DNA of 64,000 nucleotides from Gemmatimonadota bacterium (GTDB lineage Bacteria; Latescibacterota; UBA2968; UBA8231). Under the pieces are notes generated by a model. That model did no database searches. It saw only the letters and a program-made list of their open reading frames with translations, and had not been told where the DNA came from. This document shows, piece after piece, positions 1-64,000 of this stretch. The stretch covers positions 56,704 through 120,703 of the forward strand of contig JAYPJE010000003.1 of NCBI GenBank assembly GCA_038128265.1. Direction: 5' to 3'. The first letter of the stretch is position 1. Each line of letters opens with the position of its first letter. A program made the position numbers and the translations under genes.

Positions 1-1
1 A

Positions 2-694
2 CCGAGCGACGATTTCTCGGGACATGCCCACCACTACGGATCGCGCATCATTTTTGACGCCGACAACTACCTGTTTTTCTCCGTCGGCGACCGCGGCCAG
101 CGCCCCGAAGCCCAGCTGCTGACGACGGCCAACGGCAAAATCCACCGTCTGCACGACGACGGGCGCATTCCCGAAGACAACCCCTTTGTCGGCCGGGATG
201 ACGCTCTGCCCACCATCTGGTCGTATGGCCATCGAAATCCGCAGGGACTGGCCATCCACCCGCAGACGGGCGAAATCTGGGAAACAGAGCACGGACCGCG
301 CGGCGGCGACGAATTAAACCGCATTGTCAAAGGGGAGAACTTCGGCTGGCCCGCCATCACCTACGGCATCAACTACAACGGCACGCCCATAACCGACAAG
401 ACGCACGGCGAAGGCATGCTGCAGCCCCACTACTACTGGCTGCCCTCCATCGGAGTGTGCGCCATTGAATTTTACGAAGGCGATGCCTTTTCGCGCTGGC
501 GCGACAACCTGCTGGTTGCCTCGCTGGCCTTCGGCAGACTGCATCGCCTGCAGCTGGAAGAGGGACGCGTCCTGCACGACGAAATCGTCTTCGAGAGCGG
601 ACGCCTGCGCGACATAGAGACCGGACCCGACGGCCTGGTCTATCTGGCACTGGAAAAACCAGGACGTATCGTCCGCCTCGTGCCGGCCGACTAA
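2..694 (+). CDS. PQQ-dependent sugar dehydrogenase (YliI/Asd-like soluble aldose dehydrogenase family), N-terminus outside window
   Basis: The frame is open from nt 2 to the stop at 692-694. My translation reads ...SVGDRGQ...IWSYGHRNPQGLAIHPQTGEIWETEHGPRGGDELNRIVKGENFGWP..., the conserved beta-propeller core of this family. Confidence 0.8.
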   Translation, partial: PSDDFSGHAHHYGSRIIFDADNYLFFSVGDRGQRPEAQLLTTANGKIHRLHDDGRIPEDNPFVGRDDALPTIWSYGHRNPQGLAIHPQTGEIWETEHGPRGGDELNRIVKGENFGWPAITYGINYNGTPITDKTHGEGMLQPHYYWLPSIGVCAIEFYEGDAFSRWRDNLLVASLAFGRLHRLQLEEGRVLHDEIVFESGRLRDIETGPDGLVYLALEKPGRIVRLVPAD

Positions 695-756
695 CATCGC
701 TCCGCCTCTTTGCACACCCTCCCGTCTGGGGGCATGTGCAAAGAGGCGGATACGCG

Positions 757-2742
757 CTAGGCCTCTTTGAGGCGCGTTATTTCATCGCGCAAATGGGCCG
801 CCTTTTCAAAGTCCAGCTTGGCAGCGGCTGCCTTCATCTGCTTTTCCAAATCAGCCAATAGCTCTTCGACGTTTTCCGACCCATCGTATTCTACCTTCTC
901 TTCTGCCACCACCGAACTGGCCGCACCGCGCACGCTCTCCAGCACAGAAGAAGCCTGGAGAATCTCTTCGCGACTGCGGTAAATGGTCTCCGGCACGATG
1001 CCGTGCTCGGCGTTAAACGCCTCCTGCTTTTCGCGCCGGCGGTTGGTCTCGTCGATAGCCCGCTGCATGGAGTTGGTCACGCGATCGGCGTAGAAAATTA
1101 CGCGCCCATCGGCGTTGCGCGCAGCGCGACCAATCGTCTGTATAAGCGCCTGTTCCGAGCGCAAAAAGCCCTCCTTGTCGGCGTCGAGAATGGCCACCAG
1201 CGACACCTCGGGCAGATCCAACCCCTCGCGCAGCAGGTTGATACCCACCAGCACGTCAAAGGCCCCCAGGCGCAGGTCGCGCAGAATTTCAACGCGGTCG
1301 AGCGTATCGATGTCGGAGTGCAGATAGCGCACGCGCACGTCCATCTGCTCCAAGTAGTCCGTCAAGTTTTCCGCCATGCGCTTGGTCAGCGTCGTAACCA
1401 GCACGCGCTCCTGGCGCTCGGCGCGCCGGCGGATCTCTTCCATCAGATCGTCGATTTGCCCCGCCAATGGACGCACGTCGATCTGCGGATCGACTAGCCC
1501 CGTTGGACGGATAACCTGCTCGACGATCACGCCGCCCGATTTTTTCAGCTCGTAGTCGCTCGGCGTGGCCGACACAAAGACCGTCCAGCCCATCTGCCCT
1601 TCGAATTCCTCAAATACCAGCGGACGGTTGTCAAAGGCCGACGGCAGGCGGAAACCGTGTTCGATCAGCGTTTCCTTGCGCGAGCGGTCACCGCGCCACA
1701 TACCACGCACCTGTGGAACCGTCACGTGGGATTCGTCGATGATCAGCAGATAGTCGTCGGGAAAGTAGTCCAACAGCGTCCACGGCTGGGCACCGGCTTC
1801 GCGCCCATCCATATAGCGCGTGTAGTTTTCGATTCCGGGACAAAAGCCCACTTCCTTAATCATCTCGACGTCGTATTTAGTGCGCGTTTCCAGCCGGTGC
1901 GCCTCCACCAGCTTCTCATTGCCGCGCAAGTCGAGCACGCGCCCCTCTAATTCCGTGAGAATGCCATCACAGGCGCGCTCTACCTGCTCATCGCCCGTCA
2001 CGTAGGCCTTGGCCGGAAAGAGCGCGGCATATTCGCGCTGCTCCAAAGTCTCGCCCGTTAGCGCATCAACGATGGAAATTGCATCCACCTCGTCGCCAAA
2101 TAGCTCAATGCGCAGCGCCTTGTCTTCCGAAGCGGGCACGACTTCGATAACGTCGCCGCGCACGCGAAAACAGCCGCGCTGCAGTTCGAGATCGTTGCGC
2201 CTGTAGTAAATATCAATCAGGTGGCGCAGAATTTCGTCCCGTTCGACCACATCGCCCCGGCGCAGTTCGAACTTCTGGCTATCGTAGTCCTTGGGCGCAC
2301 CAATGCCGTAAATGCAGGAGACGGTGGCCACAATCACCACGTCGCGCCGCTGCAGCAACGACGAGATCGACTTGAGCCGCAGGCGATCTATTTCCTCGTT
2401 GAGCTGCACCTCTTTTTCTATGTAGGTGTCCGTGCTCGGCTTGTAGGCTTCCGGCTGGTAGTAATCGTAGTAGCTGACAAAGTATTCGACCGCATTGTTG
2501 GGAAAATAGCCCCGAAATTCGCCGTAGAGCTGAGCGGCCAGCGTCTTGTTGTGCGAGATGATCAGGGCCGGCATCTGCAGCTCCTGAATCACATTGGCCA
2601 TGGTGAAGGTCTTGCCGCTGCCGGTGACGCCAAGCAGCGTTTGAAACTGCTGCCCCTCGCGGATGCCGCCAGTTAATTCACCGATGGCGCGCGGCTGGTC
2701 ACCGCGCGGTTTGTAGTCGGATATGAGCTCAAAGCGATCCAT
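757..2742 (-). CDS. uvrB: Excinuclease ABC subunit B
   Basis: 661 aa. Has Walker A GVTGSGKT, helicase motifs and a C-terminal UVR domain ([14 protein letters not shown]). Full-length resemblance to UvrB. Confidence 0.97.
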
Positions 2743-2952
2743 TTATTCTCCCCAGTGCAGCTGAATCTAGCCGGCCCATACCGGCTTGTCAACACAGCAC
2801 CTGCCATGCGCATACCAACCCATAAACAGACATAATGTCACAATCGTAAGTAATTATGACATTGCTACCCATCTAAGACTGGCCGGACAGAATTCAAATT
2901 AAGCCATTAAAAAACAATATATTAAAAACCATTCGGCCATTTGGTACACTCC

Positions 2953-2981
2953 TTGCTATCCATAAGCAGTCCTATGATAAT
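2953..2981 (+). promoter_or_regulatory. Candidate sigma70-type promoter for dnaK (TTGCTA-N17-GATAAT)
   Basis: TTGCTA at 2953-2958, a 17-nt spacer and GATAAT at 2976-2981, about 25 nt upstream of the dnaK ATG at 3006. Sequence pattern only. Confidence 0.35.
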
Positions 2982-3005
2982 GACTGACTGAGAAAGGAAT
3001 ACACC

Positions 3006-4913
3006 ATGGGTAAGGTTATAGGCATCGATCTGGGCACGACCAACTCGTGTGTCGCCGTAATGGACGGCGGCAATCCCGAAGTTATTTCCAATGCGGAAGG
3101 CGGCCGCACGACCCCGTCGATGGTCGGCTTTGCCAAAGACGGCGAACGGCTGGTAGGCCAAACGGCCAAGCGCCAAGCCGTTACCAATCCGACCAAGACC
3201 ATCTTCTCGGTCAAGCGCTTTATGGGGCGGCGCTTTGACGAAGTAGAAACGGAGATCAACGAAGTTCCCTACACCGTGGCAAAAGGTTCACGCGACCAGG
3301 CCGTCGTGCAGATCGACGACAAGGAATACAATCCGCCGGAAATTTCGGCGATGATCCTCCAGAAGATGAAGCAGACGGCGGAAGATTTTTTAGGCCAGAC
3401 CGTCGACCGCGCAGTAATCACCGTACCCGCCTACTTCAACGATTCACAGCGCCAAGCCACCAAAGACGCCGGCACGATCGCCGGTCTCGAAGTCATGCGC
3501 ATCGTCAACGAGCCTACGGCCGCAGCACTGGCCTACGGACTGGACAAGGTTGGCAGCAACGAGAAGATCGCCGTGTACGACCTAGGCGGCGGCACGTTTG
3601 ACATCTCCATACTGGAATTGGGCGATGGCGTATTCGAAGTCAAGTCCACCAACGGCGATACCCACCTGGGCGGCGACGATTTTGACCAGAAAATTATCGA
3701 CTGGCTCGCAGGGGAATTCCAAACGGCCGAAGGCATTGATTTGCGCAAAGACCCCATGGCCCTGCAGCGCCTTAAAGAGGCGGCGGAAAAAGCAAAGTGC
3801 GAGCTTTCCTCCTCTACGCAGACCGAGATTAATCTGCCCTTCATTACCGCCGACCAGTCGGGCCCCAAGCACCTGCAGACCAGCCTGAGTCGCGCCCAGT
3901 TTGAGCGCATCGTGGCCGACCTAGTCGAGCGCACCAAGAAACCCTGCATTCAAGCGCTCGCCGACGCCGAACTATCCGCTTCCGAGATTGACCAGGTTAT
4001 TTTGGTCGGCGGCTCAACGCGTATGCCCAAAATTCAGGAGGCGGTTCGCGAAGTCTTTGGCAAAGAGCCGCACAGGGGCGTCAATCCGGACGAAGTTGTT
4101 GCGATGGGCGCCGCCATACAGGCCGGCGTGCTGGCGGGTGAAGTCGAAGACGTGCTGCTACTCGACGTAACGCCCCTATCGCTCGGCATCGAGACCATGG
4201 GCGGCGTTATGACCAAGCTCATCGAGCGCAATACGACGATACCGACAAAGAAGAGCCAGGTCTTTTCCACCGCCTCCGACAATCAGCCCTCCGTCGAAGT
4301 ACACGTGCTGCAAGGCGATCGCGAGTTTGCCAACGACAATCGCAGCTTGGGCCGCTTCCACCTCGACGGCATTCCCTCGGCACCGCGCGGCATGCCGCAG
4401 ATCGAGGTGACCTTCGACATCGACGCCAACGGCATTCTCAACGTGTCGGCCAAGGATAAGGGCACCAACAAAGAGCAGTCCATTCGCATTGAGGCCTCGT
4501 CCGGCCTCGACCAGAGCGAGATCGAGCGCATGCAAAAGGACGCCGAAGCCCATGCAGGCGAGGACAAGCAGCGCCGCGAGACGGTCGATCGCCGCAACGA
4601 AGCCGACCAGCTCGTCTACGCAACGGAAAAATCGCTCAGCGAACACGGCGACAAAATCTCTGAGGACGAGAAGAGCGCCGTCGAAGAAGCGCTTGGCGCC
4701 TTGAAAAAGGCGCTCGAGGACAACGATGATGAAGCGATCAAGAGCGGCTTGGAAACGCTCCAGCAGGCGTCGCATAAGCTGGCCGAAGCCATCTATAAGG
4801 ATGCTCAGGCCCAACAGCAGGCCGAAGCCCCGAACGGCAACGCTGCGGCTGGTGGCGGCGACGACGGCGCGGTTGACGCCGATTACGAGGTCGTAGAAGA
4901 CGACAAAAAATAG
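3006..4913 (+). CDS. dnaK: Molecular chaperone DnaK (Hsp70)
   Basis: 635 aa. Motifs [13 protein letters not shown] and DLGGGTFD, full Hsp70 architecture, and an acidic C-terminus EVVEDDKK. Confidence 0.98.
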
Positions 4914-4930
4914 TCCCCGTCAGAACGCGT

Positions 4931-4966
4931 GCGGGGGATGCCATATGGCATCCCCCGCATTTTTTT
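4931..4966 (+). terminator. Rho-independent terminator of dnaK
   Basis: Perfect palindrome GCGGGGGATGCCATATGGCATCCCCCGC (4931-4958) followed by A and T7 (4960-4966), 18 nt after the dnaK stop. Confidence 0.9.
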
Positions 4967-4988
4967 GCCGCATGCTGCGCACTCTGAC

Positions 4989-6026
4989 TCAGCCATCGGC
5001 AGGCATGAACATCAGCTTGATACCTTCCTGGGCTTCTGCTAGCGAAAACGCCTGCTCCCACTCGGATAGGCGCAGGTGATGGGTAATCAGTTTTTCACTG
5101 GGAATGCGTCCGTTCTCCATCAGGCGCAATGCGCGCTTCCACGCCGGCCGCCGCTGGCCGATGCCCCCGCTAACCTGGAGTTCCTTGTAGGCGATCTGCT
5201 CGAAGTCAATTTCTATGGGTTTACCCGGTAAGCCCATCAGCGATACGCGTCCCCGCTTACGCACCAATTCCAACGCGAGGCGCATGGCCGGCGCCGCGCC
5301 GGCACACTCGACCACCACATCAGCTCCGTACCCATCGGTTAACGCGCGGATGCGTTCGACCGGGTCGCAGGCGTCGATATTGACGACGTGCTGGACGCCC
5401 AGCTCTTCGGCCAGACGCAGTCGCTGCTCGTCTCGCTGCGTCCCAAATAAGACGACGGTTCCTCCCTCAGCCAGTGCCACCAACGCCGCAAATAGCCCCA
5501 CGGGCCCCGGTCCGGTGATCGCCACGATATCACCGGCAACTACACCGGCCTGTTCGATGACAGAGTGAACACAGCAGGCGAGCAGCTCCGTCAGCGCGCC
5601 GGCCTCAAATCCCACCGATTCCGGCAGCTTGTGCACAAAGGTCGCATCGCAGTAGGGTGCAAAACAGCCGTCGTGCCAGTAACCCATAACTTTGCGCTCG
5701 GGACACAGATTGTAGTGTTCGGAAAGGCAGTAGTCGCAGCGTCCGCAAATGTCTATACTCGGCTCGCCCGTAACGCGATCGCCCACCGAAACGTGCTCGC
5801 CTACGTCGGCGCCCTTCTCGACAACTACACCACTGAACTCATGCCCCATGACCACCGGCGTGCGAATATTGTAGTTTATTGTGTCGTGGTAAACGTGCAG
5901 GTCCGACCCACAAATTCCCGTCGCACGCACTTCGATACGCACCTGGTTGGCCGGCAGGGCACGCTCTTCAATAGCGCGCAACGCAACGTGCCCACTCCCG
6001 CGCTCATATTTAATCACTCCCTGCAT
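4989..6026 (-). CDS. Zinc-dependent medium-chain alcohol/polyol dehydrogenase (sorbitol/threonine dehydrogenase-like)
   Basis: 345 aa. Catalytic-Zn motif GHEFSGVV, structural-Zn cysteines CGRCDYCLSEHYNLC, and Rossmann motif ITGPGPVG. Confidence 0.85.
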   Translation of the reverse strand: MQGVIKYERGSGHVALRAIEERALPANQVRIEVRATGICGSDLHVYHDTINYNIRTPVVMGHEFSGVVVEKGADVGEHVSVGDRVTGEPSIDICGRCDYCLSEHYNLCPERKVMGYWHDGCFAPYCDATFVHKLPESVGFEAGALTELLACCVHSVIEQAGVVAGDIVAITGPGPVGLFAALVALAEGGTVVLFGTQRDEQRLRLAEELGVQHVVNIDACDPVERIRALTDGYGADVVVECAGAAPAMRLALELVRKRGRVSLMGLPGKPIEIDFEQIAYKELQVSGGIGQRRPAWKRALRLMENGRIPSEKLITHHLRLSEWEQAFSLAEAQEGIKLMFMPADG

Positions 6027-6390
6027 TGTGCAATCCTTTCTATCCGCTGCGGCCGAACGCGCTATAGACGAACCCTAAACTTGCCTGCAACACGCACTTC
6101 CGATCGACATAATCCCCAGGCACACGGGCTGCCTTTGATCTTGTTCTCCATAGAACTTTCGGCCAACTGTAGAAATAGTTATCTTATTTGAGCATTTTAG
6201 ATAAATAGATTTCTTTTCTCTTTTTTAATACTTTGTTACCTTGATATAGGCCATAAGCACAACCATACATCGTGAATGTGCCAATGGAGACAAAAACGAG
6301 TGACTATATACCCACAAAGAGAGCCCTTGTGCGCGACTGTTTTGCGAGTGTCCCCCCTTAAGATGCGATCACTATAGTAAGCATTCCACT

Positions 6391-6942
6391 GTGACTCTTT
6401 TGCGCTGTATCCTCCCCATCCTCTTCGCTCTGACTGCCGTGCTGTGCGCCCCCTCGTCGGCTCAAAGCCCTTCTGAGCACCAGGTTAAGGCCGCTTTCCT
6501 GTACAACTTTGCCAACTTCGTAGAGTGGCCCTCTTCTGCGCTTGACGACACGTCTTCTATCGTCATCGGTATTCTCGGGGAAGACCCCTTTGGCCAGGTA
6601 TTTACTCCCTTTGAAAACCGCTCAGTAAAAGGCCATCCCCTGCGTATCATCCACTCAAAGCTACTGCAGGAGCTTCCCTTCTGCCACATTCTTTTCATCA
6701 GTTCTTCAGAGGAAAAAAATCTACCGCAAATTTTCCAATATCTTAGCGATAGACCCGTCCTGACCGTCGGCGAATCCGTTGGTTTTGCCCAGCGCGGCGG
6801 AGCGATTAACTTCGTGATGAAAAATAAAAAAGTGCGATTTGAAATCAACCAGCAGCGCGCGGGAAAGGCCGATTTGAAGATCAGTTCTAAGCTACTCAAA
6901 CTCGCATCGATCGTCGAGGACGCACCGGAGTATATAGATTAA
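6391..6942 (+). CDS. YfiR-family (DUF4154) periplasmic protein
   Basis: 183 aa with a GTG start. Signal peptide ILFALTAVLCAPSSA and the hallmark QVKAAFLYNFANFVEWP. Its stop overlaps the next start (TAATG). Confidence 0.7.
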   Translation: MTLLRCILPILFALTAVLCAPSSAQSPSEHQVKAAFLYNFANFVEWPSSALDDTSSIVIGILGEDPFGQVFTPFENRSVKGHPLRIIHSKLLQELPFCHILFISSSEEKNLPQIFQYLSDRPVLTVGESVGFAQRGGAINFVMKNKKVRFEINQQRAGKADLKISSKLLKLASIVEDAPEYID

Positions 6943-8354
6943 TGGTCTCTTTCCGCGACGTATCAATTAAGCGCAAATTAACCACCATTATCCTGCTTTC
7001 TAGCAGTATTGCGCTCATTCTCTCCTGTGCCGCATTGGCCACCTACGATTGGATTTCCTCCGAGCGCGCGCTCGTCAATCGCATCGGTACAATGGCCGAG
7101 ATAATCGGTCTCAACAGCACGGCGGCCCTGGCGTTCGACAGCGCCGAAGACGCACAAGAGACGCTTTCGGCCCTCCGCGTAGAACAGCATGTTGTGGCCG
7201 CTTATATCTACGATGCCGACGGCGCCCTCTTCGCCACGTATGCAGTCTCGGAACGGGCTTTTACTCCCACGAGCATGGGCGAAGACAGCCACTCTTTTAT
7301 CGACGACCAACTGCACTTGCTGCGCACCATACAGCTCGACGGTCGACGAGTCGGATCGGTATATATCGTAACGGGCCTCGGCGAGATGGAAGATCGCCTG
7401 CAGCGCTATGCCGGCATCGTCGCCTTAGCGATACTAATCGCCTCGGCGGCCTCGTTTCTAGTCGGTGCGCGCCTCCGCGACCAAATTTCCACGCCGCTGT
7501 TAAACCTGGCGGCGCAGATGCGCACCGTATCCAGCCAACAGGACTACAGCGTGCGTGCACAGAGCTATAGCCGCGACGAACTCGGCGAGCTAATCGACGG
7601 GTTCAACGACATGTTGGAGCAGATACAGGATCGCGACGTCGCGCTGATCCAAGCGCGCGACGATCTTTCGCACAAAGCCGACGAGCTTCAAGTAGAGCTA
7701 GTGGAACGCCACCGCATCGAAGCACAGATAACGGCCTCGCTCGAAGAGAAAGAAGTGCTCCTGAAAGAGATTCACCACCGCGTGAAAAATAATCTGCAGG
7801 TCATATCTAGCCTGCTCGACCTGCAGGCCAACAACATCCGTGACGAACAGACAGTATCTATGTTCCGCGATAGCCAAAATCGCGTCACTTCGATGGGCCT
7901 CATACATGAGCGCCTTTACCAAGCCAGCGATCTGGCGCGCATCGAGTTTTCTGAGTATATCGCCGAACTCACACAGAACCTGCTCCAATCGTACTCCACC
8001 AACGCGCACAACATCAGCCTATCGACGACGGCTGACCCCATTTCTCTCGACGTAGACACCAGTATTCCTTGTGGCCTGATCATTAATGAATTAGTTTCCA
8101 ACTCGCTTAAGTATGCATTTCCGGATGGACGAGAAGGACGCATTCACGTTGAGCTACGGAAGTGTGAAGCGAACGAACTGCTACTTGTAGTCAGGGATAA
8201 CGGCATAGGTCTGCCAGAGGGATTCGACGCGCGCAAAACGCAGTCGCTGGGTCTGAAGCTCGTACACACACTGGTGCGACAGCTCAGGGGCAAGCTGGAA
8301 ATCTCTGGTTCTAACGGCGCCGAGTTCTCCATTCGCTTCACCACACATAGCTAG
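6942..8354 (+). CDS. Sensor histidine kinase: CHASE8-like periplasmic domain, HAMP, HisKA_2-type DHp, HATPase
   Basis: 470 aa. Two TM segments flank a periplasmic domain of about 130 aa that resembles CHASE8 (IKRKLTTIILLSS...AALAFDSAEDAQETLSAL...). H-box EIHHRVKNNLQVISSLL and G-box VRDNGIGLP. Confidence 0.85.
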   Translation: MVSFRDVSIKRKLTTIILLSSSIALILSCAALATYDWISSERALVNRIGTMAEIIGLNSTAALAFDSAEDAQETLSALRVEQHVVAAYIYDADGALFATYAVSERAFTPTSMGEDSHSFIDDQLHLLRTIQLDGRRVGSVYIVTGLGEMEDRLQRYAGIVALAILIASAASFLVGARLRDQISTPLLNLAAQMRTVSSQQDYSVRAQSYSRDELGELIDGFNDMLEQIQDRDVALIQARDDLSHKADELQVELVERHRIEAQITASLEEKEVLLKEIHHRVKNNLQVISSLLDLQANNIRDEQTVSMFRDSQNRVTSMGLIHERLYQASDLARIEFSEYIAELTQNLLQSYSTNAHNISLSTTADPISLDVDTSIPCGLIINELVSNSLKYAFPDGREGRIHVELRKCEANELLLVVRDNGIGLPEGFDARKTQSLGLKLVHTLVRQLRGKLEISGSNGAEFSIRFTTHS

Positions 8355-8372
8355 AGGCATAGGAGCGATGAG

Positions 8373-9977
8373 GTGTCAGCGAAACGCATTATGGTCGTCG
8401 AGGACGAGGCTATAGTAGCGCTCGACCTCCAAAGCAAGCTCGAGGACAAAGGCTACGAAGTACCCGCCATATTGGCCACGGGCGAAGACGCCATCAAGAG
8501 GGCCGGGGAGCTGTTGCCCGACCTAATCCTCATGGACATCAACCTCGCCGGTCAGCTCGACGGCACGCAGGCGGCTGAACAGATACACAAGCAGTACGAT
8601 ATACCGGTAGTCTATCTGACGGCTTTTTCGGACGAGAAAACGCTCGAAAGAGCCAAAGGGGCAGCTCCTTTTGGCTATATGCTCAAGCCATTTGAGGAGA
8701 AGAAGCTCTATGCCACCGTTGAAATCGCCCTTTACAAGCATCAATCCGACCGGGAAAAAGAGCGGCTCGAAGCACAGCTGAGCCAATCGAGGAAAATGGA
8801 GGCCATCGGTCGCCTGACCGCCGGCATGGCCTACCACTTCACCAATATCTTGCAGGGCATACAGGGCAATCTCGACCTGGCCATGCTCAACGCCTCGGAC
8901 GGGCTAAGGCCCTTTCTCGACGCAGCAGACTACGATACCCAGCGCGCCGCACAAGCGCTCAAACAGCTGCTGGCATTTTATCAGAGGGAAAACCTACCGC
9001 ACGCATCCGTCGACGTGCACTCCATCATCAGCGACGTAGCCGACACCTGTCGCAACGTATTCGCACGCAACCAGCGCCGCATGGTGGAGCTGCAGGTCGA
9101 GTCGAGCGACGATCCCGTCGCCGTATTGGGCGATTCCAACCAGCTGCGCCAGAGCCTGTCTAATCTGTGTATCAACGCCCGCGACGCACTCGAGTCGCTA
9201 CCCACCGACGATCCACGCGCGGCGCGCATAGTGCTCGCTTCTCACGTAGTGGAGTTGCAAACGCTGCCGGCATCTGCGCATGCACACGCTACACCGGGCT
9301 CCTATGTGCAGCTCAGCGTGAGCGACAACGGAATCGGCATGGACGACGAGGCGAAAGAACACCTCTTTGAACCGTTCTACTCCAACGTCGACATCGAACA
9401 CGGAAAGGGCCTCAGCCTGGCTGCGACCTATTCGATCGTCAGCGAACACCAGGGCTGGATAGAATGCGACAGCACGCCGGGCGAAGGCACGACCATCTCC
9501 ATATTCCTACCCGTGCAAACAGATCAAGAGCCCACCTCAGTTCGCGCGCTGAGCTCGCCCGAAATCATCACCAGCGATGATGCCATCTTCGATACGGATC
9601 GGCTTCGCGGCACGGAAAAAATTCTCGTCATCGCCGACGTCGATCGCGGACGCCGCGTGCTCTCTGCAATGCTCGAACACCATGGTTACGACGTCCTCGT
9701 TGGCCTGGATATTCGCGACGGCCTGAACCTGTTTGAGATGGCGCGCAACGACGTCTCGCTCGTTCTGCTCGACCTATCGCAAACCAACAACTCCGCGCGC
9801 GAAATTCTCGACCAGATCCTCGCGTTGGATCCAGACGCGCACATCTTGGCCACGACGGGCTACACGCAGGACAGCACGCCGTGGCTCGGGGCGCAGGCCG
9901 TTCTCAACAAGCCCTTTAAGACGCATCACCTGCTGCGCACGGTGCGAAGTATTATCGACGGGAAGACGAATTCATAG
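8373..9977 (+). CDS. Hybrid signalling protein REC - histidine kinase core - REC
   Basis: 534 aa. N-terminal receiver (IMVVEDE...LILMDINL...KPF), H-box AGMAYHFTNILQGI, ATPase VSDNGIGMD...GKGLSL, and a C-terminal receiver (LVIADVD...LVLLDLS...LNKPF). Confidence 0.85.
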   Translation: MSAKRIMVVEDEAIVALDLQSKLEDKGYEVPAILATGEDAIKRAGELLPDLILMDINLAGQLDGTQAAEQIHKQYDIPVVYLTAFSDEKTLERAKGAAPFGYMLKPFEEKKLYATVEIALYKHQSDREKERLEAQLSQSRKMEAIGRLTAGMAYHFTNILQGIQGNLDLAMLNASDGLRPFLDAADYDTQRAAQALKQLLAFYQRENLPHASVDVHSIISDVADTCRNVFARNQRRMVELQVESSDDPVAVLGDSNQLRQSLSNLCINARDALESLPTDDPRAARIVLASHVVELQTLPASAHAHATPGSYVQLSVSDNGIGMDDEAKEHLFEPFYSNVDIEHGKGLSLAATYSIVSEHQGWIECDSTPGEGTTISIFLPVQTDQEPTSVRALSSPEIITSDDAIFDTDRLRGTEKILVIADVDRGRRVLSAMLEHHGYDVLVGLDIRDGLNLFEMARNDVSLVLLDLSQTNNSAREILDQILALDPDAHILATTGYTQDSTPWLGAQAVLNKPFKTHHLLRTVRSIIDGKTNS

Positions 9978-10141
9978 CGCAGGGGGAGACATCCCCTCAA
10001 GGCTATCTGGCGTGAGCGCTCGGCCGCGGCGGCCATGCTCCGAGCGGTTCACGCGCCTGCGGGCGACCCGTTTGCCTATCACCTTTCCATTCACACTGAA
10101 CCGGCGGCCAGCCGTCTGCCCTCCAACTAGGCCGAGCCGGC

Positions 10142-10171
10142 TTGCTCCATGTCCAGAGCAAACCTTATATT
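10142..10171 (+). promoter_or_regulatory. Candidate promoter for tRNA-Thr (TTGCTC-N18-TATATT)
   Basis: TTGCTC at 10142-10147 and TATATT at 10166-10171, about 30 nt upstream of the tRNA 5' end. Pattern only. Confidence 0.3.
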
Positions 10172-10203
10172 CTGATCGCCCCCGCCTTTTTGCATTCCCA
10201 TAG

Positions 10204-10279
10204 GCCGCTTTAGCTCAACTGGTAGAGCACCTGACTTGTAATCAGGAGGTTACGGGTTCGATTCCCGTAGGCGGCTCCA
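10204..10279 (+). tRNA. tRNA-Thr (anticodon UGU), CCA encoded
   Basis: Hand-folded cloverleaf. Acceptor GCCGCTT/AGGCGGC, D arm GCTC-AACTGGTA-GAGC, anticodon arm CCTGA-CTTGTAA-TCAGG, T arm ACGGG-TTCGATT-CCCGT, then discriminator T and CCA. Confidence 0.95.
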
Positions 10280-10303
10280 CTTATTCCTCGCCAAAGCTCG
10301 CCT

Positions 10304-11086
10304 CTACTTCAGCACTTCGCGCGCCCTATCGGCCATCTCGGCCATGCCAAACTGCAGCATGCGCACGGCCGCACCGAAGCCGCCAAACTGCATGCCGCGC
10401 TGGTGCAATTTCTCCAACATACTCGTTCCAACAAAGTGACTGCCGGCGATTTTGCCGTGTTTCCGACAGGCCTCGACGAGGCGCTCTGCCACCGCCAGGA
10501 CGCGCGGGTGCTCTACCTGTCCCGGCACACCCAGCGCCGTGCTCAAATCGCCAGGCCCCATATAGAGCATGTCGACGCCTGGCACGGCGGCCATATCTTC
10601 CAGGCAATTGACCGCCGCCTCCGTCTCTATTTGCACAATAGTCAGCAGGTGCTCGTTGGCATCCCGCATATAGCCGGCCAAATCTTCTGGTGCAGCAAAC
10701 TCGTTGTGCGGACGCGCAAAATGGGCCCCGCGCTGGCCCAGCGGCGGGTATTTCGAGTACTCTACGGCGCGTTCGACGTCGGCCACAGTGTTGGCCATCG
10801 GCACCATAACCCCTTCGGCCCCCGCGTCGAGCGCGCGCATAATCTCTCCCCGATCTGGACCGGACACGCGCACCAGCGGACACACGCCCCAGCGCTTACC
10901 GGCATCGATCTGTTGGGCGATGTCCAGTGGATTCCAATAACCGTGTTCGTTATCCACCAACAAAAAATCAAAGTGCGCCTGCTGTAGAAAGCGCGCCAAA
11001 GCGGGCGTGCGCAGTTCTACGACAAACGTACCCATGGCAAAATGGCCCTCTTTGATGCGCTCGCGCATCGCGGCTGCTAGTTGCAT
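10304..11086 (-). CDS. HpcH/HpaI-family aldolase (2-keto-3-deoxy-sugar-acid / 2,4-dihydroxyhept-2-enedioate aldolase-like)
   Basis: 260 aa. The N-terminus GTFVVELRTPALARFLQQAHFDFLLVDNEHG and length are typical of the family. Confidence 0.8.
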   Translation of the reverse strand: MQLAAAMRERIKEGHFAMGTFVVELRTPALARFLQQAHFDFLLVDNEHGYWNPLDIAQQIDAGKRWGVCPLVRVSGPDRGEIMRALDAGAEGVMVPMANTVADVERAVEYSKYPPLGQRGAHFARPHNEFAAPEDLAGYMRDANEHLLTIVQIETEAAVNCLEDMAAVPGVDMLYMGPGDLSTALGVPGQVEHPRVLAVAERLVEACRKHGKIAGSHFVGTSMLEKLHQRGMQFGGFGAAVRMLQFGMAEMADRAREVLK

Positions 11087-11145
11087 AATTCCCCCTTCGC
11101 AGTTTGTGCTTTACTATTCTACACGTCGCTTTTATTATAGCGCCT

Positions 11146-11907
11146 ATGGCTCGTCTAAACCCATGGCGTCGACCCCTCTTCTGCCTCGCACTGTGCCTAT
11201 TTGCAAACGCGGCGACTGCAGTGACAACCTATCGGGGCAGTGCGAACTACCTGACGGTCTGGAGCACCAACATTCGCTTTCCCACCTTCAGCAAAGAATT
11301 CAGCGAAGGGGCCGGCACCATACGAGTAGGCGGTGCCAAACAGCTCTTTCTCGATTCCGACAGCCAGTCGGTCGGCCTGCGCCTCACGCGCGAGTATATT
11401 CGCCCCAACGGTTCCGGTCTCGGTTTCTCCATATCGGCCTGGCGCGGCTCGTTTGCCGACGAGGCCTTCCTCTACGATAGAGAAGGCATCAATCGCTTTA
11501 TCGCCGAGTATAGAAATCCCAAGCATACCTATCTCTTTGCCGACCTACACTTTGCGCTGGTACCGTGGGAATCGGGCTCCCGGGCGCTGGGCATATACAG
11601 CCTGTTCAGCCTGGTAGGGGACCGCGAGGAATACCGCATTGAACGCTATGCGCTGCGCGGCACCGATCCAACCCGCAGAGATCTCAGCGAAGCGGAGCGC
11701 AGCCGCAGCGACCTGCGCTTTGGCTTTGGCTTTGGCACGCGACTGCATTTGGCTAAGCGCGCCGCCCTATGGCTGGAAAAGCGCTGGATCGTCGGCGAGC
11801 GCTTTGGCGTCGGCCAGACCCTAGGCGAGGGCGGCCTATTCGAAGGTGGACGCCAAAAGACGCTCTACGTCCCCTTTAACTCATTCGGTTTTTCACTGGC
11901 GTTCTAA
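11146..11907 (+). CDS. Hypothetical secreted protein, probable small outer-membrane beta-barrel
   Basis: Start moved to the ATG at 11146, giving MARLNPWRRPLFCLALCLFANAATA as a signal peptide. Alternating hydrophobic pattern and C-terminal ...FGFSLAF ending in Phe. No family recognised. Confidence 0.5.
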   Translation: MARLNPWRRPLFCLALCLFANAATAVTTYRGSANYLTVWSTNIRFPTFSKEFSEGAGTIRVGGAKQLFLDSDSQSVGLRLTREYIRPNGSGLGFSISAWRGSFADEAFLYDREGINRFIAEYRNPKHTYLFADLHFALVPWESGSRALGIYSLFSLVGDREEYRIERYALRGTDPTRRDLSEAERSRSDLRFGFGFGTRLHLAKRAALWLEKRWIVGERFGVGQTLGEGGLFEGGRQKTLYVPFNSFGFSLAF

Positions 11908-12409
11908 CCCATTCAGCCAAGTCCGACCACGGCTTATCGCTCCAAAAGCCCCGCGCCGCGCCCGACGTAGAAGGCAGGGCAAAAATCCGCGTCTCGGCAA
12001 TGGTCTCCGGCTGCAGCCCGTATTCAACCGGTCGCTGCAAGAACAGCGAAGCCGCGCGCTTGCCGTTGAACGCCAGCGCACGCGGTGTCCATCGCTCTAT
12101 TTTCCCACGCAGCAGCGGGGCATCGTAATCAGCGGGACGCAGCGCCGCATCGGCGCCGGAAACTCGCTTGGCCAAATCGGTCAGGCCAATGCCATAGCGC
12201 AGTACGTCATCATAGGCCCTCGCATCCAACACGGAGGGCAGCAGTCCAATAGCCTGGAGCGTAGGCCAGAAACGGTTGCCCGGACCTGCGTAGTAGGCCC
12301 TTGCCTGGGCCGAATGGGTGCCGGCTGCCGAGCCGCAAAAGACCACGTCCAATCCCACCTGCAATACATCGGGCAGCGCATCAACCGCGTGAACAGATCG
12401 CTCAGCCAT
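11876..12409 (-). CDS. mug: G/U mismatch-specific DNA glycosylase (Mug/TDG, UDG family 2)
   Basis: 177 aa, collinear with E. coli Mug: VVFCGS..., GNRFW, GLTDL and LPSTSG. The 3' end overlaps the convergent ORF by 32 nt. Confidence 0.75.
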   Translation of the reverse strand: MAERSVHAVDALPDVLQVGLDVVFCGSAAGTHSAQARAYYAGPGNRFWPTLQAIGLLPSVLDARAYDDVLRYGIGLTDLAKRVSGADAALRPADYDAPLLRGKIERWTPRALAFNGKRAASLFLQRPVEYGLQPETIAETRIFALPSTSGAARGFWSDKPWSDLAEWVRTPVKNRMS

Positions 12410-12711
12410 ATGGCCCGCGTGCCGATCGACTGCGTATGTCCCATCTCGCCGTGCTGTATTTCATATTGCCTGGCGCCGCGCGCAAATGCGAGTTCCCAAA
12501 CGGGGTGAAAAAATATAGCCAAAGTAAATGGGGGAGCCCACCGCTAGGCCGACCGCATTACCGGCCAACCAAGTAGACTAAACACAAAGAGCTGCCGAAC
12601 CTCCGGACAGCACGCCCAATACCCCTTCGCCCTCGCACCCTATACTGCGTATATTTGCCCCGTTTTTCAACGGAATTTAACACGCACTGCAATTGGTTAG
12701 GAGCATGCCAT

Positions 12712-13926
12712 ATGGACACAGTACATCTTGCCTGTATTGGCCTAGGGGGACGCGGGACGGGCTTGGCCAACCTAGTCGCCAGCATGGACGACGTCCGCGT
12801 CGTCGCCGTATGCGACGGGTACGCCGACCGCGTCGAACGCGCCGTTCAGCGCATCGAAGAGGCGCACGGATACCGTCCGGAGGGCTATACCGACTATCGC
12901 CCGTTACTCGATCGCCAAGACGTGGACGGAGCAATCGTCGCCACGAGTTGGACTACCCACGTAGAGGTCTCGCTCGCCGCGCTACGCGCAGGGCTCTACG
13001 TGGGAACAGAAGTTGGCGGCGCCTCCTCCCTACAGGAGTGCTGGGAGCTCGTGCGCACGAGTGAGGAAACCGGCATGCCTTTTATGCTGCTGGAAAATTG
13101 CTGCTACGGGCGCGAAGAAATGGCCGTGCTCAACATGGTCAAGAAGGGACTCTTTGGCGAGTTGATTCACTGCCAGTGCGGCTACGAACACGACCTGCGC
13201 TCCGAGATCACGCGCGGCGGAGAAAACCGACATTACCGGCTCAACAACTTTACCTACCGCAACGGCGATCTCTACCCTACGCACGGACTCGGTCCCATCG
13301 CCAAAATGCTCGACATCAACAAGGGAAATCGCTTTGTCTCACTGGTATCGATGAGTTCTAAGGCACGCGGTCTCCATCAATACGCAGTCGATCAACTCGG
13401 TTCCGAACACGCCCAATTCGACACGGTCTTCAATCAGGGCGACATCACGACCACGATGATAAAGTGCGCCAACGGCGAGACCGTATTGCTAACGCACGAC
13501 TGCTCGCTGCCGCGACCCTATTCGCGCGCCCAGCGCGTGCAGGGCACCAAGGGGCTGTGGATGGAGGACAAGAATGCGCTGCACTTTGACGGCGACGGCG
13601 AAAACTGGGTGCCAATGGATGCCTTTTTCGAGGAACACGAACACCCCGTATGGAAAGACTTTATGGCCGGCGGTATCAAGGGCGGACACGGCGGCATGGA
13701 CTGGCTCGTTCAGCGCGCTTTTATCGAAGCAATAAAAGCACGCCGGCAAACGCCCATCGACGTCTACGACTCGGTGGCCTGGATGGCCGTCACCGCGCTG
13801 TCGGAAGACTCCATCGCCTGCGGCAGCCAGCCGCAGCCCTTTCCCGATTTCACCAACGGCAAGTGGATTCGCAACCGCCCCGACCCCGATCACTATTGGA
13901 CATTAGATGGCATCTACTGCCCATAG
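12712..13926 (+). CDS. Gfo/Idh/MocA-family oxidoreductase, GH109-like, no signal peptide
   Basis: Start set to the ATG at 12712, with AGGAG 8 nt upstream. Rossmann motif ACIGLGGRG. Length and C-terminal region resemble GH109-type NAD-dependent enzymes. Confidence 0.75.
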   Translation: MDTVHLACIGLGGRGTGLANLVASMDDVRVVAVCDGYADRVERAVQRIEEAHGYRPEGYTDYRPLLDRQDVDGAIVATSWTTHVEVSLAALRAGLYVGTEVGGASSLQECWELVRTSEETGMPFMLLENCCYGREEMAVLNMVKKGLFGELIHCQCGYEHDLRSEITRGGENRHYRLNNFTYRNGDLYPTHGLGPIAKMLDINKGNRFVSLVSMSSKARGLHQYAVDQLGSEHAQFDTVFNQGDITTTMIKCANGETVLLTHDCSLPRPYSRAQRVQGTKGLWMEDKNALHFDGDGENWVPMDAFFEEHEHPVWKDFMAGGIKGGHGGMDWLVQRAFIEAIKARRQTPIDVYDSVAWMAVTALSEDSIACGSQPQPFPDFTNGKWIRNRPDPDHYWTLDGIYCP

Positions 13927-14153
13927 GCTCGGCTTATGCCACGCCTAACCGCCCGTCGCATTCCCTATACTGCCCGCGGCACGGCGCGCCGCGGGGCAAA
14001 ATATAAAAAACTTAAGATACTGTTTTTTCTTGATATACAAGACATATATTGACGAGTACGACAACCCCATTTTTTCTCGTTGACTTTTCGCCAGCAGGCC
14101 TTCTAATTCAAAAAAGGCGAACTTCTACACACCACGAATTAGGAGGATGTACC

Positions 14154-14423
14154 ATGCCCGCTGCCAAAAAGAGCAGGGTTAATTTCGTTCTTCACGCCCC
14201 CGGTGCGCGCGAAGTGTATCTCGCCGGGACTTTCAATGGTTGGGATCCACAGTCGCGGCCCTTGCGCTGCGATAAAAAGGGCAATTGGCGCACTTGGATG
14301 AATCTGCCCACCGGCCCGCACGAGTATCGCTTTATTGTCAACGGCGACTGGCAGGAAGATCCGCAGGCCGACGAGCGCGCGGTAAATCCCTACGGGGCTT
14401 TCAACTCGGTGGTTCAGGTCTAA
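14154..14423 (+). CDS. Stand-alone CBM48/AMPK-beta-type glycogen-binding domain protein
   Basis: Start set to the ATG at 14154, with AGGAGG at 14141-14146. The 89-aa product VNFVLHAPGAREVYLAGTFNGWDP...GPHEYRFIVNGDW..DP matches the CBM48 fold signature. Confidence 0.7.
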   Translation: MPAAKKSRVNFVLHAPGAREVYLAGTFNGWDPQSRPLRCDKKGNWRTWMNLPTGPHEYRFIVNGDWQEDPQADERAVNPYGAFNSVVQV

Positions 14424-14462
14424 ATGGCGCCCCTCGCCTGGAGCCGCGCTCCAGGCGGGGAT

Positions 14463-14864
14463 TCAATCGGGCGTCCATACCTGCACGGCGCCGTCGCTGT
14501 CTTCCAATACGAGGTTGTCTCCCTGCCACCGCCAGCGCACTCGGCGCTCGCCTGCCGCGCCGAAGTATGCACCGCGCAGCACCAATTCTTCCTCCTCTAA
14601 AGACCACGTGCCCGGAAAACTGCGCTGGCCGTTGCCTTCCAAGAAAAGCGTCATGGCCAATACACCGTCTGCTTCGAGGCGCATGTGGACGCGAACGGGT
14701 CCCAGCACTTCGTCAACTCCTTCTGTGACCCACGTGCCCAATAGTGCTGCTTCCGGTCCCTCTTCTCCGATCGGCGCCACGCCCTTTTCTTCACCACAGC
14801 CCCATAGCACAGCGAGCAATAACGGCAATGTCCACGAACGGCCTATCCCGCTATACGCCCTCAC
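14463..14864 (-). CDS. Hypothetical lipoprotein
   Basis: The ORF track gives 14463-14942. I prefer the GTG at 14864, which yields ...GRSWTLPLLLAVLWGC with a lipobox-like cysteine and reduces overlap with the upstream ORF. No family recognised. Confidence 0.4.
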   Translation of the reverse strand: MRAYSGIGRSWTLPLLLAVLWGCGEEKGVAPIGEEGPEAALLGTWVTEGVDEVLGPVRVHMRLEADGVLAMTLFLEGNGQRSFPGTWSLEEEELVLRGAYFGAAGERRVRWRWQGDNLVLEDSDGAVQVWTPD

Positions 14865-15111
14865 CAGTGCCTCCCATGCCCACTGCTTGGGCGCGCACGG
14901 CCGCCGCGATAACCTCTTCGCGCAGATCGTCTGGAAGCCCATCGAATTCTATTTGGAGCGCGTCATCCGGCAGCGTCGCACGTGCGGCAACCCAGCCGCT
15001 ATCCTGCTTTTCCCAGTGCAAAATACTCGATCCCGTGCGCGAATAAAATGCGCTTTCATCGCGGCAATCTCGGTACAGTTTCATATGCTCTCCCGCCTCC
15101 TCAATAGACAT
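14851..15111 (-). CDS. Hypothetical protein (86 aa)
   Basis: ATG-initiated ORF lying co-directionally upstream of the lipoprotein ORF. No motif recognised, so coding status is uncertain. Confidence 0.3.
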   Translation of the reverse strand: MSIEEAGEHMKLYRDCRDESAFYSRTGSSILHWEKQDSGWVAARATLPDDALQIEFDGLPDDLREEVIAAAVRAQAVGMGGTGEGV

Positions 15112-15248
15112 ATTAAACGGCTTGACGGCCTTCCCAAGATAGCCCTGTGCGCGCGGAGAAACAACCGAGCGTCGGTTGCTTTATACCCTCCAGATCGTAC
15201 TTTATGGACCGGCGCGCATAACCTGCACTACCTCTATCAGGAGTCGCT

Positions 15249-16916
15249 ATGTCCATCTCCACCACACGGCACGCCGGCCCCCTAAGCGAAGCACTGCAGC
15301 AGGCGTTGGACGACGTCCGGCAGCGCGATATCGTCGCGCGCATTGCCGCGCGCGACCACGCGGTATGGCGGCCCACTGCGGATGAAATTTCCAACCGCTT
15401 AGGCTGGCTCGACTGCCCGCACAACATGGTCGACAGCCTGGGCGAAATCCGCCGCGTCGTGAGCGCGGTGCGCGCCGATGGCCTGCGCCACGTCCTGCTC
15501 TTGGGCATGGGCGGATCGAGCCTCGCTCCAGAAGTATTCCGCCAGGTGCTCGGTGTAGCCGATCGCTACCTCGACCTCGAAGTGCTCGACAGCACGCACC
15601 CAGAATCTGTATTAGCCAAAGCCAACACCTTAGATCCCAGCCGCACTCTGTACGTTCCAGCCACTAAGTCGGGAGGGACGGTAGAGACTCTTTCGTTTCT
15701 CAAATTTTTCTACAGGCGCGTTGTCCATGCGCTGGGTTCGGAGCAGGCCGGGCGCCACTTTGTCGCCATAACCGACCCGGGGAGTGGACTAGCCGATACG
15801 GCGCATGCGCTGGGCTTTCGCCACACTTTTCTCAACGATCCCGATATCGGCGGACGCTATTCGGCGCTATCGCACTTCGGCCTAGTACCAGCCGCCCTGC
15901 TCGGCATCGATTTAGACGACTTCCTCGAACGCGCCCGATTGGCTAGCGAACAAACCCATCCCGCCGTCGAGCTAGGCGCCTTTATGGGCGCAGGGGCGGC
16001 ACAGGGACGCGACAAACTGACGCTGATCGCCTCACCGCCCCTTGCACCCGTAGGCGCCTGGGTAGAGCAACTCATAGCCGAGAGCACGGGTAAAGAGGGC
16101 AAGGGTATTGTCCCCATAGAGGGCGAGGTGCTTCTCGAGCCGTCGGCCTACGGCAGCGACCGGCTCTTTGTCTACCTGCGCTGTGACGACGCGCTCGACG
16201 CTCACGCCGACGCGCTCATAGCCGCAGGCCAGCCTCTGCTGCGCATGGACCTCGACGATCTGCTCGACCTCGGCGCAGCGTTTTACCACTGGGAGTTGGC
16301 CACAGCCATCGCCGGCCATCTGTTAGATATCCATCCTTTCGACCAGCCAGACGTGGAAGCGGCCAAAGTATTGGCTCGAGACATGGTACAAACCTTTCAA
16401 CAGCGCGGCGCACTGCCGAGCGAACCGCCCATCGCCGTCGATGGCTCGCTCCGCGCCTTTGGCAGCGAGCCGGCCGCATCGCCCCGAGAAGCCCTCCACC
16501 ACCTGCTGGCACAGAGTCAACCCAACCGCTCCTATATCGCCCTGCAGGCGTACCTGGCTCCCACTGAAGAAGTCGGTGCACTCCTGGCCACCCTGCGCCG
16601 CACCCTGCAAGCCGCCAGCGGTCTGGCCACGACGCTGGGCTTCGGTCCGCGCTTCCTGCATTCAACCGGCCAACTGCACAAGGGCGATGCCGGCCACGGA
16701 CTGTTCTTGCAGCTCACGGCAACCGAGACGGCCGACGCCCCGATTCCCGACGCGGCCGACGGCGATACTTCCAGTCTTGGCTTCGGCGTTTTAATCGCCG
16801 CACAGGCCCAGGGAGATGCCGGCGCACTGCGCAAAACCGGTCGCCGCGTTCTGCGCATCGACTTAGGGCCCGATGCAGCAGCTGGATTGCGCGCCCTCAT
16901 CTCTCAATTAGACTGA
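15249..16916 (+). CDS. pgi: Glucose-6-phosphate isomerase (type related to the PGI half of bifunctional transaldolase/PGI)
   Basis: 555 aa. SIS-domain motif [15 protein letters not shown]-terminal ...DHAVWRP...NRLGWLD typical of this PGI subtype, and adjacency to gnd. Confidence 0.8.
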
Positions 16917-16950
16917 ATGCGAACCCCATCCTAACGAAAGCGAACACAGC

Positions 16951-18408
16951 ATGAGCCAAGCAGACATCGGCCTTATTGGACTCGCGGTCATGGGCGAAAA
17001 CCTCGTCCTCAACATGGCCAGCCACTCCATTCGCGTGGCCGTATACAACCGGACAACTGCGCGCGTAGACTCCTTTATAGCCGGGCGGGCCCAGGGCCAT
17101 CCCATCGTCGGCGCCCACTCTCCCGAAGAACTTGTCGCGCTGCTCAAAAAGCCGCGCCGCATTATGCTAATGGTGCAGGCCGGCTCTGCCGTAGATCGCG
17201 TCATAGAACAGCTGCTTCCCCTGCTCGACCCCGGCGATATACTTATCGACGGCGGCAACTCCAACTATCAGGACACCGTGCGCCGCACTGGTGAGCTGAC
17301 GGCAAAGGGAATCCTCTACATTGGCACGGGCGTTTCCGGCGGCGAGGAAGGCGCGCTCAAAGGCCCGAGTATTATGCCCGGCGGCAACCCGCAAGCGTGG
17401 CCCCACGTCAGAGATATTTTTCAGGCAATCGCCGCTAAAGTCGAAGACGGCAGCCCCTGCTGCGAATGGGTAGGCGACGACGGGGCCGGCCACTACGTAA
17501 AGATGATCCACAACGGCATCGAGTACGGCGATATGCAGATGATTTGCGAGGCATACGACGTCATGCGCCAGGTGTTGGGCATGCAGCCAGCAGAGATGGC
17601 CAGCGTCTTTGCCGAGTGGAATCGGGGCGAACTCGACAGCTACCTTATTGAAATCACAGCCGAGATTCTCGCCAAGACCGATGACGAAAACGGCCAGCCC
17701 ATGATCGACCTCATACTCGATGCGGCCGGCCAAAAGGGCACGGGCAAATGGACTGGTATCGACGCGCTGCAGCTAGGCGCCGTAGCAACCGCGATCACCG
17801 AGGCCGTGTATGCGCGCAGCCTATCGGCCCTTAAAGAAGAGCGCGTGGCCGCATCGGCGGTCTTGCAGGGTCCGCCGCCAGCGCCCTTCAGCGGCGATCG
17901 CAGCGCTTTTATAGAGGACGTGCGCCGCGCCCTCTATGCTTCGAAAATCTGCTCTTACGCGCAGGGGTTTCAGCTGCTGCGCATGGCAGCAGAAGAATAC
18001 GATTGGCAGCTCAACTTTGGCAGCATCGCGCTGATGTGGCGCGGCGGATGCATTATTCGCGCTCAATTTCTCGGACGCATCAAAGAGGCCTTTGACGCCG
18101 ATCCGCAGCTGGCCAATTTACTGCTCGCGCCCTACTTCCAGCAGGCCATCGCTCAATCGCAGGCGTCGTGGCGCCGCGTCGTGGCGAAGGCCGTCGAATG
18201 CGGCGTGCCAGTGCCGGCCTTTAGCAGCGCGCTGGCCTATTTTGACGGCTATCGCTCGGCCCAGCTGCCCGCTAATCTGCTCCAGGCCCAGCGCGACTAC
18301 TTCGGCGCCCACACCTATGAGCGCGTAGACAAGCCGCGCGGTGAGTTTTTTCACACCAACTGGACGGGGCGCGGCGGCGATACCGCTTCAACAGCCTATA
18401 ACGCATGA
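16951..18408 (+). CDS. gnd: 6-phosphogluconate dehydrogenase, decarboxylating
   Basis: 485 aa. Motifs [13 protein letters not shown] and [22 protein letters not shown], full-length match. Confidence 0.95.
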
Positions 18409-18453
18409 TGTAGTTAGCCTACTGGCCGCTTTAGCGCACGACTCGAGCATCTG

Positions 18454-19869
18454 CTAGAGGGGCCAGTGCACGCCGCGCTGCCCCGACAGATCCTTTGCAT
18501 AGAGCGGCGCCGTCTTTTCGGCCGGCATGCCGACGAGCGCTCCGTCTGCCACCCATGCGCGATCTTCGCCGCGCAGCTGCTCTGCGAGTAGCCCCTCCAT
18601 ATGACGGCGGCGATCGCCGTGTTCGTCCTTTGCCGACAGGTCGACCAACTCCTCTGGATCTTCCTCCAGGTCAAATAGCTGCACCGAGTTGCCCATTGGA
18701 TAGTAGATAAGCTTAAATCGGCCAGCGTGCAGCATGCGCGTGGCGCGCGCACCCCGTCCGACCTCTCCGTATAAATAGTCGCGGCGCGTTCCCGACAGCA
18801 TACAGCGTCCCTGCACGCTGTCGGGAACCGATAGGCCGGCTAGGTGCAGCAAGGTTGGCAACACGTCCTGCCAACCGACGAGCCGATCGTCAACGCAGTC
18901 GCTCCCTACTTCTTCGCCCGCGCCTGCGCCGACTAAAAGCATCGGAATCCGAGCAGACTCTTCGTAGTAGAGTCTCTTTGCCCACAGCCCGTGCTTGCCC
19001 AGCATATCCCCGTGATCCGATGTAAAGAGCAAAATCGTGTCATCGAGGACTCCCTGCTCGCGCAGCGTGCCAATAATCACCCGTAGCTGATGGTCGATAT
19101 GGGTACTCAACGCATAGAACGCGCGGCGGGCGGCGCGAACGGCATAGTCACTAAAGCCCTCGCCCAAGTGCCGGCGGGCACGCAGCGCCAGCGGCACGCA
19201 CTCCGGATCTTCTGCCCACTCCCCCACGCTCGGCGTAGGCACCGGCAGTTCTCGATACATATTCCAGTAGAAATCGAGCGGAACAAGCGGCGGATGAGGG
19301 TGAGTATAGGAGGCGTACCACAGCGACGGGCGCGTAGGATCGCGGCGTTGAATGGTGCGCACGATCTGCCGCGTTATCCAGTTTGTCACGTGCGTTTCCT
19401 CTGGAAGATGCCAGGTGCGGTGGACGTATTCATTGTTGCCCATTCCGTGCAAAAACTGTGCGCCGGCATATCCTCTCTCGGCCAAATAGGCTTCGTAGTC
19501 GTCGACTACGCCCCGCTTAACGCGGCCCTCCTCACATAAGATGACGTCGTCAAAACCCAGGCGACTGCGCTGCGGCGAGGTGTGCAATTTGCCCACGGCA
19601 TAGCTCTGGTAACCGCCTGCGCGAAACGCGTCTGCCAGCAGCGTCGCATCACATTGATCGGGAACGGCCGTAGGTGCCCTGCCCGTCATCAGCGCTCGGC
19701 GCGCCGGCACGCAGAGCGGCGCTTCGCTATAGGCGCGCACAAAGCGCCGGCCACTGCGCGCTAGCGCATCGAGCGTCGGCGTTTGCACGCACGGATGGCC
19801 CTCAACGCCGAGCATATGCCCCGGCCAATGATCGGTGGTAATAAGCAAGATATTCGGTTTTTGTCGCAC
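18454..19869 (-). CDS. Sulfatase (formylglycine-type, arylsulfatase A family), no signal peptide visible
   Basis: 471 aa. N-terminus PNILLITTDHW, C-x-P-x-R motif CVPARRALMTGR, and SDHGD. Confidence 0.88.
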   Translation of the reverse strand: MRQKPNILLITTDHWPGHMLGVEGHPCVQTPTLDALARSGRRFVRAYSEAPLCVPARRALMTGRAPTAVPDQCDATLLADAFRAGGYQSYAVGKLHTSPQRSRLGFDDVILCEEGRVKRGVVDDYEAYLAERGYAGAQFLHGMGNNEYVHRTWHLPEETHVTNWITRQIVRTIQRRDPTRPSLWYASYTHPHPPLVPLDFYWNMYRELPVPTPSVGEWAEDPECVPLALRARRHLGEGFSDYAVRAARRAFYALSTHIDHQLRVIIGTLREQGVLDDTILLFTSDHGDMLGKHGLWAKRLYYEESARIPMLLVGAGAGEEVGSDCVDDRLVGWQDVLPTLLHLAGLSVPDSVQGRCMLSGTRRDYLYGEVGRGARATRMLHAGRFKLIYYPMGNSVQLFDLEEDPEELVDLSAKDEHGDRRRHMEGLLAEQLRGEDRAWVADGALVGMPAEKTAPLYAKDLSGQRGVHWPL

Positions 19870-19875
19870 GTTTCC

Positions 19876-20769
19876 TCAGACTTTCTTACCTGCAAGCTGT
19901 TGCTGTATCAGCTCAATAAATGCCGCGGCAGCCGCTGAGCGCCTGCGGTGACGGCGCTCTATTATTCCGACTTGGCCTGTGCTCAATCCATCGACCTGGA
20001 CGGCACGCAGCGATCCCCGTTCTACCTCAGCTTCCACGGCCACCTGCGGGACGATCGCCACACCAAGGCCAATCTCGACAAAGCGCTTGAGGACTTCAAT
20101 GCTGCCCAACTCCATGGCGATCTGCGGATGCAACTCGCGCGCGGAGAGGGCATCATCGAGCAGCTGACGGCTCGTACTGCCGCGCTGCAGGACAAGTATA
20201 GGGTGCTCTATAAGCGCATCAAGGCGAACGCGCTTGCGCACACCCAATGGATGGTCCGGTCGACAAACCAACACTTCTTTGCGCTGAAAGAGCACGTCCT
20301 CGCACACATCGCGATGGCGCACAGGGAGCGTAACTAGGCCAATGTCAATTTCGTCGGCTGCAACCAAGCTAGCAATATCGAGCGACATGCGATTGCGAAT
20401 ATCCAACTCGACGCCCGGATGGCGCTGGCGATACTCTTCGAGCACGCGGGGCAATATGTAGGTGCAGTTGGTGTCACTCGTTCCGATCACCAAACGCCCG
20501 CGCAGCGCCTCGCGCAGCGCGGCTATTTCGCTGCGCGCGTCATCGAGGTGAACAAAAATTTGCCGCACGTGGTCGTAAAGCACTTCGCCAGCTGCCGTCA
20601 GGGAAATTTCCCGCCGCTTGCGGTTGAATAGCACTTCGCCCAATTCTCCTTCAAGCGCCTTTATCTGCAAGCTAATGGCCGGCTGTGTGAGATATAATTT
20701 ATCGGCGGCGCGCGTAAAGCTCCGCTCTCGAGCAATCTCGTAAAAACCGCGCAGCTGATACAGATCCAT
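19876..20769 (-). CDS. LysR-family transcriptional regulator
   Basis: Start set to the ATG at 20769 (MDLYQLRGFYEIARERSFTRAADKLYLTQPAISLQIKALE, the wHTH). Lies 6 nt upstream of the sulfatase gene on the same strand. Confidence 0.9.
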   Translation of the reverse strand: MDLYQLRGFYEIARERSFTRAADKLYLTQPAISLQIKALEGELGEVLFNRKRREISLTAAGEVLYDHVRQIFVHLDDARSEIAALREALRGRLVIGTSDTNCTYILPRVLEEYRQRHPGVELDIRNRMSLDIASLVAADEIDIGLVTLPVRHRDVCEDVLFQRKEVLVCRPDHPLGVRKRVRLDALIEHPILVLQRGSTSRQLLDDALSARELHPQIAMELGSIEVLKRFVEIGLGVAIVPQVAVEAEVERGSLRAVQVDGLSTGQVGIIERRHRRRSAAAAAFIELIQQQLAGKKV

Positions 20770-20790
20770 AAGGGCCACCTCATTTATACG

Positions 20791-20818
20791 ATTTATAATA
20801 ATGCTAACTATAATAAAT
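20791..20818. promoter_or_regulatory. Near-perfect AT-rich inverted repeat, candidate LysR-type (T-N11-A-like) operator
   Basis: ATTTATAATA-N8-TATAATAAAT (9 of 10 positions complementary), 22 nt upstream of the LysR start in the LysR/crcB divergent region. Confidence 0.3.
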
Positions 20819-20922
20819 CCCACTTATAAGAAAAACCATCGATCAAGACGCGTGCAGCCCATAAGGCCCCCTTCGCACAATCAATTGCCTATATTTTCCA
20901 GTGGCGCTTCAAAGGAGATCGT

Positions 20923-21306
20923 ATGATCAATCTATTGCTCGTCGGCTGCGGCGGTTTTGTCGGCTCTGTTTTACGCTATCTCGTTGGCCATGCCGTGCAC
21001 GCACTGCTGCGCCACACAGCCTTTCCCTACGGCACGCTAACGGCCAACGTGCTGGGCTGTTTTTTTATTGGATTACTCAGCGGAATGGCGAGTCAGCATA
21101 GTCTGCTTTCTGCACAAACTCGGCTCTTTTTATTTACCGGCGTCTTGGGAGGTTTTACTACATTTTCAACGTTTAGCTTTGATACATTTAATATGCTGAA
21201 TGCGGGCGACCCGCAAACCGTCCCATGGGCGATACTACACATTTTCGCCCATGTTTTATTGGGTTTATTTGCCGTATATATAGGCCATTACCTATCGCAA
21301 ATCTAG
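20923..21306 (+). CDS. crcB: Fluoride ion channel CrcB/FluC
   Basis: 127 aa with four TM segments. Motifs GGFVGSVLRY and GVLGGFTTFSTFSFD. Confidence 0.9.
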   Translation: MINLLLVGCGGFVGSVLRYLVGHAVHALLRHTAFPYGTLTANVLGCFFIGLLSGMASQHSLLSAQTRLFLFTGVLGGFTTFSTFSFDTFNMLNAGDPQTVPWAILHIFAHVLLGLFAVYIGHYLSQI

Positions 21307-21466
21307 CGCTCTGTACACATTCTAAGGTACTATTTAGTGCATTCTTTTTTTTGACTTACTCAACCTATATGCTTTTTATCTGAGTATTAACTTTTAAGGC
21401 GTGCGGCATTCCCTTTCGGCTATTGTGCGAATGTGTCGCACCTGCGATCGGAAAGGAACGCTCTGT

Positions 21467-21910
21467 ATGCCCAATATTGCAAACTTGTTGAAGGAAGAAA
21501 TTAGCCGTCTGGCCCGCAAAGAAATTCGCTCGGCCTGCACTCCTCTCCAGCAGCAGCTGCGCGAGCTGCGCAAGACCGTGCGCCAGCAGCGCGAGACGAT
21601 TGATAGCCTGCAGCAGCGCGTCAACCAGCTGCAGGCGCTTTCATCTTCGCCAACGGAAAAGATTCTCGAAGCCTCGGCCATTGACGATGACAAGCAAATA
21701 CGTCTGTCTGGCAGCTCCATTAAAAAACATCGCCAGCGCCTCGGACTGTCTCAGGGAGAGCTCGGCCAGTTGCTCAACGTAAGCACCAATACGATCGTGC
21801 GCTGGGAGCAGGGCACCTCAAAGCCGCGTGCCGCTTACCGAACGGGCTTGGCCCAGATTCGCACCATGGGCGTGCGCGAAGTAAAAAAGCTGCTGGCGGC
21901 CATGGAATAG
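21467..21910 (+). CDS. XRE-family HTH protein with N-terminal coiled-coil region
   Basis: Start set to the ATG at 21467. The C-terminal part IKKHRQRLGLSQGELGQLLNVSTNTIVRWEQG is a Cro/C1-type HTH. The N-terminal 60 aa is a heptad-like Q/R/L-rich segment. Confidence 0.65.
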   Translation: MPNIANLLKEEISRLARKEIRSACTPLQQQLRELRKTVRQQRETIDSLQQRVNQLQALSSSPTEKILEASAIDDDKQIRLSGSSIKKHRQRLGLSQGELGQLLNVSTNTIVRWEQGTSKPRAAYRTGLAQIRTMGVREVKKLLAAME

Positions 21911-21931
21911 CGCCGTTCCCACAGCCTCACT

Positions 21932-21964
21932 AAAAAAACCGCTTCCCTAAGAGGCGGTTTTTTT
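21932..21964. terminator. Bidirectional intrinsic terminator between convergent genes
   Basis: A7-CCGCTTC-CCTAA-GAGGCGG-T7. The 7-bp stem includes one G-U pair, and A and T runs lie on either side. Confidence 0.7.
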
Positions 21965-22841
21965 ATTTCCACTGCTCCATATAAGCAGCCATGTGCTCGG
22001 CGAGATCGACGTTGTCGTGCTTTAGTGCTCCCCGGTGCACAATGCGCGCCTTGCGCAGCAGCATGCCACGGGCGGCCGTCCGTTTTTCCGAATCTAGTTC
22101 TTGCGCGGTGTGCAGCAGTTTGTCTAGTGCATAGACGCGGAAGCGATCCATCGCATAATGCGCCTGCGATAGCTGGTCAGCGTGCCCGCCGTACTTGACA
22201 ATCAACTTTTCCGGCACGTAGCACACCGACCATTGAGCGGCAATGCGCAGCCACAGCTCATAGTCTTCACAGGCCGGAAGCGCCTCGTCGAACAGGCCCA
22301 CTTCGTCAAATACGTCGCGGTGGATTACAATAGACGAGGGCGACATCACACACAGCGGCAGCGCGCGAAGAAAAATATCCCCACCGTATTTCTGATGGTG
22401 CTTATGCGGGTTTACGCGCACGCCGTTGCGGATCCAAATCTCATCCGTATGGCACACGGGCAATCCGCTTTCGGCTAGCGCACGACGCTGCTTGAGCAAT
22501 TTGTCGGCAAGCCATTCGTCATCGGAATCGAGAAAGGCCAGCCACTCGCCGCGCGCCGCTTCGATGCCGCGGTTGCGCGCCGCTGACACGCCGCTATTCT
22601 GTGCAAGCTCGATGACGCGCACCCCGTCGCCAAAAGCCTCTTTCACAACGCCTACCGTATCGTCTTCAGACGCATCGTCAACGACGATCACCTCGTAATC
22701 GTCGACGTCCTGCGCCAGAACCGAGCGAACGGCGCGTCCGATCCACTGGGCTCGATTGAATACGGGAATAATTACCGAGTACACAGCATATTCACGGCGC
22801 TTTGCGCTGCGCTTTTGCGCGGACCAGCGCATCCGCAACAA
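21963..22841 (-). CDS. Family 2 glycosyltransferase
   Basis: Motif YSVIIPVFNRAQWIGRAVRSVLAQDVDDYEVIVVDDASEDDT. The real start may be the GTG at 22784, 8 nt after the upstream stop, rather than 22841, which overlaps the upstream gene by 50 nt. Confidence 0.85.
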   Translation of the reverse strand: MLRMRWSAQKRSAKRREYAVYSVIIPVFNRAQWIGRAVRSVLAQDVDDYEVIVVDDASEDDTVGVVKEAFGDGVRVIELAQNSGVSAARNRGIEAARGEWLAFLDSDDEWLADKLLKQRRALAESGLPVCHTDEIWIRNGVRVNPHKHHQKYGGDIFLRALPLCVMSPSSIVIHRDVFDEVGLFDEALPACEDYELWLRIAAQWSVCYVPEKLIVKYGGHADQLSQAHYAMDRFRVYALDKLLHTAQELDSEKRTAARGMLLRKARIVHRGALKHDNVDLAEHMAAYMEQWK

Positions 22842-25005
22842 TTTCTTTGGTTATCAGTTCGGGTAAGAGGATTGGCTCGTCGAGATTTCCGCCGGGAAAT
22901 AGCACGTACAGCGGCACACCGGAGCGCCCAAACGCACTCAACAGCTGCGTAATTTCCGGGTTGCGCCGGGTCCAATCAGCCTTGATCATAGCGACATCGT
23001 CGGCTTTAAAGCGCGCCTGTACGTCGTCCTGCATCAGCACGGCGCGCTCGTTCACCTTGCAAGTCCAACACCACTCAGCGGTAAAGTCGATGAAAACGGT
23101 CTGCCCTGAACCCACCCGCCGCTCCACTTCCGCAGGGGAAAAATCGATCCAATCAATGGAAGACGAGGTCTCTGGCAGCGCGCGCGTCGCATCTACGCGC
23201 TTCAGCAGTGGATGCAAAAATGCACCGTACGCCACCAATACAATGGCCAGTGCAATGGCCCACACCGCACGCCGCCGGCGCGCACGGTCTTCCAAGCGCA
23301 CCCACTGTCCGACGACCCAGCAAGCCAAGGCAATTCCGAGCAGAAAGGCCCCCGTCCAAACAACGCCTTCAGCACCTACCTGCTTGCCCAGCACCCACAG
23401 CAGCCACAGCACCGTCGCCATGAGCGGAAAACCCATAGCCTGTTTAAAGCGCTCCATCCACGCGCCGGGGCGCGGCAGGAAACGCGTCCAAGAAGGTACG
23501 GCAGCAAGCACGGCATAGGGCAGCGCCATGCCAACGCCGCAGCCCAAAAAAATGGTCAACGTCGTACCTGCAGGTTGGGCGAAGGCAAACCCCACCGCCG
23601 TGCCCAAGAGCGGAGCCGTGCACGGCGTGGCCAACACCGTAGCGAGCACGCCGTTGAAAAACGATGCCGCTGGCCCTTCGCCTTCATCGAATCCGCCTGC
23701 GCTCACCGGCAGCGAGATAGAATAGACGCCAAATAGGCTCAAACCCAGCGCAAAAATCAGCGCGGCCATAGCTGCGACAAAACCGGGATATTGGAACTGG
23801 AAGCCCCAGCCGATCTGTTCACCTCCCCCCTTTAACCCGATCACAACAAGCGCCAGCGCCATAAACGAAGCGACAATGCCGAATGCGAACGCCAAACCCA
23901 ACAGGCGCACGCGCTGCTGCCGCTGACCGGCCTGACCAACGATGGACAGCACTTTGAGTGAGATAACGGGTAGCACGCAGGGCATGAGGTTGAGCAAGAA
24001 CCCTCCACCTAGTGCCATGAGCAGATAGACCCACAGGGACGTCTTATCGCCGGCAGACGACGTGCGGAAGCGGCGATCGAGCAACCCGCCCTCAGCGTCT
24101 TCGACAAATTGACTCAAGTCGAGCGCCAGGCGCCCCGAACGGCGGCCTTCACCCTCCAGGGCATAGACCAATACGCCGCCGAGCTCCAGAATGGGCGCGT
24201 CGCCATAGGGCTCTATGACGAGTTCGAGCCGACCCTCGCCAAGAGAGCGACTGCGAAACGCGACATCTTCGGCATCCAGCGGATAAAAGTCGAGGTAATC
24301 GGGGCGCAGCGGCTCAGCGCTCTGCACGCTCAGTTCTACTCTTCGCTCCATCCCGCGACCGCGCACTCCGTAGCGCACGTCAATAGATGGCGATAGCACC
24401 GGTGGGACCTCGGCGGCATAGCGTTCGAAAATCGCGCTATGCTTGGCCTGGCCACGCCCTATCGGCAGGTCGATTTCGACACGCGCATCGCCCGGAATGC
24501 ACAGCTCGCGACAAACCAGCCAAGATACGTCGGCCGCAACGCGCAGCGTGTCACCCTGCACTGCGCTCTGCGGTGCCTGCACATCGCTGATCAGCAGCAC
24601 CTCGTCGCCATAGCCGTAAACGACCAGGTCGCCCTCTTCTGTATACTTCTTTGGCAGCGGCCACTGCAACGGCCCAGCACGCCATCCCTCGGGCAGGTCC
24701 CATTCCACCTGCGTGGGCATACCGGCATCGCCGCTAAATGCCCAATAGGTGTGCCAACCCTCCTGCATCCGCAGGGCAACGCCTAGGCGCAGCGCTTCTC
24801 CAGGCAGCACGGCACTCGCGTCGGCCAGCAGACGTGCCTCAACGGGATGTTCGCTCTCTGCGCCAACTTTTGTCACGCAGCACAGTGCGGCGAGCAGGCC
24901 TATACACCCTATGCGCTTCACGGAGCGGGCCGTTTCCCTAAGGCGCAGTGCGGTAGCTGGGCGGCAACCGGCCCTTCTGAACTCCTCTGTGCAGCGATAG
25001 TCCAT
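22792..25005 (-). CDS. DsbD-family thiol:disulfide interchange / protein-disulfide reductase
   Basis: 737 aa. N-terminal periplasmic domain, TM core with CVLPVISL and TPCTAPLLG, and a C-terminal thioredoxin fold with WCWTC. Confidence 0.85.
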   Translation of the reverse strand: MDYRCTEEFRRAGCRPATALRLRETARSVKRIGCIGLLAALCCVTKVGAESEHPVEARLLADASAVLPGEALRLGVALRMQEGWHTYWAFSGDAGMPTQVEWDLPEGWRAGPLQWPLPKKYTEEGDLVVYGYGDEVLLISDVQAPQSAVQGDTLRVAADVSWLVCRELCIPGDARVEIDLPIGRGQAKHSAIFERYAAEVPPVLSPSIDVRYGVRGRGMERRVELSVQSAEPLRPDYLDFYPLDAEDVAFRSRSLGEGRLELVIEPYGDAPILELGGVLVYALEGEGRRSGRLALDLSQFVEDAEGGLLDRRFRTSSAGDKTSLWVYLLMALGGGFLLNLMPCVLPVISLKVLSIVGQAGQRQQRVRLLGLAFAFGIVASFMALALVVIGLKGGGEQIGWGFQFQYPGFVAAMAALIFALGLSLFGVYSISLPVSAGGFDEGEGPAASFFNGVLATVLATPCTAPLLGTAVGFAFAQPAGTTLTIFLGCGVGMALPYAVLAAVPSWTRFLPRPGAWMERFKQAMGFPLMATVLWLLWVLGKQVGAEGVVWTGAFLLGIALACWVVGQWVRLEDRARRRRAVWAIALAIVLVAYGAFLHPLLKRVDATRALPETSSSIDWIDFSPAEVERRVGSGQTVFIDFTAEWCWTCKVNERAVLMQDDVQARFKADDVAMIKADWTRRNPEITQLLSAFGRSGVPLYVLFPGGNLDEPILLPELITKEIVADALVRAKAQRKAP

Positions 25006-25013
25006 TTCCCTTT

Positions 25014-26138
25014 TTAGAGCAGTCGGTGCGCGGCCAGCACGTCGTCATCGAGCTCTATACCCAATCCGGGCGCATCCGGGACGGCGATATAGCCATCTTG
25101 CAGCACCTCCGCCGGACGCGTCAACTGCGCGCGCCACGGCACCTCACCAAAGGCATACTCCAAGACGGTGAAGTTAGAAATCGTCGCCGCCAGATGCACA
25201 CCGGCCATCGTCGAAACGGGACCGGCCGGGCTGTGCGGTGCCACCGGAATCTGCTTGACCTCTGCCATAGCTGCAATGCGCCGACACTCGGTAATACCGC
25301 CGGCGTGTTTTACGTCGGGCATCAGCACGTGCACGGCGCCCCGCTCGACATAGTCCCAAAACTGTTCGCGACCAAACATGGCCTCACCGCCGGCCGTGGT
25401 ATGTCCAGAGTGCAGCGTAATATGGCGCAGTGCCTCAATCTGCTCACGCGGAACCGGCTCCTCAAACCAGTATAGGTTGAGCGGCAGGGTTTTATGGGCC
25501 ACCTTCATCGCCAGAGCTAGATCAAAGCGCTGGTGGCAGTCGACGAGCAGCTCCACGTCGTCGCCAATAGCCCGCCTTGTGAACTCCAGGCGTTCGACGC
25601 CCTTATCGGCATCGCGCTCCACACCCGGCCGATCCATCGTGCGCCAGCGCACTTCGTCAAAGGGCGTCGCCTTCACAGCACTGAACCCAGCATCAACCGC
25701 GCGCGCAGCCGCATCGGCAAAGCCCTGCGGACTGCGATCGCGAGTGCCGCGATTGAGGTTGGCATAAACCCGCACTCGATCGCGACGCTTGCCTCCCAGC
25801 AGACGCCACACCGGCACATTGAGTGCCTTGCCTGCAATGTCCCATAAGGCCTGATCAATGGCGCTGATCGCCGTGGCGCCTACGCGCCCAGCATCACCCG
25901 AAAAAATGCCGCCCGAACGCACCATGCGCTCCCACAGCACCTCTGGCTGAGTGGGGTCGCAGCCGATCAGGCGCTGTCCCATCCGTTCCAGCGCCGCGAG
26001 CACCAGCGCATCGTTGCCGCTCTGACTAGCTTCTCCAATGCCGCTTATACCCGCATCCGTATGCAGTTGAACAAAGTGCCAGTTGCCGCGCTGCGAAGCT
26101 TCGACCCCGTGCACCGTTAACTCCGTTATCTTCATCAC
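25014..26138 (-). CDS. Enolase-superfamily enzyme (mandelate racemase/muconate lactonizing family, sugar-acid dehydratase-like)
   Basis: 374 aa. N-terminal capping domain ...LHTDAGISGIGEA... and barrel-domain acidic ligands. The start is the GTG at 26138 or the ATG at 26135, and both overlap the aroA stop. Confidence 0.82.
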   Translation of the reverse strand: MMKITELTVHGVEASQRGNWHFVQLHTDAGISGIGEASQSGNDALVLAALERMGQRLIGCDPTQPEVLWERMVRSGGIFSGDAGRVGATAISAIDQALWDIAGKALNVPVWRLLGGKRRDRVRVYANLNRGTRDRSPQGFADAAARAVDAGFSAVKATPFDEVRWRTMDRPGVERDADKGVERLEFTRRAIGDDVELLVDCHQRFDLALAMKVAHKTLPLNLYWFEEPVPREQIEALRHITLHSGHTTAGGEAMFGREQFWDYVERGAVHVLMPDVKHAGGITECRRIAAMAEVKQIPVAPHSPAGPVSTMAGVHLAATISNFTVLEYAFGEVPWRAQLTRPAEVLQDGYIAVPDAPGLGIELDDDVLAAHRLL

Positions 26139-27436
26139 TCCTCCATGTCAATCTGCGCACCTAGCGATTTCATATCGCGGAAGAATGCAGGGTAGGATTT
26201 GTTGACGTTTTCAGCATCGAGTATCGTCAGGCCGCGCCGGCAGCGCATTCCGACAATCGTCAGCATCTGCGCAACGCGATGGTCGTGGTGCGTCTCCACG
26301 GCGACGCCCCCTTCGTAGCCGTTGGGGTTGCCGCGCACGACGATCTCGCTCTCGCCCTCCTCGCAGTCAACGCCTAGGCTGCGCAGCTCGCGCACCGGCA
26401 CGCTAATTCGATCGCATTCCTTCAGGCGCAAATTGCCAATGCCGTAAAACCGACTCTCTCCTTCGGCCAGCGCGGCCGCCGCGACCATGGCCAAGACGGC
26501 ATCGGTAGCGCGGTCCCCGTCAAATTGTGCTGCGCGTAGCGCCCCGCTGCCGCTAAAATGCACCGATTGCCCATCGTGCTCGAGCACACAGCCCATCTCG
26601 CGCAGCAGCGGCAACACGGCGCGCTCGCCCTGGCTGTCGGCAAATAGTCGGTCCAACCTAAAGTTACCACCGGCTACGGCACCGGCTGCCAGCAGCGCGG
26701 CGCTGGATGGATAGTCGCCGTTAACCGAGTATTCGCCGGCGCGATAGACCTGTCCACCAGCGATGCGAAAGTGGAGCAAGTCATCGCCCGCTTCGATGTC
26801 TATACCAGCCTGGCGCATCACTTCTAGCGTGGTGTGCACCAGCGGCTGGGACACCAGACCATTGCGCACTTCGATTTCTACGTCTTCACCTATTAGCGGC
26901 GCCATAAAGAGCAGCGCGCTGAGATACTGGGAGCTGTTGGCGCCGCTCACCCAAACGCGTCCGCCGTGCAGCCGAGCGCCGCGCAGAACAACGGGGAGTT
27001 TCCCGTCGCGGGACTCACTCTGAACACCCAGCTGCTCCAGGGCCTGTAGCAGGTCGCCGTGCGGCCGGGTGCCAAGCGAATCGGCATAGTCGGTTTCAAA
27101 GCGAATTTCATCGAGCTGAGCACCAACGCCCATTAGCAGGCGCAGCACGGCACCGGCATTGCCCGGGTTGATGACGCCGGGGTTGTGGGGCCGGCCAGCA
27201 AACCCGCGCACGCGCGCGTACGGCCCTGCATCGTCGACCGCGTCTTCAATCTCCGCACCGTAAGCGCGCAGGCATCGCCGCATAGCCGAGGCATCGTCGC
27301 TCTCGGCGGGAAAGCGCACGATGCTCTCACCGTCAGCAAGCGCTGCCACCAGCAGGTAGCGGGTCGTGTAATTTTTTGAGGAAGGTGGATCGAGTCGCCC
27401 GGACAAATTGCGGGTCGGGCGCACTAGAGCTCGCAT
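26135..27436 (-). CDS. aroA: 3-phosphoshikimate 1-carboxyvinyltransferase (EPSP synthase)
   Basis: 433 aa. Motif LSGRLDPPSSKNYTTRYLLVAALADGES and a two-domain EPSP synthase layout. Confidence 0.9.
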   Translation of the reverse strand: MRALVRPTRNLSGRLDPPSSKNYTTRYLLVAALADGESIVRFPAESDDASAMRRCLRAYGAEIEDAVDDAGPYARVRGFAGRPHNPGVINPGNAGAVLRLLMGVGAQLDEIRFETDYADSLGTRPHGDLLQALEQLGVQSESRDGKLPVVLRGARLHGGRVWVSGANSSQYLSALLFMAPLIGEDVEIEVRNGLVSQPLVHTTLEVMRQAGIDIEAGDDLLHFRIAGGQVYRAGEYSVNGDYPSSAALLAAGAVAGGNFRLDRLFADSQGERAVLPLLREMGCVLEHDGQSVHFSGSGALRAAQFDGDRATDAVLAMVAAAALAEGESRFYGIGNLRLKECDRISVPVRELRSLGVDCEEGESEIVVRGNPNGYEGGVAVETHHDHRVAQMLTIVGMRCRRGLTILDAENVNKSYPAFFRDMKSLGAQIDMEE

Positions 27437-27529
27437 GGAATCTATCCTGTGTGGATTGGTAGCAAGTGGGAAAATCGTTCAAAAAATAAACAACGGGCCG
27501 TCAAAAGGCGAACGACACTGCAGGAGCGC

Positions 27530-28651
27530 TCAGCCGCGCCGAAACAGCGTTATACAGCGCGGCCGGTAGGTGCGCTGCACCATACTGCGCTCGTCCCGTA
27601 GTTTCCACTGCGCATCGCTCTGCTGTAGAACGCGGCTTAGCGCAGTAGCGTCTTCCGAAATAAACACCGCCCGACCGCCAGGCCTGCACAGGCGCGCTGC
27701 TTCGGCGAAAACCTGCTCGTATAGGAGCGCATTTTCCGCGCGCACGCCGTGCGTCCTGCCATAGGGCAGATCGGCCATCACCACATCAAACGTCGCATCG
27801 GGCAAGGGACACACGCGCACATCGCCCTGCACCAGGCGCAGATGCGCGCTCACACCGGCGGCCTGCGCATTGGTGCGGCTCGCACTAATAGCATGCGCAG
27901 AAGCGTCTATACCTATGGCGCAGAAGGCGCGCTGGCGCAGCAGACGTTCAATAAGCAGCGTGCCGCCTCCGCACATAAGGTTGACAACGCGATCGGCGCG
28001 CTGCGGTTTCGATAGCTCAACCATACTGGCCGCCAGTGCGGCATTGAGGCTACCGCGATAGTCTACCTGCCGCCACGATCGCGTTGCCAGCGGCCTGTTG
28101 CCCACTCTGGACAGCACTTCCCACCCGGCTTCACCGGGACGAAAGACGAGCACGCCATCGCCCCCTTCCCGATCAAACGGCATATGCAGCGCATCTTCCA
28201 ACGACCGGGCAATGCGGCGCATCGTCGGTGATTCGGCACCGGCCGCGTCAAAGCGCAAACTCCCAGCTGGCTCGACGCCCGGCACGGCCTGCGCCTGCCG
28301 CACCAATTCAACCAGGGCGGCCAAGTGCTCTGGACTCAGCAGCGTGCGCGGGCGCTGAACGGCAAAGTCCCTGCGCACAAAGAGCGACTGCACCGTGCGC
28401 AGCCCTAGTAAGGGCGCCGCGTCTCCCCCGTAGAGAAAGTGTATCTCATCGCTGCGCCGGTGGCCCAACAGCGCGCACTCCCCGCGCAGGCGACGGACAA
28501 TTTCACCGCGAGCAATGTCCTCACAGCCCTCCAGGGCGGCGGCGACCCACAGCGTTTGCGCGCCATGCCCCTTGCCGTGGAGCCTCGATTTCTGGCGTCT
28601 CTTGCTCATCGCAATCCAGGGCCGCTGTGTGAGCGCGCTCGAGTTGAGCAA
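27530..28651 (-). CDS. THUMP-like / UPF0020-type SAM-dependent RNA methyltransferase
   Basis: 373 aa. SAM motif VVNLMCGGGTLLIE and catalytic VVMADLPYG. An alternative start is the ATG at 28609. Confidence 0.65.
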   Translation of the reverse strand: MLNSSALTQRPWIAMSKRRQKSRLHGKGHGAQTLWVAAALEGCEDIARGEIVRRLRGECALLGHRRSDEIHFLYGGDAAPLLGLRTVQSLFVRRDFAVQRPRTLLSPEHLAALVELVRQAQAVPGVEPAGSLRFDAAGAESPTMRRIARSLEDALHMPFDREGGDGVLVFRPGEAGWEVLSRVGNRPLATRSWRQVDYRGSLNAALAASMVELSKPQRADRVVNLMCGGGTLLIERLLRQRAFCAIGIDASAHAISASRTNAQAAGVSAHLRLVQGDVRVCPLPDATFDVVMADLPYGRTHGVRAENALLYEQVFAEAARLCRPGGRAVFISEDATALSRVLQQSDAQWKLRDERSMVQRTYRPRCITLFRRG

Positions 28652-28834
28652 CTATACAATGCGCACCGATTCGGCCAGCGCAGGCCTGCCATTCGTCCCA
28701 TCAATACCTTCTTAGCATAGATAGCGTACACCATTCTCTGCTCTTTAAGCTACGCACCGCTCTTTTCTCATACACCTGCATTGCGTTAGTTATATCCACT
28801 AGTATGATAAGCCTTTTTACCATAGAGTACGCGC

Positions 28835-31051
28835 ATGGATCTCTTTGACGCCGGCCTAGTCGCACGACAAGAGCGCGATCAGCCGCTGGCTGCGCGCCTG
28901 CGCCCGCGCACGCTCGACGAGTATGTCGGCCAAGAACACATACTCGGACCGGGACGCCTTCTGCGCCGCGCCATTCAGGCCGATCAGCTCTCCTCGCTGA
29001 TTTTCTACGGCCCACCTGGAACCGGCAAGACCACGCTGGCCTCCGTTATTGCGCACACCACGCGCTCGCATTTTATCTCCATCAATGCAGTGCTAGCCGG
29101 AGTCGGCGAAATACGAAAGGCCATAGAGGAGGCACAGGAACGACGCAAGCTGCACGACCAGCGCACCATCCTCTTTATCGACGAGGTCCACCGCTTCAAC
29201 AAGGCGCAGCAGGATGCCTTGCTACCGTGGGTAGAAAACGGCATCGTCATCCTCGTTGGCGCCACCACGGAAAATCCTTACTTCTCCGTAAACCGCCCCC
29301 TGCTTTCGCGCAGTCGCGTTTTCCAACTCAAAGGGCTCGATGCCAACGACCTTCGGCGCATAGTCGAACACGCACTTTCGGCACCCAACGGCTATGGGCA
29401 TGTCAAAGTCGCCCTCGAAGAGAAGGCGCTCAACCACCTAGTCGACGTGGCCAACGGCGATGCCCGCGCCCTGCTTAACGCACTCGAACTGGCCGTCGAG
29501 ACAACCGCCCCGGATACCCAGGGTCACATCGTCGTCAGCCTAGAAGTAGCCGAGGAGTCGATTCAGCAGCGCGCGCTGCTGTACGATAAGGAGGGCGACT
29601 ACCACTTCGATACGATCAGTGCGTTTATAAAATCTATGCGCGGCTCGGATCCCGATGCCACGCTATACTGGCTGGCGCGCATGGTCTATGCCGGCGAAGA
29701 CCCGCTCTTTATCCTGCGTCGCATGCTCATCTTTGCCAGCGAAGACGTCGGCTTGGCCGACCCCCACGCCCTACAGGTCGTCACCAGCGCCAGCATTGCA
29801 TTTGACCGCGTCGGCCTGCCCGAGGGCCGTTTCGCCCTATCGCACGCCGCGCTCTATCTGGCAACGGCGCCCAAGAGCAATTCGACTATGGCCTTTTTCG
29901 ATGCGCTCACCGCGGTGGAAAAAGAGGTCGAAGAAGACGTACCCAACCACCTGAAGGACGCCAGCCGAGACAGCGAAGGGTTTGGCCACGGCGCCAATTA
30001 CCTATACCCACACGCCTTTCGAGAACACTGGGTCGCCCAGCAGTACCTGCCGGGCAGCCTGCAGGGTCGCGTATTTTACCAGCCAGCTGACAGCGGGCGC
30101 GAAAAGGCGCTGGCCGACCAAGTGCGGCGACAACGCGAACTGCAGCTGGCAGCCATGCTGGAAAGTCAGTCGACGCCCGAGATTCTTAGCTTTTCACCGC
30201 CCGACAAGGCGCGCGACCAGTGGCTACAGCGCGCAGCGGGCCAGCACGGGGCGCAGTTGGAAACGCTGCGTAAGCGCCTTATAGAAGCCCTGCACATCGA
30301 GCGCCACCACCTCGTTCTCGACCTCAACTCCGGCACGGGTTTGCTGGCCTGGGAAGCGCTGCGCCACGCCCCGGAAGGCGGCGTCTGGATGCACACCCCC
30401 GACAAGGCCACGGCGGTTGCACTGCACGAAATAGCCGCTCGCCTGCCCGAATTGGAACGTCCGCACATGCTGCATGGCTCCTTGACACAGCTCGACGAAC
30501 TGCTCGACGCAGAAGAGGAGAGCATGCGCTTTGACGGCATCTGCGGACGCAATGCCCTCGGCAGCCTCGACGCTAAAGAACGCATTGTGGCGCGCATTGT
30601 GCGACGCCTACTGCCAGGCGGACATCTAGCGCTGGCCGAAGTGCTATCGCGCCGCGCCCAGCGGCTCCACCGCTTGGTCAACCTCGACGCGCTCGACGCC
30701 TCTCTGGCCCGACGCTTTGTCGAAGCCGAAGAGGCCATTTACGAAGACGAGGGCAATCCACACGTGGCGTGGGACGCCGACGGCATCCGCGCCCACTTTG
30801 CCGCGACCGGACTGGCATCGTTGGAGGTGCACTGCGAAGAGGTCTGCGGTCAGCGCCACATTAGCCCTCAACAGCTGGCCCACTGGTTTGATCCCGGCGG
30901 CGAAAAACGACACACTTATACGCACTACCTGAGCAAACACCTCGATGGGGACGAAATACGGACCGTTCGCCACCTGTTTGAAAAGGAGCTGGCACATAAA
31001 ACGCTCCCCTGGTCCACCACGCACGTCTACATAACGGGCCGCGCCCCCTAA
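28835..31051 (+). CDS. rarA: Replication-associated recombination protein A (RarA/MgsA AAA+ ATPase) fused to a C-terminal class-I methyltransferase-like domain
   Basis: 738 aa. Walker A GPPGTGKTT, LFIDEVHRFNKAQQDALLP, and the MgsA C-terminal region through about aa 440. An extra region of about 300 aa follows, with LVLDLNSGTGLLAWEA (nt 30311-30358) and LLPGGHLAL. Confidence 0.85.
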   Translation: MDLFDAGLVARQERDQPLAARLRPRTLDEYVGQEHILGPGRLLRRAIQADQLSSLIFYGPPGTGKTTLASVIAHTTRSHFISINAVLAGVGEIRKAIEEAQERRKLHDQRTILFIDEVHRFNKAQQDALLPWVENGIVILVGATTENPYFSVNRPLLSRSRVFQLKGLDANDLRRIVEHALSAPNGYGHVKVALEEKALNHLVDVANGDARALLNALELAVETTAPDTQGHIVVSLEVAEESIQQRALLYDKEGDYHFDTISAFIKSMRGSDPDATLYWLARMVYAGEDPLFILRRMLIFASEDVGLADPHALQVVTSASIAFDRVGLPEGRFALSHAALYLATAPKSNSTMAFFDALTAVEKEVEEDVPNHLKDASRDSEGFGHGANYLYPHAFREHWVAQQYLPGSLQGRVFYQPADSGREKALADQVRRQRELQLAAMLESQSTPEILSFSPPDKARDQWLQRAAGQHGAQLETLRKRLIEALHIERHHLVLDLNSGTGLLAWEALRHAPEGGVWMHTPDKATAVALHEIAARLPELERPHMLHGSLTQLDELLDAEEESMRFDGICGRNALGSLDAKERIVARIVRRLLPGGHLALAEVLSRRAQRLHRLVNLDALDASLARRFVEAEEAIYEDEGNPHVAWDADGIRAHFAATGLASLEVHCEEVCGQRHISPQQLAHWFDPGGEKRHTYTHYLSKHLDGDEIRTVRHLFEKELAHKTLPWSTTHVYITGRAP

Positions 31052-31154
31052 CCCCAAGCGCAATATAGTGGTTGATTTGAACTGTGCGACCGCTTAAATT
31101 ACGGGCCGATTCCGCAATGCAGCGCACTGTGCATCTAACTCCAACCTGTAGAAA

Positions 31155-32396
31155 GTGGTTATGCGCGCCTCAATTGCCGTTTTTTTCCTTTCAGTGACCC
31201 TGTCCCTATCCGCCTGTAGCACGACGGAACAGCAAATTACCGACTACGTCGAACAAATGGCGGCCAACCCAGTCGAGTCGCCAGCCTGGCGCGAAGCAGT
31301 CGATGGGCTGATTGCCATAGGACGTCCCGCCGCCCGTCAGCTCACCGCTCAGCTCAACCCCGATCACTACGTGGGAGAGCACTACCGCGAATTTCGCGCG
31401 GAGCAGGAAAAGCTGCGCACCGGCAGTGCCCGCGTGCTGGGCAGGATAAAGCCGCGCGGTGCCACGGGCCCCCTCAAAGATCGCATCACGGCCGCCTATA
31501 CCGACGCCGAACGCATCGCCTGCATCTGGGCCGTGGGCGAAATTGGCTTTGTCCAGGCCGGCGTCGACGCACTCAAAGCCCAGCTGTCGGATAGCAATCC
31601 ACTCATCCGCCTGCACGCGGCCATTGCCTTGCTCAAAATGGACGATGAGTCCGGCTACGAAGAAATCGCCGCGGCGATAGGAGGCACGGATGACGCGCAG
31701 GCGCGTATCGCGCTCGACGGCCTAGCGGAAGCCAAGCACTTCGGCGTGCCCCTGATGACCCGCACAGCGCATGCCGAGGGGCCCCGCCAGAGCGCTCTAC
31801 GCCAGACCATTGACCAAGTATCCGCCGAACTAATCGAGCAGCTTGATCACGAGGATCCGGAAATGCGGCGGCGCGCTGCCATCGCGCTGGGTCAGGTTGG
31901 CGACGCACAGCACGTCGACGCGCTCGTCGAACGGCTCTCGGATCCCAGCAACCAGGTCCGCTTTAGCACGGCGGCAGCGCTGGCCGGCATGGATCAGGCC
32001 GCAGGCATCGACTTTCTCTTTAGCGCCATGCGCGATGCCGATCCGATTCTCCGCACCAATGCGGTCAAGTTCCTAGCCGACGTGCAAAAGGACACCGGCA
32101 CCGTTGAGGCTCAGCTGATCGAAGCCCTCTCCAACTCGGAGCCCCTCACGCGTGCGGGCGCGGCGCAGGTCCTCGGCCAGGCGCGCGTTGCAGCCGCCGT
32201 CAGCGCCCTTTCGCAGGCAACGGCCGACGCAGAAGCACAGGTGCGCGCCAACGCCGTCATCGCCCTGGGCCATATTGGGCGCACCGAAAGTCGCTCTCCC
32301 ATAGAGGCGCTGCTGAGTGACCCCGATGAAACCGTGGCATACTACGCAGAATGGGCGCTCCGACAACTCGATGTGCAACAGGGAGGAGAGGGCTGA
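31155..32396 (+). CDS. HEAT-repeat (PBS-lyase-type) lipoprotein
   Basis: Lipobox LSLSAC. Repeated ...VR..AA.ALG.IG... units occur throughout, for example RRRAAIALGQVGD, VRFSTAAALAGM and VRANAVIALGHIG. Confidence 0.7.
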   Translation: MVMRASIAVFFLSVTLSLSACSTTEQQITDYVEQMAANPVESPAWREAVDGLIAIGRPAARQLTAQLNPDHYVGEHYREFRAEQEKLRTGSARVLGRIKPRGATGPLKDRITAAYTDAERIACIWAVGEIGFVQAGVDALKAQLSDSNPLIRLHAAIALLKMDDESGYEEIAAAIGGTDDAQARIALDGLAEAKHFGVPLMTRTAHAEGPRQSALRQTIDQVSAELIEQLDHEDPEMRRRAAIALGQVGDAQHVDALVERLSDPSNQVRFSTAAALAGMDQAAGIDFLFSAMRDADPILRTNAVKFLADVQKDTGTVEAQLIEALSNSEPLTRAGAAQVLGQARVAAAVSALSQATADAEAQVRANAVIALGHIGRTESRSPIEALLSDPDETVAYYAEWALRQLDVQQGGEG

Positions 32397-32397
32397 T

Positions 32398-33312
32398 ATG
32401 GGATTCGCTGTCAAGGTAGCGCACGCAGTCATCGCCTTTGCACTGCTTATCAGCCTGCGCGCAGAAGCGGCTGAAACGCCAGAGACCATTCTCATACGAC
32501 AGACGCTGAGCGCCGATCTATCGGGCCATCGCCGCGGTGACTTAGACCTCGTTCTGTCGGCGTACGACGAATACTTGGCGGCCTACGATGGCAACGGCAG
32601 TAGCGATCCACGCGGCTGGAGCATTCGCCATGAGGGCCGCGAGGCGCTGAGGGCCAGCATAGAGCAAGACCTGCAGGCCAACCGCTACGAAACGGTGCGC
32701 ACCGTGCCGACCATTCAGGTTCGCGGCAACGTCGCAACGGCCACTACGATCGACTCGGGTCGCGTAGTAGACCGCCAGACGGGCGCAGCCCGCACGGTGT
32801 ACGAGAAGCGCCTGTGGACGCTCTTTAAGCGCGAAGACAACTGGCGCGTCACCGCTTTTGTCACGGCGCTAGGCGATTCTACAGCACGTGCACTGCTATC
32901 TGAGAACGGCGAAGTAAGCGCCGTGCTCGCCCGCGAAGAAGAGGCACGCGAGGCTGGCGACAGCGGCGACCTGCTGTCCATCTTTGCCGAAAATTTTAGC
33001 GGCTACGACGGCAAGGAATCGCTCAACCCAGCCGCGTGGAAAATCATCTTTAGCGGCACGGAAGAGTTTGAGAAGCACCTCGTGCGCCGCCTACCGCACG
33101 TGGCGTACCAGGTGGATCGCCAGCTCCTTTCGACCCAGGTTGGCCCCCAGCAGCGCGAGGCCATCGCCGTAACGCGTGACAAGGTCCAGGTAACCCACGA
33201 GCGCGGCGAGTCGGAGCACGCCTTGGAACGCTACGTACTGTGGACGCTGAGCAAGCGCGATGGCGGTTGGAAAATAACCAATATGCTCTACAACCTCGGC
33301 CCGTCCGAATGA
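32398..33312 (+). CDS. Secreted protein with two tandem NTF2-like (SnoaL/DUF4440-type) domains
   Basis: Start set to the ATG at 32398 (TGAtATG after the HEAT gene). Signal peptide AFALLISLRAEAA. Two repeats end in RLWTLFKREDNWRVTAFV and RYVLWTLSKRDGGWKITNML. Confidence 0.6.
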   Translation: MGFAVKVAHAVIAFALLISLRAEAAETPETILIRQTLSADLSGHRRGDLDLVLSAYDEYLAAYDGNGSSDPRGWSIRHEGREALRASIEQDLQANRYETVRTVPTIQVRGNVATATTIDSGRVVDRQTGAARTVYEKRLWTLFKREDNWRVTAFVTALGDSTARALLSENGEVSAVLAREEEAREAGDSGDLLSIFAENFSGYDGKESLNPAAWKIIFSGTEEFEKHLVRRLPHVAYQVDRQLLSTQVGPQQREAIAVTRDKVQVTHERGESEHALERYVLWTLSKRDGGWKITNMLYNLGPSE

Positions 33313-33318
33313 GGCGCT

Positions 33319-34560
33319 ATGAGCAGCAAGATAAACAACTACGAGAATACCAATCGCCTTTTTGACAAGGCAGCGGACCTCATCGACCTCGATGAGGAAA
33401 CGCGCCTCCTCTTAAAAACGCCCTTCCGAGAAATCCAAGTTGAAATCCCGCTGCGGCTCGACGATGGCAGCCTAAAGATCTTTCTCGGCTACCGCGTGCA
33501 GCACAATGCCGCGCGCGGCCCGATGAAGGGCGGCCTGCGCTATCATCCCGAGGTTGACTTTGACGAAGTGCGCTCGCTCGCCTCGCTAATGACCTGGAAA
33601 ACCGCCCTGGTCAACGTCCCTTTTGGCGGAGCGAAAGGGGGCATCAACTGCAATCCAAAAGAGCTGACTACGCGTGAGCTAGAACGCATTACGCGCAAGT
33701 TCACCTCCCGCCTTGGCTTTGCCTTTGGCATCCAGCAGGACATACCGGCACCCGACGTCAATACCAACGCGCAGACCATGGCCTGGATCATGGACCAGTA
33801 TAGCGCACAGTACGGCTATACGCCGGGTATTGTAACCGGTAAGCCGATTGAATTGGGCGGATCGCCCGGACGCGAAGCGGCCACGGGGCGGGGCGTCTCC
33901 ATAATCACGCAGGCGGCTGCAGCCGACGAGGGCATAGACATTAACGGCGCCCGCGTGGTCGTACAGGGCTTTGGCAACGTGGGCTCCTATACGGCCCTCT
34001 TGCTACACGAAGCGGGTGCGAAAATTATTGCCGTCGGGGACCACACGGGCGCGATATACAACGGCGACGGGTTTGACGTGCCGGCCCTTTTCGAACACGC
34101 GCGCAGCACACGCAGCATCGCCGGTTTTGCCGGAGAAGCCATAGATGGTGCAGCGCTCCTCGAGCAGGACTGCGACATACTCATCCCGGCAGCGTTGGGC
34201 GGCGTTATTACGCGCGACAACGCTGACAATATCCGCGCGCGCATGGTCGTCGAGGCAGCCAACTCGCCGATAACAACGATCGGCGACGAGATTCTCGACG
34301 AACGCAATATAACGGTCGTCCCCGATATTCTCGCCAACGCCGGCGGCGTTACGGTATCCTACTTCGAATGGGTGCAAAACGTCCAGGCCTTTGGCTGGGA
34401 CGAGACGCGCATCAACGAGCAGTTGGAGAAATACATGCTACGCGCCTACCAAGCGGTGCGCGATACGATGAAAGAGCGCGGGGCCCGCATGCGCACCGCC
34501 GCCTTTAGCATTGCCATTGCGCGCGTGGCCCATGCCGAGCGCATCCGCGGCGACCTGTAG
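33319..34560 (+). CDS. gdhA: Glutamate dehydrogenase (Glu/Leu/Phe/Val dehydrogenase family)
   Basis: 413 aa. Motifs GPMKGGLRYHP, PFGGAKGGI and GFGNVG. Confidence 0.93.
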   Translation: MSSKINNYENTNRLFDKAADLIDLDEETRLLLKTPFREIQVEIPLRLDDGSLKIFLGYRVQHNAARGPMKGGLRYHPEVDFDEVRSLASLMTWKTALVNVPFGGAKGGINCNPKELTTRELERITRKFTSRLGFAFGIQQDIPAPDVNTNAQTMAWIMDQYSAQYGYTPGIVTGKPIELGGSPGREAATGRGVSIITQAAAADEGIDINGARVVVQGFGNVGSYTALLLHEAGAKIIAVGDHTGAIYNGDGFDVPALFEHARSTRSIAGFAGEAIDGAALLEQDCDILIPAALGGVITRDNADNIRARMVVEAANSPITTIGDEILDERNITVVPDILANAGGVTVSYFEWVQNVQAFGWDETRINEQLEKYMLRAYQAVRDTMKERGARMRTAAFSIAIARVAHAERIRGDL

Positions 34561-34632
34561 GGCAAATAACGCGCCGTTTGGAGCGCTCCCACGCGCCACA
34601 TAAGCACCGCGTATCCATGCACGGGAGGGCAC

Positions 34633-36504
34633 ATGGAGAAACTGGTTTGGCTTATTCTATTCACGCTGGGCTACTGGGGTTACTGCATATTCTGGGGCAT
34701 AAAGGGCGCGCGCGCTAGCAAAACGGCAAGCGACTACTTTATCGCCGGGCGCAGCATCGGGCTATGGGTATTCGTGCTGGCTGCCACTGCAACGTCTTTT
34801 AGCGGCTGGACCTTCGTTGGCCACCCCGGCACGATATACAAGGTCGGCCTTCCCTACGCCTTCGCCTCGTTTTACGCCATCACTATTCCATTCACCGGCG
34901 TTCTATTCCTCAAGCGGCAGTGGCTCTTGGGCAAGCGCTTTGGCTATATAACCCCGGGCGAAATGTTTAGCGACTACTATCGCAGCGACGCCATGCGCCT
35001 GCTGACCGTTGTCGTGGCCATGGTATTCAGCGTTCCGTATCTCGGCGTCCAACTCAAAGCATCGGGCCTGCTGTTCAACCGCCTGCTGGCGGGCACGCCC
35101 ATGGAGCACACCGTATTCGCTTCTGTCGAAGGCGGCGCCATTATGCTGTCCATCGTGGTTTTTATCTACGTGGCCTCCGGCGGCCTGCGCTCCGTCGCCT
35201 ACGTCGACTGCGCCCAATGCATCCTGCTTGCGCTCGGCATCGTCGCGCTCGGCATGATCACCCTCGACCTGGTTGGCGGCTGGCAGGCATTTAAGGATGG
35301 GCTGGCTTCCCTAGCTCAGCAAAAACCCGATATGGTTGCCATACCAACCCGTCCCGAGTCGACGTCCTTTCTCGAGCGCGCCGGCACGCTCTTTTTCGAC
35401 AGCGCAGGCGGGCCGTGGACGGGGTTGATGATTCTCACCTATATGTTCGCACTCATGGGCATCCAGTCGGCACCGGCCTTTTCCATGTGGGCCTTTGCCA
35501 ACCGCGACCCCGGCCCCTTCCCTTGGCAGCAGGTATTTGCCTCGTCGCTAGTCATCGGCGGCATCATGTTTTTTTTCACCGCCGTTCAAGGCCTGGGTGG
35601 GCGCATTCTCGACATGGGCCTGTTGCCCGATACGACGCCGCTCAACCTGCCGTCTTCCGACTATTTGGTGCCCTATCTCATCGATACATTATCGGCCCAT
35701 TTCCCCTGGTTTCTCGGCCTCTTAGCCGTCTGTGCACTGGCGGCCATGCAGTCGACCGGCGCCGCCTATATGTCCACGGCCAGCGGGATTATTACCCGCG
35801 ACCTCTACCGCCATTTTTTTAATCGAGAAGCGTCGCAGAAGGCACAGGTGCTGGTGGGGCGCGTCACCGTAGGAGTCGTCGTCAGCCTAGCGCTGCTGGT
35901 TGGGCTCGCATCGGGCGACCTGCTCGTCCTACTGGGCGGACTGGCCGTTTCGTACGGCTTTCAAATGTGGCCTGCCCTGCTCGGCATCTGCTATATCCGC
36001 TTTTTCACCGGCAAGGGCGTAGCGTGGGGATTAGCGGCCGGACTGACGGCCGTCACCGTTACCTACATAACCGAATTGGGCGGCTTGATCGGCATTGGTC
36101 GCTACCCGCTGACGCTGCACAGCGCCGGCTGGGGTATTCTCTTCAACCTGATCGTCACGACGCTCGTCAGCGCGTTGACACAGGGCGAGGAAAACGGCGC
36201 GGCGCACCGCGGTCGCTATCACGATTTCCTTCGCGAGCACACCGGCCTACCTCCAGAAAAGAAAAAGTGGAAAGGCCCCATTTGGCTCCTAACTATCGTC
36301 TGGTTTCTCTTCGCCATCGGCCCCTTCGCCGTGCTCGGCAATGAAACCAATCCGTCCGACTGGCCGCTTGGCATTCCCACGATATGGATCTGGCAAATTG
36401 TCTGGTGGATTGTGGGCTGCCTTATGATGTACCTGCTGGCATTTAAGCTAGAAATGTCCACTGTGCCACGGCGTCCAGTAGAGCCCATCGCACAAGACGA
36501 CTAG
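34633..36504 (+). CDS. Sodium:solute symporter family transporter
   Basis: 623 aa and polytopic. N-terminal ...SDYFIAGRSIG... is typical of the SSF family. Confidence 0.8.
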   Translation: MEKLVWLILFTLGYWGYCIFWGIKGARASKTASDYFIAGRSIGLWVFVLAATATSFSGWTFVGHPGTIYKVGLPYAFASFYAITIPFTGVLFLKRQWLLGKRFGYITPGEMFSDYYRSDAMRLLTVVVAMVFSVPYLGVQLKASGLLFNRLLAGTPMEHTVFASVEGGAIMLSIVVFIYVASGGLRSVAYVDCAQCILLALGIVALGMITLDLVGGWQAFKDGLASLAQQKPDMVAIPTRPESTSFLERAGTLFFDSAGGPWTGLMILTYMFALMGIQSAPAFSMWAFANRDPGPFPWQQVFASSLVIGGIMFFFTAVQGLGGRILDMGLLPDTTPLNLPSSDYLVPYLIDTLSAHFPWFLGLLAVCALAAMQSTGAAYMSTASGIITRDLYRHFFNREASQKAQVLVGRVTVGVVVSLALLVGLASGDLLVLLGGLAVSYGFQMWPALLGICYIRFFTGKGVAWGLAAGLTAVTVTYITELGGLIGIGRYPLTLHSAGWGILFNLIVTTLVSALTQGEENGAAHRGRYHDFLREHTGLPPEKKKWKGPIWLLTIVWFLFAIGPFAVLGNETNPSDWPLGIPTIWIWQIVWWIVGCLMMYLLAFKLEMSTVPRRPVEPIAQDD

Positions 36505-36519
36505 CGGCGGGTCTGTACG

Positions 36520-38214
36520 GTGGCTCCGTTGGGTCTTCGCCTGATCCTGCCCCCGGCGCTCACCGCGCTGGTCTGCGCCCTACTGCCCGAGCGCGGGGGA
36601 ACCGACGGGTGGAGCCTATTTCCGCCGCTGCTGGCTATTCTCGTCGCCGTGGCATCGGGCCGCCTTGTATGGGGTCTGTGCCTGGCGCTGTTGTGCGGCG
36701 CTCTTATCGCCCAGCCTGTCGATGTGCCGTTCTATGCGCTGCCCGTACACGCGCTATACACGGCGATCGTCGACTTTGTGTGGACTCCCCTACGCGACTC
36801 TTTCCAACTCTATATCCTGGGATTTACCGCATCGCTCATCGGCATGGTGCGCGTCGTTTCGCTAGCCGGCGGCACGCGTGGCATCGCCGAACTACTCGTG
36901 CGTCGAGCGGCGGGAGCGCGCTCGACGCGCCTGGCCACAGCGCTGCTTGGAATGGCCATTTTTTTTGATGACTACGCCAACACCATTGTCGTTGGCACGA
37001 CAATGCGCCCCATTACCGATCGGTTTCGTATCAGCCGCGAGAAGCTGGCGTACTTAGTCGATTCGACGGCTGCACCCGTCGCCGGCGTCGCCATTATCAG
37101 CACCTGGATCGGTTTTGAGGTAGGCCTCTTTGAAGACGCAATGAATAGCCTGGGAACGAATATATCTGGCTACGAGCTTTTTTTTCGCGCCCTGCCCGCG
37201 CGTTTCTACTGCTTGCTGACGCTGTTTTTTGTTCTCGTATCGACTCTTATGCAGCGCGATTTCGGCCCCATGCTGCGGGCTGAGCGCCGCGCCCAACGAC
37301 ACAATCAACCGCTGGCGCCGGGCGACCAGCCCATGACCGGCGAAGAGAGCACCGTCCCCGAACACCCCGATCTCGAGGCCCATTGGTCTGTCGCCGCCCT
37401 GCCCGTAGGCTTGGTCGTCTTTGCCGTGCTCGCCGGCATGCATTGGGATGCGCGCGAGGCCGAAGCCGTCATCGCTGCACGCAATGAGCATTCCTTTTTC
37501 AGCAGGAGTTATTGGACCGCCGTTTTTTCCAACGCCGACGGCGCCAAAGTCATGTTCTTGTCTTCTCTGGCCGGGTCGATGCTGGCCTTTGCCCTGGCGC
37601 GCACGCGACGCAGCACCGTCGACGGTAATCGACCGCTGTCGATGGCTGCCATTCTCCGCACTTGGGCGTCGGGCATAACGGGCTTTTACTATGCCTTGCT
37701 CATTCTCGTGCTGGCCTGGGCGATCAAAGAAATGTGCCAAGCCGTGCACACCTCAGATTACCTAGTCGGAGCGCTAGAAAACGTTCTCGACCCGCACTTT
37801 CTTCCAATCATCGTCTTTGCGCTAGCGGCAGCCGTCGCCTTTTCCATTGGCACTTCCTGGACCACGATGGCCATCCTGCTTCCGACCATGATTCCCGTCG
37901 CTTACCAACTCGGCGATCTGGCGCTGGCCGTGCTCGTTGCAGCCGCCGTGCTCGATGGAGCCATCTTCGGCGACCACTGCTCGCCGCTGAGCGACACGAC
38001 CGTTCTCTCGAGCATCGCCGCTTCCTGCGACCACATCGCCCACGTGCGCACGCAGGCGCCGTATGCCCTTACAACGATGGCGATCGCCGCGACCTTTGGC
38101 TATCTGGGCAGCACGCTATTCTATTCAACTGTTGTGGGATTACTGCTGAGCATGGTTACCGTCGTTATCGCACTGCTCGTCGTCGGTCGCAGTCCGGACA
38201 GCGAGTCATCGTAG
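36520..38214 (+). CDS. NhaC-family Na+/H+ antiporter-like membrane protein
   Basis: 564 aa, GTG start, polytopic. The segment FFDDYANTIVVGTTMRPITD resembles the NhaC family. Confidence 0.7.
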   Translation: MAPLGLRLILPPALTALVCALLPERGGTDGWSLFPPLLAILVAVASGRLVWGLCLALLCGALIAQPVDVPFYALPVHALYTAIVDFVWTPLRDSFQLYILGFTASLIGMVRVVSLAGGTRGIAELLVRRAAGARSTRLATALLGMAIFFDDYANTIVVGTTMRPITDRFRISREKLAYLVDSTAAPVAGVAIISTWIGFEVGLFEDAMNSLGTNISGYELFFRALPARFYCLLTLFFVLVSTLMQRDFGPMLRAERRAQRHNQPLAPGDQPMTGEESTVPEHPDLEAHWSVAALPVGLVVFAVLAGMHWDAREAEAVIAARNEHSFFSRSYWTAVFSNADGAKVMFLSSLAGSMLAFALARTRRSTVDGNRPLSMAAILRTWASGITGFYYALLILVLAWAIKEMCQAVHTSDYLVGALENVLDPHFLPIIVFALAAAVAFSIGTSWTTMAILLPTMIPVAYQLGDLALAVLVAAAVLDGAIFGDHCSPLSDTTVLSSIAASCDHIAHVRTQAPYALTTMAIAATFGYLGSTLFYSTVVGLLLSMVTVVIALLVVGRSPDSESS

Positions 38215-38227
38215 AACAACCCCCACC

Positions 38228-38719
38228 CTACCAGCTAGACGTGCTGCGATCAATCAACTCCTCGACGACCATATCCAGCGCCTTTTCGATCGCCGGATCG
38301 CGCCCCTCCGCATCGGAGAGCGCCGCGTCGTAGGTGCCCCACCCTTCCATGGGCTCGAAGTCGATCAGCACCTCTTCGTCAAGCGTGCGCACTAGCTGAC
38401 CGCTCACGCGCAGGAGAAAGCGATACTGCTCGGTCTGCTCTGCGGACGTATAGGTAAACGGCTTGTCTTCCACGCGCAGCACGACCATCTGCAGCAGGGC
38501 GTCGGCACTCTCCTCATCGACGACGCGCAGGCGCCCGTCGCGCGTATAGGCATTGACGGCGCGCTCGCTGAGCGCTTCGGCTATATCGAACTCGGCCGTC
38601 TGACTCTCTGCAATCGGTACGCCGATGCTGCGAATTCCACCGACTAAACCGCCCGACGTAGAGTAGTGAGCACAGCCAATTGACAGCGCCACCAGCGCCG
38701 CCAACAGTCTATTCGCCAT
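38228..38719 (-). CDS. LptE-like lipoprotein (LPS-assembly lipoprotein family, tentative)
   Basis: Start set to the ATG at 38719 (MANRLLAALVALSIGC lipobox). Size and the pattern ...IGVPIAESQT...LRVVDEESADALLQMVVL... resemble LptE. Confidence 0.5.
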   Translation of the reverse strand: MANRLLAALVALSIGCAHYSTSGGLVGGIRSIGVPIAESQTAEFDIAEALSERAVNAYTRDGRLRVVDEESADALLQMVVLRVEDKPFTYTSAEQTEQYRFLLRVSGQLVRTLDEEVLIDFEPMEGWGTYDAALSDAEGRDPAIEKALDMVVEELIDRSTSSW

Positions 38720-39155
38720 CTCCGCTGGTCGCTTCCTCCGCTTCGGCCTCATCGACCAGCGACCGGGCGCGGTCGCCGACGGCTATGGGCTGCGCCTGCG
38801 GGCTGCCCACGCGCTCGCCCGAACGCACGTCGAGGCGCTGCCAACTGCTATGGCGCCCCACCGACTGCTCGGCCATCAGCGCACTCAGCGGCCGCGTATC
38901 GCCTACGACCACCGCAGCTTCGGCCGGTGCCCGCACGGTGCACATATTCTCCTGCACGTGCGTGACGACGACGCGCGCTTTGACCACCTCCCAGTGCCCC
39001 AGGCTCTCACCGCTGTCGGGGTCGCGTATTTCGGCATGCTCGGCAAATACAACAAAGTCCATGCCCTCGCGCACGCCGCGCGTCAGCCCCGCATTGATTA
39101 CCAGGGTCGTATCGTCGATAATCGCCGCAACTTTTGCCTCAATTACAGTCTGCAT
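38709..39155 (-). CDS. Hypothetical protein (148 aa) with acidic C-terminal tail
   Basis: ATG with GGAG 9 nt upstream. Overlaps the LptE-like start by 11 nt. No family recognised. Confidence 0.45.
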   Translation of the reverse strand: MQTVIEAKVAAIIDDTTLVINAGLTRGVREGMDFVVFAEHAEIRDPDSGESLGHWEVVKARVVVTHVQENMCTVRAPAEAAVVVGDTRPLSALMAEQSVGRHSSWQRLDVRSGERVGSPQAQPIAVGDRARSLVDEAEAEEATSGDGE

Positions 39156-39167
39156 ATTCCACGCTCC

Positions 39168-39200
39168 AAAAAAAAACCGGCCCGCCCGTGGGCGAACCGG
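39168..39200 (-). terminator. Rho-independent terminator after the M23 peptidase gene
   Basis: The minus strand reads CCGGUUCGCC-CACG-GGCGGGCCGG, a 10-bp stem with two G-U pairs, followed by U9. Confidence 0.8.
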
Positions 39201-39221
39201 CTACAGCGTTACGCGCACTTG

Positions 39222-40259
39222 CTACTCTTCTTCCCATCCCGCAACCTGGGCCACTTTTGCGTCGGCATCGCGCAGCACGTGATCGAGTAAAAAATCCTTG
39301 GGATCGACATACCCTTTAACCCCACCACGCTGGCGGTCGATATAGCGCACGGAGTAGTGCAGGTGCGGCCCCGTAGAGCGCCCTGTGTTGCCCATCAAAC
39401 CAATCTGCTGATTCCGCCGAACGCGTTCACCGACTTTAACAAATCGCTTCTGTAAATGCCCATATTCGGTGCGAAACTTTCCCTGGCGAATATAGGACTC
39501 GCCGCTCTCATTGACCTCTTGCGCACTGTGCTCAACGACTACGACATTACCCAGGCGCCGGTCCATATAGGCGTGCGTAACGATTCCATCGCCCGTTGCA
39601 TAGATCGGCGTGCCCTCGCGACCGGCAAAGTCGATGCCGAGATGGCGCGCCTTACGACCGGTAAAAGGATCGATGCGGTCGCCAAAGCCAGACGATATCC
39701 ACGCGCGGTTCTTAGCCACGGGCCAGATGGTCGGAAAGTGGCGCAAATCGCCCTCGCTTTCGAGAAATTTGCTCTCGATTTGCGCGAAGCTTTCCTCCTG
39801 AAAACGGGCCATTTGCTTGAGGCGCATAATGCGGGCGGAAATCTCGCGCACTGCGTTTTTCTTGTCATCGGGAAGCGCCGCGATGTCTTCTTCCGGCAGA
39901 TCTTCGGAACCCCCGACGCCGCCGAGGCGTATATCGGCGGAGAGCGGTTCCATCATGTGGTAGTCGCGCAGGCGATCGTCATCGGCTACGAGCTGCGACA
40001 TAACCCCTTCAAGATCGTCCACTTCGCGCTGGGCAAGCTCGACGCTGCGCAGCAAATCGCGATTTTCTGCGCGCAGAGCAGCCAGAGACGCTTCTTGATC
40101 GGTCTTTTGAAAGTAGCCAGTGGAAAAGTAGGTAAAGAGCGCAGCAAAGCAGAGCGCAAAGCAGGAAGCCGCATAGAGCCACTGTCTGGCAAAGCGAAAC
40201 TCGCGGACCTGCCCGTCGTTGCCAGGAATGTATATAAACGTGAGGCGCTTTTGCGGCAT
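39222..40259 (-). CDS. M23-family metallopeptidase with N-terminal membrane anchor and coiled coil
   Basis: 345 aa. Motifs HLGIDFAGREGTPIYATGDG and GNTGRSTGPHLHY. Confidence 0.9.
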   Translation of the reverse strand: MPQKRLTFIYIPGNDGQVREFRFARQWLYAASCFALCFAALFTYFSTGYFQKTDQEASLAALRAENRDLLRSVELAQREVDDLEGVMSQLVADDDRLRDYHMMEPLSADIRLGGVGGSEDLPEEDIAALPDDKKNAVREISARIMRLKQMARFQEESFAQIESKFLESEGDLRHFPTIWPVAKNRAWISSGFGDRIDPFTGRKARHLGIDFAGREGTPIYATGDGIVTHAYMDRRLGNVVVVEHSAQEVNESGESYIRQGKFRTEYGHLQKRFVKVGERVRRNQQIGLMGNTGRSTGPHLHYSVRYIDRQRGGVKGYVDPKDFLLDHVLRDADAKVAQVAGWEEE

Positions 40260-40428
40260 GCGACCCTTTTGCTCTCCGTTGGATTCACCACGGGCCAGAA
40301 CGGCCGCGCGCCGTGGCGCACAAACCGGCCTGTTTTTTGTATATCTATCGGCGTTGCCTTAACTTAAGAATAGGTCAATCTACGGCACCAATAGGCGAAA
40401 GTCAACCAACCCCGACCGCAGGAAAACT

Positions 40429-41196
40429 ATGTTCCTCGCCATAGATATCGGCAATACCAACGTCGACCTAGGCCTTTTTTCAGAGGGGGCACTGATCGCG
40501 CACGGCAAGGTGCCAACCTATCCCCCGGCCGGCGCGTCCGGTCATTCGGCACAGCTGCAGCACTTTGTCGAAGAGCATGCCTCGTTGCCCGCCGTGCAGT
40601 ATGCCCTAATCGCCTCCGTCGTCAGGGATATGGGCTCGCTCTTTGTTGAGCACTGCCAGCAACAGCACATAGCCGCCCAGCAGGTCGATAGCAGCTGGGA
40701 TCTGGGCCTGCACATCGACTACGACGACCCCGAGCGCGTTGGTATCGACCGACTGCTAGCCGCGGCAGCGGCCTTTGCAGCGGCCCAAACGGCCGTCGTC
40801 GTAGCCGATGCAGGTACCGCCCTTACCGTCGACGCCATCGATGCCGATGGCACATTTCTCGGCGGCGCCATCGCGCCCGGATTGCATATGATGCTTGGAG
40901 CCCTGCGCGCCGGAACCAGTCTGCTACCGTCCATCGAACTGACCCAACACGCCGTGCTGCCGGGCAAAAATACGCCGGACGGCATGCGCGCGGGCGTGCT
41001 CTACGGCGCGGCCGCACTGGTTGATGGTCTGTGTCAACGCCTGGTCGAAACGCTGCCGGCAAATGCTCACAGCGTGCTGACGGGCGGCGATGCGAATAGG
41101 CTCTTTCCGCTCACCCATCGCATCGAGCGCTGCGAAAGCGCTCTGGTGCTCCGCGGCCTGCTCTTAGCGTTCGAGCGACGCAAGTTGACGCTATAA
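40429..41196 (+). CDS. coaX: Type III pantothenate kinase
   Basis: 255 aa. Motifs MFLAIDIGNTN and ...GIDRLL.... Confidence 0.9.
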   Translation: MFLAIDIGNTNVDLGLFSEGALIAHGKVPTYPPAGASGHSAQLQHFVEEHASLPAVQYALIASVVRDMGSLFVEHCQQQHIAAQQVDSSWDLGLHIDYDDPERVGIDRLLAAAAAFAAAQTAVVVADAGTALTVDAIDADGTFLGGAIAPGLHMMLGALRAGTSLLPSIELTQHAVLPGKNTPDGMRAGVLYGAAALVDGLCQRLVETLPANAHSVLTGGDANRLFPLTHRIERCESALVLRGLLLAFERRKLTL

Positions 41197-41251
41197 CATA
41201 CACGCAGTATTATCAGCTAGTTAACGGAGAGTATATCGACTCGCCGGTGCA

Positions 41252-43150
41252 ATGCAAAGGAGTCCCACATTGAGCGCCTTCACCCGCTTTTCCACGATGT
41301 TTTTTGCCTGCGCTGCCATCGCCTACCCCGTCCATGCAGCGCCGTCCATTGACCAAGAGTACAAAGATGTCCTCTGGCCCGTCGCCCAGCGCATCCACGA
41401 ATACTATTTTGAAGAGATTTCGCCGGACACGCTAATGCAGGCCGCTGCGCGCGGGCTCTTTGCCGCCCTGGACCCTGCTTCCGACTACGAAATCGACACG
41501 GACGCCATGGACGCGTCTGCACACCCGCGCAAGCTATTGGCCAACCGCTTCACCACCCTAATGCAGGTGGCCAGAAGCCTCGACCAGCAGGCTTTTTACC
41601 ACACGCCTGCCGACACGCTCGTGCGCTTTGGCATCGCTGGCATGATGCAAATACTCGACCCCTACTCCGTCTTCTTGGAAAAGCGCAACCTCGACAACTT
41701 TAACATCCAGACGCAGGGCAAGTACGGCGGCCTGGGCTTTCGCATTCAGGTCGTGCGCCCGGACAGCGCCATTGCCGTGTGGAGCCTTCTACACGAAGAC
41801 ACGCCAGCCGCACGCGCCGGCATCAAGTCGGGCGACCTCATCCTAGCCATCGACGGCGAGAGCACCAAGGAGATGTCGGCCGGTGACGCAGCGGATAAAA
41901 TGCGCGGCGAGCCCAACACGCCCGTCACGCTGACGCTGCGGCGCGCCGGCGTAGACGACCCCTTTGATCTATCCATCATACGCGAAGAAGTTACCATGGG
42001 CAGCATCGCCGTCGATGCGCTCTTTCCCGACTCGACGGGCTACGTAAAGCTCGACCGCTTTCAGCGCAACTGCAGCGTCGAACTGCGCGACGCGCTGCTC
42101 TCGCTGCGCGAACAGGGCATGAAGCGCATCATTTTCGACCTGCGCGGTAACGGCGGGGGCTATCTCGACGAAGCCGTTGAAATTGTCGACCTCTTTCTCC
42201 CAGAAGAACGCCTCGTCGTCTTTACCGCTGGTCGCGCCTTCCGCGACACGACAAAGTACCTCACGTCCCAGCCGGCGCTCTTTGCCGACGAACCGCTCAT
42301 CGTGTTGGTCAACGGCCAGTCGGCCTCGGCCTCCGAGATTGTAGCCGGCGCGATTCAAGATTGGGACCGCGGACTGGTGCTCGGCTCGACGACGGTCGGC
42401 AAGGGCTCGGTACAGCAGGTCGTGCAAATTGACGAGCACTCCGAGCTCAAGCTGACCATGGCCGCCTGGCACACGCCTTCGGGCCGCTCCATAGACAAGC
42501 GCATGCGCAAGGACTCGACGCTGGTCAGCGATCCGGCCACGGCTTTTCACACCAAGATATTGGAGCGCATCGTGCGCGGCGGCGGCGCCATAACGCCCGA
42601 TGTGAGCGGATCCACGCGCAAGGGCAACCGCCTCTGGTGGCAGCTCAACGGCTTTTCCAGCCTCAACAATCAATTTTTCTACTACGCGCGCCAGTACCGC
42701 GTGACCCACCCCGAGCTCACGCCCGAGTTTCGCGCCGACGACGCTACCTTTGCCGAGTTTCGCGCCTTCGCTCAGCAGCGCGACTTCGAGTACGTCAGCG
42801 AGGCCGAAGCACACGTCAACGAACTCGAAGAAATGGCGCAGGGCGATGACTTTGAGGAGTTGGAAGATCCCATCGCCAACCTGATCGACAAAATCGACCG
42901 CGTCGAGGAAAAGCACTGGGAGGAAAACAGGGAGCTCATTCTCTGGCGGCTGACCTACGCCATTCTGGAAAAAGCCTACGGCGTGCGTCAGGCCGAGGAC
43001 TACAACGCCACCGTAGATCCGCAGGTCCTCGAAGCGCGGCAGATCTTGGCAACGCCCGACGACTACGAGCACTGGTTTCAAGTCGAAGAGATTGGCATCG
43101 GCAACGACGAGCCCGTCGCGCAGGATGCCGAAGCACAGGACATCCAATAG
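41252..43150 (+). CDS. S41-family C-terminal processing peptidase with PDZ domain and long C-terminal extension
   Basis: 632 aa. Signal peptide ...AIAYPVHA, PDZ (GIKSGDLILAIDG), RGNGGGYL, and GQSASASEI (catalytic Ser). Confidence 0.88.
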   Translation: MQRSPTLSAFTRFSTMFFACAAIAYPVHAAPSIDQEYKDVLWPVAQRIHEYYFEEISPDTLMQAAARGLFAALDPASDYEIDTDAMDASAHPRKLLANRFTTLMQVARSLDQQAFYHTPADTLVRFGIAGMMQILDPYSVFLEKRNLDNFNIQTQGKYGGLGFRIQVVRPDSAIAVWSLLHEDTPAARAGIKSGDLILAIDGESTKEMSAGDAADKMRGEPNTPVTLTLRRAGVDDPFDLSIIREEVTMGSIAVDALFPDSTGYVKLDRFQRNCSVELRDALLSLREQGMKRIIFDLRGNGGGYLDEAVEIVDLFLPEERLVVFTAGRAFRDTTKYLTSQPALFADEPLIVLVNGQSASASEIVAGAIQDWDRGLVLGSTTVGKGSVQQVVQIDEHSELKLTMAAWHTPSGRSIDKRMRKDSTLVSDPATAFHTKILERIVRGGGAITPDVSGSTRKGNRLWWQLNGFSSLNNQFFYYARQYRVTHPELTPEFRADDATFAEFRAFAQQRDFEYVSEAEAHVNELEEMAQGDDFEELEDPIANLIDKIDRVEEKHWEENRELILWRLTYAILEKAYGVRQAEDYNATVDPQVLEARQILATPDDYEHWFQVEEIGIGNDEPVAQDAEAQDIQ

Positions 43151-43156
43151 CCAGCC

Positions 43157-44386
43157 GTGTCGCTCCTCCAGCGGCCCGCGCTGTGGTTGGGCATCGGCCT
43201 CGCTCTACACATCGCTTTCCTCTTCGCGCTCTTTGGCGACTGGCTGCGCCCCTTCTTTAACGATGCCTCGCACACGCGGCGGGGCTTCGACTTCGGCGTA
43301 TTTTACCTGGCCGGCCAGGCTCTTGCCCAACACCGCGACATCTACGCCGTAGAAGGCGCTTTCGGCTACCGCTATCTGCCGGTCTTTGCGCAGACCTTTG
43401 GCCGTCTCTATGCGCTCGTGGCCCCTCTGCCGGCTTATGTGCTGCACCTGTGTATAGGCGAACTGCTGCTGGCGGCCAATGTCTGGCTGACCTGGCGTCT
43501 GTGCAGCCAACCGCTGCTGCGCGCCCGGGCCGTCTGCATGTGGCTGTCCTTCTCGCCCTATTTTCTCGAAATGTACATCGGCCAAGTCAGCTTCTGGGCC
43601 GCCTCTGCCCTCTACTGGCTGATGGCGGCGCTGCGCGAAAACAGGCCCTATCGACAGGCGGCCATTTGGGCTACATCGATACTCATCAAGCCCAATATGC
43701 TCATCCTATTGCCCGCCCTGCTGCGAATGCGCTATCTGCGCCCGACCGGCCTCGCCCTCGCCGCGGCTGGCCTGGCTTCACTGCCCTATTTTCTCAGCTA
43801 CCCCAACGCTCTGACGAGCTTTGTACAGACCAATCTGCAGGCCGGACACTTTAAAGGTGCCCTAACGCACGCCGGCAACGTCGGCCTGTGGGGCAGCCTG
43901 GTGCGCATGGGGGCCCATTTCAGCAATGCCCCGCTAAGTGAGCTGACCACCCTTGCCGACCTGCCGCTGTGGGCGGCGCTGCCAGCCTATGCGATGCCCG
44001 CACTCGGCTCGCTCGCCGCACTCTACGTTTCGTGGCGCAGCCGCTCCGACGATCCGGTATTACACCTAAGCCTTTGGATGTCCACTTATTTCTTGGTCTA
44101 TAAGGACGTGTGGGAACACCACTACGTATTTCTTCTGCCCGTCATAATAGCGCTCTATATGAACCGATCAGACGCGCGCCTCCTAGGCCTCTACGTCGCA
44201 CTCGCCCTGCCAACCCCCTTTATTCTCTTTGATGTACAGCCGGGCGTTTACGGGCCTATCGACCCCGAGCGCTCATGGGATATGGCAACTTCTCTCATCT
44301 ACCGCAGCGCCAAACTCGTTCCGACACTCCTGCTGTGGGTCTACGTCGCCCAGCAGCTGCGCAGCACGGAGATTAAAAACGATTAA
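43157..44386 (+). CDS. GT87/DUF2029-family integral-membrane glycosyltransferase
   Basis: 409 aa, polytopic. N-terminal RRGFDFGVFYLAGQALAQHRDIY is typical of DUF2029. Confidence 0.7.
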   Translation: MSLLQRPALWLGIGLALHIAFLFALFGDWLRPFFNDASHTRRGFDFGVFYLAGQALAQHRDIYAVEGAFGYRYLPVFAQTFGRLYALVAPLPAYVLHLCIGELLLAANVWLTWRLCSQPLLRARAVCMWLSFSPYFLEMYIGQVSFWAASALYWLMAALRENRPYRQAAIWATSILIKPNMLILLPALLRMRYLRPTGLALAAAGLASLPYFLSYPNALTSFVQTNLQAGHFKGALTHAGNVGLWGSLVRMGAHFSNAPLSELTTLADLPLWAALPAYAMPALGSLAALYVSWRSRSDDPVLHLSLWMSTYFLVYKDVWEHHYVFLLPVIIALYMNRSDARLLGLYVALALPTPFILFDVQPGVYGPIDPERSWDMATSLIYRSAKLVPTLLLWVYVAQQLRSTEIKND

Positions 44387-44457
44387 GATTTTGTTTTTAT
44401 TTGTTTTATATACTAAACAGGCTCCTCCCACTCGCCGATAAAATAAACATATACACC

Positions 44458-44486
44458 TTGATATTACGGCCTATGTCGTTTATTAT
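44458..44486 (+). promoter_or_regulatory. Candidate sigma70-type promoter for lipA (TTGATA-N17-TATTAT)
   Basis: Hexamers at 44458-44463 and 44481-44486 in an AT-rich 165-nt intergenic region. Pattern only. Confidence 0.4.
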
Positions 44487-44551
44487 ACTCTTCTTATGCC
44501 CGCACTCATGGCCGCGGGCACTCATTGAATACCGTTGCACGACAAGACTAC

Positions 44552-45481
44552 ATGGCAAACGCACTCCAGGGCCGTCGCCGCCTGCCCCCCTGGCTGAAGG
44601 CCAAGGCACCAGGCACACCCAACTATATAGACATTAAGAACTTGGTAGCGGAGAAGCGCCTGCACACCGTATGTGAAAGCGCTCACTGTCCCAACATCGG
44701 CGAGTGCTGGGGCCAGCGCACGGCCACCTTTATGATTCTCGGCGACGTTTGCACGCGCAGCTGCGGCTTTTGCGCCATTAAAACGGGCCGACCGGAATGG
44801 CTCGACGAGGGCGAACCCGAACGCGTCGCCGAAGCCGTGGCGCACCTCGACCTGCGCCACGCCGTCATCACCTCCGTCAATCGCGATGAATTGCCCGACG
44901 GCGGTGCACGCGTTTTTGCCCGCACGCTCGAAGCGCTGCATAGCCGCTGTCCGCAGACTACGGTAGAAGTTCTGATACCCGATTTTCAGGGGAATTGGGA
45001 CGCGTTAGAAACCGTTCTGAGCGCCGGTCCGGACATCCTTAACCACAATATAGAAACGGTGCCTCGGCTCTACTTTAAGATGCGGCCACAGGCCAAATAC
45101 GCGCGCTCGCTGGAACTACTCAGCCGGGCGCGCACGGCTGGACCGGCCCCGACCAAATCGGGCATGATGCTGGGAGCCGGGGAGCGCGAAGACGAAATAG
45201 CCCAAACCATCGACGATTTGGCCGCCGTCGGCTGCGCCATTTTGACGCTCGGTCAGTATCTGAGCCCGTCCGCACAGCACGTGCCCGTCGAGCGCTACGT
45301 CGAGCCCGACGAATTTGACCACTGGTACCATTACGCCATGCAGCGCGCATTCCGCCACGTGGAATCCGGGCCGCTCGTGCGCTCGTCTTACCACGCCGAA
45401 GCACAGGTAGATGAAGCGACGCGGCGCACCGAGACACGCGATCTGCTATCTGTAGCCCCCTTACCCATCGAGAAAGAGTAA
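44552..45481 (+). CDS. lipA: Lipoyl synthase
   Basis: Cysteine clusters CPNIGECW and CTRSCGFC (radical SAM). I prefer the ATG at 44552 over the TTG at 44525 from the ORF track. Confidence 0.93.
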   Translation: MANALQGRRRLPPWLKAKAPGTPNYIDIKNLVAEKRLHTVCESAHCPNIGECWGQRTATFMILGDVCTRSCGFCAIKTGRPEWLDEGEPERVAEAVAHLDLRHAVITSVNRDELPDGGARVFARTLEALHSRCPQTTVEVLIPDFQGNWDALETVLSAGPDILNHNIETVPRLYFKMRPQAKYARSLELLSRARTAGPAPTKSGMMLGAGEREDEIAQTIDDLAAVGCAILTLGQYLSPSAQHVPVERYVEPDEFDHWYHYAMQRAFRHVESGPLVRSSYHAEAQVDEATRRTETRDLLSVAPLPIEKE

Positions 45482-45489
45482 AGGCGCGA

Positions 45490-46494
45490 ATGAATCTGGA
45501 AAAGAAATCCCTGTCCGGCTACCTGCAACGCAAAAAGCTCATTACGCGCGGCACGCCTATCCGCGTGCAGACGTTGGGCGACGGCATGAAGAATCGCGTC
45601 TATTACGTCGCCGCTCCAAAGGAAGCCTGGATCGTCAAGCAGGCCCATTCACGCGTGCAGATAAAGGAGCGCTGGTGGCTCGACCGCAAGCGCATTTTTG
45701 CCGAGGATAGCTGCATTGATATTCTTCGCCAGTTTATGCCGCCGGAAATCATTCCGCAAACCGTCTTAGTCGATCGCACGGACTTCGTGTTGGTGACCAC
45801 TCCGCCGCCCGACAACGCCGTGCTGTGGGAAGACGACCTGGCCAGCGGTCGGATTGATCTGCAGATTGCCGTCCAGTGCGGCGAACTGCTGGCCACGGTG
45901 CACAACGAAACGGCTGAACACCCCGAGCTCAAGGCGATGTTCAAAGACACCAAGGCCTTCGAACAGCTGCGCATAGAGCCTCACTACGAATACGTCACCA
46001 ACACCTTTCCCGACCTTAAGAAGGTGATTGATGCGCAGACCAAGCGCCTCAAAAAGGAAACGTACTGCCTCATACTGGGCGATCTGCGACCGCGCAACGT
46101 GTGGGTCAACTCCGGCCAGCTCTACCTAGTCGACTTCGCCACCGCACACTTTGGCCACCCCGGCTTCGACCTGGCGTTCTACGCGGCCGATATGTGCGTC
46201 AAAGCCATGCAGAACAGCCTGCAGAAAGCCGCTTACTTAGAAGCAATCAACGTGTTCTGGAACGGCTATTTCAAATTGGCTTCTTACAAGGGCGTGAAGG
46301 AAATCGAAAAGCCCGCCGTACGCGACCTGGGCTGCATGCTGCTGGCAGCGACTGACGGCCGCCAGGCGGTCGAATTCGACGATCCCCACGTCGCCGGCCT
46401 TGCGCGCCGCATTGCCATGAGCCTGCTGTTCACCGAGTTGGCCACGATCGAGGACATCACCGAGTTTATCAACCGAACGCTAATCGACGGGTAG
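45490..46494 (+). CDS. APH-fold phosphotransferase, methylthioribose-kinase-like
   Basis: 334 aa. Motifs LGDGMKNRVYYV...VKQA, the catalytic-loop equivalent LILGDLRPRNVWV, and LVDFATAHFG. Confidence 0.65.
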   Translation: MNLEKKSLSGYLQRKKLITRGTPIRVQTLGDGMKNRVYYVAAPKEAWIVKQAHSRVQIKERWWLDRKRIFAEDSCIDILRQFMPPEIIPQTVLVDRTDFVLVTTPPPDNAVLWEDDLASGRIDLQIAVQCGELLATVHNETAEHPELKAMFKDTKAFEQLRIEPHYEYVTNTFPDLKKVIDAQTKRLKKETYCLILGDLRPRNVWVNSGQLYLVDFATAHFGHPGFDLAFYAADMCVKAMQNSLQKAAYLEAINVFWNGYFKLASYKGVKEIEKPAVRDLGCMLLAATDGRQAVEFDDPHVAGLARRIAMSLLFTELATIEDITEFINRTLIDG

Positions 46495-46514
46495 GTTCGC
46501 AGGCGGCATTTAAC

Positions 46515-46566
46515 AAAAAAAGGGGCGCACCGACCGCATCACGAGCGGTCCGGTGCGCCCCTTTTT
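46515..46566. terminator. Bidirectional intrinsic terminator
   Basis: A7-GGGGCGCACCGACCGC-ATCACGA-GCGGTCCGGTGCGCCCC-T5. The 16-bp stem has one bulge and lies between the convergent kinase and GntR genes. Confidence 0.85.
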
Positions 46567-46592
46567 CCGTTGTTAGCGTGCGTTCAGACGCG

Positions 46593-47348
46593 CTATGCGC
46601 CGGCAGCGGTAAACTGCGCGCGCAGATCCTCACTGCTCGACAGCACGTGCTCTACCATTGCGGTACGCGCCGCCTGCGCATCGCCGGCGCGCAGTGCACG
46701 AACGATATCCTCATGCTGCTGCAGCGACAGCCGCGCGCGATCGAGCGCGCGGTCCTCCTCCGCCAGCGAACGCTCAATCCACGCCTGCAAATAGCCGCGC
46801 GTCGCTTCGAGCAAGCTGGCCAGCAGCGCATTTTGCGTGGCCCCTGCTACCGCCAGATGAAAGCGCACGTCCGCGGCCAAAAACTGCGCTCCATCCTCCA
46901 GGGCTTCGGCCATATCCGACAGAGCCTCCTCTATCCGGCGCATATCCTCTTCTGCGGCCCGCTGTGCCGCCCAAAATGCCGTCTCCGACTCCAACATCAG
47001 GCGCGTCTCAATCAGATCGCCGACCATCTTGCGGTTAAGCAGCATACCCCACTGCAGCGCCTTTTGCACGAACTGCTGGTTGTCGCTGACAAAAGTCCCC
47101 TCGCCGACGCGGCCATCGATCACGCCCATGGCGCTCAGCGAGCGCAGCGCCTCGCGCAGCGACGAACGCCCCACGCCAAATCGCTTACACAATTCGCGTT
47201 CAGGCGGCAGGCGATCGCCCGGGCGCAGCACGTCGCGCTTGATCAGATCGACGATCTGCGCCATAATCTCTTCGCCCAGCGACGTGCGCGCTATCGGGCG
47301 GACATTAGCGGCCACTGAATTGGAAGAATCGGCGTTATTCAAATTCAC
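46593..47348 (-). CDS. GntR-family transcriptional regulator (FadR subfamily, FCD ligand domain)
   Basis: 251 aa. wHTH RLPPERELCKRFGVGRSSLREALRSLSAMGVIDGRVGEGTFV plus an all-helical C-terminal domain. Confidence 0.9.
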   Translation of the reverse strand: MNLNNADSSNSVAANVRPIARTSLGEEIMAQIVDLIKRDVLRPGDRLPPERELCKRFGVGRSSLREALRSLSAMGVIDGRVGEGTFVSDNQQFVQKALQWGMLLNRKMVGDLIETRLMLESETAFWAAQRAAEEDMRRIEEALSDMAEALEDGAQFLAADVRFHLAVAGATQNALLASLLEATRGYLQAWIERSLAEEDRALDRARLSLQQHEDIVRALRAGDAQAARTAMVEHVLSSSEDLRAQFTAAGA

Positions 47349-47418
47349 TGTACATTTCGCAAATTATTAATAATAAAATACTTGTGTGAAGTTTTTTCCG
47401 AGCAAGTATTCGTTCCAT

Positions 47419-47447
47419 TTGCAATTGGTCTGACCATCAGCTATTTT
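47419..47447 (+). promoter_or_regulatory. Candidate promoter of the corrinoid operon (TTGCAA-N17-TATTTT)
   Basis: Hexamers at 47419-47424 and 47442-47447. The spacer contains the palindrome listed next. Confidence 0.3.
47426..47436. promoter_or_regulatory. GntR/FadR-type operator palindrome TGGTCTGACCA
   Basis: Perfect palindrome TGGTC-T-GACCA matching the (T)GGT-N-ACC(A) core typical of FadR-subfamily operators. It sits between the divergent GntR gene and the operon. Confidence 0.5.
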
Positions 47448-47492
47448 GATCAAGTATAGCGCAATACGTCCTCTATCGTCAAGGGAAATGCC

Positions 47493-48131
47493 ATGGCTCT
47501 AACCCGCGATATCGGCACTCGCATCGAGCTGGTGCCCATGGATTTGCACTGCAGCAATATAACCGTTGCCCTCTACCGCCAGGATGGGGCCGAAGCACCG
47601 GCTTACCGCGTCCATACCTACAGCCAGCACCCCGATGCTCCCCAGCGCATCGAAGCGCTGCGCCAGGCGATGCAGATACTGGGCACCATGGAAGAGGCCA
47701 GCGAAGAGCTGCTGCGCTTCCCCTGTGGGCACGCCCATCAATTTGCCGTGCGCCGGCTCTTTTTGGATGCCTGCAAGCGCGATCCGTCGCTGACGCTACA
47801 GGCGCAGCCCCTGCGCATATTCGACAAGAAGGGCGACGGCCACATTGCCGTAGATAGCCTAGGCGACGGCCAGTACCGCGTGCGCGCAGAAGAAGATAGC
47901 GACGGCGTCGAGCGTCGCACGGCCACCATTGCACGCGGACTGATTCGCCTCGGCGAAATGGAAGAGACCGGCGACGACGCCAATTGCCTACACTTTGCCT
48001 GCGGCCATGCGCACGATGCCCTCATTGCCCAACTGCTGGTGCGCGCACCCAACGTGCGCGCGGCCATGCGCGAAGCCGAAGAGATGGCCCAGCGCGGTCA
48101 GCTCGTCGCCCCCAGCGCCCAGAATAATTAG
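47493..48131 (+). CDS. Hypothetical protein with an internal duplication and two CGHAH motifs
   Basis: 212 aa and the first gene of the operon. The halves align: YRV(38-40)...LGTMEE...RFPCGHAH(78-82) against YRV(128-130)...LGEMEE...HFACGHAH(170-174). No family recognised. Confidence 0.6.
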   Translation: MALTRDIGTRIELVPMDLHCSNITVALYRQDGAEAPAYRVHTYSQHPDAPQRIEALRQAMQILGTMEEASEELLRFPCGHAHQFAVRRLFLDACKRDPSLTLQAQPLRIFDKKGDGHIAVDSLGDGQYRVRAEEDSDGVERRTATIARGLIRLGEMEETGDDANCLHFACGHAHDALIAQLLVRAPNVRAAMREAEEMAQRGQLVAPSAQNN

Positions 48132-48139
48132 GAGATAGC

Positions 48140-49177
48140 ATGGCACACGTTCCCTCTATGACCAGCAAAGAGCGCGTACTCGCCGCTCTCAATCGCCAGC
48201 CCGTCGACCGCACGCCGCTGTGCAATCCGACTTCGGTAGCTACCGTCGAGCTAATGGACCTCGTCGATGCCCCTTTCCCCGAAGCCAATCGCCAACCCGA
48301 GCTCATGGCGCGCCTAGCTGCCACCGGCTACACCGAACTCGGCTTTGACACCATCATGCCCGTGTTCTCCATCATTCAGGAATCTTCCGCGCTGGGCTGT
48401 AAGATCCAGTGGGAGCAAAAGGACAACTGGCCGACGGTGCGGATGAACGAACCGATTTGGCAAACGCCCGATGATATTAACGTCCCAACCGATTTGTGCA
48501 CCCATCCCGATACCCGATGCGTCACCGACGCCATTGCCATATTGCGCAAAGAATACGGGGATGAGGTGGCCGTCATCGGCAAGACCATGGGGCCCTGGTC
48601 ACTGGGCTACCACTGCTTTGGCGTCGAACCCTTTTTGCTGATGTCGCTCGACGATCCGGGCAAGACCAAGCTCTGCTTGGATCGCATGAAGGAGATAACG
48701 GTCGAATACGGTCTGGCGCAGATCGAGGCCGGCGCCGATGCGCTGACGCTGCCCGACCATGCCACCGGCGATCTGGTCAGCGGCGAATACTACGAGCGCT
48801 ATTTACGCGACCTACACATTGAGATGGCCGAGCGCCTCCCTGTGCCAATTATTCTCCACATCTGCGGCCGCACCGTCGATCGCATGGAGTACATCGCCCA
48901 AACCGGCATGGCGGCTTTCCACTTCGACTCGAAGAATACGCCGATGGAATCGATGGACATCGTCTCAGATCGCATTGCCTTGGTCGGCAATATCAACAAT
49001 CCCGAAACGCTCTTTTCCAAAGGGCCCGACGTCGTGCGCGAAGAAGTATACCGCAACCTGGAAGCGGGCGTGCAACTCGTCGGGCCGGAGTGCGCCATAC
49101 CGCTGCAGACTTCGATTGAAAACCTAAAGGAAATACCCCGCGCCGTGCGCGATTGGCACGCCGGCATCGACCGCTAG
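48140..49177 (+). CDS. MtaA/CmuA-type (uroporphyrinogen-decarboxylase-fold) corrinoid methyltransferase
   Basis: 345 aa. N-terminal SKERVLAALNRQPVDRTP, and the Zn-ligand pattern H-x-C...C seen as ILHICGRT and GPECAIP, as in MtaA/MtbA/MtsA. Confidence 0.85.
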   Translation: MAHVPSMTSKERVLAALNRQPVDRTPLCNPTSVATVELMDLVDAPFPEANRQPELMARLAATGYTELGFDTIMPVFSIIQESSALGCKIQWEQKDNWPTVRMNEPIWQTPDDINVPTDLCTHPDTRCVTDAIAILRKEYGDEVAVIGKTMGPWSLGYHCFGVEPFLLMSLDDPGKTKLCLDRMKEITVEYGLAQIEAGADALTLPDHATGDLVSGEYYERYLRDLHIEMAERLPVPIILHICGRTVDRMEYIAQTGMAAFHFDSKNTPMESMDIVSDRIALVGNINNPETLFSKGPDVVREEVYRNLEAGVQLVGPECAIPLQTSIENLKEIPRAVRDWHAGIDR

Positions 49178-49187
49178 GAGAGAAAGC

Positions 49188-49931
49188 ATGGCAGAAATCG
49201 GCGATATTGCCAACGAGTTTATACGCGAAGAAATCGATGAATTCCTCGAGCGCGACGACGAGCGCACGCGCAATATAGAGCACTTTGCGCGCGCAAAGCC
49301 GCTGATGCAGGACATTGCCGCCGCCCTCATCGACGGCGCGCACGAAGAGGTCGACGAACTGACGCAGCAGGCGCTGGGCGAGGGCATTGAAGCGCTCGAG
49401 GTCATGGACGATGGCCTCATTGCCGGCATGGGCATCGTCGGCATTAAATTCCGCGAAAACTTTATCTTTGTTCCCGAGGTGCTGGCTTGCGCGCGCGCCA
49501 TGAAGGCCGGCATGGCCCATATCGAACCCATTCTCTCCGATTCGGGTATCGAACCCATTGGCACGGTCGTCATGGGCACGGTTAAGGGCGATCTGCACGA
49601 TATTGGAAAAAATCTCTGCATCATGATGCTGCGCGGCGCCGGCTTTGTCGTGCACGACCTCGGCGTCGACACCTCGGAAGACGAGTTTATCTCCGCTATA
49701 GAAGAGCACGGCGCCACGCTACTGGGCATGTCCGCACTGCTGACGACTACGATGCCCAATATGGGCAAGACGATTGAAGCCTTTATCGACGAAGACCTGC
49801 GCGACGATATCAAAATCATGGTCGGCGGCGCGCCTGTCACACCGGAATTTGCCGAAGATATGGGCGCTGACGGCTACGGCAAAGACGCCCTGGCCTGCGT
49901 CGAGTTGGCCAAGCAGCTGCTAAGCGAATAA
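49188..49931 (+). CDS. Corrinoid (cobalamin-binding) protein, MtaC/MetH-B12-domain-like
   Basis: 247 aa. Helical cap domain followed by a Rossmann domain with DxHxxG (GDLHDIGKN), SxL (SALLTTT) and GG (GGAPV). Confidence 0.9.
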   Translation: MAEIGDIANEFIREEIDEFLERDDERTRNIEHFARAKPLMQDIAAALIDGAHEEVDELTQQALGEGIEALEVMDDGLIAGMGIVGIKFRENFIFVPEVLACARAMKAGMAHIEPILSDSGIEPIGTVVMGTVKGDLHDIGKNLCIMMLRGAGFVVHDLGVDTSEDEFISAIEEHGATLLGMSALLTTTMPNMGKTIEAFIDEDLRDDIKIMVGGAPVTPEFAEDMGADGYGKDALACVELAKQLLSE

Positions 49932-49955
49932 CTCGCGACGGACAACGGCCACGCT

Positions 49956-51848
49956 ATGGCTCCCATAGACCCCAGCGAATACCAAAAGCGCCTCGACAAA
50001 CTGTCTTCTCTGCTGGGCGGTATCGTCCGCCACGCCGATGTGCAGTCTCAGAGTCGCTGTCCCTACAAGAACCGCCACGGCGAGTGCACCGCCCAGTTTG
50101 GCTGCCGCAACCAGCGCAAAAACGAGCAGGCAGGTGGGCCGCTGCTGTGCGTGGGCGACGATCAATTGGACTACCGCAGCGCGTGGGAAGGCATCGAACG
50201 CCCGGCTCAGCGCCCGGCCCAAGACGGCAGGGGTCGCATAACCAGCGGTGCGCATTCCTGTGTCGCGCAGAGCCGCCGCACGCTTTTTGATGCGGCCGAT
50301 CAGCTCGACGTAGCCGTGCCCACATCGTGCTATCGCACGGGCAGCTGCCACGAGTGCATCGTCGAAGTCAAACGCGGTATGGAGGCGCTCAACGCGCGCA
50401 CGCGCGAAGAGCACTTTCTGCGCGAAGACTACCGCCTGGCCTGCCAGGCCGAAGTCGTTGATGCAGACATCGACATCGAGTTCGCCCCGCTCAACCGCAC
50501 TCCGCGCATACTAACCCTGTCTACGACTCAGCCCGATGAAGTCGCTCCCCTGGTGGAGCGACGGCAGGACAAAGTCTATTTCGACGGGGAGCATATCGAC
50601 GACTATCGCGGCCGCATATTGGGCATCGCCATCGATTTGGGAACGACCACCGTAGCCATGGAGCTACTCGACTTGGAAACGGGAGAGAGCGTGCAGGTGG
50701 CCTCGTTTGAAAACCCGCAGCGTTTTGGCGGCAGCGATGTGATGAACCGCATATCCTACGACGCACAGCACCCGCGCGAGCTACGGCAGGCCATCGTCAA
50801 GGCACTCAACCGCCAAATTGCTCGCTGGTGCGCGCTCTACTCTATCCACCGACACTGCATTTACGAAGTCGTCGTCGCCGGCAATTCAACCATGCGCGAC
50901 ATCCTCTTTCGCTACGACGTCCAAGGCATAGGCCAGAGGCCCTACAAGTCGCAGGTCGAATTGGAGTTCATCGATGGCCAACGCTCTCACACCGCCCTGA
51001 GCGAAAAGACGCGCCGCCTCGGCCTGCGCGCCCATCCCAAAGCGCGCGTCTACGGTTTACCGCTCATCGCAAGTCATGTTGGAGCGGATGCAGCCGCCGA
51101 CCTGTGTGCCACCCGACTCGACGCTGAAGCGGATGCCGCCCTGTTAATCGACGTCGGCACCAATACCGAAGTCGTGGCCATCTACAACGGGCGCATGGTC
51201 GCCGCCTCTTCTCCGGCTGGACCGGCATTCGAGGGCGGCACCGTCACCTACGGAATGCCCGGCTACGAAGGCGCCATCGAACGCCTGCGCTGGAACGGGA
51301 CGGCTTGGGACTACAAGACCATTGGCGATATCGCCCCCCAAGGCATCTGCGGCTCGGGCCTAGTCGATCTCCTCGCAGAGCTCCGACGCCACGATCTCAT
51401 GTCACCCAAGGGCGCCTTTGCCCAGCGGCAAAAGGAGATCACCGTAGTGGCCGACGCCGGCATCACGTTTTCGCGCCTCGACGCCTCCAACCTAGCGCAG
51501 GCCAAAGCCGCCAATTACTGCGGCCAATACATCGTGCTGCGCGCGCTTGGCCTCGCTCCAGCTCAGGTAAAAAAACTCTACCTGGCCGGCGGATTCGCCC
51601 ACTACATCGATGCTCAGGCGGCCATAGATATCGGCTTTTTGGCACCGGTTCCCGTAGAGCGGATAGAAAAAGTCGGCAACGCCTCGCTGCAGGGCGCGCG
51701 CGATGTGCTGCTCTCAAAAAACAAGCGCCGCCGCTTAGAAGAGTTGGTCCGTCGCATCGAACACATCGAGCTCGAAACGACGCCCGATTTTTTTGAGCTC
51801 TTCGTCGACGGCTGCCAGTTCAAACCCATGCCCTCCGAGCTGAACTGA
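49956..51848 (+). CDS. RACo/RamA-type reductive activator of corrinoid proteins (2Fe-2S ferredoxin + ASKHA ATPase) with an extra Cys-rich N-terminal extension
   Basis: 630 aa. Ferredoxin CYRTGSCHEC...LACQ begins near aa 90. ASKHA motif IAIDLGTTTV and a C-terminal DUF4445-like region. Aa 1-90 carry C-x9-C-x5-C-x16-C. Confidence 0.85.
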   Translation: MAPIDPSEYQKRLDKLSSLLGGIVRHADVQSQSRCPYKNRHGECTAQFGCRNQRKNEQAGGPLLCVGDDQLDYRSAWEGIERPAQRPAQDGRGRITSGAHSCVAQSRRTLFDAADQLDVAVPTSCYRTGSCHECIVEVKRGMEALNARTREEHFLREDYRLACQAEVVDADIDIEFAPLNRTPRILTLSTTQPDEVAPLVERRQDKVYFDGEHIDDYRGRILGIAIDLGTTTVAMELLDLETGESVQVASFENPQRFGGSDVMNRISYDAQHPRELRQAIVKALNRQIARWCALYSIHRHCIYEVVVAGNSTMRDILFRYDVQGIGQRPYKSQVELEFIDGQRSHTALSEKTRRLGLRAHPKARVYGLPLIASHVGADAAADLCATRLDAEADAALLIDVGTNTEVVAIYNGRMVAASSPAGPAFEGGTVTYGMPGYEGAIERLRWNGTAWDYKTIGDIAPQGICGSGLVDLLAELRRHDLMSPKGAFAQRQKEITVVADAGITFSRLDASNLAQAKAANYCGQYIVLRALGLAPAQVKKLYLAGGFAHYIDAQAAIDIGFLAPVPVERIEKVGNASLQGARDVLLSKNKRRRLEELVRRIEHIELETTPDFFELFVDGCQFKPMPSELN

Positions 51849-51856
51849 GCACGTCT

Positions 51857-53464
51857 ATGAGCAAATCACACCCCCCTCGGCGCTACTCGGGCGCCTGGCA
51901 GAAAGAGAGCCTGCGCAACCTGCTGCGAGACGACGCAGAATTCGTGCACGTCGTCGAGCTGGTCACCTCGCGCGGCGTAATGGCAGACAAAGACGGAAGG
52001 CGCATCCTATCGCTGGCGCGCCGCCTCTGCGAACACCCGGACGTGCACGCCCTGAGCATCACCGACAACCCCGGCGGCAACGCCATGATCAGCGCCGACA
52101 CACTCGGCACCGACCTGCTCTCGCGCGGCCAAGAAGTCATCATCCATATCTCCTGCAAGGATTGGAATCGCAACGCCCTGCAGGGGCGAGCATGGCAGCT
52201 GGCCAGCGAGGGCTTTGATAACGTGCTGTGCCTTTCCGGAGACTACCCGACCAGCGGCTACCGAGGAGTCGCCAGCGGCGTATTTGACATCGACTCCATT
52301 GGCCTGCTGCAGATGTTTAGCGAACTCAACGCCGGCCTGTCCATTGCCGGCCGCAGCAAGCCGCGACGCTTGAAAAAAACCCACTTTTTACTGGGTGCGG
52401 CGACCAACAACCACAAGCGCTACGAACGCGAGGTCATGCCGCAGTATTTCAAGCTGGCACAAAAGGTGCAAAACGGCGCCGACTTTATCATCAGTCAGAT
52501 TGGTTACGACACCCGCAAGCAGGACGAACTCCTCCGCTATATGCGACTGCGGCACATCGACGTGCCGGTCATAGCCAATGTCTTCGTGCTCAGCGCTGGG
52601 GTGGCGCGCTACTTTCACGGCGGCCACATCCCCGGCGTAGAGGTTACCGATCGCCTGCTGGAACTGTGCGAGCAACAGGCCCAGTCTCCCGACAAGGGCA
52701 AGGCGTTCTTTCTGGAATTAGCCGCTCAACAGTGCGCCATTGCGCGCGGGTTGGGCTATCGGGGCGTCTATCTGGGCGGCCATCTACAATACGGCGACTA
52801 CGAAAAAATCATCGCCCTATCGCAGCGCTACGCACCCGACGATTGGCGCGACTTTGCGCGCCAGATCGACTTTTCCCATCCCGATGAGTTCTACTTTTTT
52901 GACCGCGATCCGTCGAGTGGCCTGAGCAGCGATGCAATTAATCCCGCCTACCTGGCGTCCAAGGATCACACGGCACGCAGGCGATTGCAGCGCGAAGTAT
53001 CCAGCGCCTATAAGCTCAGCCGCATTGTACACGAACACCTCTTTGCTCCGCACAGCCGCGGCTTTCAGGCCGGAAAAAAATTGGCCGCAGCACTAGAGCA
53101 CAGCCCCAATGCCCAACGCTTTCTGCACGTCGTAGAGCAGGCGACCAAAGTTCCTCTTTTCGACTGCCGCGACTGCGGCGACTGCTCGCTGCCCGACATC
53201 GCCTATTTATGTCCCGAATCACAGTGCGTAAAAAACCAGCGTAACGGGCCGTGCGGCGGAACGCGGCAAGGACTGTGTGAAGTAGGCGATAAGGAATGCA
53301 TCTGGGCGCGCGCCTACGAACGTTTGAAAGCGTATGGGCAGGAGGAACACATGCTCGAACGCCCTGCCGTCATTAAAGACGGTGCGCTGCACGGAACCAG
53401 TGCCTGGCTCAACACCTTTGCAGGTCGCGATCACCACGGACGCGACGGGGAGAACGCACCGTGA
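51857..53464 (+). CDS. metF: Methylenetetrahydrofolate reductase fused to a Cys-rich MTHFR C-terminal (MetV-like) domain
   Basis: 535 aa. MTHFR barrel (VVELVTSRG...ITDNPGG...CLSGD) and the C-terminal motif CRDCGDCSLPDIAYLCPESQCVKNQRNGPCGG. Confidence 0.82.
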   Translation: MSKSHPPRRYSGAWQKESLRNLLRDDAEFVHVVELVTSRGVMADKDGRRILSLARRLCEHPDVHALSITDNPGGNAMISADTLGTDLLSRGQEVIIHISCKDWNRNALQGRAWQLASEGFDNVLCLSGDYPTSGYRGVASGVFDIDSIGLLQMFSELNAGLSIAGRSKPRRLKKTHFLLGAATNNHKRYEREVMPQYFKLAQKVQNGADFIISQIGYDTRKQDELLRYMRLRHIDVPVIANVFVLSAGVARYFHGGHIPGVEVTDRLLELCEQQAQSPDKGKAFFLELAAQQCAIARGLGYRGVYLGGHLQYGDYEKIIALSQRYAPDDWRDFARQIDFSHPDEFYFFDRDPSSGLSSDAINPAYLASKDHTARRRLQREVSSAYKLSRIVHEHLFAPHSRGFQAGKKLAAALEHSPNAQRFLHVVEQATKVPLFDCRDCGDCSLPDIAYLCPESQCVKNQRNGPCGGTRQGLCEVGDKECIWARAYERLKAYGQEEHMLERPAVIKDGALHGTSAWLNTFAGRDHHGRDGENAP

Positions 53465-54489
53465 ATATACCCGCTATCGACAAACCCTTTATCGTCATTG
53501 GCGAAAACGTCCACACCACCCGCGTCCTTTCGCGCAAGGGCAAGCTCATTGCCTCCGATGCCGAGGGGCGAGAGGGCATTCGCTATCGCGACACGAACAA
53601 CGCACGGCGCTTTTTACCCATCCCAGAAGACGTAAAGGGGACGCGCGACTACGAAGAGGGCCGTATCAAGCACCTCAAAATAGCCGTGCGCGAAGCGATG
53701 GCGGGCAGCGCAGATGCACTCGACTACATCGCTCGGCAGGTGCAGCGCCAAGAGCAGGCCGGCGCCGACTTTCTCGACCTCAATGTCGACGAGCTATCCA
53801 TTCGCGTCGAGGAACAGCAAGAGGCCATGCGCTGGCTGGTCGGCGCCGTGCATTCCATGAGCACGCTCCCCCTCTCAATAGACTCGTCCAATAGCGAAAT
53901 ACTGCGCGCCGGCTTGGAGTGCTGTGCAGATCACGCGGAGCGGCCGCTGCTCAACTCGGCATCACTCGAGCGTTTAGACGGCCTCGATATGGCGCGCGCA
54001 TTCAATGCGCAGGTCGTCATCACAGCCTCAGGTGAATCCGGCATGCCCGATGACGTCGAAGAGCGTATGACGCATGCCATGCGCATGGTCGAAGAGGCCG
54101 ACCGACGCTCCATACCGCTATCCGACCTATTTATCGACCCACTGATCTTTCCCATCTCTGTCGATGGCCGCTATGGCCAGCACGCTTTTGGCGCCATAGC
54201 CCAGCTGCGCGCGCGACTGGGCAACGACGTGCACATAACTGGCGGCTTTTCCAACGTGTCCTTCGGCCTGCCATGCCGACAGCTCATCAACGACGTCTTC
54301 CTGATACTCGCCGTCGAAGCCGGTGCCGACAGCGCCATTATCGATCCGACGAGCAGCTCCCTGAGCGAGGTCTTTTCCATCGACCGCAGTGCGTCAACTT
54401 TCCAGCTGGCCGAAGACGTGCTGCTGGGCAGAGACGAGTACTGCGCCCGTTTTATCCGCGCCTATCGCAAGGGGGAACTGACGGCCTAA
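53461..54489 (+). CDS. Pterin-binding methyltetrahydrofolate:corrinoid methyltransferase (AcsE/MtrH/MetH pterin-domain-like)
   Basis: 342 aa. Motifs IVIGENVHTT, ...FLDLNVDE... and ...PLSIDSS.... The GTG start overlaps the metF stop (GTGA). Confidence 0.85.
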   Translation: MNIPAIDKPFIVIGENVHTTRVLSRKGKLIASDAEGREGIRYRDTNNARRFLPIPEDVKGTRDYEEGRIKHLKIAVREAMAGSADALDYIARQVQRQEQAGADFLDLNVDELSIRVEEQQEAMRWLVGAVHSMSTLPLSIDSSNSEILRAGLECCADHAERPLLNSASLERLDGLDMARAFNAQVVITASGESGMPDDVEERMTHAMRMVEEADRRSIPLSDLFIDPLIFPISVDGRYGQHAFGAIAQLRARLGNDVHITGGFSNVSFGLPCRQLINDVFLILAVEAGADSAIIDPTSSSLSEVFSIDRSASTFQLAEDVLLGRDEYCARFIRAYRKGELTA

Positions 54490-54563
54490 GCGCCGCATAC
54501 GGCAGCCCCTGCAGACTCCCGCCGCGCTGGCTTTTTCCATCCCTTTGCATAGATTATTTCTCT

Positions 54564-55562
54564 ATGATACCATTTATTGAGCGCATCGCCGAAGAGCATC
54601 CCCTGCTGTACGATGGGGGGTTTGGCTCCCAGCTATTTGCCCGCGGCATCGAGTTGACCAACAGCACACTGGCCAACGAAGCACATCCCGACGCCGTCGT
54701 AGAAATCCATCGCACCTATATCGAAGCCGGCGCCGATGCCATTGGCACCAATACGTTTGTCGCCTCGGAACTGCATTTAGAAATGGCCGGCAAAGATCCG
54801 GCTTCGGCCGGTCAACTAGCCACGCGTGCAGCTCAGCTGGCGCGCCGCGCCGTCGAGGAGAGCGGCCGCGAAGTCTATGTCGGCGGATCCATTGGCCCCT
54901 CCCCCGGCGCCATCGAATCAGATGCCGGCGACACCACCTTTGGCATTGCCGACGCCAACGTCCGCGACGCCCACGCGCGCATCGTCGACGCGCTGGTCGA
55001 AGGGGGCGTCGACTTTTTTGCCATCGAAACTCAATTTTCTGCCAAAGAGGCAGCCATAGCCTGCAATATTGCCCGTAAGGCGGGGCTGCCAATCGCCATC
55101 AACCTGACGCTCAAGTACACCAAAGATCGAAAAACAGGCGTCGTCACCTACAAGACCGACTGGGGTCACTCACCGGCAGATCTGCTTGACATCCTCGCCT
55201 CCGGAGAATTTTCTGACGGAGATAATCTGCTCGACCACGTACACCTACTCGGCCTCAACTGCGGGGCCGAAACGCGCCGCAGCGAGCACACCGGTATGGC
55301 CTATGCCATCTGCGGCAGCGAGCAGATAGGGCAGGCACTGCAGGCGCGCGGTCTGTCCAAGCGCATTATGACCTATCCCAACGCCGGCATGCCGCAGCTC
55401 GATAGCGAACACCGAACTACCTATTCGCAGACGCCGCAGGACATGGCCGCGGATATCTCCGACCTAATCGACAGCGGCGCCTATTTCATCGGTGGCTGCT
55501 GCGGCACAACGCCCGATCACATCCGCGCCTTTCGCCGGGCCATCGACGGGCATGCAGCGTAG
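54564..55562 (+). CDS. Stand-alone homocysteine S-methyltransferase (MetH Hcy-binding module)
   Basis: Start set to the ATG at 54564. Motif LLYDGGFGSQL, with Zn ligands in LGLNCGAE and GGCCGTTPDHIRAF. Confidence 0.88.
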   Translation: MIPFIERIAEEHPLLYDGGFGSQLFARGIELTNSTLANEAHPDAVVEIHRTYIEAGADAIGTNTFVASELHLEMAGKDPASAGQLATRAAQLARRAVEESGREVYVGGSIGPSPGAIESDAGDTTFGIADANVRDAHARIVDALVEGGVDFFAIETQFSAKEAAIACNIARKAGLPIAINLTLKYTKDRKTGVVTYKTDWGHSPADLLDILASGEFSDGDNLLDHVHLLGLNCGAETRRSEHTGMAYAICGSEQIGQALQARGLSKRIMTYPNAGMPQLDSEHRTTYSQTPQDMAADISDLIDSGAYFIGGCCGTTPDHIRAFRRAIDGHAA

Positions 55563-55565
55563 GCC

Positions 55566-55850
55566 ATGATCCACTATCAGGTGCTCTACTGGCGCGATAT
55601 ACCGGCGCAAATAAAAGTCTACGCCGGGCGCCGTCCCACTTCACACGCCCTAGCATCGCGCTTTCAGGTAGCCATCGACCGCATCGCCATGCACGAAGGA
55701 CTGACCGGCACCGAGGCCTATCTCGACCAGTGGCAATGGTCAGACAAACGCCCGTATGAAGGCGATGCAGAAGGGGCAGCGGCCGTCTTAATTAGCCAGT
55801 TAGAGCGCGAGGGCGATGCGCAGCTAGCCGCACGCAAAGAATCGCCGTGA
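55566..55850 (+). CDS. Small protein of the family annotated 'virulence factor', which accompanies split methionine synthase genes
   Basis: 94 aa. The N-terminus MIHYQVLYWRDIPAQIKV matches my memory of that family's YWRDIPAQ signature. Assigned from memory only. Confidence 0.55.
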   Translation: MIHYQVLYWRDIPAQIKVYAGRRPTSHALASRFQVAIDRIAMHEGLTGTEAYLDQWQWSDKRPYEGDAEGAAAVLISQLEREGDAQLAARKESP

Positions 55851-57736
55851 GCACCTTTGAAAAACGCTACGACGTGCTCGTCGTAGGCGGCGGTCATGCC
55901 GGCACCGAGGCCGCTCTGGCCGCAGCGCGCATGGGCGCAGAGACGCTGCTGTTGACGATGAATCTCGACACGGTTGGCCAGATGTCGTGCAACCCGGCCA
56001 TCGGCGGCATCGGCAAGGGACACATGGTTAAGGAGATCGACGCACTCGGCGGGCAAATGGCGGTTAATATCGACCGCACGGGCATCCAGTTTCGCCGCCT
56101 GAATACCAGCCGTGGACCCGCCGTGCGCGCCTCGCGCGCCCAAGCCGACAAAAAGGACGACCAGTTCGAGCTGAAGTTTGCCTGCGAACAGCATGCACAC
56201 CTCGACCTGCGCCAGGGCCTGATGGAGTCGCTGCACATCTCTGACGGACGCGTGCAGGGAGTCGGTGTCAAAGGCGGCATAACGTATTTAGCGCACAGCG
56301 TCATTCTCACCACCGGCACCTTTCTCCGCGGCAAGATCCACGTAGGCGACTTTTCCTACAGCGCCGGGCGGGCGGGTGAGACGTCGGCAGAGAGAGCCTC
56401 GGAGGGACTGGCTGCTCTCGGCTTTGATATCGGGCGCCTAAAGACGGGCACGCCGCCGCGCATCAATGGACGCACGCTGGATTTTGACAGCATGGACATA
56501 CAGCCTGGAGACGACCCGCCGCGTCCATTCTCCTATGCCGTTGAGCGCATTCAGCAAGAGCAAATGCCCTGCTGGGTGACCTATACGAATGCCGGCACCC
56601 ATCAGCTCATCGAAGAAAATCTAAATCGCTCGGCCATGTACAGCGGTCGCATCGAAGGCATCGGTCCGCGCTACTGCCCCTCAATCGAAGACAAGGTCGT
56701 GCGCTTTGCCGATAAGGAGCGCCACCAGATTTTTGTCGAACCGGAGGGCCGCCGCACGCTCGAGTACTATATCAACGGCCTGTCGATGAGCCTACCCGAG
56801 GAACTGCAGACCGGCATCGTGCGCTCGCTTCCCGGGCTAGAACGAGCCGAGATCATGCGCCCGGCCTATGCGGTCGAATACGACTATGCGCCGCCCACTC
56901 AGCTCTATCCCCACCTCGAGACCAAGCGCGTAGAGAATCTGTTTTTTGCGGGTCAAATAAACGGGACGACGGGCTACGAGGAAGCCGGAGCGCAGGGCCT
57001 AATCGCCGGCATTAACGCCGTGCTCAAGGTGCGCGGCGAAGATCCCTTTGTACTGGGGCGCGCCGACGCCTACATCGGCGTGCTCATTGACGACCTCGTC
57101 ACCAAGGGCACGCAGGAGCCCTACCGCATCTTCACTTCGCGCGCCGAACACCGCCTGCTGCTGCGCGAGGACAACGCCGACTATCGCCTGATGGAATTCG
57201 GGCGCGCCTTTGGCCTGGTAGAGGACGCCATATGGCAAAAATATCAGGACAAGCGCCGCGCAGTCGATGCCGAATTAGAGCGCCTGGCCAATACGCGTCT
57301 GCGGCCGTCCGATAGGGTGGGTGAGGTCTTTGCCGAAGCGGGCACCGCGCCGCTTAGAGAAGCCGCAGCGCTGGTCGACATCCTGCGCCGCCCCGAGCTA
57401 AACTATCACCATATCGAATTGCTCTGCCCGCCCGATGTGCGCCTTTCGCACGACGCAGCCGAGCACGTGGAAGCCGAAGTCAAGTACGACGGCTATATCA
57501 AGCGCCAGCATACCCAGGTTGACAAGCTCAAGCGCCTCGAGTCCATGCGCATTCCCGCGGACTTTGACTTCGCCGATCCCGCATTGAACCTGTCTACTGA
57601 GGGGCGGCAAAAACTAGCCCACATTCGTCCGCAGACCCTTGGCCAAGCGGCGCGCGTATCCGGCGTTTCGCCGGCCGACGTCTCGTCGCTCATGGTGCTA
57701 CTGCACGCGCACGCCGCGCGCACGGCGACCGGCTGA
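55847..57736 (+). CDS. mnmG: tRNA uridine-5-carboxymethylaminomethyl(34) synthesis enzyme MnmG (GidA)
   Basis: 629 aa. FAD motif VVGGGHAGTEAA, full-length match. The GTG start overlaps the preceding stop (GTGA). Confidence 0.96.
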   Translation: MSTFEKRYDVLVVGGGHAGTEAALAAARMGAETLLLTMNLDTVGQMSCNPAIGGIGKGHMVKEIDALGGQMAVNIDRTGIQFRRLNTSRGPAVRASRAQADKKDDQFELKFACEQHAHLDLRQGLMESLHISDGRVQGVGVKGGITYLAHSVILTTGTFLRGKIHVGDFSYSAGRAGETSAERASEGLAALGFDIGRLKTGTPPRINGRTLDFDSMDIQPGDDPPRPFSYAVERIQQEQMPCWVTYTNAGTHQLIEENLNRSAMYSGRIEGIGPRYCPSIEDKVVRFADKERHQIFVEPEGRRTLEYYINGLSMSLPEELQTGIVRSLPGLERAEIMRPAYAVEYDYAPPTQLYPHLETKRVENLFFAGQINGTTGYEEAGAQGLIAGINAVLKVRGEDPFVLGRADAYIGVLIDDLVTKGTQEPYRIFTSRAEHRLLLREDNADYRLMEFGRAFGLVEDAIWQKYQDKRRAVDAELERLANTRLRPSDRVGEVFAEAGTAPLREAAALVDILRRPELNYHHIELLCPPDVRLSHDAAEHVEAEVKYDGYIKRQHTQVDKLKRLESMRIPADFDFADPALNLSTEGRQKLAHIRPQTLGQAARVSGVSPADVSSLMVLLHAHAARTATG

Positions 57737-57759
57737 ACTCCTCCTCACAGATTACACGG

Positions 57760-60078
57760 CTAAAAGTGTAGCCGAACGCTCGTGCCAATCTGGCGCGGAT
57801 CTCCGTAGCTCACATAGAGTTTGTCACTATAAGCCGGCGGCTCCAAGCCAAAGTAAAAACCGCGCACGGCATAGCGCTCGTCCAGTGCGTTGCTGCACCA
57901 CAGCGTCACGGCCCATCCAGCGCGTTCGTAGCCCATGCTCGCATTGACGAGCTGGTAGGCGTCAGCGCGCTCGTCGTGGCTATCCGAAAAGTAAAATCCG
58001 TCGACAAACGACCACGCGGCGCGTGCAAAGGCACCCACAGGATGCTCGTATTCGCCCCCGACGCGCGCATTCCACTGCGGGGCGTGTGCGGCGGCGCGCC
58101 CACCCAACTGCTGGCGCTGACCGCCTGCAACATCGAACGCATAGGGATCCACGCGCGTGTTCAGGTAGGACAGCGAAGCAAATGCGTTTAAATTGGGCAG
58201 CAGTCGGTACTGACCCTCTGCTTCAATGCCGCTGTTGCGTCCCGAAGCGGCGTTCGCCGTGAAGTAGAAAAAGCTGTTGGGATCGCCCGGCGTCTGCTGG
58301 CTTGATAGGCTGACCTGCTGCCCATCGCGCAGGGCATGGAAGGCAATAAGCTCAATGCGGTAGCGGCTGGTCGAGAGGCGATAGCCCGCTTCTACGTTGA
58401 GCATGTATTCGGGAGCATAGGGTCGGTTCTCCGCGGCCAAATACGGGTGCTGATTAATCCCCCCCGCGCGATAGCCACGCGCAGCGGCCACGTAGGCGTT
58501 TTCTCCCCTACGCCCCTGCCAGCTGAGCGCAACTTTGCCGCCGGGCAGCCACTGTCCCACGTCGTAGCGCACATCCTCTCCCCCGCTGTTGGTCTGGCCG
58601 CTGTAATCTATTGTGCTGCGTTCGAAACGCGCGTTAAGCGTAAGCTCCCAAACCGCACTGAGCGGACGTTTCCACTGACCATAGAGTGCGAAGTTGCCCA
58701 TGTTATAGCGCGCCTGCAGATCGCTCGCCGCGCCGCCGAATAGGTAACCCGTAGCGTCGTCCTCTTCGCGCAGCGCGCGCGCATACAGGCCGACCAATGC
58801 ACGCTCCCCTCTGAGCCGCACTTCTTGGCTCAGGCTCGTGCGCTGGCGCAGGGTGCGGTCAAAAAAGTCGTAATGCCAGCCCTCTACTTGCGGATCAAAA
58901 CCGTACGGATCGCCCGCCCAATAGGCGTCGTGTCCCCAATCCCCATCGTAGCTGTAGTCCAAGTCGGTCTGCGCATAGGTGCTGATCGATAGCAGGTCAA
59001 CGCCTGTGCGCAGCGCTTTCTCAGCGCGCAGCGCTAGCGCGCTGGTCACCTGATGGTCGTCGCCCGGTCGGTCGGAATAGGTCGTCAACCGGCGGTTGTT
59101 GTCTGGCGACCACATATCGTAGCCGTTGTCCCCGTCGGCGCGAAACAGCGTCGCTTTGAGCAACAACCCGCTTGACGCAGCATAGCGCGCCTTGAGGCGC
59201 AGCAACCCCTCGCGGCGGCGGTTGCTATCGTCGACGCCCAGATAGGCATTGTCGCGAAACCCGTTTGACGCCGCCCGTTGGTAGCCAGCGCGCAGCGCAA
59301 AACGATCGGTGATGGGCGCATTGATCACGCCTTCCGCGCGCAGGAGTCCATCGCCTCCCACGGAAAAACTCACCGCGCGCCTCGCTTCTGAAGAAGGCTC
59401 AGCTGATTCGATGTTAATCAATCCCGCCAGGGCGTTGGCGCCAAACACGCTCGACTGCGGCCCTTTAAATACCTCTACCTGCTGTAGATCAAAGAGCGCC
59501 CCGGTGCCCAGTCCGCTCATGTCGATACCGTCGACGACAAAGCCGACGGAGAAGTTGGGGGCGCCCTCTCCCGCATACTGGCTGCGCTCGCCGATGCCGC
59601 GCACCTGGAAGTAGCGCGGCCGTGCCGTTCCACCAGCCCAGTGTACATTGGGCACGGCCTGCACGGCGTCTTGCAGATGTTGCCCTCCATCCCTCCGTAC
59701 CTGCTCGCCGCGCACCACGCTGATACCAGCCGCTACCTCGCTCTGCGATTCGGCGCGCAATCCGCCGATGACTATAACCTCTTGGGCTTGTAGCACGGCG
59801 GCCACCAACCCAATGCGCAGCGACTCGTCGTCCCGGCGCAACACCCGAATAGCCCCCTCGTAGCCATAGCGTGTAAAGCGCAGCGTATCGCCGACCGCGG
59901 CCTGGACGACAAAGCCGCCGGCAGCATCGCTGCTGGACATCCACTGGCCCGCACTTATCTGCACCTCTTCCAGCGGTATCCCCGTCTCGGCATCGACCAC
60001 CCGACCGCGCACCTCTTCCGCCTCGCAAAGACCGACGGAAGCGACCCACAGAACAAAAAAAATACTGCGCAACCCCAT
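57760..60078 (-). CDS. TonB-dependent receptor with N-terminal carboxypeptidase-regulatory-like domain
   Basis: Start set to the ATG at 60078, with GGGAGGAG at 60084-60091. Signal peptide, a CarbopepD_reg-like segment VRGRVVDAETGIPLEEVQI, a plug domain, a beta-barrel and C-terminal ...VRLHF. Confidence 0.9.
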   Translation of the reverse strand: MGLRSIFFVLWVASVGLCEAEEVRGRVVDAETGIPLEEVQISAGQWMSSSDAAGGFVVQAAVGDTLRFTRYGYEGAIRVLRRDDESLRIGLVAAVLQAQEVIVIGGLRAESQSEVAAGISVVRGEQVRRDGGQHLQDAVQAVPNVHWAGGTARPRYFQVRGIGERSQYAGEGAPNFSVGFVVDGIDMSGLGTGALFDLQQVEVFKGPQSSVFGANALAGLINIESAEPSSEARRAVSFSVGGDGLLRAEGVINAPITDRFALRAGYQRAASNGFRDNAYLGVDDSNRRREGLLRLKARYAASSGLLLKATLFRADGDNGYDMWSPDNNRRLTTYSDRPGDDHQVTSALALRAEKALRTGVDLLSISTYAQTDLDYSYDGDWGHDAYWAGDPYGFDPQVEGWHYDFFDRTLRQRTSLSQEVRLRGERALVGLYARALREEDDATGYLFGGAASDLQARYNMGNFALYGQWKRPLSAVWELTLNARFERSTIDYSGQTNSGGEDVRYDVGQWLPGGKVALSWQGRRGENAYVAAARGYRAGGINQHPYLAAENRPYAPEYMLNVEAGYRLSTSRYRIELIAFHALRDGQQVSLSSQQTPGDPNSFFYFTANAASGRNSGIEAEGQYRLLPNLNAFASLSYLNTRVDPYAFDVAGGQRQQLGGRAAAHAPQWNARVGGEYEHPVGAFARAAWSFVDGFYFSDSHDERADAYQLVNASMGYERAGWAVTLWCSNALDERYAVRGFYFGLEPPAYSDKLYVSYGDPRQIGTSVRLHF

Positions 60079-60102
60079 ATATACTCCTCCCACTCTGCAC
60101 AT

Positions 60103-60138
60103 AAAAAAACCGCCGCCCAGCACGAGGTGGGAAGCGGT
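60103..60138 (-). terminator. Riboswitch expression-platform terminator
   Basis: The minus strand reads CCGC-UU-CCCA-CCUCGUGC-UGGG-CG-GCGG followed by U7. It lies between the TPP aptamer and the receptor RBS. Confidence 0.65.
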
Positions 60139-60159
60139 AGCAGCATGCAGCCAGCGCGC

Positions 60160-60238
60160 TCCGTTTCCCTACGCTGGCACGATCCAGTTCAGGTTCTAAG
60201 GGTTTTATCTCAGGCTCGCACGAGCCACCCCCAACGGA
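60160..60238 (-). promoter_or_regulatory. TPP (THI-box) riboswitch aptamer
   Basis: The minus strand reads UCCGUU-GGGGUGGCUCGUGCGAGCCUGAGAUAAAACCCUUAGAACCUGAACUGGAUCGUGCCAGCGUAGGGAA-ACGGA. It matches the conserved GGGGUGC...GCUGAGA...ACCC...ACCUGA.CUGGAU.AUGCCAGCGUAGGGAA core, with a 6-bp P1 stem. Confidence 0.92.
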
Positions 60239-60250
60239 TACTGTTCGGAA

Positions 60251-60279
60251 AATATACGCATGCGCGGGTTGGGAGACAA
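60251..60279 (-). promoter_or_regulatory. Candidate promoter of the riboswitch transcript (TTGTCT-N17-TATATT)
   Basis: On the minus strand the hexamers are at 60279-60274 and 60256-60251, about 12 nt upstream of the aptamer P1. Confidence 0.4.
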
Positions 60280-60518
60280 TGCGCTATATTAGCCCCGTCG
60301 TCATCCCACGTACTCCATAACGCAGAGCCCAAGGGAGGTCTCCATGCCGCAACAGGCCCCGTCGCGTGCAGTTGAGGCACAGATACTGCGCAAGAAATAC
60401 CACTATCGCCGCCTCGTCTTGCGGGGGCAGACGAGGCTGCCTCGCGAGAGTGCAGTTCGCCTAGTTGGGCCCGACTGCGCCTACCACCTCTATCGCATGC
60501 ACTCGGGAGGAGAGTAGG

Positions 60519-61649
60519 TCAATTTTTCCAGGTTTTCCCGTCGCTGCCAATCCCATAGCGGCTAATCTTGCCGTCTTCCTCCACGTCGACCACTTCTTCT
60601 AAATAGGCTTCGAAATAGCGCTCGGTAGCGCTCATAACCGGCGGCCAGAGAAAGTGGTGCAGCACGGGATTTTCCATTCCAAGCGAATCTACGTCGCTGG
60701 CATATTGGCCGCGTTCAGCGCGGAAGCGACGCTGCCTGTAGTAGATGCTGCGCAGCACGTCTAGTGCCTGTTCGCTGGCCGGCCGCACAAAGGGCTCAGA
60801 TGCAGCCCCCACAGGCTCGCCCGAGAACAGCACATATCCCCACTTTTCGGGGAAGTGCATATTGATCAGCCCCTGCGGTGACCAGACCCAATTGTCCTCG
60901 CTGCGCCCCTGCACTTTAACGTATTCACCGTCGATCACTTCGAGTTCCCACTGCACGCGCGAAAAGTTGACGCGCCATACCTGGCCTTCTACTCCCCCGC
61001 GGCGACGGCTGTTGGCCTGCTGTAAAACGCGCCAGGGAAATGCCATCTCCACCGACCATCCCTGATCTTCATCGGTTGGATCGTTGATCGTGCCCCAGAC
61101 CTGCACAGCCGTTTGCAATCCTTCTATATGCCAGGCGTTTATATAGGGTCCACCGTCGCGGTAGGGCTTGGCCAAGAGCAAGTCCCACTCCGTGCCGTGG
61201 GCGTTGATCTCGAATTCGTAGTATAGGTGTGTATCGGCATCTGGATCGATGAATACTTCGAAGTCATTGTCGCGGTAGATAACGGCATCGCGCTCAACCA
61301 GCGTTGCCCACACGTGGGGCTCTTCCAGGTCGGCGGCAATATAGAAGTACTCATCGTCCCACAGCATCTTCGCCCGCGTTGCTAAGTGCGGCCGCTCTTT
61401 TCTCTCCCCTTCGATATCGACAAATGCCGGGGTCCAAGGTGCGCGCTGCCAGGACGGCTCGTCCAGTTTGCCGTCGATAAGCAGCGGCCCGAGTGCGCGC
61501 TGTGCGACGTAGTGCAGTGGGCGAATTTTTTCGACATACTCAATGTCAAACGCGGGCTGCGCGCAGAGCGTGGAAGCCTGTAAAATAGCTATGGCAAGCA
61601 AGAGAACCATGAAAAGCACCTCGTATAAGTGGTCGGAACGGCGATGCAA
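60519..61649 (-). CDS. Secreted CBM9-like / DOMON-like carbohydrate-binding family protein
   Basis: 376 aa. Signal peptide, then LDEPSWQRAPWTPAFVDIEG...AKMLWDDEYFYIAADLEEPHVWA...DNDFEVFIDPD...YYEFEIN, typical of family 9 CBM-like domains. Confidence 0.65.
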   Translation of the reverse strand: MHRRSDHLYEVLFMVLLLAIAILQASTLCAQPAFDIEYVEKIRPLHYVAQRALGPLLIDGKLDEPSWQRAPWTPAFVDIEGERKERPHLATRAKMLWDDEYFYIAADLEEPHVWATLVERDAVIYRDNDFEVFIDPDADTHLYYEFEINAHGTEWDLLLAKPYRDGGPYINAWHIEGLQTAVQVWGTINDPTDEDQGWSVEMAFPWRVLQQANSRRRGGVEGQVWRVNFSRVQWELEVIDGEYVKVQGRSEDNWVWSPQGLINMHFPEKWGYVLFSGEPVGAASEPFVRPASEQALDVLRSIYYRQRRFRAERGQYASDVDSLGMENPVLHHFLWPPVMSATERYFEAYLEEVVDVEEDGKISRYGIGSDGKTWKN

Positions 61650-61789
61650 ACGCCTCTGCTAAGATAAACAGTCCCCCGCCCATCACCTATACCAATGCCC
61701 TGCTAACAGGGAGTAGAAAAATCGGTTGACGGTTCGGGAGAGGTCCGTTTCTTTAAGTGTATACTTGGACCCGGGGAGAAATATACGGC

Positions 61790-62122
61790 ATGGACAGCTC
61801 GAACGACTTAGTGAAATTGGAACTGTATAAGAGCGGCATGATGAAGTTTGCCGAGGGCGACTTCGAAGGCGCACTAGAAGTCTTCGCCCGTGCAATTGAG
61901 CTCGACCCCCGCTATGCCGATGTGTACCAGTCGATGGCACACTGCCACGAGAAGCTAGGGGATTTGGACGCCGCCCTCCGCTGCGCTCAGCAAGCCGTCG
62001 AATACAACCCCGACGACTTCCTCGCCCATACCAGCCTGTCCATATTCTATCAGCGCAAAGGCATGATTGCCGAAGCCGAGCAGGAAAAAGCCCTAGCCGC
62101 CCAGCTGCAGAGCAAGCAATAA
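61790..62122 (+). CDS. Small TPR-repeat protein
   Basis: Start set to the ATG at 61790. Three TPR-like units (FEGALEVFARAIELDPRYADVY..., LGDLDAALRCAQQAVEYNPDDF...). Confidence 0.65.
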   Translation: MDSSNDLVKLELYKSGMMKFAEGDFEGALEVFARAIELDPRYADVYQSMAHCHEKLGDLDAALRCAQQAVEYNPDDFLAHTSLSIFYQRKGMIAEAEQEKALAAQLQSKQ

Positions 62123-62134
62123 TCTACGCGCCCT

Positions 62135-63181
62135 ATGCACATCGGCCCGCATGCCCTAACACCGCTGCGCGATGACCTACCCATTATGACACTGGCCCCC
62201 ATGGCGGGGGTCGGCAACTGGGTCTATCGGCTTATCTGTGCACGCCTAGGTGCACGCGTCGTTGGCGTCGAGTTTATCAACTGTCGCACCATTGACATTG
62301 CATCGACCAAGAGCGACCTGCTACTCGACTTTTCCGATGCACGCGTCTACGAGGAGACGGGTATCTCTCTTTTAGCCGCGCAGATTTATGGAAACGATAT
62401 CGACCTCATCGCCGCCGGCGCGCGCGAATTTCAGCGCCGCGGCGCACAGATTGTCGATATCAACTTTGGCTGTTCCGTTCCGCAGATCGTGCGACGCGGC
62501 AGCGGTGCAGCCTACCTGCGCGACCTCGACAGGCTCTACCGGGCCGTGCGCACAACCGTAGAAGCGGTCGATATACCAGTCACAGTTAAAACGCGGATCG
62601 GATGGGACGAGGACGACATCAATATACTCGAGGTCGTGCGGCGCTGTGAGGACGCCGGCGCACAGGCCGTAGCTATTCACGCGCGCACGGTCGTACAGAA
62701 ATACAAGGGCGATGCCGATTGGGAGTGGATCGCCCGTGCCAAAGAGGCCGCCAGCGTGCCCATTCTCGGCAACGGCGACGTGTTTTCCGCCGCCGATGCA
62801 CTGCGTATGCAGCGCGAAACGCAGTGCGATGCGGTGATGATCGGACGCGCGGCTATGGCCAATCCCTGGATTTTTTCCGGGCGCGACGGCGCATCACTCG
62901 ACGAGCGCATTGACCTAGCTCGGCAACAGCTCGAGTATATGGCCCAGTATAAAGGCGAGCGCGTTGGCGTAATGGAAACGCGTAAACATCTGGCGCTCTA
63001 TTTCAAACACCTGCCGCGCTCGAGCACACTGCGCCAGCGCTTGTTGACTACGGAATCGCTGGCAGAGCTAGTCAACCTGCTGGGCGAATGGAAAGAAGGC
63101 ATGCCATCAGAGCATGCACAAAACAACCTCACGCTGTCCCCGCGCGAAGCGTCTGCTCTCGCATGGGGCGGCAATGGCTAA
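62135..63181 (+). CDS. tRNA-dihydrouridine synthase
   Basis: 348 aa. Motifs LAPMAGVGN, ...DINFGC... and ...VTVKTRIGWD.... Confidence 0.9.
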   Translation: MHIGPHALTPLRDDLPIMTLAPMAGVGNWVYRLICARLGARVVGVEFINCRTIDIASTKSDLLLDFSDARVYEETGISLLAAQIYGNDIDLIAAGAREFQRRGAQIVDINFGCSVPQIVRRGSGAAYLRDLDRLYRAVRTTVEAVDIPVTVKTRIGWDEDDINILEVVRRCEDAGAQAVAIHARTVVQKYKGDADWEWIARAKEAASVPILGNGDVFSAADALRMQRETQCDAVMIGRAAMANPWIFSGRDGASLDERIDLARQQLEYMAQYKGERVGVMETRKHLALYFKHLPRSSTLRQRLLTTESLAELVNLLGEWKEGMPSEHAQNNLTLSPREASALAWGGNG

Positions 63182-63192
63182 GGGTAGCGGTT

Positions 63193-63672
63193 ATGAAACT
63201 CTCGTGCGGAATCATTCTCTCATTGCTGACTCTCTTCGCAGGCTGCTCTGAAAAACCAGAGAAAGCATCTATTTCCGTTCAGCTCTTTGAGGCCCAGCTG
63301 GCGGCTGATGCCAAGGGCGACTACTACGCGGGATGGGATACCGTTTCGTTTGCGCTATCCGGAGCAGCCATCGCCTACGTCGTATCGCCCGAGCCCCTGC
63401 TCACCGAGTGGAATATGGCCGCATTCAAGGCCAGTCAGCCCCAGCAGGATGATACGCGTTTGGTCACGGCGCGTCTCAACGCCTATGCAGAACGCAAGAT
63501 GCGCTCGTTTTGCGAAGTGGAGGCCAATTTAAAGCGCCCCTTAGGGCTCAGAGTCGACGAGCGCTGGGTCTCTTTTCTACCGCTCCTCAGTCCGGTCAGC
63601 GACCGCATTACGCTGCGCGGCTTAACCAGCGCTGAGGTCGATCTGCTCCAGCGCTATATGGACGAGCGCTAG
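63193..63672 (+). CDS. Hypothetical lipoprotein
   Basis: Start set to the ATG at 63193 (MKLSCGIILSLLTLFAGC lipobox). No family recognised. Confidence 0.5.
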   Translation: MKLSCGIILSLLTLFAGCSEKPEKASISVQLFEAQLAADAKGDYYAGWDTVSFALSGAAIAYVVSPEPLLTEWNMAAFKASQPQQDDTRLVTARLNAYAERKMRSFCEVEANLKRPLGLRVDERWVSFLPLLSPVSDRITLRGLTSAEVDLLQRYMDER

Positions 63673-63708
63673 CGTATTCCCCATCAGACCGCTAATTGCT
63701 CGTAGCTG

Positions 63709-64000
63709 CTACACGTCCATAGGTAAATCCAGCGAACACTTTGTCAGCGCTTCGGGTCCATCCGGTCCGACGTAGATCATATTCTCCACGCGGGCGCCGC
63801 CCAGCCCGGGCACGTAGACGCCCGGTTCGCACGACAGCGCATCGCCGATTTGCAGCACATCGGCCGCCTCGCGCCCAATGCGCGGCGCGTCGCCGCCCAG
63901 CCCCAGACCGTGACTCAGATGGTGCACGTAGTGCTTTTCCCACCCCTGCTCGCCAAAGCATGCGACGACGCGGCGGTAGATATCGGCGCCGTCGGCCCCC
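63709..64000 (-). CDS. M24-family Xaa-Pro aminopeptidase/creatinase-like peptidase, C-terminal part (N-terminus outside window)
   Basis: The frame is open to the window edge. Motifs ...HYVHHLSHGLGL... and ...CEPGVYVPGLGGARVENMIYV... are the M24 metal-ligand regions. Confidence 0.8.
   Translation of the reverse strand, partial: GADGADIYRRVVACFGEQGWEKHYVHHLSHGLGLGGDAPRIGREAADVLQIGDALSCEPGVYVPGLGGARVENMIYVGPDGPEALTKCSLDLPMDV

Follow-up and report, generated by a model that had tools for sequence, protein, structure and literature searches.

A predicted cobalamin methyl-transfer locus organized around an orphan protein and an MtaA/CmuA-family UroD-fold enzyme

Examination of a 64,000-nt window (the whole stretch of DNA analyzed) revealed a locus of eight co-directional genes and a divergent GntR gene, whose new part is its core, namely the orphan protein ORF1 and an adjacent MtaA/CmuA-family UroD-fold enzyme (UroD) with a His-Cys-Cys zinc site. 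This ORF1-UroD pairing is not described in the literature that we searched. On balance, we lean toward reading the locus as a hub for cobalamin-based methyl transfer, modular in build and controlled by a GntR/FCD repressor, in which UroD would act on a methyl-thioether and thereby feed homocysteine and THF. The features of the locus are as follows.

GntR: 46593-47348, minus strand, GntR/FCD (FadR-subfamily) transcription factor, divergently transcribed
Predicted GntR operator: 47426-47436, no strand assigned, palindrome TGGTCTGACCA
ORF1: 47493-48131, plus strand, orphan 212-aa internally duplicated protein
UroD: 48140-49177, plus strand, MtaA/CmuA-family UroD-fold corrinoid methyltransferase
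Corrinoid protein (CP): 49188-49931, plus strand, cobalamin carrier with cap and Rossmann domains
RACo: 49956-51848, plus strand, RACo/RamA-type ATP-dependent reductive activase
MetF-MetV fusion: 51857-53464, plus strand, MTHFR domain and Cys-rich MTHFR_C/DUF5981 domain
Pterin gene: 53461-54489, plus strand, pterin-binding methyl-THF:corrinoid methyltransferase (MeTr/AcsE-like, MtgD-like)
Hcy gene: 54564-55562, plus strand, stand-alone homocysteine S-methyltransferase module (MtgE-like), start ATG at 54564
PF13769 ("Virulence_fact") small protein: 55566-55850, plus strand, function unassigned
mnmG: 55847-57736, plus strand, tRNA U34 cmnm5 modification

Locus layout and the predicted GntR operator

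The order, domains and motifs of the genes match the original prediction; the spacing it gave from ORF1 to the PF13769 gene (8, 10, 24 and 8 nt, a 4-nt overlap, then 74 and 3 nt) agrees exactly with the coordinates, and all of its domain assignments were upheld by Pfam and NCBIfam profile searches. The predicted span, to 57736, holds these eight genes but also takes in mnmG (TIGR00136, 868 bits), which had been left off the list. This gene shares the last 4 nt of the PF13769 gene and is probably co-transcribed with it; in our co-conservation sample of 69 species-level loci, with neighboring genes counted within 10 kb, mnmG adjoins the system in only 10 and is a lineage-specific neighbor outside the methyl-transfer system.

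The divergent regulator matches Pfam GntR (3.1e-19) and FCD (3.4e-26), while its nearest NCBIfam models (NanR, LldR and PdhR) all scored under their cut-offs, and a homolog is present in 41/69 related loci. The window holds a single copy of the palindrome TGGTCTGACCA, against 0.03 expected by chance, and this copy lies 57 nt upstream of ORF1. Across related loci, GGTC[A/T]GACC was found upstream of ORF1 in 46/46 loci with an adjacent divergent GntR gene and, at that position, in 0/30 loci without GntR nearby; its distance to ORF1 is ~60-225 nt (mostly ~60-125 nt), and 50 of the 62 copies in 1.49 Mb of loci sit upstream of ORF1. The predicted operator tracks the presence of the regulator exactly, which supports the operator originally proposed.

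The ORF1-UroD pair and its neighbors across genomes

ORF1 belongs to a family with no Pfam or NCBIfam match, even at E<=10. Its relatives form 612 clusters, and the 275 representatives recovered among 1.84 billion proteins searched are all ~210 aa long, with no genuine domain fusion among them. Two longer matches were seen, one of which we read as a frameshift fusion with UroD. The AlphaFold model (pLDDT 85, pTM 0.81) had no PDB match by Foldseek at E<=1e-3. Alignment of the N- and C-terminal halves by hhalign (Prob 97%, E 6.6e-11) revealed that the internal duplication is real, with a beta3-alpha-beta2-alpha unit occurring twice. Each half carries a C-x3-H motif (C78/H82 and C170/H174), conserved in orthologs and missing in some distant members, so that a metal site in ORF1 would not be universal. 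The UroD gene directly follows ORF1 in 67/69 loci, and the same pairing recurs in a distant SAR202 subfamily, where Hcy and pterin genes are linked to it as well, a point in favor of the hub. ORF1 is thus the obligate neighbor and partner of the UroD-fold enzyme, a partnership missed when it was described as an unknown CGHAH-duplicated protein, although the duplication itself had been recognized correctly.

UroD matches Pfam URO-D (E 3e-64) and passes both NCBIfam models for the MtaA/CmuA family, TIGR01463 (249.7 bits, cut-off 235.4) and NF004889 (257 bits, cut-off 244). The MtaA/UroD-fold assignment made earlier therefore holds, and the counter-case raised with it, that the protein is a HemE ortholog, was ruled out (hemE model, 70 bits against a cut-off of 303). 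Pairwise identity across loci is high both for UroD (median 81%, minimum 72%) and for the corrinoid protein (median 81%), the two together spanning 70-97% over at least six phyla; identity of UroD to the SAR202 copies is 64-65%.

A corrinoid protein and RACo come after ORF1 in 61/69 loci, and the conserved core is ORF1-UroD-CP-RACo. The remaining genes are variable add-ons: MetF-MetV occurs in 34, Hcy in 33, pterin in 22 and PF13769 in 21 of the 69 loci. The eight-gene unit originally predicted is therefore co-conserved in its parts but not fixed as a whole. Many loci hold the core with Hcy alone, or have no second methyltransferase within 10 kb. The ORF1-UroD pairing occurs widely among symbionts of sponges and among SAR202 bacteria of the deep ocean, and no recurring transporter or downstream catabolic gene at the related loci offered a clue to the substrate.

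Carrier, activase and proposed split methionine synthase modules

The corrinoid protein comprises B12-binding_2 (4.9e-21) and B12-binding (5.7e-28) domains, retains D135-x-H137-x-x-G140 (the base-off/His-on DxHxxG motif), SxL and GG, all conserved in orthologs, and scores nearer to MtgC, MtbC and pyl-corrinoid models than to MetH. Similarly, the pterin protein (Pterin_bind, 5.8e-23) scored 205 bits against PRK07535 and 112 bits against metH; the proximity of both proteins to methylotrophic families rather than to MetH counts in favor of the hub. RACo contains the Pfam domains Fer2, Raco_middle and RACo_C_ter (AcsV-like model, 2.9e-85, under cut-off), and its 2Fe-2S cysteines are conserved in orthologs, as is an extra N-terminal 4-Cys module (C35, C44, C50, C65), which SAR202 encodes as an ORF of its own (79 aa). 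None of the proteins of the locus matched an AdoMet reactivation domain; the domain searches thus agree with the earlier claim that a RACo/RamA-type activase stands in its place.

The MetF-MetV fusion (MTHFR, 3.7e-13; DUF5981, 4.3e-26; match to the MTHFR half of PRK08645, 6.8e-37) keeps the MetV-type cysteines in 36/39 sequences and is a predicted methyl-THF/methylene-THF oxidoreductase. The Hcy protein (S-methyl_trans, 8.3e-56) has zinc cysteines C233, C312 and C313, kept in 30-31/32 sequences; in SAR202, its role is taken by another PF02574 subfamily (26% identity). The small protein (PF13769, 9.7e-15; AlphaFold pLDDT 92) had no fold match in the PDB, its homologs are all stand-alone (60-105 aa, mostly ~90), and at related loci its gene adjoins that of the pterin or Hcy protein.

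In the proposed mechanism, a single corrinoid protein would alternate between Co(I) and CH3-Co(III), while the activase would rescue Co(II) at the cost of ATP and an electron. Three methyltransferases would work on this carrier: UroD with ORF1, the pterin methyl-THF enzyme and the homocysteine enzyme. Joined by the corrinoid protein and RACo, the latter two would amount to a split methionine synthase that lacks an AdoMet domain. The methyl group on the carrier would pass to homocysteine, forming methionine, or to THF, with MetF-MetV feeding the C1 pool by oxidation of methyl-THF. Both ORF1 and the PF13769 protein may also have a role.

That the methyltransferases physically share the carrier is suggested by analogy with MtgBCDE/MetF2/RamA of Ruegeria, where one corrinoid carrier likewise serves catabolic, methyl-THF and homocysteine methyltransferases. 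There, the shared-carrier model was shown genetically, in that a catabolic MT-I and methionine synthesis both draw on a single corrinoid protein and a single pterin methyltransferase (Mausz et al. 2025, PNAS; PMC12478193), and a split MetH with a RamA-like activase was shown by Price et al. 2018 (PMC5764234). The general model of the original prediction, one carrier for several methyltransferases and a MetF link to the C1 pool, is supported but, being already published, is not new.

Substrate class and direction of methyl transfer

The best PDB sequence match of UroD by phmmer is MtaA (4ay7, E 7.5e-50), whose His240, Cys242 and Cys319 align to the zinc triad H240/C242/C318 of UroD, conserved in orthologs. 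At E<=1e-3, the matches were MtaA and true UroDs only, with no O-demethylase-type or haloalkane-type UroD structure among them. A His-Cys-Cys zinc sphere is of the S/Se type, whereas O-demethylases have the cysteines replaced (PMC10418091). The zinc ligands, together with the resemblance of UroD to MtaA, make a methyl-sulfur (or methyl-selenium) compound the most likely substrate, with UroD exchanging a methyl group between the corrinoid and the sulfur (or selenium) atom; methoxy-aromatics, named earlier as candidate donors, are thereby disfavored. As a loading enzyme (MT-I) for a methyl-thioether, UroD might act on MMPA, DMS, methanethiol or a related compound. The earlier statement that no known substrate-specific MT-I family is present was misleading, since the UroD superfamily itself includes the MT-I enzymes MtvB, OdmB, VdmB, MtoB, CmuA and the zinc-free CdmB (PMC13222342), as well as MtpA (10.1101/548461).

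Against the hub, the loading of Co(I) by a thioether runs uphill in thermodynamic terms, whereas a thiolate is a favorable acceptor for the methyl group of CH3-Co(III) (MtpA paper, 10.1101/548461), so that UroD might instead work on the acceptor side (MT-II), methylating a thiol or selenol much as MtaA methylates CoM. The methyl group would then come either from methyl-THF, through the pterin module, or from methionine, with the Hcy module run in reverse, and would end up on a small thiol, sulfide, selenide or an ORF1 cysteine, for biosynthesis, detoxification or volatilization. In line with this, MtaA, the closest solved relative, runs in the acceptor direction, ClMlp2 uses methylcobalamin in vitro to methylate selenide and sulfide (PMC10418091), and ORF1 has conserved Cys/His residues. 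We nevertheless regard it as unlikely, since the many loci with Hcy alone or no second methyltransferase have nothing nearby to load the carrier, MetF-MetV and a substrate-type GntR/FCD regulator suit catabolism better, and the ORF1 motifs are not universal. We infer that UroD probably works in the loading direction.

More doubtful still is the reading in which ORF1 and UroD belong to the methionine synthase itself, a new type with no catabolic entry point, and, for example, prime or re-methylate the corrinoid (replacing the AdoMet domain or DUF1638 in function) or use an endogenous methyl donor. A SAR202 operon, PF13769-Hcy-ORF1-UroD-CP-RACo, sits among the housekeeping genes argS, gatB and cysS without a regulator, pterin or MetF gene; this setting counts against the hub, since constitutive biosynthesis would explain it better than catabolism that is induced. 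At one locus (L093), the Hcy, ORF1, UroD and pterin genes mutually overlap. In their very high conservation, UroD and the corrinoid protein likewise resemble housekeeping machinery, and DUF1638, required in Phaeobacter (PMC5764234), is absent from the cluster. However, fewer than half of the loci have Hcy within 10 kb, Poribacteria and a betaproteobacterium carry ORF1-UroD, with or without CP-RACo, with no Hcy gene nearby, no precedent was found for a pterin-using UroD-family enzyme (MtoA is MtrH-like), and known systems achieve reactivation with RACo alone.

Methoxylated and halogenated aromatics abound in sponges, UroD passes an "MtaA/CmuA family" model, and the combination of MT-I, corrinoid protein, MT-II, activase and metF is that of O-demethylase and cmu clusters. 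Yet an anaerobe-type system of this kind, in which UroD as MT-I would take methyl groups from methoxy-aromatics (MtvB/OdmB-like) or from chloromethane (CmuA/CdmB-like), with MT-II supplied by the pterin enzyme, RACo as activating enzyme and the homocysteine module no more than a neighbor, is the least probable reading, given the S/Se-type zinc ligands (O-demethylases have the cysteines replaced and CdmB has no zinc) and the PDB matches above, the scarcity of the pterin module among the loci, and the methyltransferase-corrinoid fusion of CmuA, in contrast to the unfused UroD found here.

Gene content and predicted control of the operon

Region 46593-57736 of the window comprises a divergent GntR/FCD regulator gene, eight tightly packed co-directional genes and mnmG. 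The eight genes are spaced exactly as described in the original prediction (gaps of 8, 10, 24 and 8 nt, a 4-nt overlap, then 74 and 3 nt), and profile searches confirmed all of its domain calls; the motifs quoted there are present in the window proteins and conserved in their orthologues. The genes, with the assignments from the profile searches, are as follows.

47493-48131: ORF1, an orphan protein of 212 aa, no family
48140-49177: UroD, URO-D fold, passing the NCBIfam MtaA/CmuA cut-offs and far below the hemE cut-off
49188-49931: corrinoid protein (CP), stand-alone, cap plus Rossmann B12 domain (PF02607 + PF02310)
49956-51848: RACo, activase, Fer2 + Raco_middle + RACo_C_ter
51857-53464: MetF-MetV (MetFV), MTHFR fused to a Cys-rich MetV-type DUF5981 domain
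53461-54489: pterin-binding methyltransferase, stand-alone Pterin_bind (PF00809)
54564-55562: homocysteine methyltransferase (Hcy), stand-alone S-methyl_trans (PF02574, 8.3e-56), with the zinc cysteines C233, C312 and C313 conserved
55566-55850: PF13769 protein, 94 aa
55847-57736: mnmG

Based on homology, motifs and gene neighbourhood, on which all our functional statements about the cluster rest, it is almost certainly a corrinoid methyl-transfer system with ATP-dependent reactivation, and very probably contains a working split methionine synthase devoid of an AdoMet domain. As had been claimed, no cluster protein matched the MetH reactivation domain PF02965 in the profile search, and the doubt whether the UroD-fold protein might be HemE was cleared by its score of 70.3 bits against the TIGR01464 cut-off of 302.95. 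No metH, metE or B12 genes were found among the other ORFs scanned in the 64-kb window, no folD or purU (genes of the cmu chloromethane pathway, as are cmuA, cmuB and metF) in the cluster, and no MttB-superfamily (pfam06253) domain in the cluster or window. DUF1638 (PF07796) had no match in the cluster proteins or the other window ORFs scanned, and may be encoded elsewhere in the genome. Neither a cobalamin nor a SAM riboswitch was detected in the window, its only riboswitch being a TPP element (60149-60242, 73 bits) in front of a TonB-dependent receptor gene (57760-60242, - strand). This placement makes the receptor a probable importer of thiamine-related compounds, as opposed to BtuB, the cobalamin receptor.

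No internal terminator was apparent in the 74-nt gap, whose fold is no better than that of shuffled sequence (z = -0.37), and a scan for promoters and terminators gave a result at chance level. At its downstream end, the PF13769 gene is overlapped by mnmG by 4 nt, and the two adjoin likewise in 10 related loci. As MnmEG takes methylene-THF as its one-carbon donor, any shared transcript of mnmG and this THF-C1 operon may be more than a coincidence.

Upstream of ORF1, the palindrome TGGTCTGACCA (47426-47436) occurs as a single copy in the window, against 0.03 expected by chance, and the predicted GntR target in the window is GGTCTGACC. Among 80 related loci, GGTC[A/T]GACC was found shortly upstream of ORF1 in 46 of the 46 with an adjacent divergent GntR gene, in four more in which the GntR gene is displaced or beyond the contig end, and in none of the 30 without a GntR gene; 50 of its 62 copies in 1.49 Mb of these loci are at this position. 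Since its occurrence follows the presence of GntR across the 80 loci, the comparative evidence is strong that this predicted site is the GntR operator. The nearest models to the FCD domain of the window GntR are NanR, LldR and PdhR, which are sensors of carboxylic acids, a hint that the inducer is a carboxylic acid as well. Between lipA and the GntR gene lies a gene for an APH-family kinase (45490-46494, + strand) whose position is kept in 36 related loci. The first 140 residues of this kinase have weak similarity to S-methyl-5-thioribose kinase (TIGR01767, 54 bits; cut-off 275), and a tie to methylthio compounds is a speculative possibility.

UroD and its putative partner ORF1

UroD belongs to the MtaA/CmuA family (TIGR01463, 249.7 bits, cut-off 235.4; NF004889, 257 bits, cut-off 244) and is not an MtaA or MtbA equivalog (NF040654, 228.9 bits against 400; NF041608, 203.9 against 600). 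In a PDB sequence search its best solved relative was Methanosarcina MtaA (E 7.5e-50), with genuine UroDs next (about 1e-11); an MT-I (loading enzyme) of the O-demethylase or haloalkane kind was absent from the matches at E<=1e-3. In the alignment, the zinc ligands His240, Cys242 and Cys319 of MtaA (numbered with the 6-residue offset of chain 4ay7_A removed) correspond to H240, C242 and C318 of UroD, a triad that is conserved in the orthologues and in the copies from SAR202. Within the superfamily, His-Cys-Cys is the mark of S/Se-methyltransferases, the zinc cysteines of O-demethylases being replaced by carboxylates or lost (Kountz & Balskus, PMC10418091), and the chloromethane MT-I CdmB is devoid of zinc (PMC13222342). 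Owing to the His-Cys-Cys ligands and to MtaA as the nearest solved relative, the favoured substrate of UroD would be a methyl-thioether (or methyl-selenide), and the methoxy-aromatics that were also proposed originally are disfavoured.

That UroD acts on sulfur or selenium is, in our estimate, somewhat probable, and we give an even chance to its being the loading enzyme. Methyl transfer from a thioether to cobalt is uphill (MtpA paper, 10.1101/548461), so the direction of the UroD reaction could be either; UroD could then serve as an acceptor-side thiol methylase, which we consider unlikely. MtoA is MtrH-like and not a UroD-family pterin methyltransferase, and the use of methyl-THF by UroD is therefore given little weight.

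ORF1 is probably a functional partner of UroD. Its family consists of compact, stand-alone proteins of about 210 aa (612 clusters), with 275 representatives among 1.84 billion proteins; no fusion to a known domain was found among these representatives, and the two longer matches include a frameshift fusion with UroD. The confident AlphaFold model (pLDDT 85, pTM 0.81) is built of two beta3-alpha-beta2-alpha repeats, a duplication also detected by hhalign (Prob 97%, E 6.6e-11). In both repeats, a C-x3-H motif is found where a strand meets a helix. The two motifs could together form a Cys2His2 metal site; their residues are absent from some distant members of the family. The C-terminal tail R-G-x-L-x-A-P-S-x-Q is conserved and modelled with low confidence. 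Foldseek found no fold match in the PDB at E<=1e-3, a sequence search of the PDB gave noise only, and a remote relationship to DUF1638 or any other Pfam family was rejected, as 15 members gave no match even at E<=10.

The PF13769 protein, whose gene adjoins the Hcy or pterin gene in related loci and in the SAR202 operon, was likewise modelled with confidence (pLDDT 92) and has no fold match in the PDB at E<=1e-3. Its predicted order of secondary structure, beta3-alpha-beta2-alpha, is that of the ORF1 halves (55566-55850 and 47493-48131), and hhalign finds no sequence-profile similarity between them, so that a relationship was not retained.

Conservation of the core across phyla

A scan of one genome per species identified 419 stretches with ORF1 relatives. 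The best 80 of these belong to MAGs with the labels Latescibacterota, Gemmatimonadota, Poribacteria, Planctomycetota, Moanabacter and Beta-, Gamma- and Alphaproteobacteria; sponge holobionts are the source of many of them and pelagic samples of some. Among the matches listed, the one closest to the window is labelled Gemmatimonadota and has the same 20-kb gene order at 88-97% protein identity. Among plasmids (PLSDB), ORF1 had no match and all UroD matches were below 28% identity.

Table. Genes near ORF1 (tblastn; 69 loci with at least 9.5 kb of sequence downstream) and pairwise identity across loci. The counts are not an unbiased census, because the 80 underlying loci were picked as those most similar to ORF1.
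Gene; loci; pairwise identity
ORF1; reference gene; median 55%
UroD; 67/69, directly downstream of ORF1; median 81%, minimum 72%
Corrinoid protein; 61/69; median 81%, minimum 70%
RACo; 61/69; median 66%
GntR; 41/69
MetF-MetV; 34/69
Hcy; 33/69; median 63%
Pterin; 22/69
PF13769; 21/69

Motif conservation counts such as 69/81 reflect gene calls made in the related loci by a simple longest-ORF method. Among the recurrent layouts are GntR-ORF1-UroD-CP-RACo-MetFV (18 loci), ORF1-UroD-CP-RACo-Hcy (12 loci, or 17 counting those also with PF13769 or GntR) and, in Poribacteria, ORF1-UroD alone. As the other genes vary among these layouts, ORF1-UroD-CP-RACo is the apparent unit of conservation. The merged operon of the original prediction thus exists as an eight-gene set in about 10 loci, where it is one of several arrangements and not a fixed unit. 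In several relatives the operon genes are separated by DUF433/HTH_3 (toxin-antitoxin-like) or other unrelated genes (related loci L011, 14617-16267; L092, 1638-2480; and L044), and the operon therefore tolerates interruptions. Recurrent neighbours yielded no clue to the substrate, every case being either synteny within a lineage (lipA, APH, GT87, protease) or an insertion (toxin-antitoxin, DUF433).

UroD and the corrinoid protein (48140-49931; loci L012-L098) are 70-97% identical across at least six phyla, which could reflect either unusually strong purifying selection, with many interaction surfaces, or horizontal movement as a pair. The ORF1 proteins of SAR202/Chloroflexota form a divergent subfamily at 26-32% identity, in DNA of 33% G+C as against about 60% in the window; the SAR202 copies of UroD and the corrinoid protein are 64-65% and 64% identical to those of the window. 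Here the order is PF13769-Hcy-ORF1-UroD-CP-(79-aa ORF)-RACo, and the operon is located among argS, gatB and cysS, without a regulator, pterin or MetF gene. On a TARA contig, the Hcy, ORF1, UroD and pterin genes overlap in that order. Because it is found in both the divergent SAR202 operon and the TARA contig, the ORF1-UroD partnership and its tie to homocysteine methylation are old and not the accident of one lineage. The housekeeping gene setting in SAR202 would also suit a reading in which UroD and ORF1 are intrinsic parts of a new methionine synthase, which we hold to be improbable.

Residues 1-80 of RACo (49956-50195) form an extra, highly conserved four-Cys N-terminal module without a Pfam domain (R-C-P-Y-K-N ... 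C-T-A-x-F-G-C ... C ... D-Y-R-S-A-W). The same module is the separate 79-aa ORF of SAR202 (related locus L096, 12492-12731), and in L011 a 110-aa ORF at the same position, flanked by the corrinoid protein and a RACo of reduced length, may correspond to it. A further metal or Fe-S site, peculiar to this system, is one possible role of the module.

Relation to known corrinoid systems and proposed working

In Ruegeria pomeroyi, the corrinoid protein MtgC and the pterin methyltransferase MtgD are each needed both to make methionine and to grow on glycine betaine. The carrier is loaded there by MtgB, MtgE is the methyltransferase for homocysteine, and MetF2 and RamA are responsible for methyl-THF oxidation and for reactivation, respectively (PMC12478193). 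The same split MetH is found in Phaeobacter inhibens (PMC5764234). The window locus shares with these systems a separate corrinoid protein, pterin methyltransferase and homocysteine methyltransferase, a RamA/RACo-type activase in place of the AdoMet domain, a MetF paralogue beside the pterin gene and aerobic marine bacterial hosts. It fills all the roles of these systems but two, as the loader is of another type and DUF1638, a feature of the Phaeobacter type, is missing: the MttB-superfamily (pfam06253) MtgB is replaced by a UroD/MtaA-type zinc (His-Cys-Cys) protein with ORF1. Further differences are the gathering of all genes in one operon under a GntR/FCD regulator, the fusion of MetF to a MetV-type Cys-rich domain, the PF13769 protein, and hosts from Gemmatimonadota/Latescibacterota, Poribacteria and SAR202 rather than Alphaproteobacteria. 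The corrinoid protein is below the MtgC cut-offs (204.8 against 370). The corrinoid and pterin modules obtain better scores with methylotrophic families than with MetH, a trait shared with Ruegeria, and the gene set therefore looks assembled from methylotrophy modules and not like a broken-up MetH. By analogy with the single Ruegeria carrier, which serves methionine synthesis and catabolic demethylation, we propose carrier sharing here.

With the methanogen proteins MtaA, MtbA, MtsA and MtpA, the window system has in common His-Cys-Cys at the MtaA positions, a separate corrinoid protein and a RamA-type activase, and MtsA and MtpA (MMPA:cob(I)alamin methyltransferase) demonstrate that the family can load corrinoid from methyl-thioethers. 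Unlike these, the window UroD is paired with ORF1 and coupled to THF and homocysteine instead of CoM, which, to our knowledge, its bacterial hosts do not make. Type 1 mlp clusters resemble it in their proposed methyl-sulfur or methyl-selenium role and in often having no THF methyltransferase, as is seen here in relatives, but they contain at least two distinct Mlp paralogues (Mlp2, Mlp3) and are confined to obligate anaerobes (PMC10418091), whereas the window cluster and each related locus have a single URO-D gene. The window locus also differs in its ORF1 partner, in its modules for homocysteine and THF, and in having hosts of lineages that are considered aerobic. An O-demethylase or methyl-halide system would match in its UroD-superfamily MT-I, corrinoid carrier, pterin MT-II (acceptor-side methyltransferase), dedicated MetF and activating enzyme that funnel methyl groups to THF, as in the cmu and O-demethylase/Cdm systems, but is the least probable reading given the zinc ligands of UroD and the modular distribution of the genes. 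Those systems are devoid of a homocysteine module, ORF1 and PF13769; CmuA is a methyltransferase-corrinoid fusion, whereas the window has separate genes, and the O-demethylase MT-I (MtvB/OdmB/VdmB/MtoB type) is without the Cys-Cys zinc ligands, both cysteines of which UroD keeps.

Returning to methyl-sulfur demethylation, methyl groups would pass from X-S-CH3 to the corrinoid protein via UroD and ORF1, and from there to homocysteine, or to THF and then MetF-MetV; the pterin module could also run biosynthetically. We tentatively put forward, as a possibility that is far from assured, that ORF1-UroD-CP-RACo is a cobalamin-dependent methyl-sulfur demethylase of aerobic marine bacteria, namely the 'DMS methyltransferase' and/or the enzyme converting MMPA to 3-mercaptopropionate. 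DMSP-derived thioethers would supply the methyl groups that it hands directly to homocysteine, as a folate-independent methionine synthase, and to THF. ORF1 would be a new-fold subunit required for substrate handling, and the system would operate in the globally abundant SAR202 and in dominant sponge symbionts. A 'DMS methyltransferase' has reportedly been postulated since Visscher and Taylor in 1993, and we know of no enzyme named for MMPA demethylation in aerobes. As of 2019, no enzyme had been identified as the cobalamin-dependent DMS methyltransferase of aerobes (PMC6548844), nor did the literature searched contain a later identification, which makes the cluster a testable candidate of interest for aerobic cobalamin-dependent DMS demethylation.

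The shared carrier (2025), the RamA-reactivated split MetH (2018) and MtaA-like clusters in anaerobic bacteria (2023) are already known; no account of ORF1, of the ORF1-UroD core or of the presence of such a system in SAR202, Poribacteria, Latescibacterota or Gemmatimonadota turned up in the literature searched. The use of one B12 carrier for methionine synthesis and methyl-compound catabolism would thus extend beyond the MttB-type betaine enzymes of Alphaproteobacteria to an enzyme of MtaA type, probably acting on sulfur, in several uncultured or difficult-to-culture phyla, and the system would add to the known cobalamin demand in the ocean and in sponge holobionts. The compact, highly conserved four-gene core, which includes an unannotated protein family without a known fold, is a clear experimental target.

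Elsewhere in the window, four putative ORFs of 200-267 aa have no Pfam match (11104-11907, 11846-12508, 14515-15285 and 38680-39282). Genes for a GH109-like glycosidase (12655-13926), a sulfatase (18454-19869) and a CBM9-domain protein (60519-61649) fit a heterotroph degrading sulfated glycans, a capacity reported for sponge-associated and marine particle-associated bacteria.

Follow-up and report, generated by a model that had tools for sequence, protein, structure and literature searches.

What does the first gene of this operon contribute to corrinoid-dependent methyl transfer? The window, as we call the whole 64,000-nucleotide stretch of DNA analysed here, contains at positions 47493..48131 (+ strand) an ATG-started open reading frame, backed by codon bias, for a 212-aa uncharacterised and internally duplicated protein, X. 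An original prediction made from the sequence had placed X at the head of the operon, assigned it to no named family, and proposed that it is dedicated to the MtaA-like methyltransferase encoded behind it.

X has the properties of a real gene. Its GC content by codon position is 0.73/0.44/0.74, with 0.72-0.74 at position 3 in the five genes downstream, and between its stop codon, overlapped by an AGGAG, and the ATG that starts the MtaA-like gene there are 8 nt. Homologue searches returned 612 sequences in clade A (E ≤ 1e-3), and a clade B query found 865; hundreds of the homologues are full-length (~210 aa), and they come from several phyla. The family comprises two clades and spans at least 419 species genomes and more than 1000 protein clusters. 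All carriers sampled were metagenome-derived genomes, many from sponge metagenome projects, and we found no cultured or annotated carrier; among 72,556 plasmids tblastn gave no match to X, and the MtaA-like protein had only distant HemE-type matches there. We found nothing to favour a spurious ORF or a decaying pseudogene, and third-position bias like that of the neighbours, hundreds of homologues and a confident AF2 fold leave that reading with practically no probability. X, as predicted the operon's first gene, is real, is widespread and does not yet have a name.

The region upstream of X points to regulation. A divergent GntR/FCD-family regulator gene (46593..47348, − strand; Pfam GntR and FCD) has an orthologue in the same position in 50 related loci, and a palindrome, TGGTCTGACCA (47426..47436), a candidate GntR-type operator, lies 57 nt upstream of the X start. 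In 44 of 81 loci the 300 nt ahead of X contain the pattern TGGTC[T/A]GACCA, as against 1.5% of random 300-nt windows; in the loci listed it starts 67-83 nt before X. This conserved palindrome is probably a GntR-type operator, and would thus mark X as the first gene of a regulated operon.

The gene that follows X is almost always the same. X lies directly upstream of an MtaA-type zinc methyltransferase gene in 78 of 80 loci, with a median gap of 15 nt (≤ 60 nt in 69 of the 78), and three loci entered independently from MtaA-like homologues, one of them labelled Acidobacteriota, all have an unannotated gene of ~210 aa upstream. A corrinoid protein and a RACo activase are usually encoded downstream of this obligate pair, and a deeply diverged Chloroflexi clade has the order HcyMT - X' - MtaA-like - corrinoid protein - RACo. 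In Poribacteria, X and the MtaA-like gene occur together even where the retrieved locus has neither a gene for a corrinoid protein nor one for RACo; the two exceptions to the pairing, in which X has no adjacent MtaA-like gene, are also from Poribacteria (L054 and L056). X evolves much faster than its neighbour (median identity to the window 53% vs 84%), and its conservation is below that of every other core component. The adjacency upholds the predicted dedication of X to the MtaA-like gene, its homologues stand beside corrinoid systems in other genomes, and we conclude that X is most likely a working partner of the MtaA-type methyltransferase.

Searches for relatives of known function agreed with the assignment of X to no named family. 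X matched no Pfam or NCBIfam family at E ≤ 0.1, 20 diverse members searched against Pfam at E ≤ 10 gave only single, unrelated chance matches, and the best PDB matches by phmmer and profile hmmsearch (E = 0.15-0.4) were short chance stretches. No MerB/NosL-type chain (MerB fold, Cys-Asp-Cys site) appeared in sequence or fold searches. Natural fusions among 150 representatives were uninformative: P0202, which joins an N-terminal part of X to a URO-D fragment, was rejected as a probable read-through after a frameshift, and other long proteins had no second domain. Literature on sponge symbionts, Chloroflexi and aerobic bacteria yielded no description of X.

The two halves of X resemble each other. 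Half 1 (aa 38-93; 47604..47771, + strand) carries F-P-C78-G-H-A-H82 and half 2 (aa 128-185; 47874..48047, + strand) carries F-A-C170-G-H-A-H174-D175, both delimited by self-alignment, hhalign and conservation. Their local alignment, at an offset of ~90-92, scores 78 (BLOSUM62) against a mean of 25.7 (sd 4.7) for shuffled controls (z = 11; 0 of 2000 as high as observed), and at family level the half-profiles align by hhalign with a probability of 97.6% (E = 2.7e-12, 59 columns). By these comparisons the halves are homologous. AF2 modelled X with pLDDT 85.6 and pTM 0.82, predicting the topology (beta3-alpha-beta2-alpha) x 2 without a barrel, and a second, independent model (pLDDT 82.2) has the same duplicated topology. 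Shuffles, profiles and predicted topology therefore all agree with the duplicated, pseudo-dimeric protein originally proposed. Foldseek searches of the PDB with both models found no match (best E = 0.07-0.11, TM ≤ 0.23), which leaves likenesses to the “ribosomal protein S5 domain 2-like” duplications (LpxC, IGPD) and to PUR/Whirly repeats without support; a relationship of the halves to PF13769 proteins was likewise rejected (hhalign probability 0.1-0.2%). On the AF2 models, the family probably represents a new fold.

Conservation across the family revises the proposed metal-site residues. X has two CGHAH copies, at aa 78 and aa 170, which puts the Cys codons at nt 47724 and 48000 as originally given, and this Cys plus two His, occurring twice, had been taken to suggest one or two metal sites. 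The Cys and the second His of the motif stand, with 95-99% conservation of C78, H82, C170 and H174 in both of two deep clades, but the first His does not: in clade A only 31-38% have His at positions 80 and 172, and in clade B His is outside the three commonest residues there. The family motif is F-x-C-G-x-x-H (C-x3-H), in two copies, with CGHAH kept only in part. D17/C78/H82 and D111/C170/H174 form near-invariant, pseudo-equivalent sets, the full D-C-H-D-C-H-D pattern is present in 267 of 293 sequences, and 46 positions are invariant across homologues. Metal binding through C78, H82, C170 and H174 is plausible; each half would give one Cys and one His, and the four would most likely make one metal site, probably for zinc, between the halves. 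In three divergent members C78, H82 and C170 are all missing, and in two of these H174 as well, so a metal site would not be essential for whatever function they retain. The C-terminal tail (aa 202-212, G-x-L-x-A-P-S-x-Q; 48096..48128, + strand) is predicted to be disordered (pLDDT < 50), yet G202, L204, P207 and S208 are conserved; the tail of clade B differs and is also conserved (RGQMTTGTLGF).

In Rieske centres each of two loops gives one Cys and one His, a logic that the Cys/His arrangement of X follows. X could then be a redox or reactivation helper, with a Rieske-like [2Fe-2S] cluster or another redox metal feeding RACo or the corrinoid protein, or could have a role like that of DUF1638 (PF07796). 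Genetic evidence links DUF1638 to corrinoid methyltransferase systems that use RamA-type activases (10.1101/192971), and in Phaeobacter split MetH depends on it together with a RamA-like protein (10.1101/192971; PMC12478193); no DUF1638 gene was seen in any of the X operon listings, as would fit its replacement by X. However, DUF1638 goes with RamA, whereas X goes with the MtaA-like gene and not with RACo or the corrinoid protein, as in the Poribacteria pairs, and no sequence relationship between the two is detectable. The spacing in X is C-x3-H twice, not the C-x-H...C-x-x-H of Rieske boxes; neither DUF1638 nor Rieske had a Pfam match in 20 members at E ≤ 10, and Rieske or ferredoxin structures were absent among the Foldseek matches. 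We regard a redox or reactivation role as unlikely.

Could X itself be the enzyme that demethylates the substrate? The cluster at a Betaproteobacteria locus consists only of GntR, X, MtaA-like, corrinoid protein and RACo genes. With X as a new, non-TIM-barrel substrate:corrinoid methyltransferase (MT1) for a small methyl donor, and with the MtaA-like protein passing the methyl group from the corrinoid to a thiol, as happens in methanogens, this would make a complete three-component system. The conserved Cys/His/Asp residues might hold a catalytic zinc like that of MtaB. Yet all characterised corrinoid-dependent methyltransferases are, to our knowledge, TIM barrels, whereas X is a 212-aa alpha/beta pseudo-dimer whose AF2 topology is no such barrel and which has no Pfam match to the MtaB, MttB/MtgB, MtvB/OdmB or CdmB families. 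The Cys/His set is missing from some members, X is the least conserved core component, and in MtsA-type enzymes one MtaA-like protein carries out both half-reactions, so even the small cluster needs no second methyltransferase. We therefore find it very doubtful that X is an MT1.

Equally doubtful, in our judgement, is a role outside the working enzyme, as an assembly factor that delivers zinc to the MtaA-like protein or helps the corrinoid protein to acquire B12. The Cys/His site and the conserved flexible tail do recall metal-delivery proteins, and aerobic hosts may need protected loading. But known zinc chaperones are COG0523 GTPases, we know of no other MtaA system that needs one, and the one-to-one, first-in-operon, translationally coupled placement of X suggests a stoichiometric subunit.

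The rest of the operon indicates the process in which the working partner of the MtaA-type enzyme would take part. The MtaA/CmuA-family zinc methyltransferase of URO-D fold (48140..49177, + strand; PF01208, TIGR01463) scores 249.7 bits against TIGR01463 (cut-off 235.4) and 257 against PRK06252 (cut-off 244), and matches Methanosarcina mazei MtaA (4AY7) at E = 7.5e-50 with ~40% identity over its full length; its zinc motif, H240-I-C242 with C318 (P-E-C-A), aligns with LHICG/PGCG of 4AY7. Next come an MtgC-like corrinoid protein with a B12 cap and a B12-binding domain (D135-L-H-D-I-G; 49188..49931, + strand; PF02607 and PF02310), whose best NCBIfam match, MtgC, is below cut-off; a RACo/RamA-type reductive activase with a [2Fe-2S] ferredoxin domain (49956..51848, + strand; PF00111, PF17651 and PF14574); a methylene-THF reductase (MTHFR) with a C-terminal DUF5981 (51857..53464, + strand; PF02219 and PF12225); and a pterin-binding methyl-THF:corrinoid methyltransferase, MtgD/MeTr-like (53461..54489, + strand; PF00809, NF005719). 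These are followed by a homocysteine S-methyltransferase (HcyMT; MetH Hcy module, MtgE/Bmt-like; 54564..55562, + strand), identified through orthologues in L001 and L091 that are PF02574 proteins; its start, MIPFIERI, was placed from the extent of the tblastn match, the listed ORF (54273..) being over-extended. Separate corrinoid, pterin, PF02574 and RamA/RACo genes are found in the window and in related loci, and by gene content the window operon is of the “split MetH / MtgBCD hub” type, with X and the MtaA-like protein replacing MtgB.

The operon ends with a small PF13769 (“Virulence_fact”) protein (55566..55850, + strand; Pfam E = 9.7e-15), whose gene comes after that of the pterin-binding protein or HcyMT in L001 and L087-L091, and before HcyMT in L083-L086, which are Chloroflexi loci. 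PurU lies beside the operon in L087, which fits methyl-group oxidation. Other neighbours give mixed hints (an NMT1-type binding protein, a HAD phosphatase, Gfo/Idh/MocA, Ldh_2 and PhyH). Recurrent extra genes (LipA with an APH-type kinase, HAD phosphatase with Gfo/Idh/MocA, an ADP-ribosylglycohydrolase-like gene and a DapA-like gene) track lineage, and we therefore did not use them to name a substrate. Some loci have insertions between operon members (a helicase, an HTH/antitoxin-like gene, DUF4268 and DUF433); being of mobile or defence type, these are uninformative on the substrate.

We suggest that X is an accessory subunit of the MtaA-type enzyme in corrinoid methyl transfer, which as a whole is our best explanation and to which we give about an even chance. 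[quoted passage not shown] Judged by the intact Zn-thiolate motif of the MtaA-like enzyme, a methyl thioether is the probable donor. Once on the corrinoid protein, the methyl group could go to tetrahydrofolate by the pterin-binding methyltransferase, then to MTHFR and C1 oxidation, or to homocysteine by HcyMT, yielding methionine, while RACo would re-reduce inactivated cobalt. X most likely would supply substrate or product binding, or docking of the enzyme with the corrinoid protein, a service that MtaA itself would not need in methanogens. Against a subunit, we know of no MtaA, MtsA or MtpA enzyme that needs one, and the faster evolution of X than of its partner, the members without Cys/His ligands and the two Poribacteria exceptions also seem to argue against it.

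The reaction of MtpA, an MtaA-family enzyme that demethylates the thioether methylmercaptopropionate (MMPA), is thermodynamically unfavourable (10.1101/548461), and this leaves room for a helper protein. Such a helper might be an enzyme in its own right: a small metalloenzyme or Cys-His-Asp enzyme that frees a methyl-thio compound from a precursor, or that traps or converts the thiol product and so pulls an uphill thioether demethylation forward. The two near-invariant Asp-Cys-His sets and the tight translational coupling with the MtaA-like gene would suit this, but X is unlike any hydrolase, lyase or thiol-handling family in sequence and fold searches, conserved second-substrate genes are absent nearby, and the ligand-less members argue against an essential catalytic triad; a separate enzyme is in our estimate improbable. 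We give a low probability to the reading that X, as a metal-dependent subunit without a TIM barrel that activates the substrate, lets the MtaA-type enzyme of oxygen-exposed bacteria demethylate an abundant marine methyl-sulfur compound, candidates being methylmercaptopropionate, dimethylsulfide, methanethiol or a methylthio-sugar, or that X drives this uphill reaction by trapping the thiol or as a redox partner.

A usual corrinoid system has a substrate enzyme, a corrinoid protein and an acceptor enzyme, with an activase; as the accessory subunit that we favour, X would be a fourth component, present in 419 species genomes or more and as constant as the enzyme gene behind it. Dominant sponge symbionts are among the hosts sampled, as are Chloroflexi and Acidobacteriota from metagenomes; how these organisms turn over methyl groups and organosulfur compounds is poorly understood. 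We know of no enzyme identified as demethylating methylmercaptopropionate in aerobic bacteria, and a helper protein could explain how uphill MtpA-like chemistry becomes useful in aerobes. If the marine methyl-sulfur proposal holds, sponge symbionts, Chloroflexi and Acidobacteriota would have in this operon a so far overlooked way of assimilating methyl-sulfur compounds or methyl groups into folate and methionine, and X would be a new kind of component in B12-dependent methyl transfer. The family is also a clean target for a Pfam entry.

How does this system compare with those already known? With the Ruegeria Mtg hub and the split MetH of Phaeobacter inhibens, likewise from bacteria of oxic habitats (PMC12478193; 10.1101/192971), the window operon has in common a stand-alone MtgC-like corrinoid protein, a pterin methyltransferase, a PF02574 protein, a RamA/RACo activase that includes a ferredoxin domain, and an MTHFR of its own. 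In Ruegeria pomeroyi one MtgC serves MtgB, the bidirectional MtgD, a homocysteine methyltransferase and RamA, and MetF2 oxidises methyl-THF; this is the only organism with genetic proof that one corrinoid protein supports both methionine synthesis and substrate demethylation (PMC12478193). The window operon differs in having an MtaA-type URO-D protein with X on the substrate side, rather than the MttB-family MtgB, in lacking DUF1638, and in holding all genes in one operon with a GntR/FCD regulator.

Among the methanogen thiol/thioether methyltransferases MtaA, MtsA and MtpA (4AY7; 10.1101/548461), MtaA shares the zinc-ligand motif with the partner of X, and MtpA provides the example of substrate-side use with a methyl thioether; unlike the window system, these enzymes have no X-like subunit. 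The bacterial hosts of the window system are not expected to make coenzyme M, and the methyl sink is tetrahydrofolate or homocysteine, not coenzyme M. Type 1 mlp clusters have two or three MtaA paralogues, no THF methyltransferase and no described X-like gene, and occur only in obligate anaerobes (PMC10418091); we considered these clusters and the Cdm system as the cluster of X and rejected both as different systems. The Cmu chloromethane pathway of methylotrophs (CmuA/CmuB/MetF2/PurU) follows the same logic of THF-dependent methyl oxidation, with PurU found here in L087, and has MtaA-like and corrinoid domains, a pterin methyltransferase and an MTHFR in common with the window operon; the MtgC of roseobacters reportedly stands closest to CmuA (PMC12478193). 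CmuA is a fusion, whereas in the window its parts are separate proteins, to which a RACo activase and X have been added.

The gene for protein X runs from 47493 to 48131 on the forward strand, called as an ORF with an ATG start and a product of 212 aa. GC by codon position within it is 0.73/0.44/0.74, and position-3 GC of the five genes downstream is 0.72-0.74, so the ORF shares the coding signature of its neighbors; its stop codon, overlapped by AGGAG, lies 8 nt from the ATG of the next gene. That the ORF is spurious is excluded by this coding-type GC, by hundreds of homologs of ~210 aa, by their conservation, and by an AlphaFold2 model. We conclude that X is a genuine gene, as the original prediction had taken it to be.

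X belongs to no named family, in keeping with the original failure to assign it one. It had no match in Pfam-A or NCBIfam, 20 diverse members scanned at E <= 10 gave single chance matches only, and searches of all PDB sequences with X by phmmer and with the X family profile returned only chance stretches. X instead defines a family of its own, with two clades. The window protein (clade A) retrieved 612 clusters at E <= 1e-3, all of ~210 aa and all "hypothetical" or nameless; a query from the second clade (clade B), typified by the homolog P0211 and from Chloroflexi wherever a source name is given, retrieved 865. Homologs occur in 419 species genomes of a GTDB-based collection. The best 80 loci are all from MAGs, of Latescibacterota, Poribacteria, and "Gemmatimonadota", with single MAGs labeled Planctomycetota, Candidatus Moanabacter, Rhodospirillaceae, Betaproteobacteria, and Gammaproteobacteria; the operon is also present in an Acidobacteriota MAG. 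Many of the complete MAG chromosomes with X probably come from sponge genome projects, and no cultured carrier was found among the best 80 of the 419 genome loci, plasmids, and two further loci.

AlphaFold2 modeled X from a 32-row alignment (pLDDT 85.6, pTM 0.82) as (beta3-alpha-beta2-alpha) x 2, followed by a helix (residues 185-201) and a disordered tail (202-212), and a separate model of a Chloroflexi-clade member (pLDDT 82.2, pTM 0.76) had identical topology. Foldseek matched neither model to the PDB (best E = 0.07-0.11, TM <= 0.23), and the predicted fold may therefore be new, as judged against the PDB. Although predicted to be disordered, the tail is conserved, clade A having G-x-L-x-A-P-S-x-Q and clade B having RGQMTTGTLGF, a pairing of traits that segments folding upon binding to a partner usually show.

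The two halves of X are duplicates. The alignment of residues 38-93 with residues 128-185 scores 78 under BLOSUM62, against 25.7 ± 4.7 for shuffled second halves (z = 11; observed score reached in 0 of 2000 shuffles), bearing out the repeat originally read from the single sequence. When the 294-row family alignment was cut in two, hhalign matched the half-profiles with a probability of 97.6% (E = 2.7e-12, 59 columns); the duplication is thus a family trait, not a peculiarity of the window sequence.

The two CGHAH motifs reported in X fared less evenly. They lie at residues 78 and 170, placing the Cys codons at nt 47724 and 48000, exactly as predicted. Among 293 full-length relatives (172 from clade A, 122 from clade B), the Cys and last His of each motif are conserved: C78 and H82 each at 98% in both clades, C170 at 95% in clade A and 98% in clade B, and H174 at 95% and 99%. 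The first His, in contrast, is variable, H80 being kept in 38% and H172 in 31% of clade A, and neither being among the three commonest residues in clade B. The family unit is consequently F-x-C-G-x-x-H per half, not C-G-H-A-H. Three aspartates accompany it, D17 (99% and 100% in clades A and B), D111 (98% and 100%), and D175 (88% and 100%), while conservation of H19, H41, and C94 is limited to clade A. Of the 293 sequences, 267 have the complete D17-C78-H82-D111-C170-H174-D175 pattern; C78, H82, and C170 are jointly absent from three divergent homologs (P0143, P0251, and P0258), the first two of which also lack H174. This near all-or-none loss suggests that the Cys/His set is one functional unit, behavior typical of a shared, here putative, metal site: C78, H82, C170, and H174 would together coordinate a single metal, probably zinc, lying between the two halves.

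The neighborhood of X is as consistent as its sequence. The original suggestion that X is a dedicated partner of the MtaA-like gene, which encodes a URO-D-fold zinc methyltransferase, holds well beyond the window. When 82 fetched loci were searched by tblastn with the window operon proteins, 78 of the 80 genome loci among them had X immediately upstream of this gene (median gap 15 nt; <= 60 nt in 69 of the 78), an obligate pair followed by the corrinoid protein gene in 72 loci and by the reductive activase RACo in 67. From the MtaA-like side, an unannotated gene of ~210 aa was directly upstream in all three loci searched (one Acidobacteriota MAG and two complete contigs), and the same operon recurs around X on two additional contigs, of 5.7 and 8.1 Mb. 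Beyond this core, loci of the window type continue with MTHFR and a pterin-binding methyltransferase, with or without homocysteine S-methyltransferase (HcyMT), and the other main layout has HcyMT directly after the core. A Betaproteobacteria locus consists only of GntR, X, MtaA-like, corrinoid protein, and RACo; in several Poribacteria loci the X and MtaA-like pair is all that is retained locally; and the Chloroflexi order is PF13769 - HcyMT - X' (the Chloroflexi X) - MtaA-like - corrinoid protein - RACo, interrupted in places by genes of mobile or toxin type. The sole exceptions to adjacency among the 80 loci are two X copies in one Poribacteria MAG (L054 and L056), each of which is followed by membrane-protein genes instead.

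We consider it likely that X is a functional partner of the MtaA-like enzyme. Against a redox or reactivation helper, with a Rieske-like center or as a DUF1638 analog, X tracks the MtaA-like gene rather than RACo, its motif spacing is wrong, and no match was found. X could itself be a new methyltransferase, which would complete the minimal betaproteobacterial cluster, but its model has no TIM barrel, its ligand set is absent in some members, and of the core components X is the least conserved: compared with the window proteins, the median identity is 53% for X, 64% for RACo, 83% for the corrinoid protein, and 84% for the MtaA-like enzyme.

The last two (window 48140-49931) are 78-97% identical to their window counterparts over 80 loci (L003-L082) with several phylum labels, and X, RACo, MTHFR, and the regulator have medians of 50-66%, pointing to very strong constraint on, or recent horizontal spread of, both genes. 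Gene order is unbroken despite mobile or defense-type insertions (L035 10.4-13.0 kb, L038 10.5-14.5 kb, and between X' and URO-D in L083-L086), which encode a 1009-aa helicase-like protein, HTH/antitoxin-like proteins, DUF4268, DUF433, Uma2, and N6/N4 methylase. Between corrinoid protein and RACo, several loci also carry short genes of 72-110 aa with neither annotation nor Pfam match (L086 14247-14465; L087 10869-11108; L090 12565-12897), for which the window, with a gap of only 24 nt, has no counterpart.

In the window, X is followed by the MtaA/CmuA-family methyltransferase (48140-49177; TIGR01463, 249.7 bits against a cut-off of 235.4), the corrinoid protein with D-L-H-D-I-G (49188-49931; MtgC is its best match in NCBIfam, with a score under the cut-off), RACo carrying a 2Fe-2S domain (49956-51848), MTHFR with DUF5981 (51857-53464), the pterin-binding methyltransferase (53461-54489), and the HcyMT module (54564-55562). 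The mechanical HcyMT ORF (54273-55562) begins 97 codons too early, inside the pterin-binding gene; a start at 54564 (MIPFIERI...) agrees with homologs. The last gene (55566-55850) encodes a 94-aa PF13769 ("Virulence_fact") protein, unrelated to X by hhalign. At distant loci PF13769 genes likewise come after the pterin-binding or HcyMT gene (L001, L087-L091) or, in Chloroflexi, before HcyMT (L083-L086), and the protein looks like an unrecognized member of split-MetH-type systems.

The MtaA-like enzyme aligns with M. mazei MtaA (4AY7; E = 7.5e-50), including the zinc motif H240-x-C242 ... C318. Because this Zn-thiolate site is retained, the methyl donor would be a methyl thioether or related compound. 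The MtaA-family enzyme MtpA demethylates methylmercaptopropionate in a thermodynamically unfavorable reaction, detected only at high substrate concentration (10.1101/548461), which would give a helper a concrete job: to bind the substrate or the thiol produced from it, or to keep the enzyme in place on the corrinoid protein. X and the MtaA-like enzyme would form a complex that serves as the substrate-side methyltransferase and charges the corrinoid protein with methyl groups. That X is an accessory subunit of such an enzyme, with a metal site between its halves, we regard as about evenly balanced against other readings, and any particular substrate merits much lower confidence. Among these readings, a small enzyme with Asp-Cys-His sets, making the substrate or removing the product, finds support in those residues and in nothing else, and a metallochaperone or assembly factor is a further rival.

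A perfect palindrome, TGGTCTGACCA (47426-47436), lies between X and the divergent GntR/FCD gene. Of 81 loci, 44 have the pattern TGGTC[T/A]GACCA in the 300 nt preceding X, compared with 1.5% of randomly drawn 300-nt stretches. The pattern starts 67-83 nt upstream of X in the loci listed and was seen only alongside the divergent GntR/FCD gene in the loci inspected. It is likely a GntR-type operator, a candidate that would make X the first gene of a regulated operon and offers a handle on the inducer, and hence on the substrate.

Recurrent neighbors (NMT1-type binding protein, HAD phosphatase, Gfo/Idh/MocA, Ldh_2, PhyH, and APH-type kinase) follow lineage and so do not identify the substrate. 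In the window (44525-46494), the gene for lipoyl synthase and, after it, one for a 334-aa kinase-like protein of the APH family (PF01636) run convergently toward the GntR gene, an arrangement that recurs in about 37 loci and may be lineage synteny only. Methylthioribose kinase belongs to the APH family, and the kinase might for this reason be linked to the operon substrate. A Cof-type HAD phosphatase with one to three Gfo/Idh/MocA oxidoreductases lies 1-4 kb upstream of X in L042, L048, L051, L090, and other loci, in at least three different layouts, and ADP-ribosylglycohydrolase-like and DapA-like genes follow HcyMT in one Latescibacterota lineage; these neighbors may hint at a sugar-like substrate.

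The operon has the composition of a methyl-transfer hub. In Ruegeria pomeroyi and Phaeobacter inhibens, stand-alone modules make up a split MetH (PMC12478193; 10.1101/192971), which in Ruegeria doubles as a glycine-betaine demethylase: MtgB methylates the single corrinoid protein, MtgC, which trades methyl groups with THF by way of the bidirectional enzyme MtgD and passes them to homocysteine by way of MtgE; RamA reactivates MtgC, and MetF2 oxidizes methyl-THF (PMC12478193). The window operon has the same modules, except that an MtaA-type enzyme and X stand in the place of MtgB. In one Acidobacteriota MAG (L087 4562-7379), a fused HcyMT-MTHFR gene and a PurU-type formyl-THF deformylase adjoin the operon, which fits methyl oxidation by the folate route. 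X lies outside every family tested for membership, and no published description of it was found in the literature searched. In its mode of action the system resembles the Mtg/split-MetH hub as well as the Cmu and MtsA/MtpA systems, and it is distinct from both the mlp clusters known from anaerobes and the chloromethane system Cdm. X is an uncharacterized component, possibly with a new fold, inside an otherwise familiar type of system.
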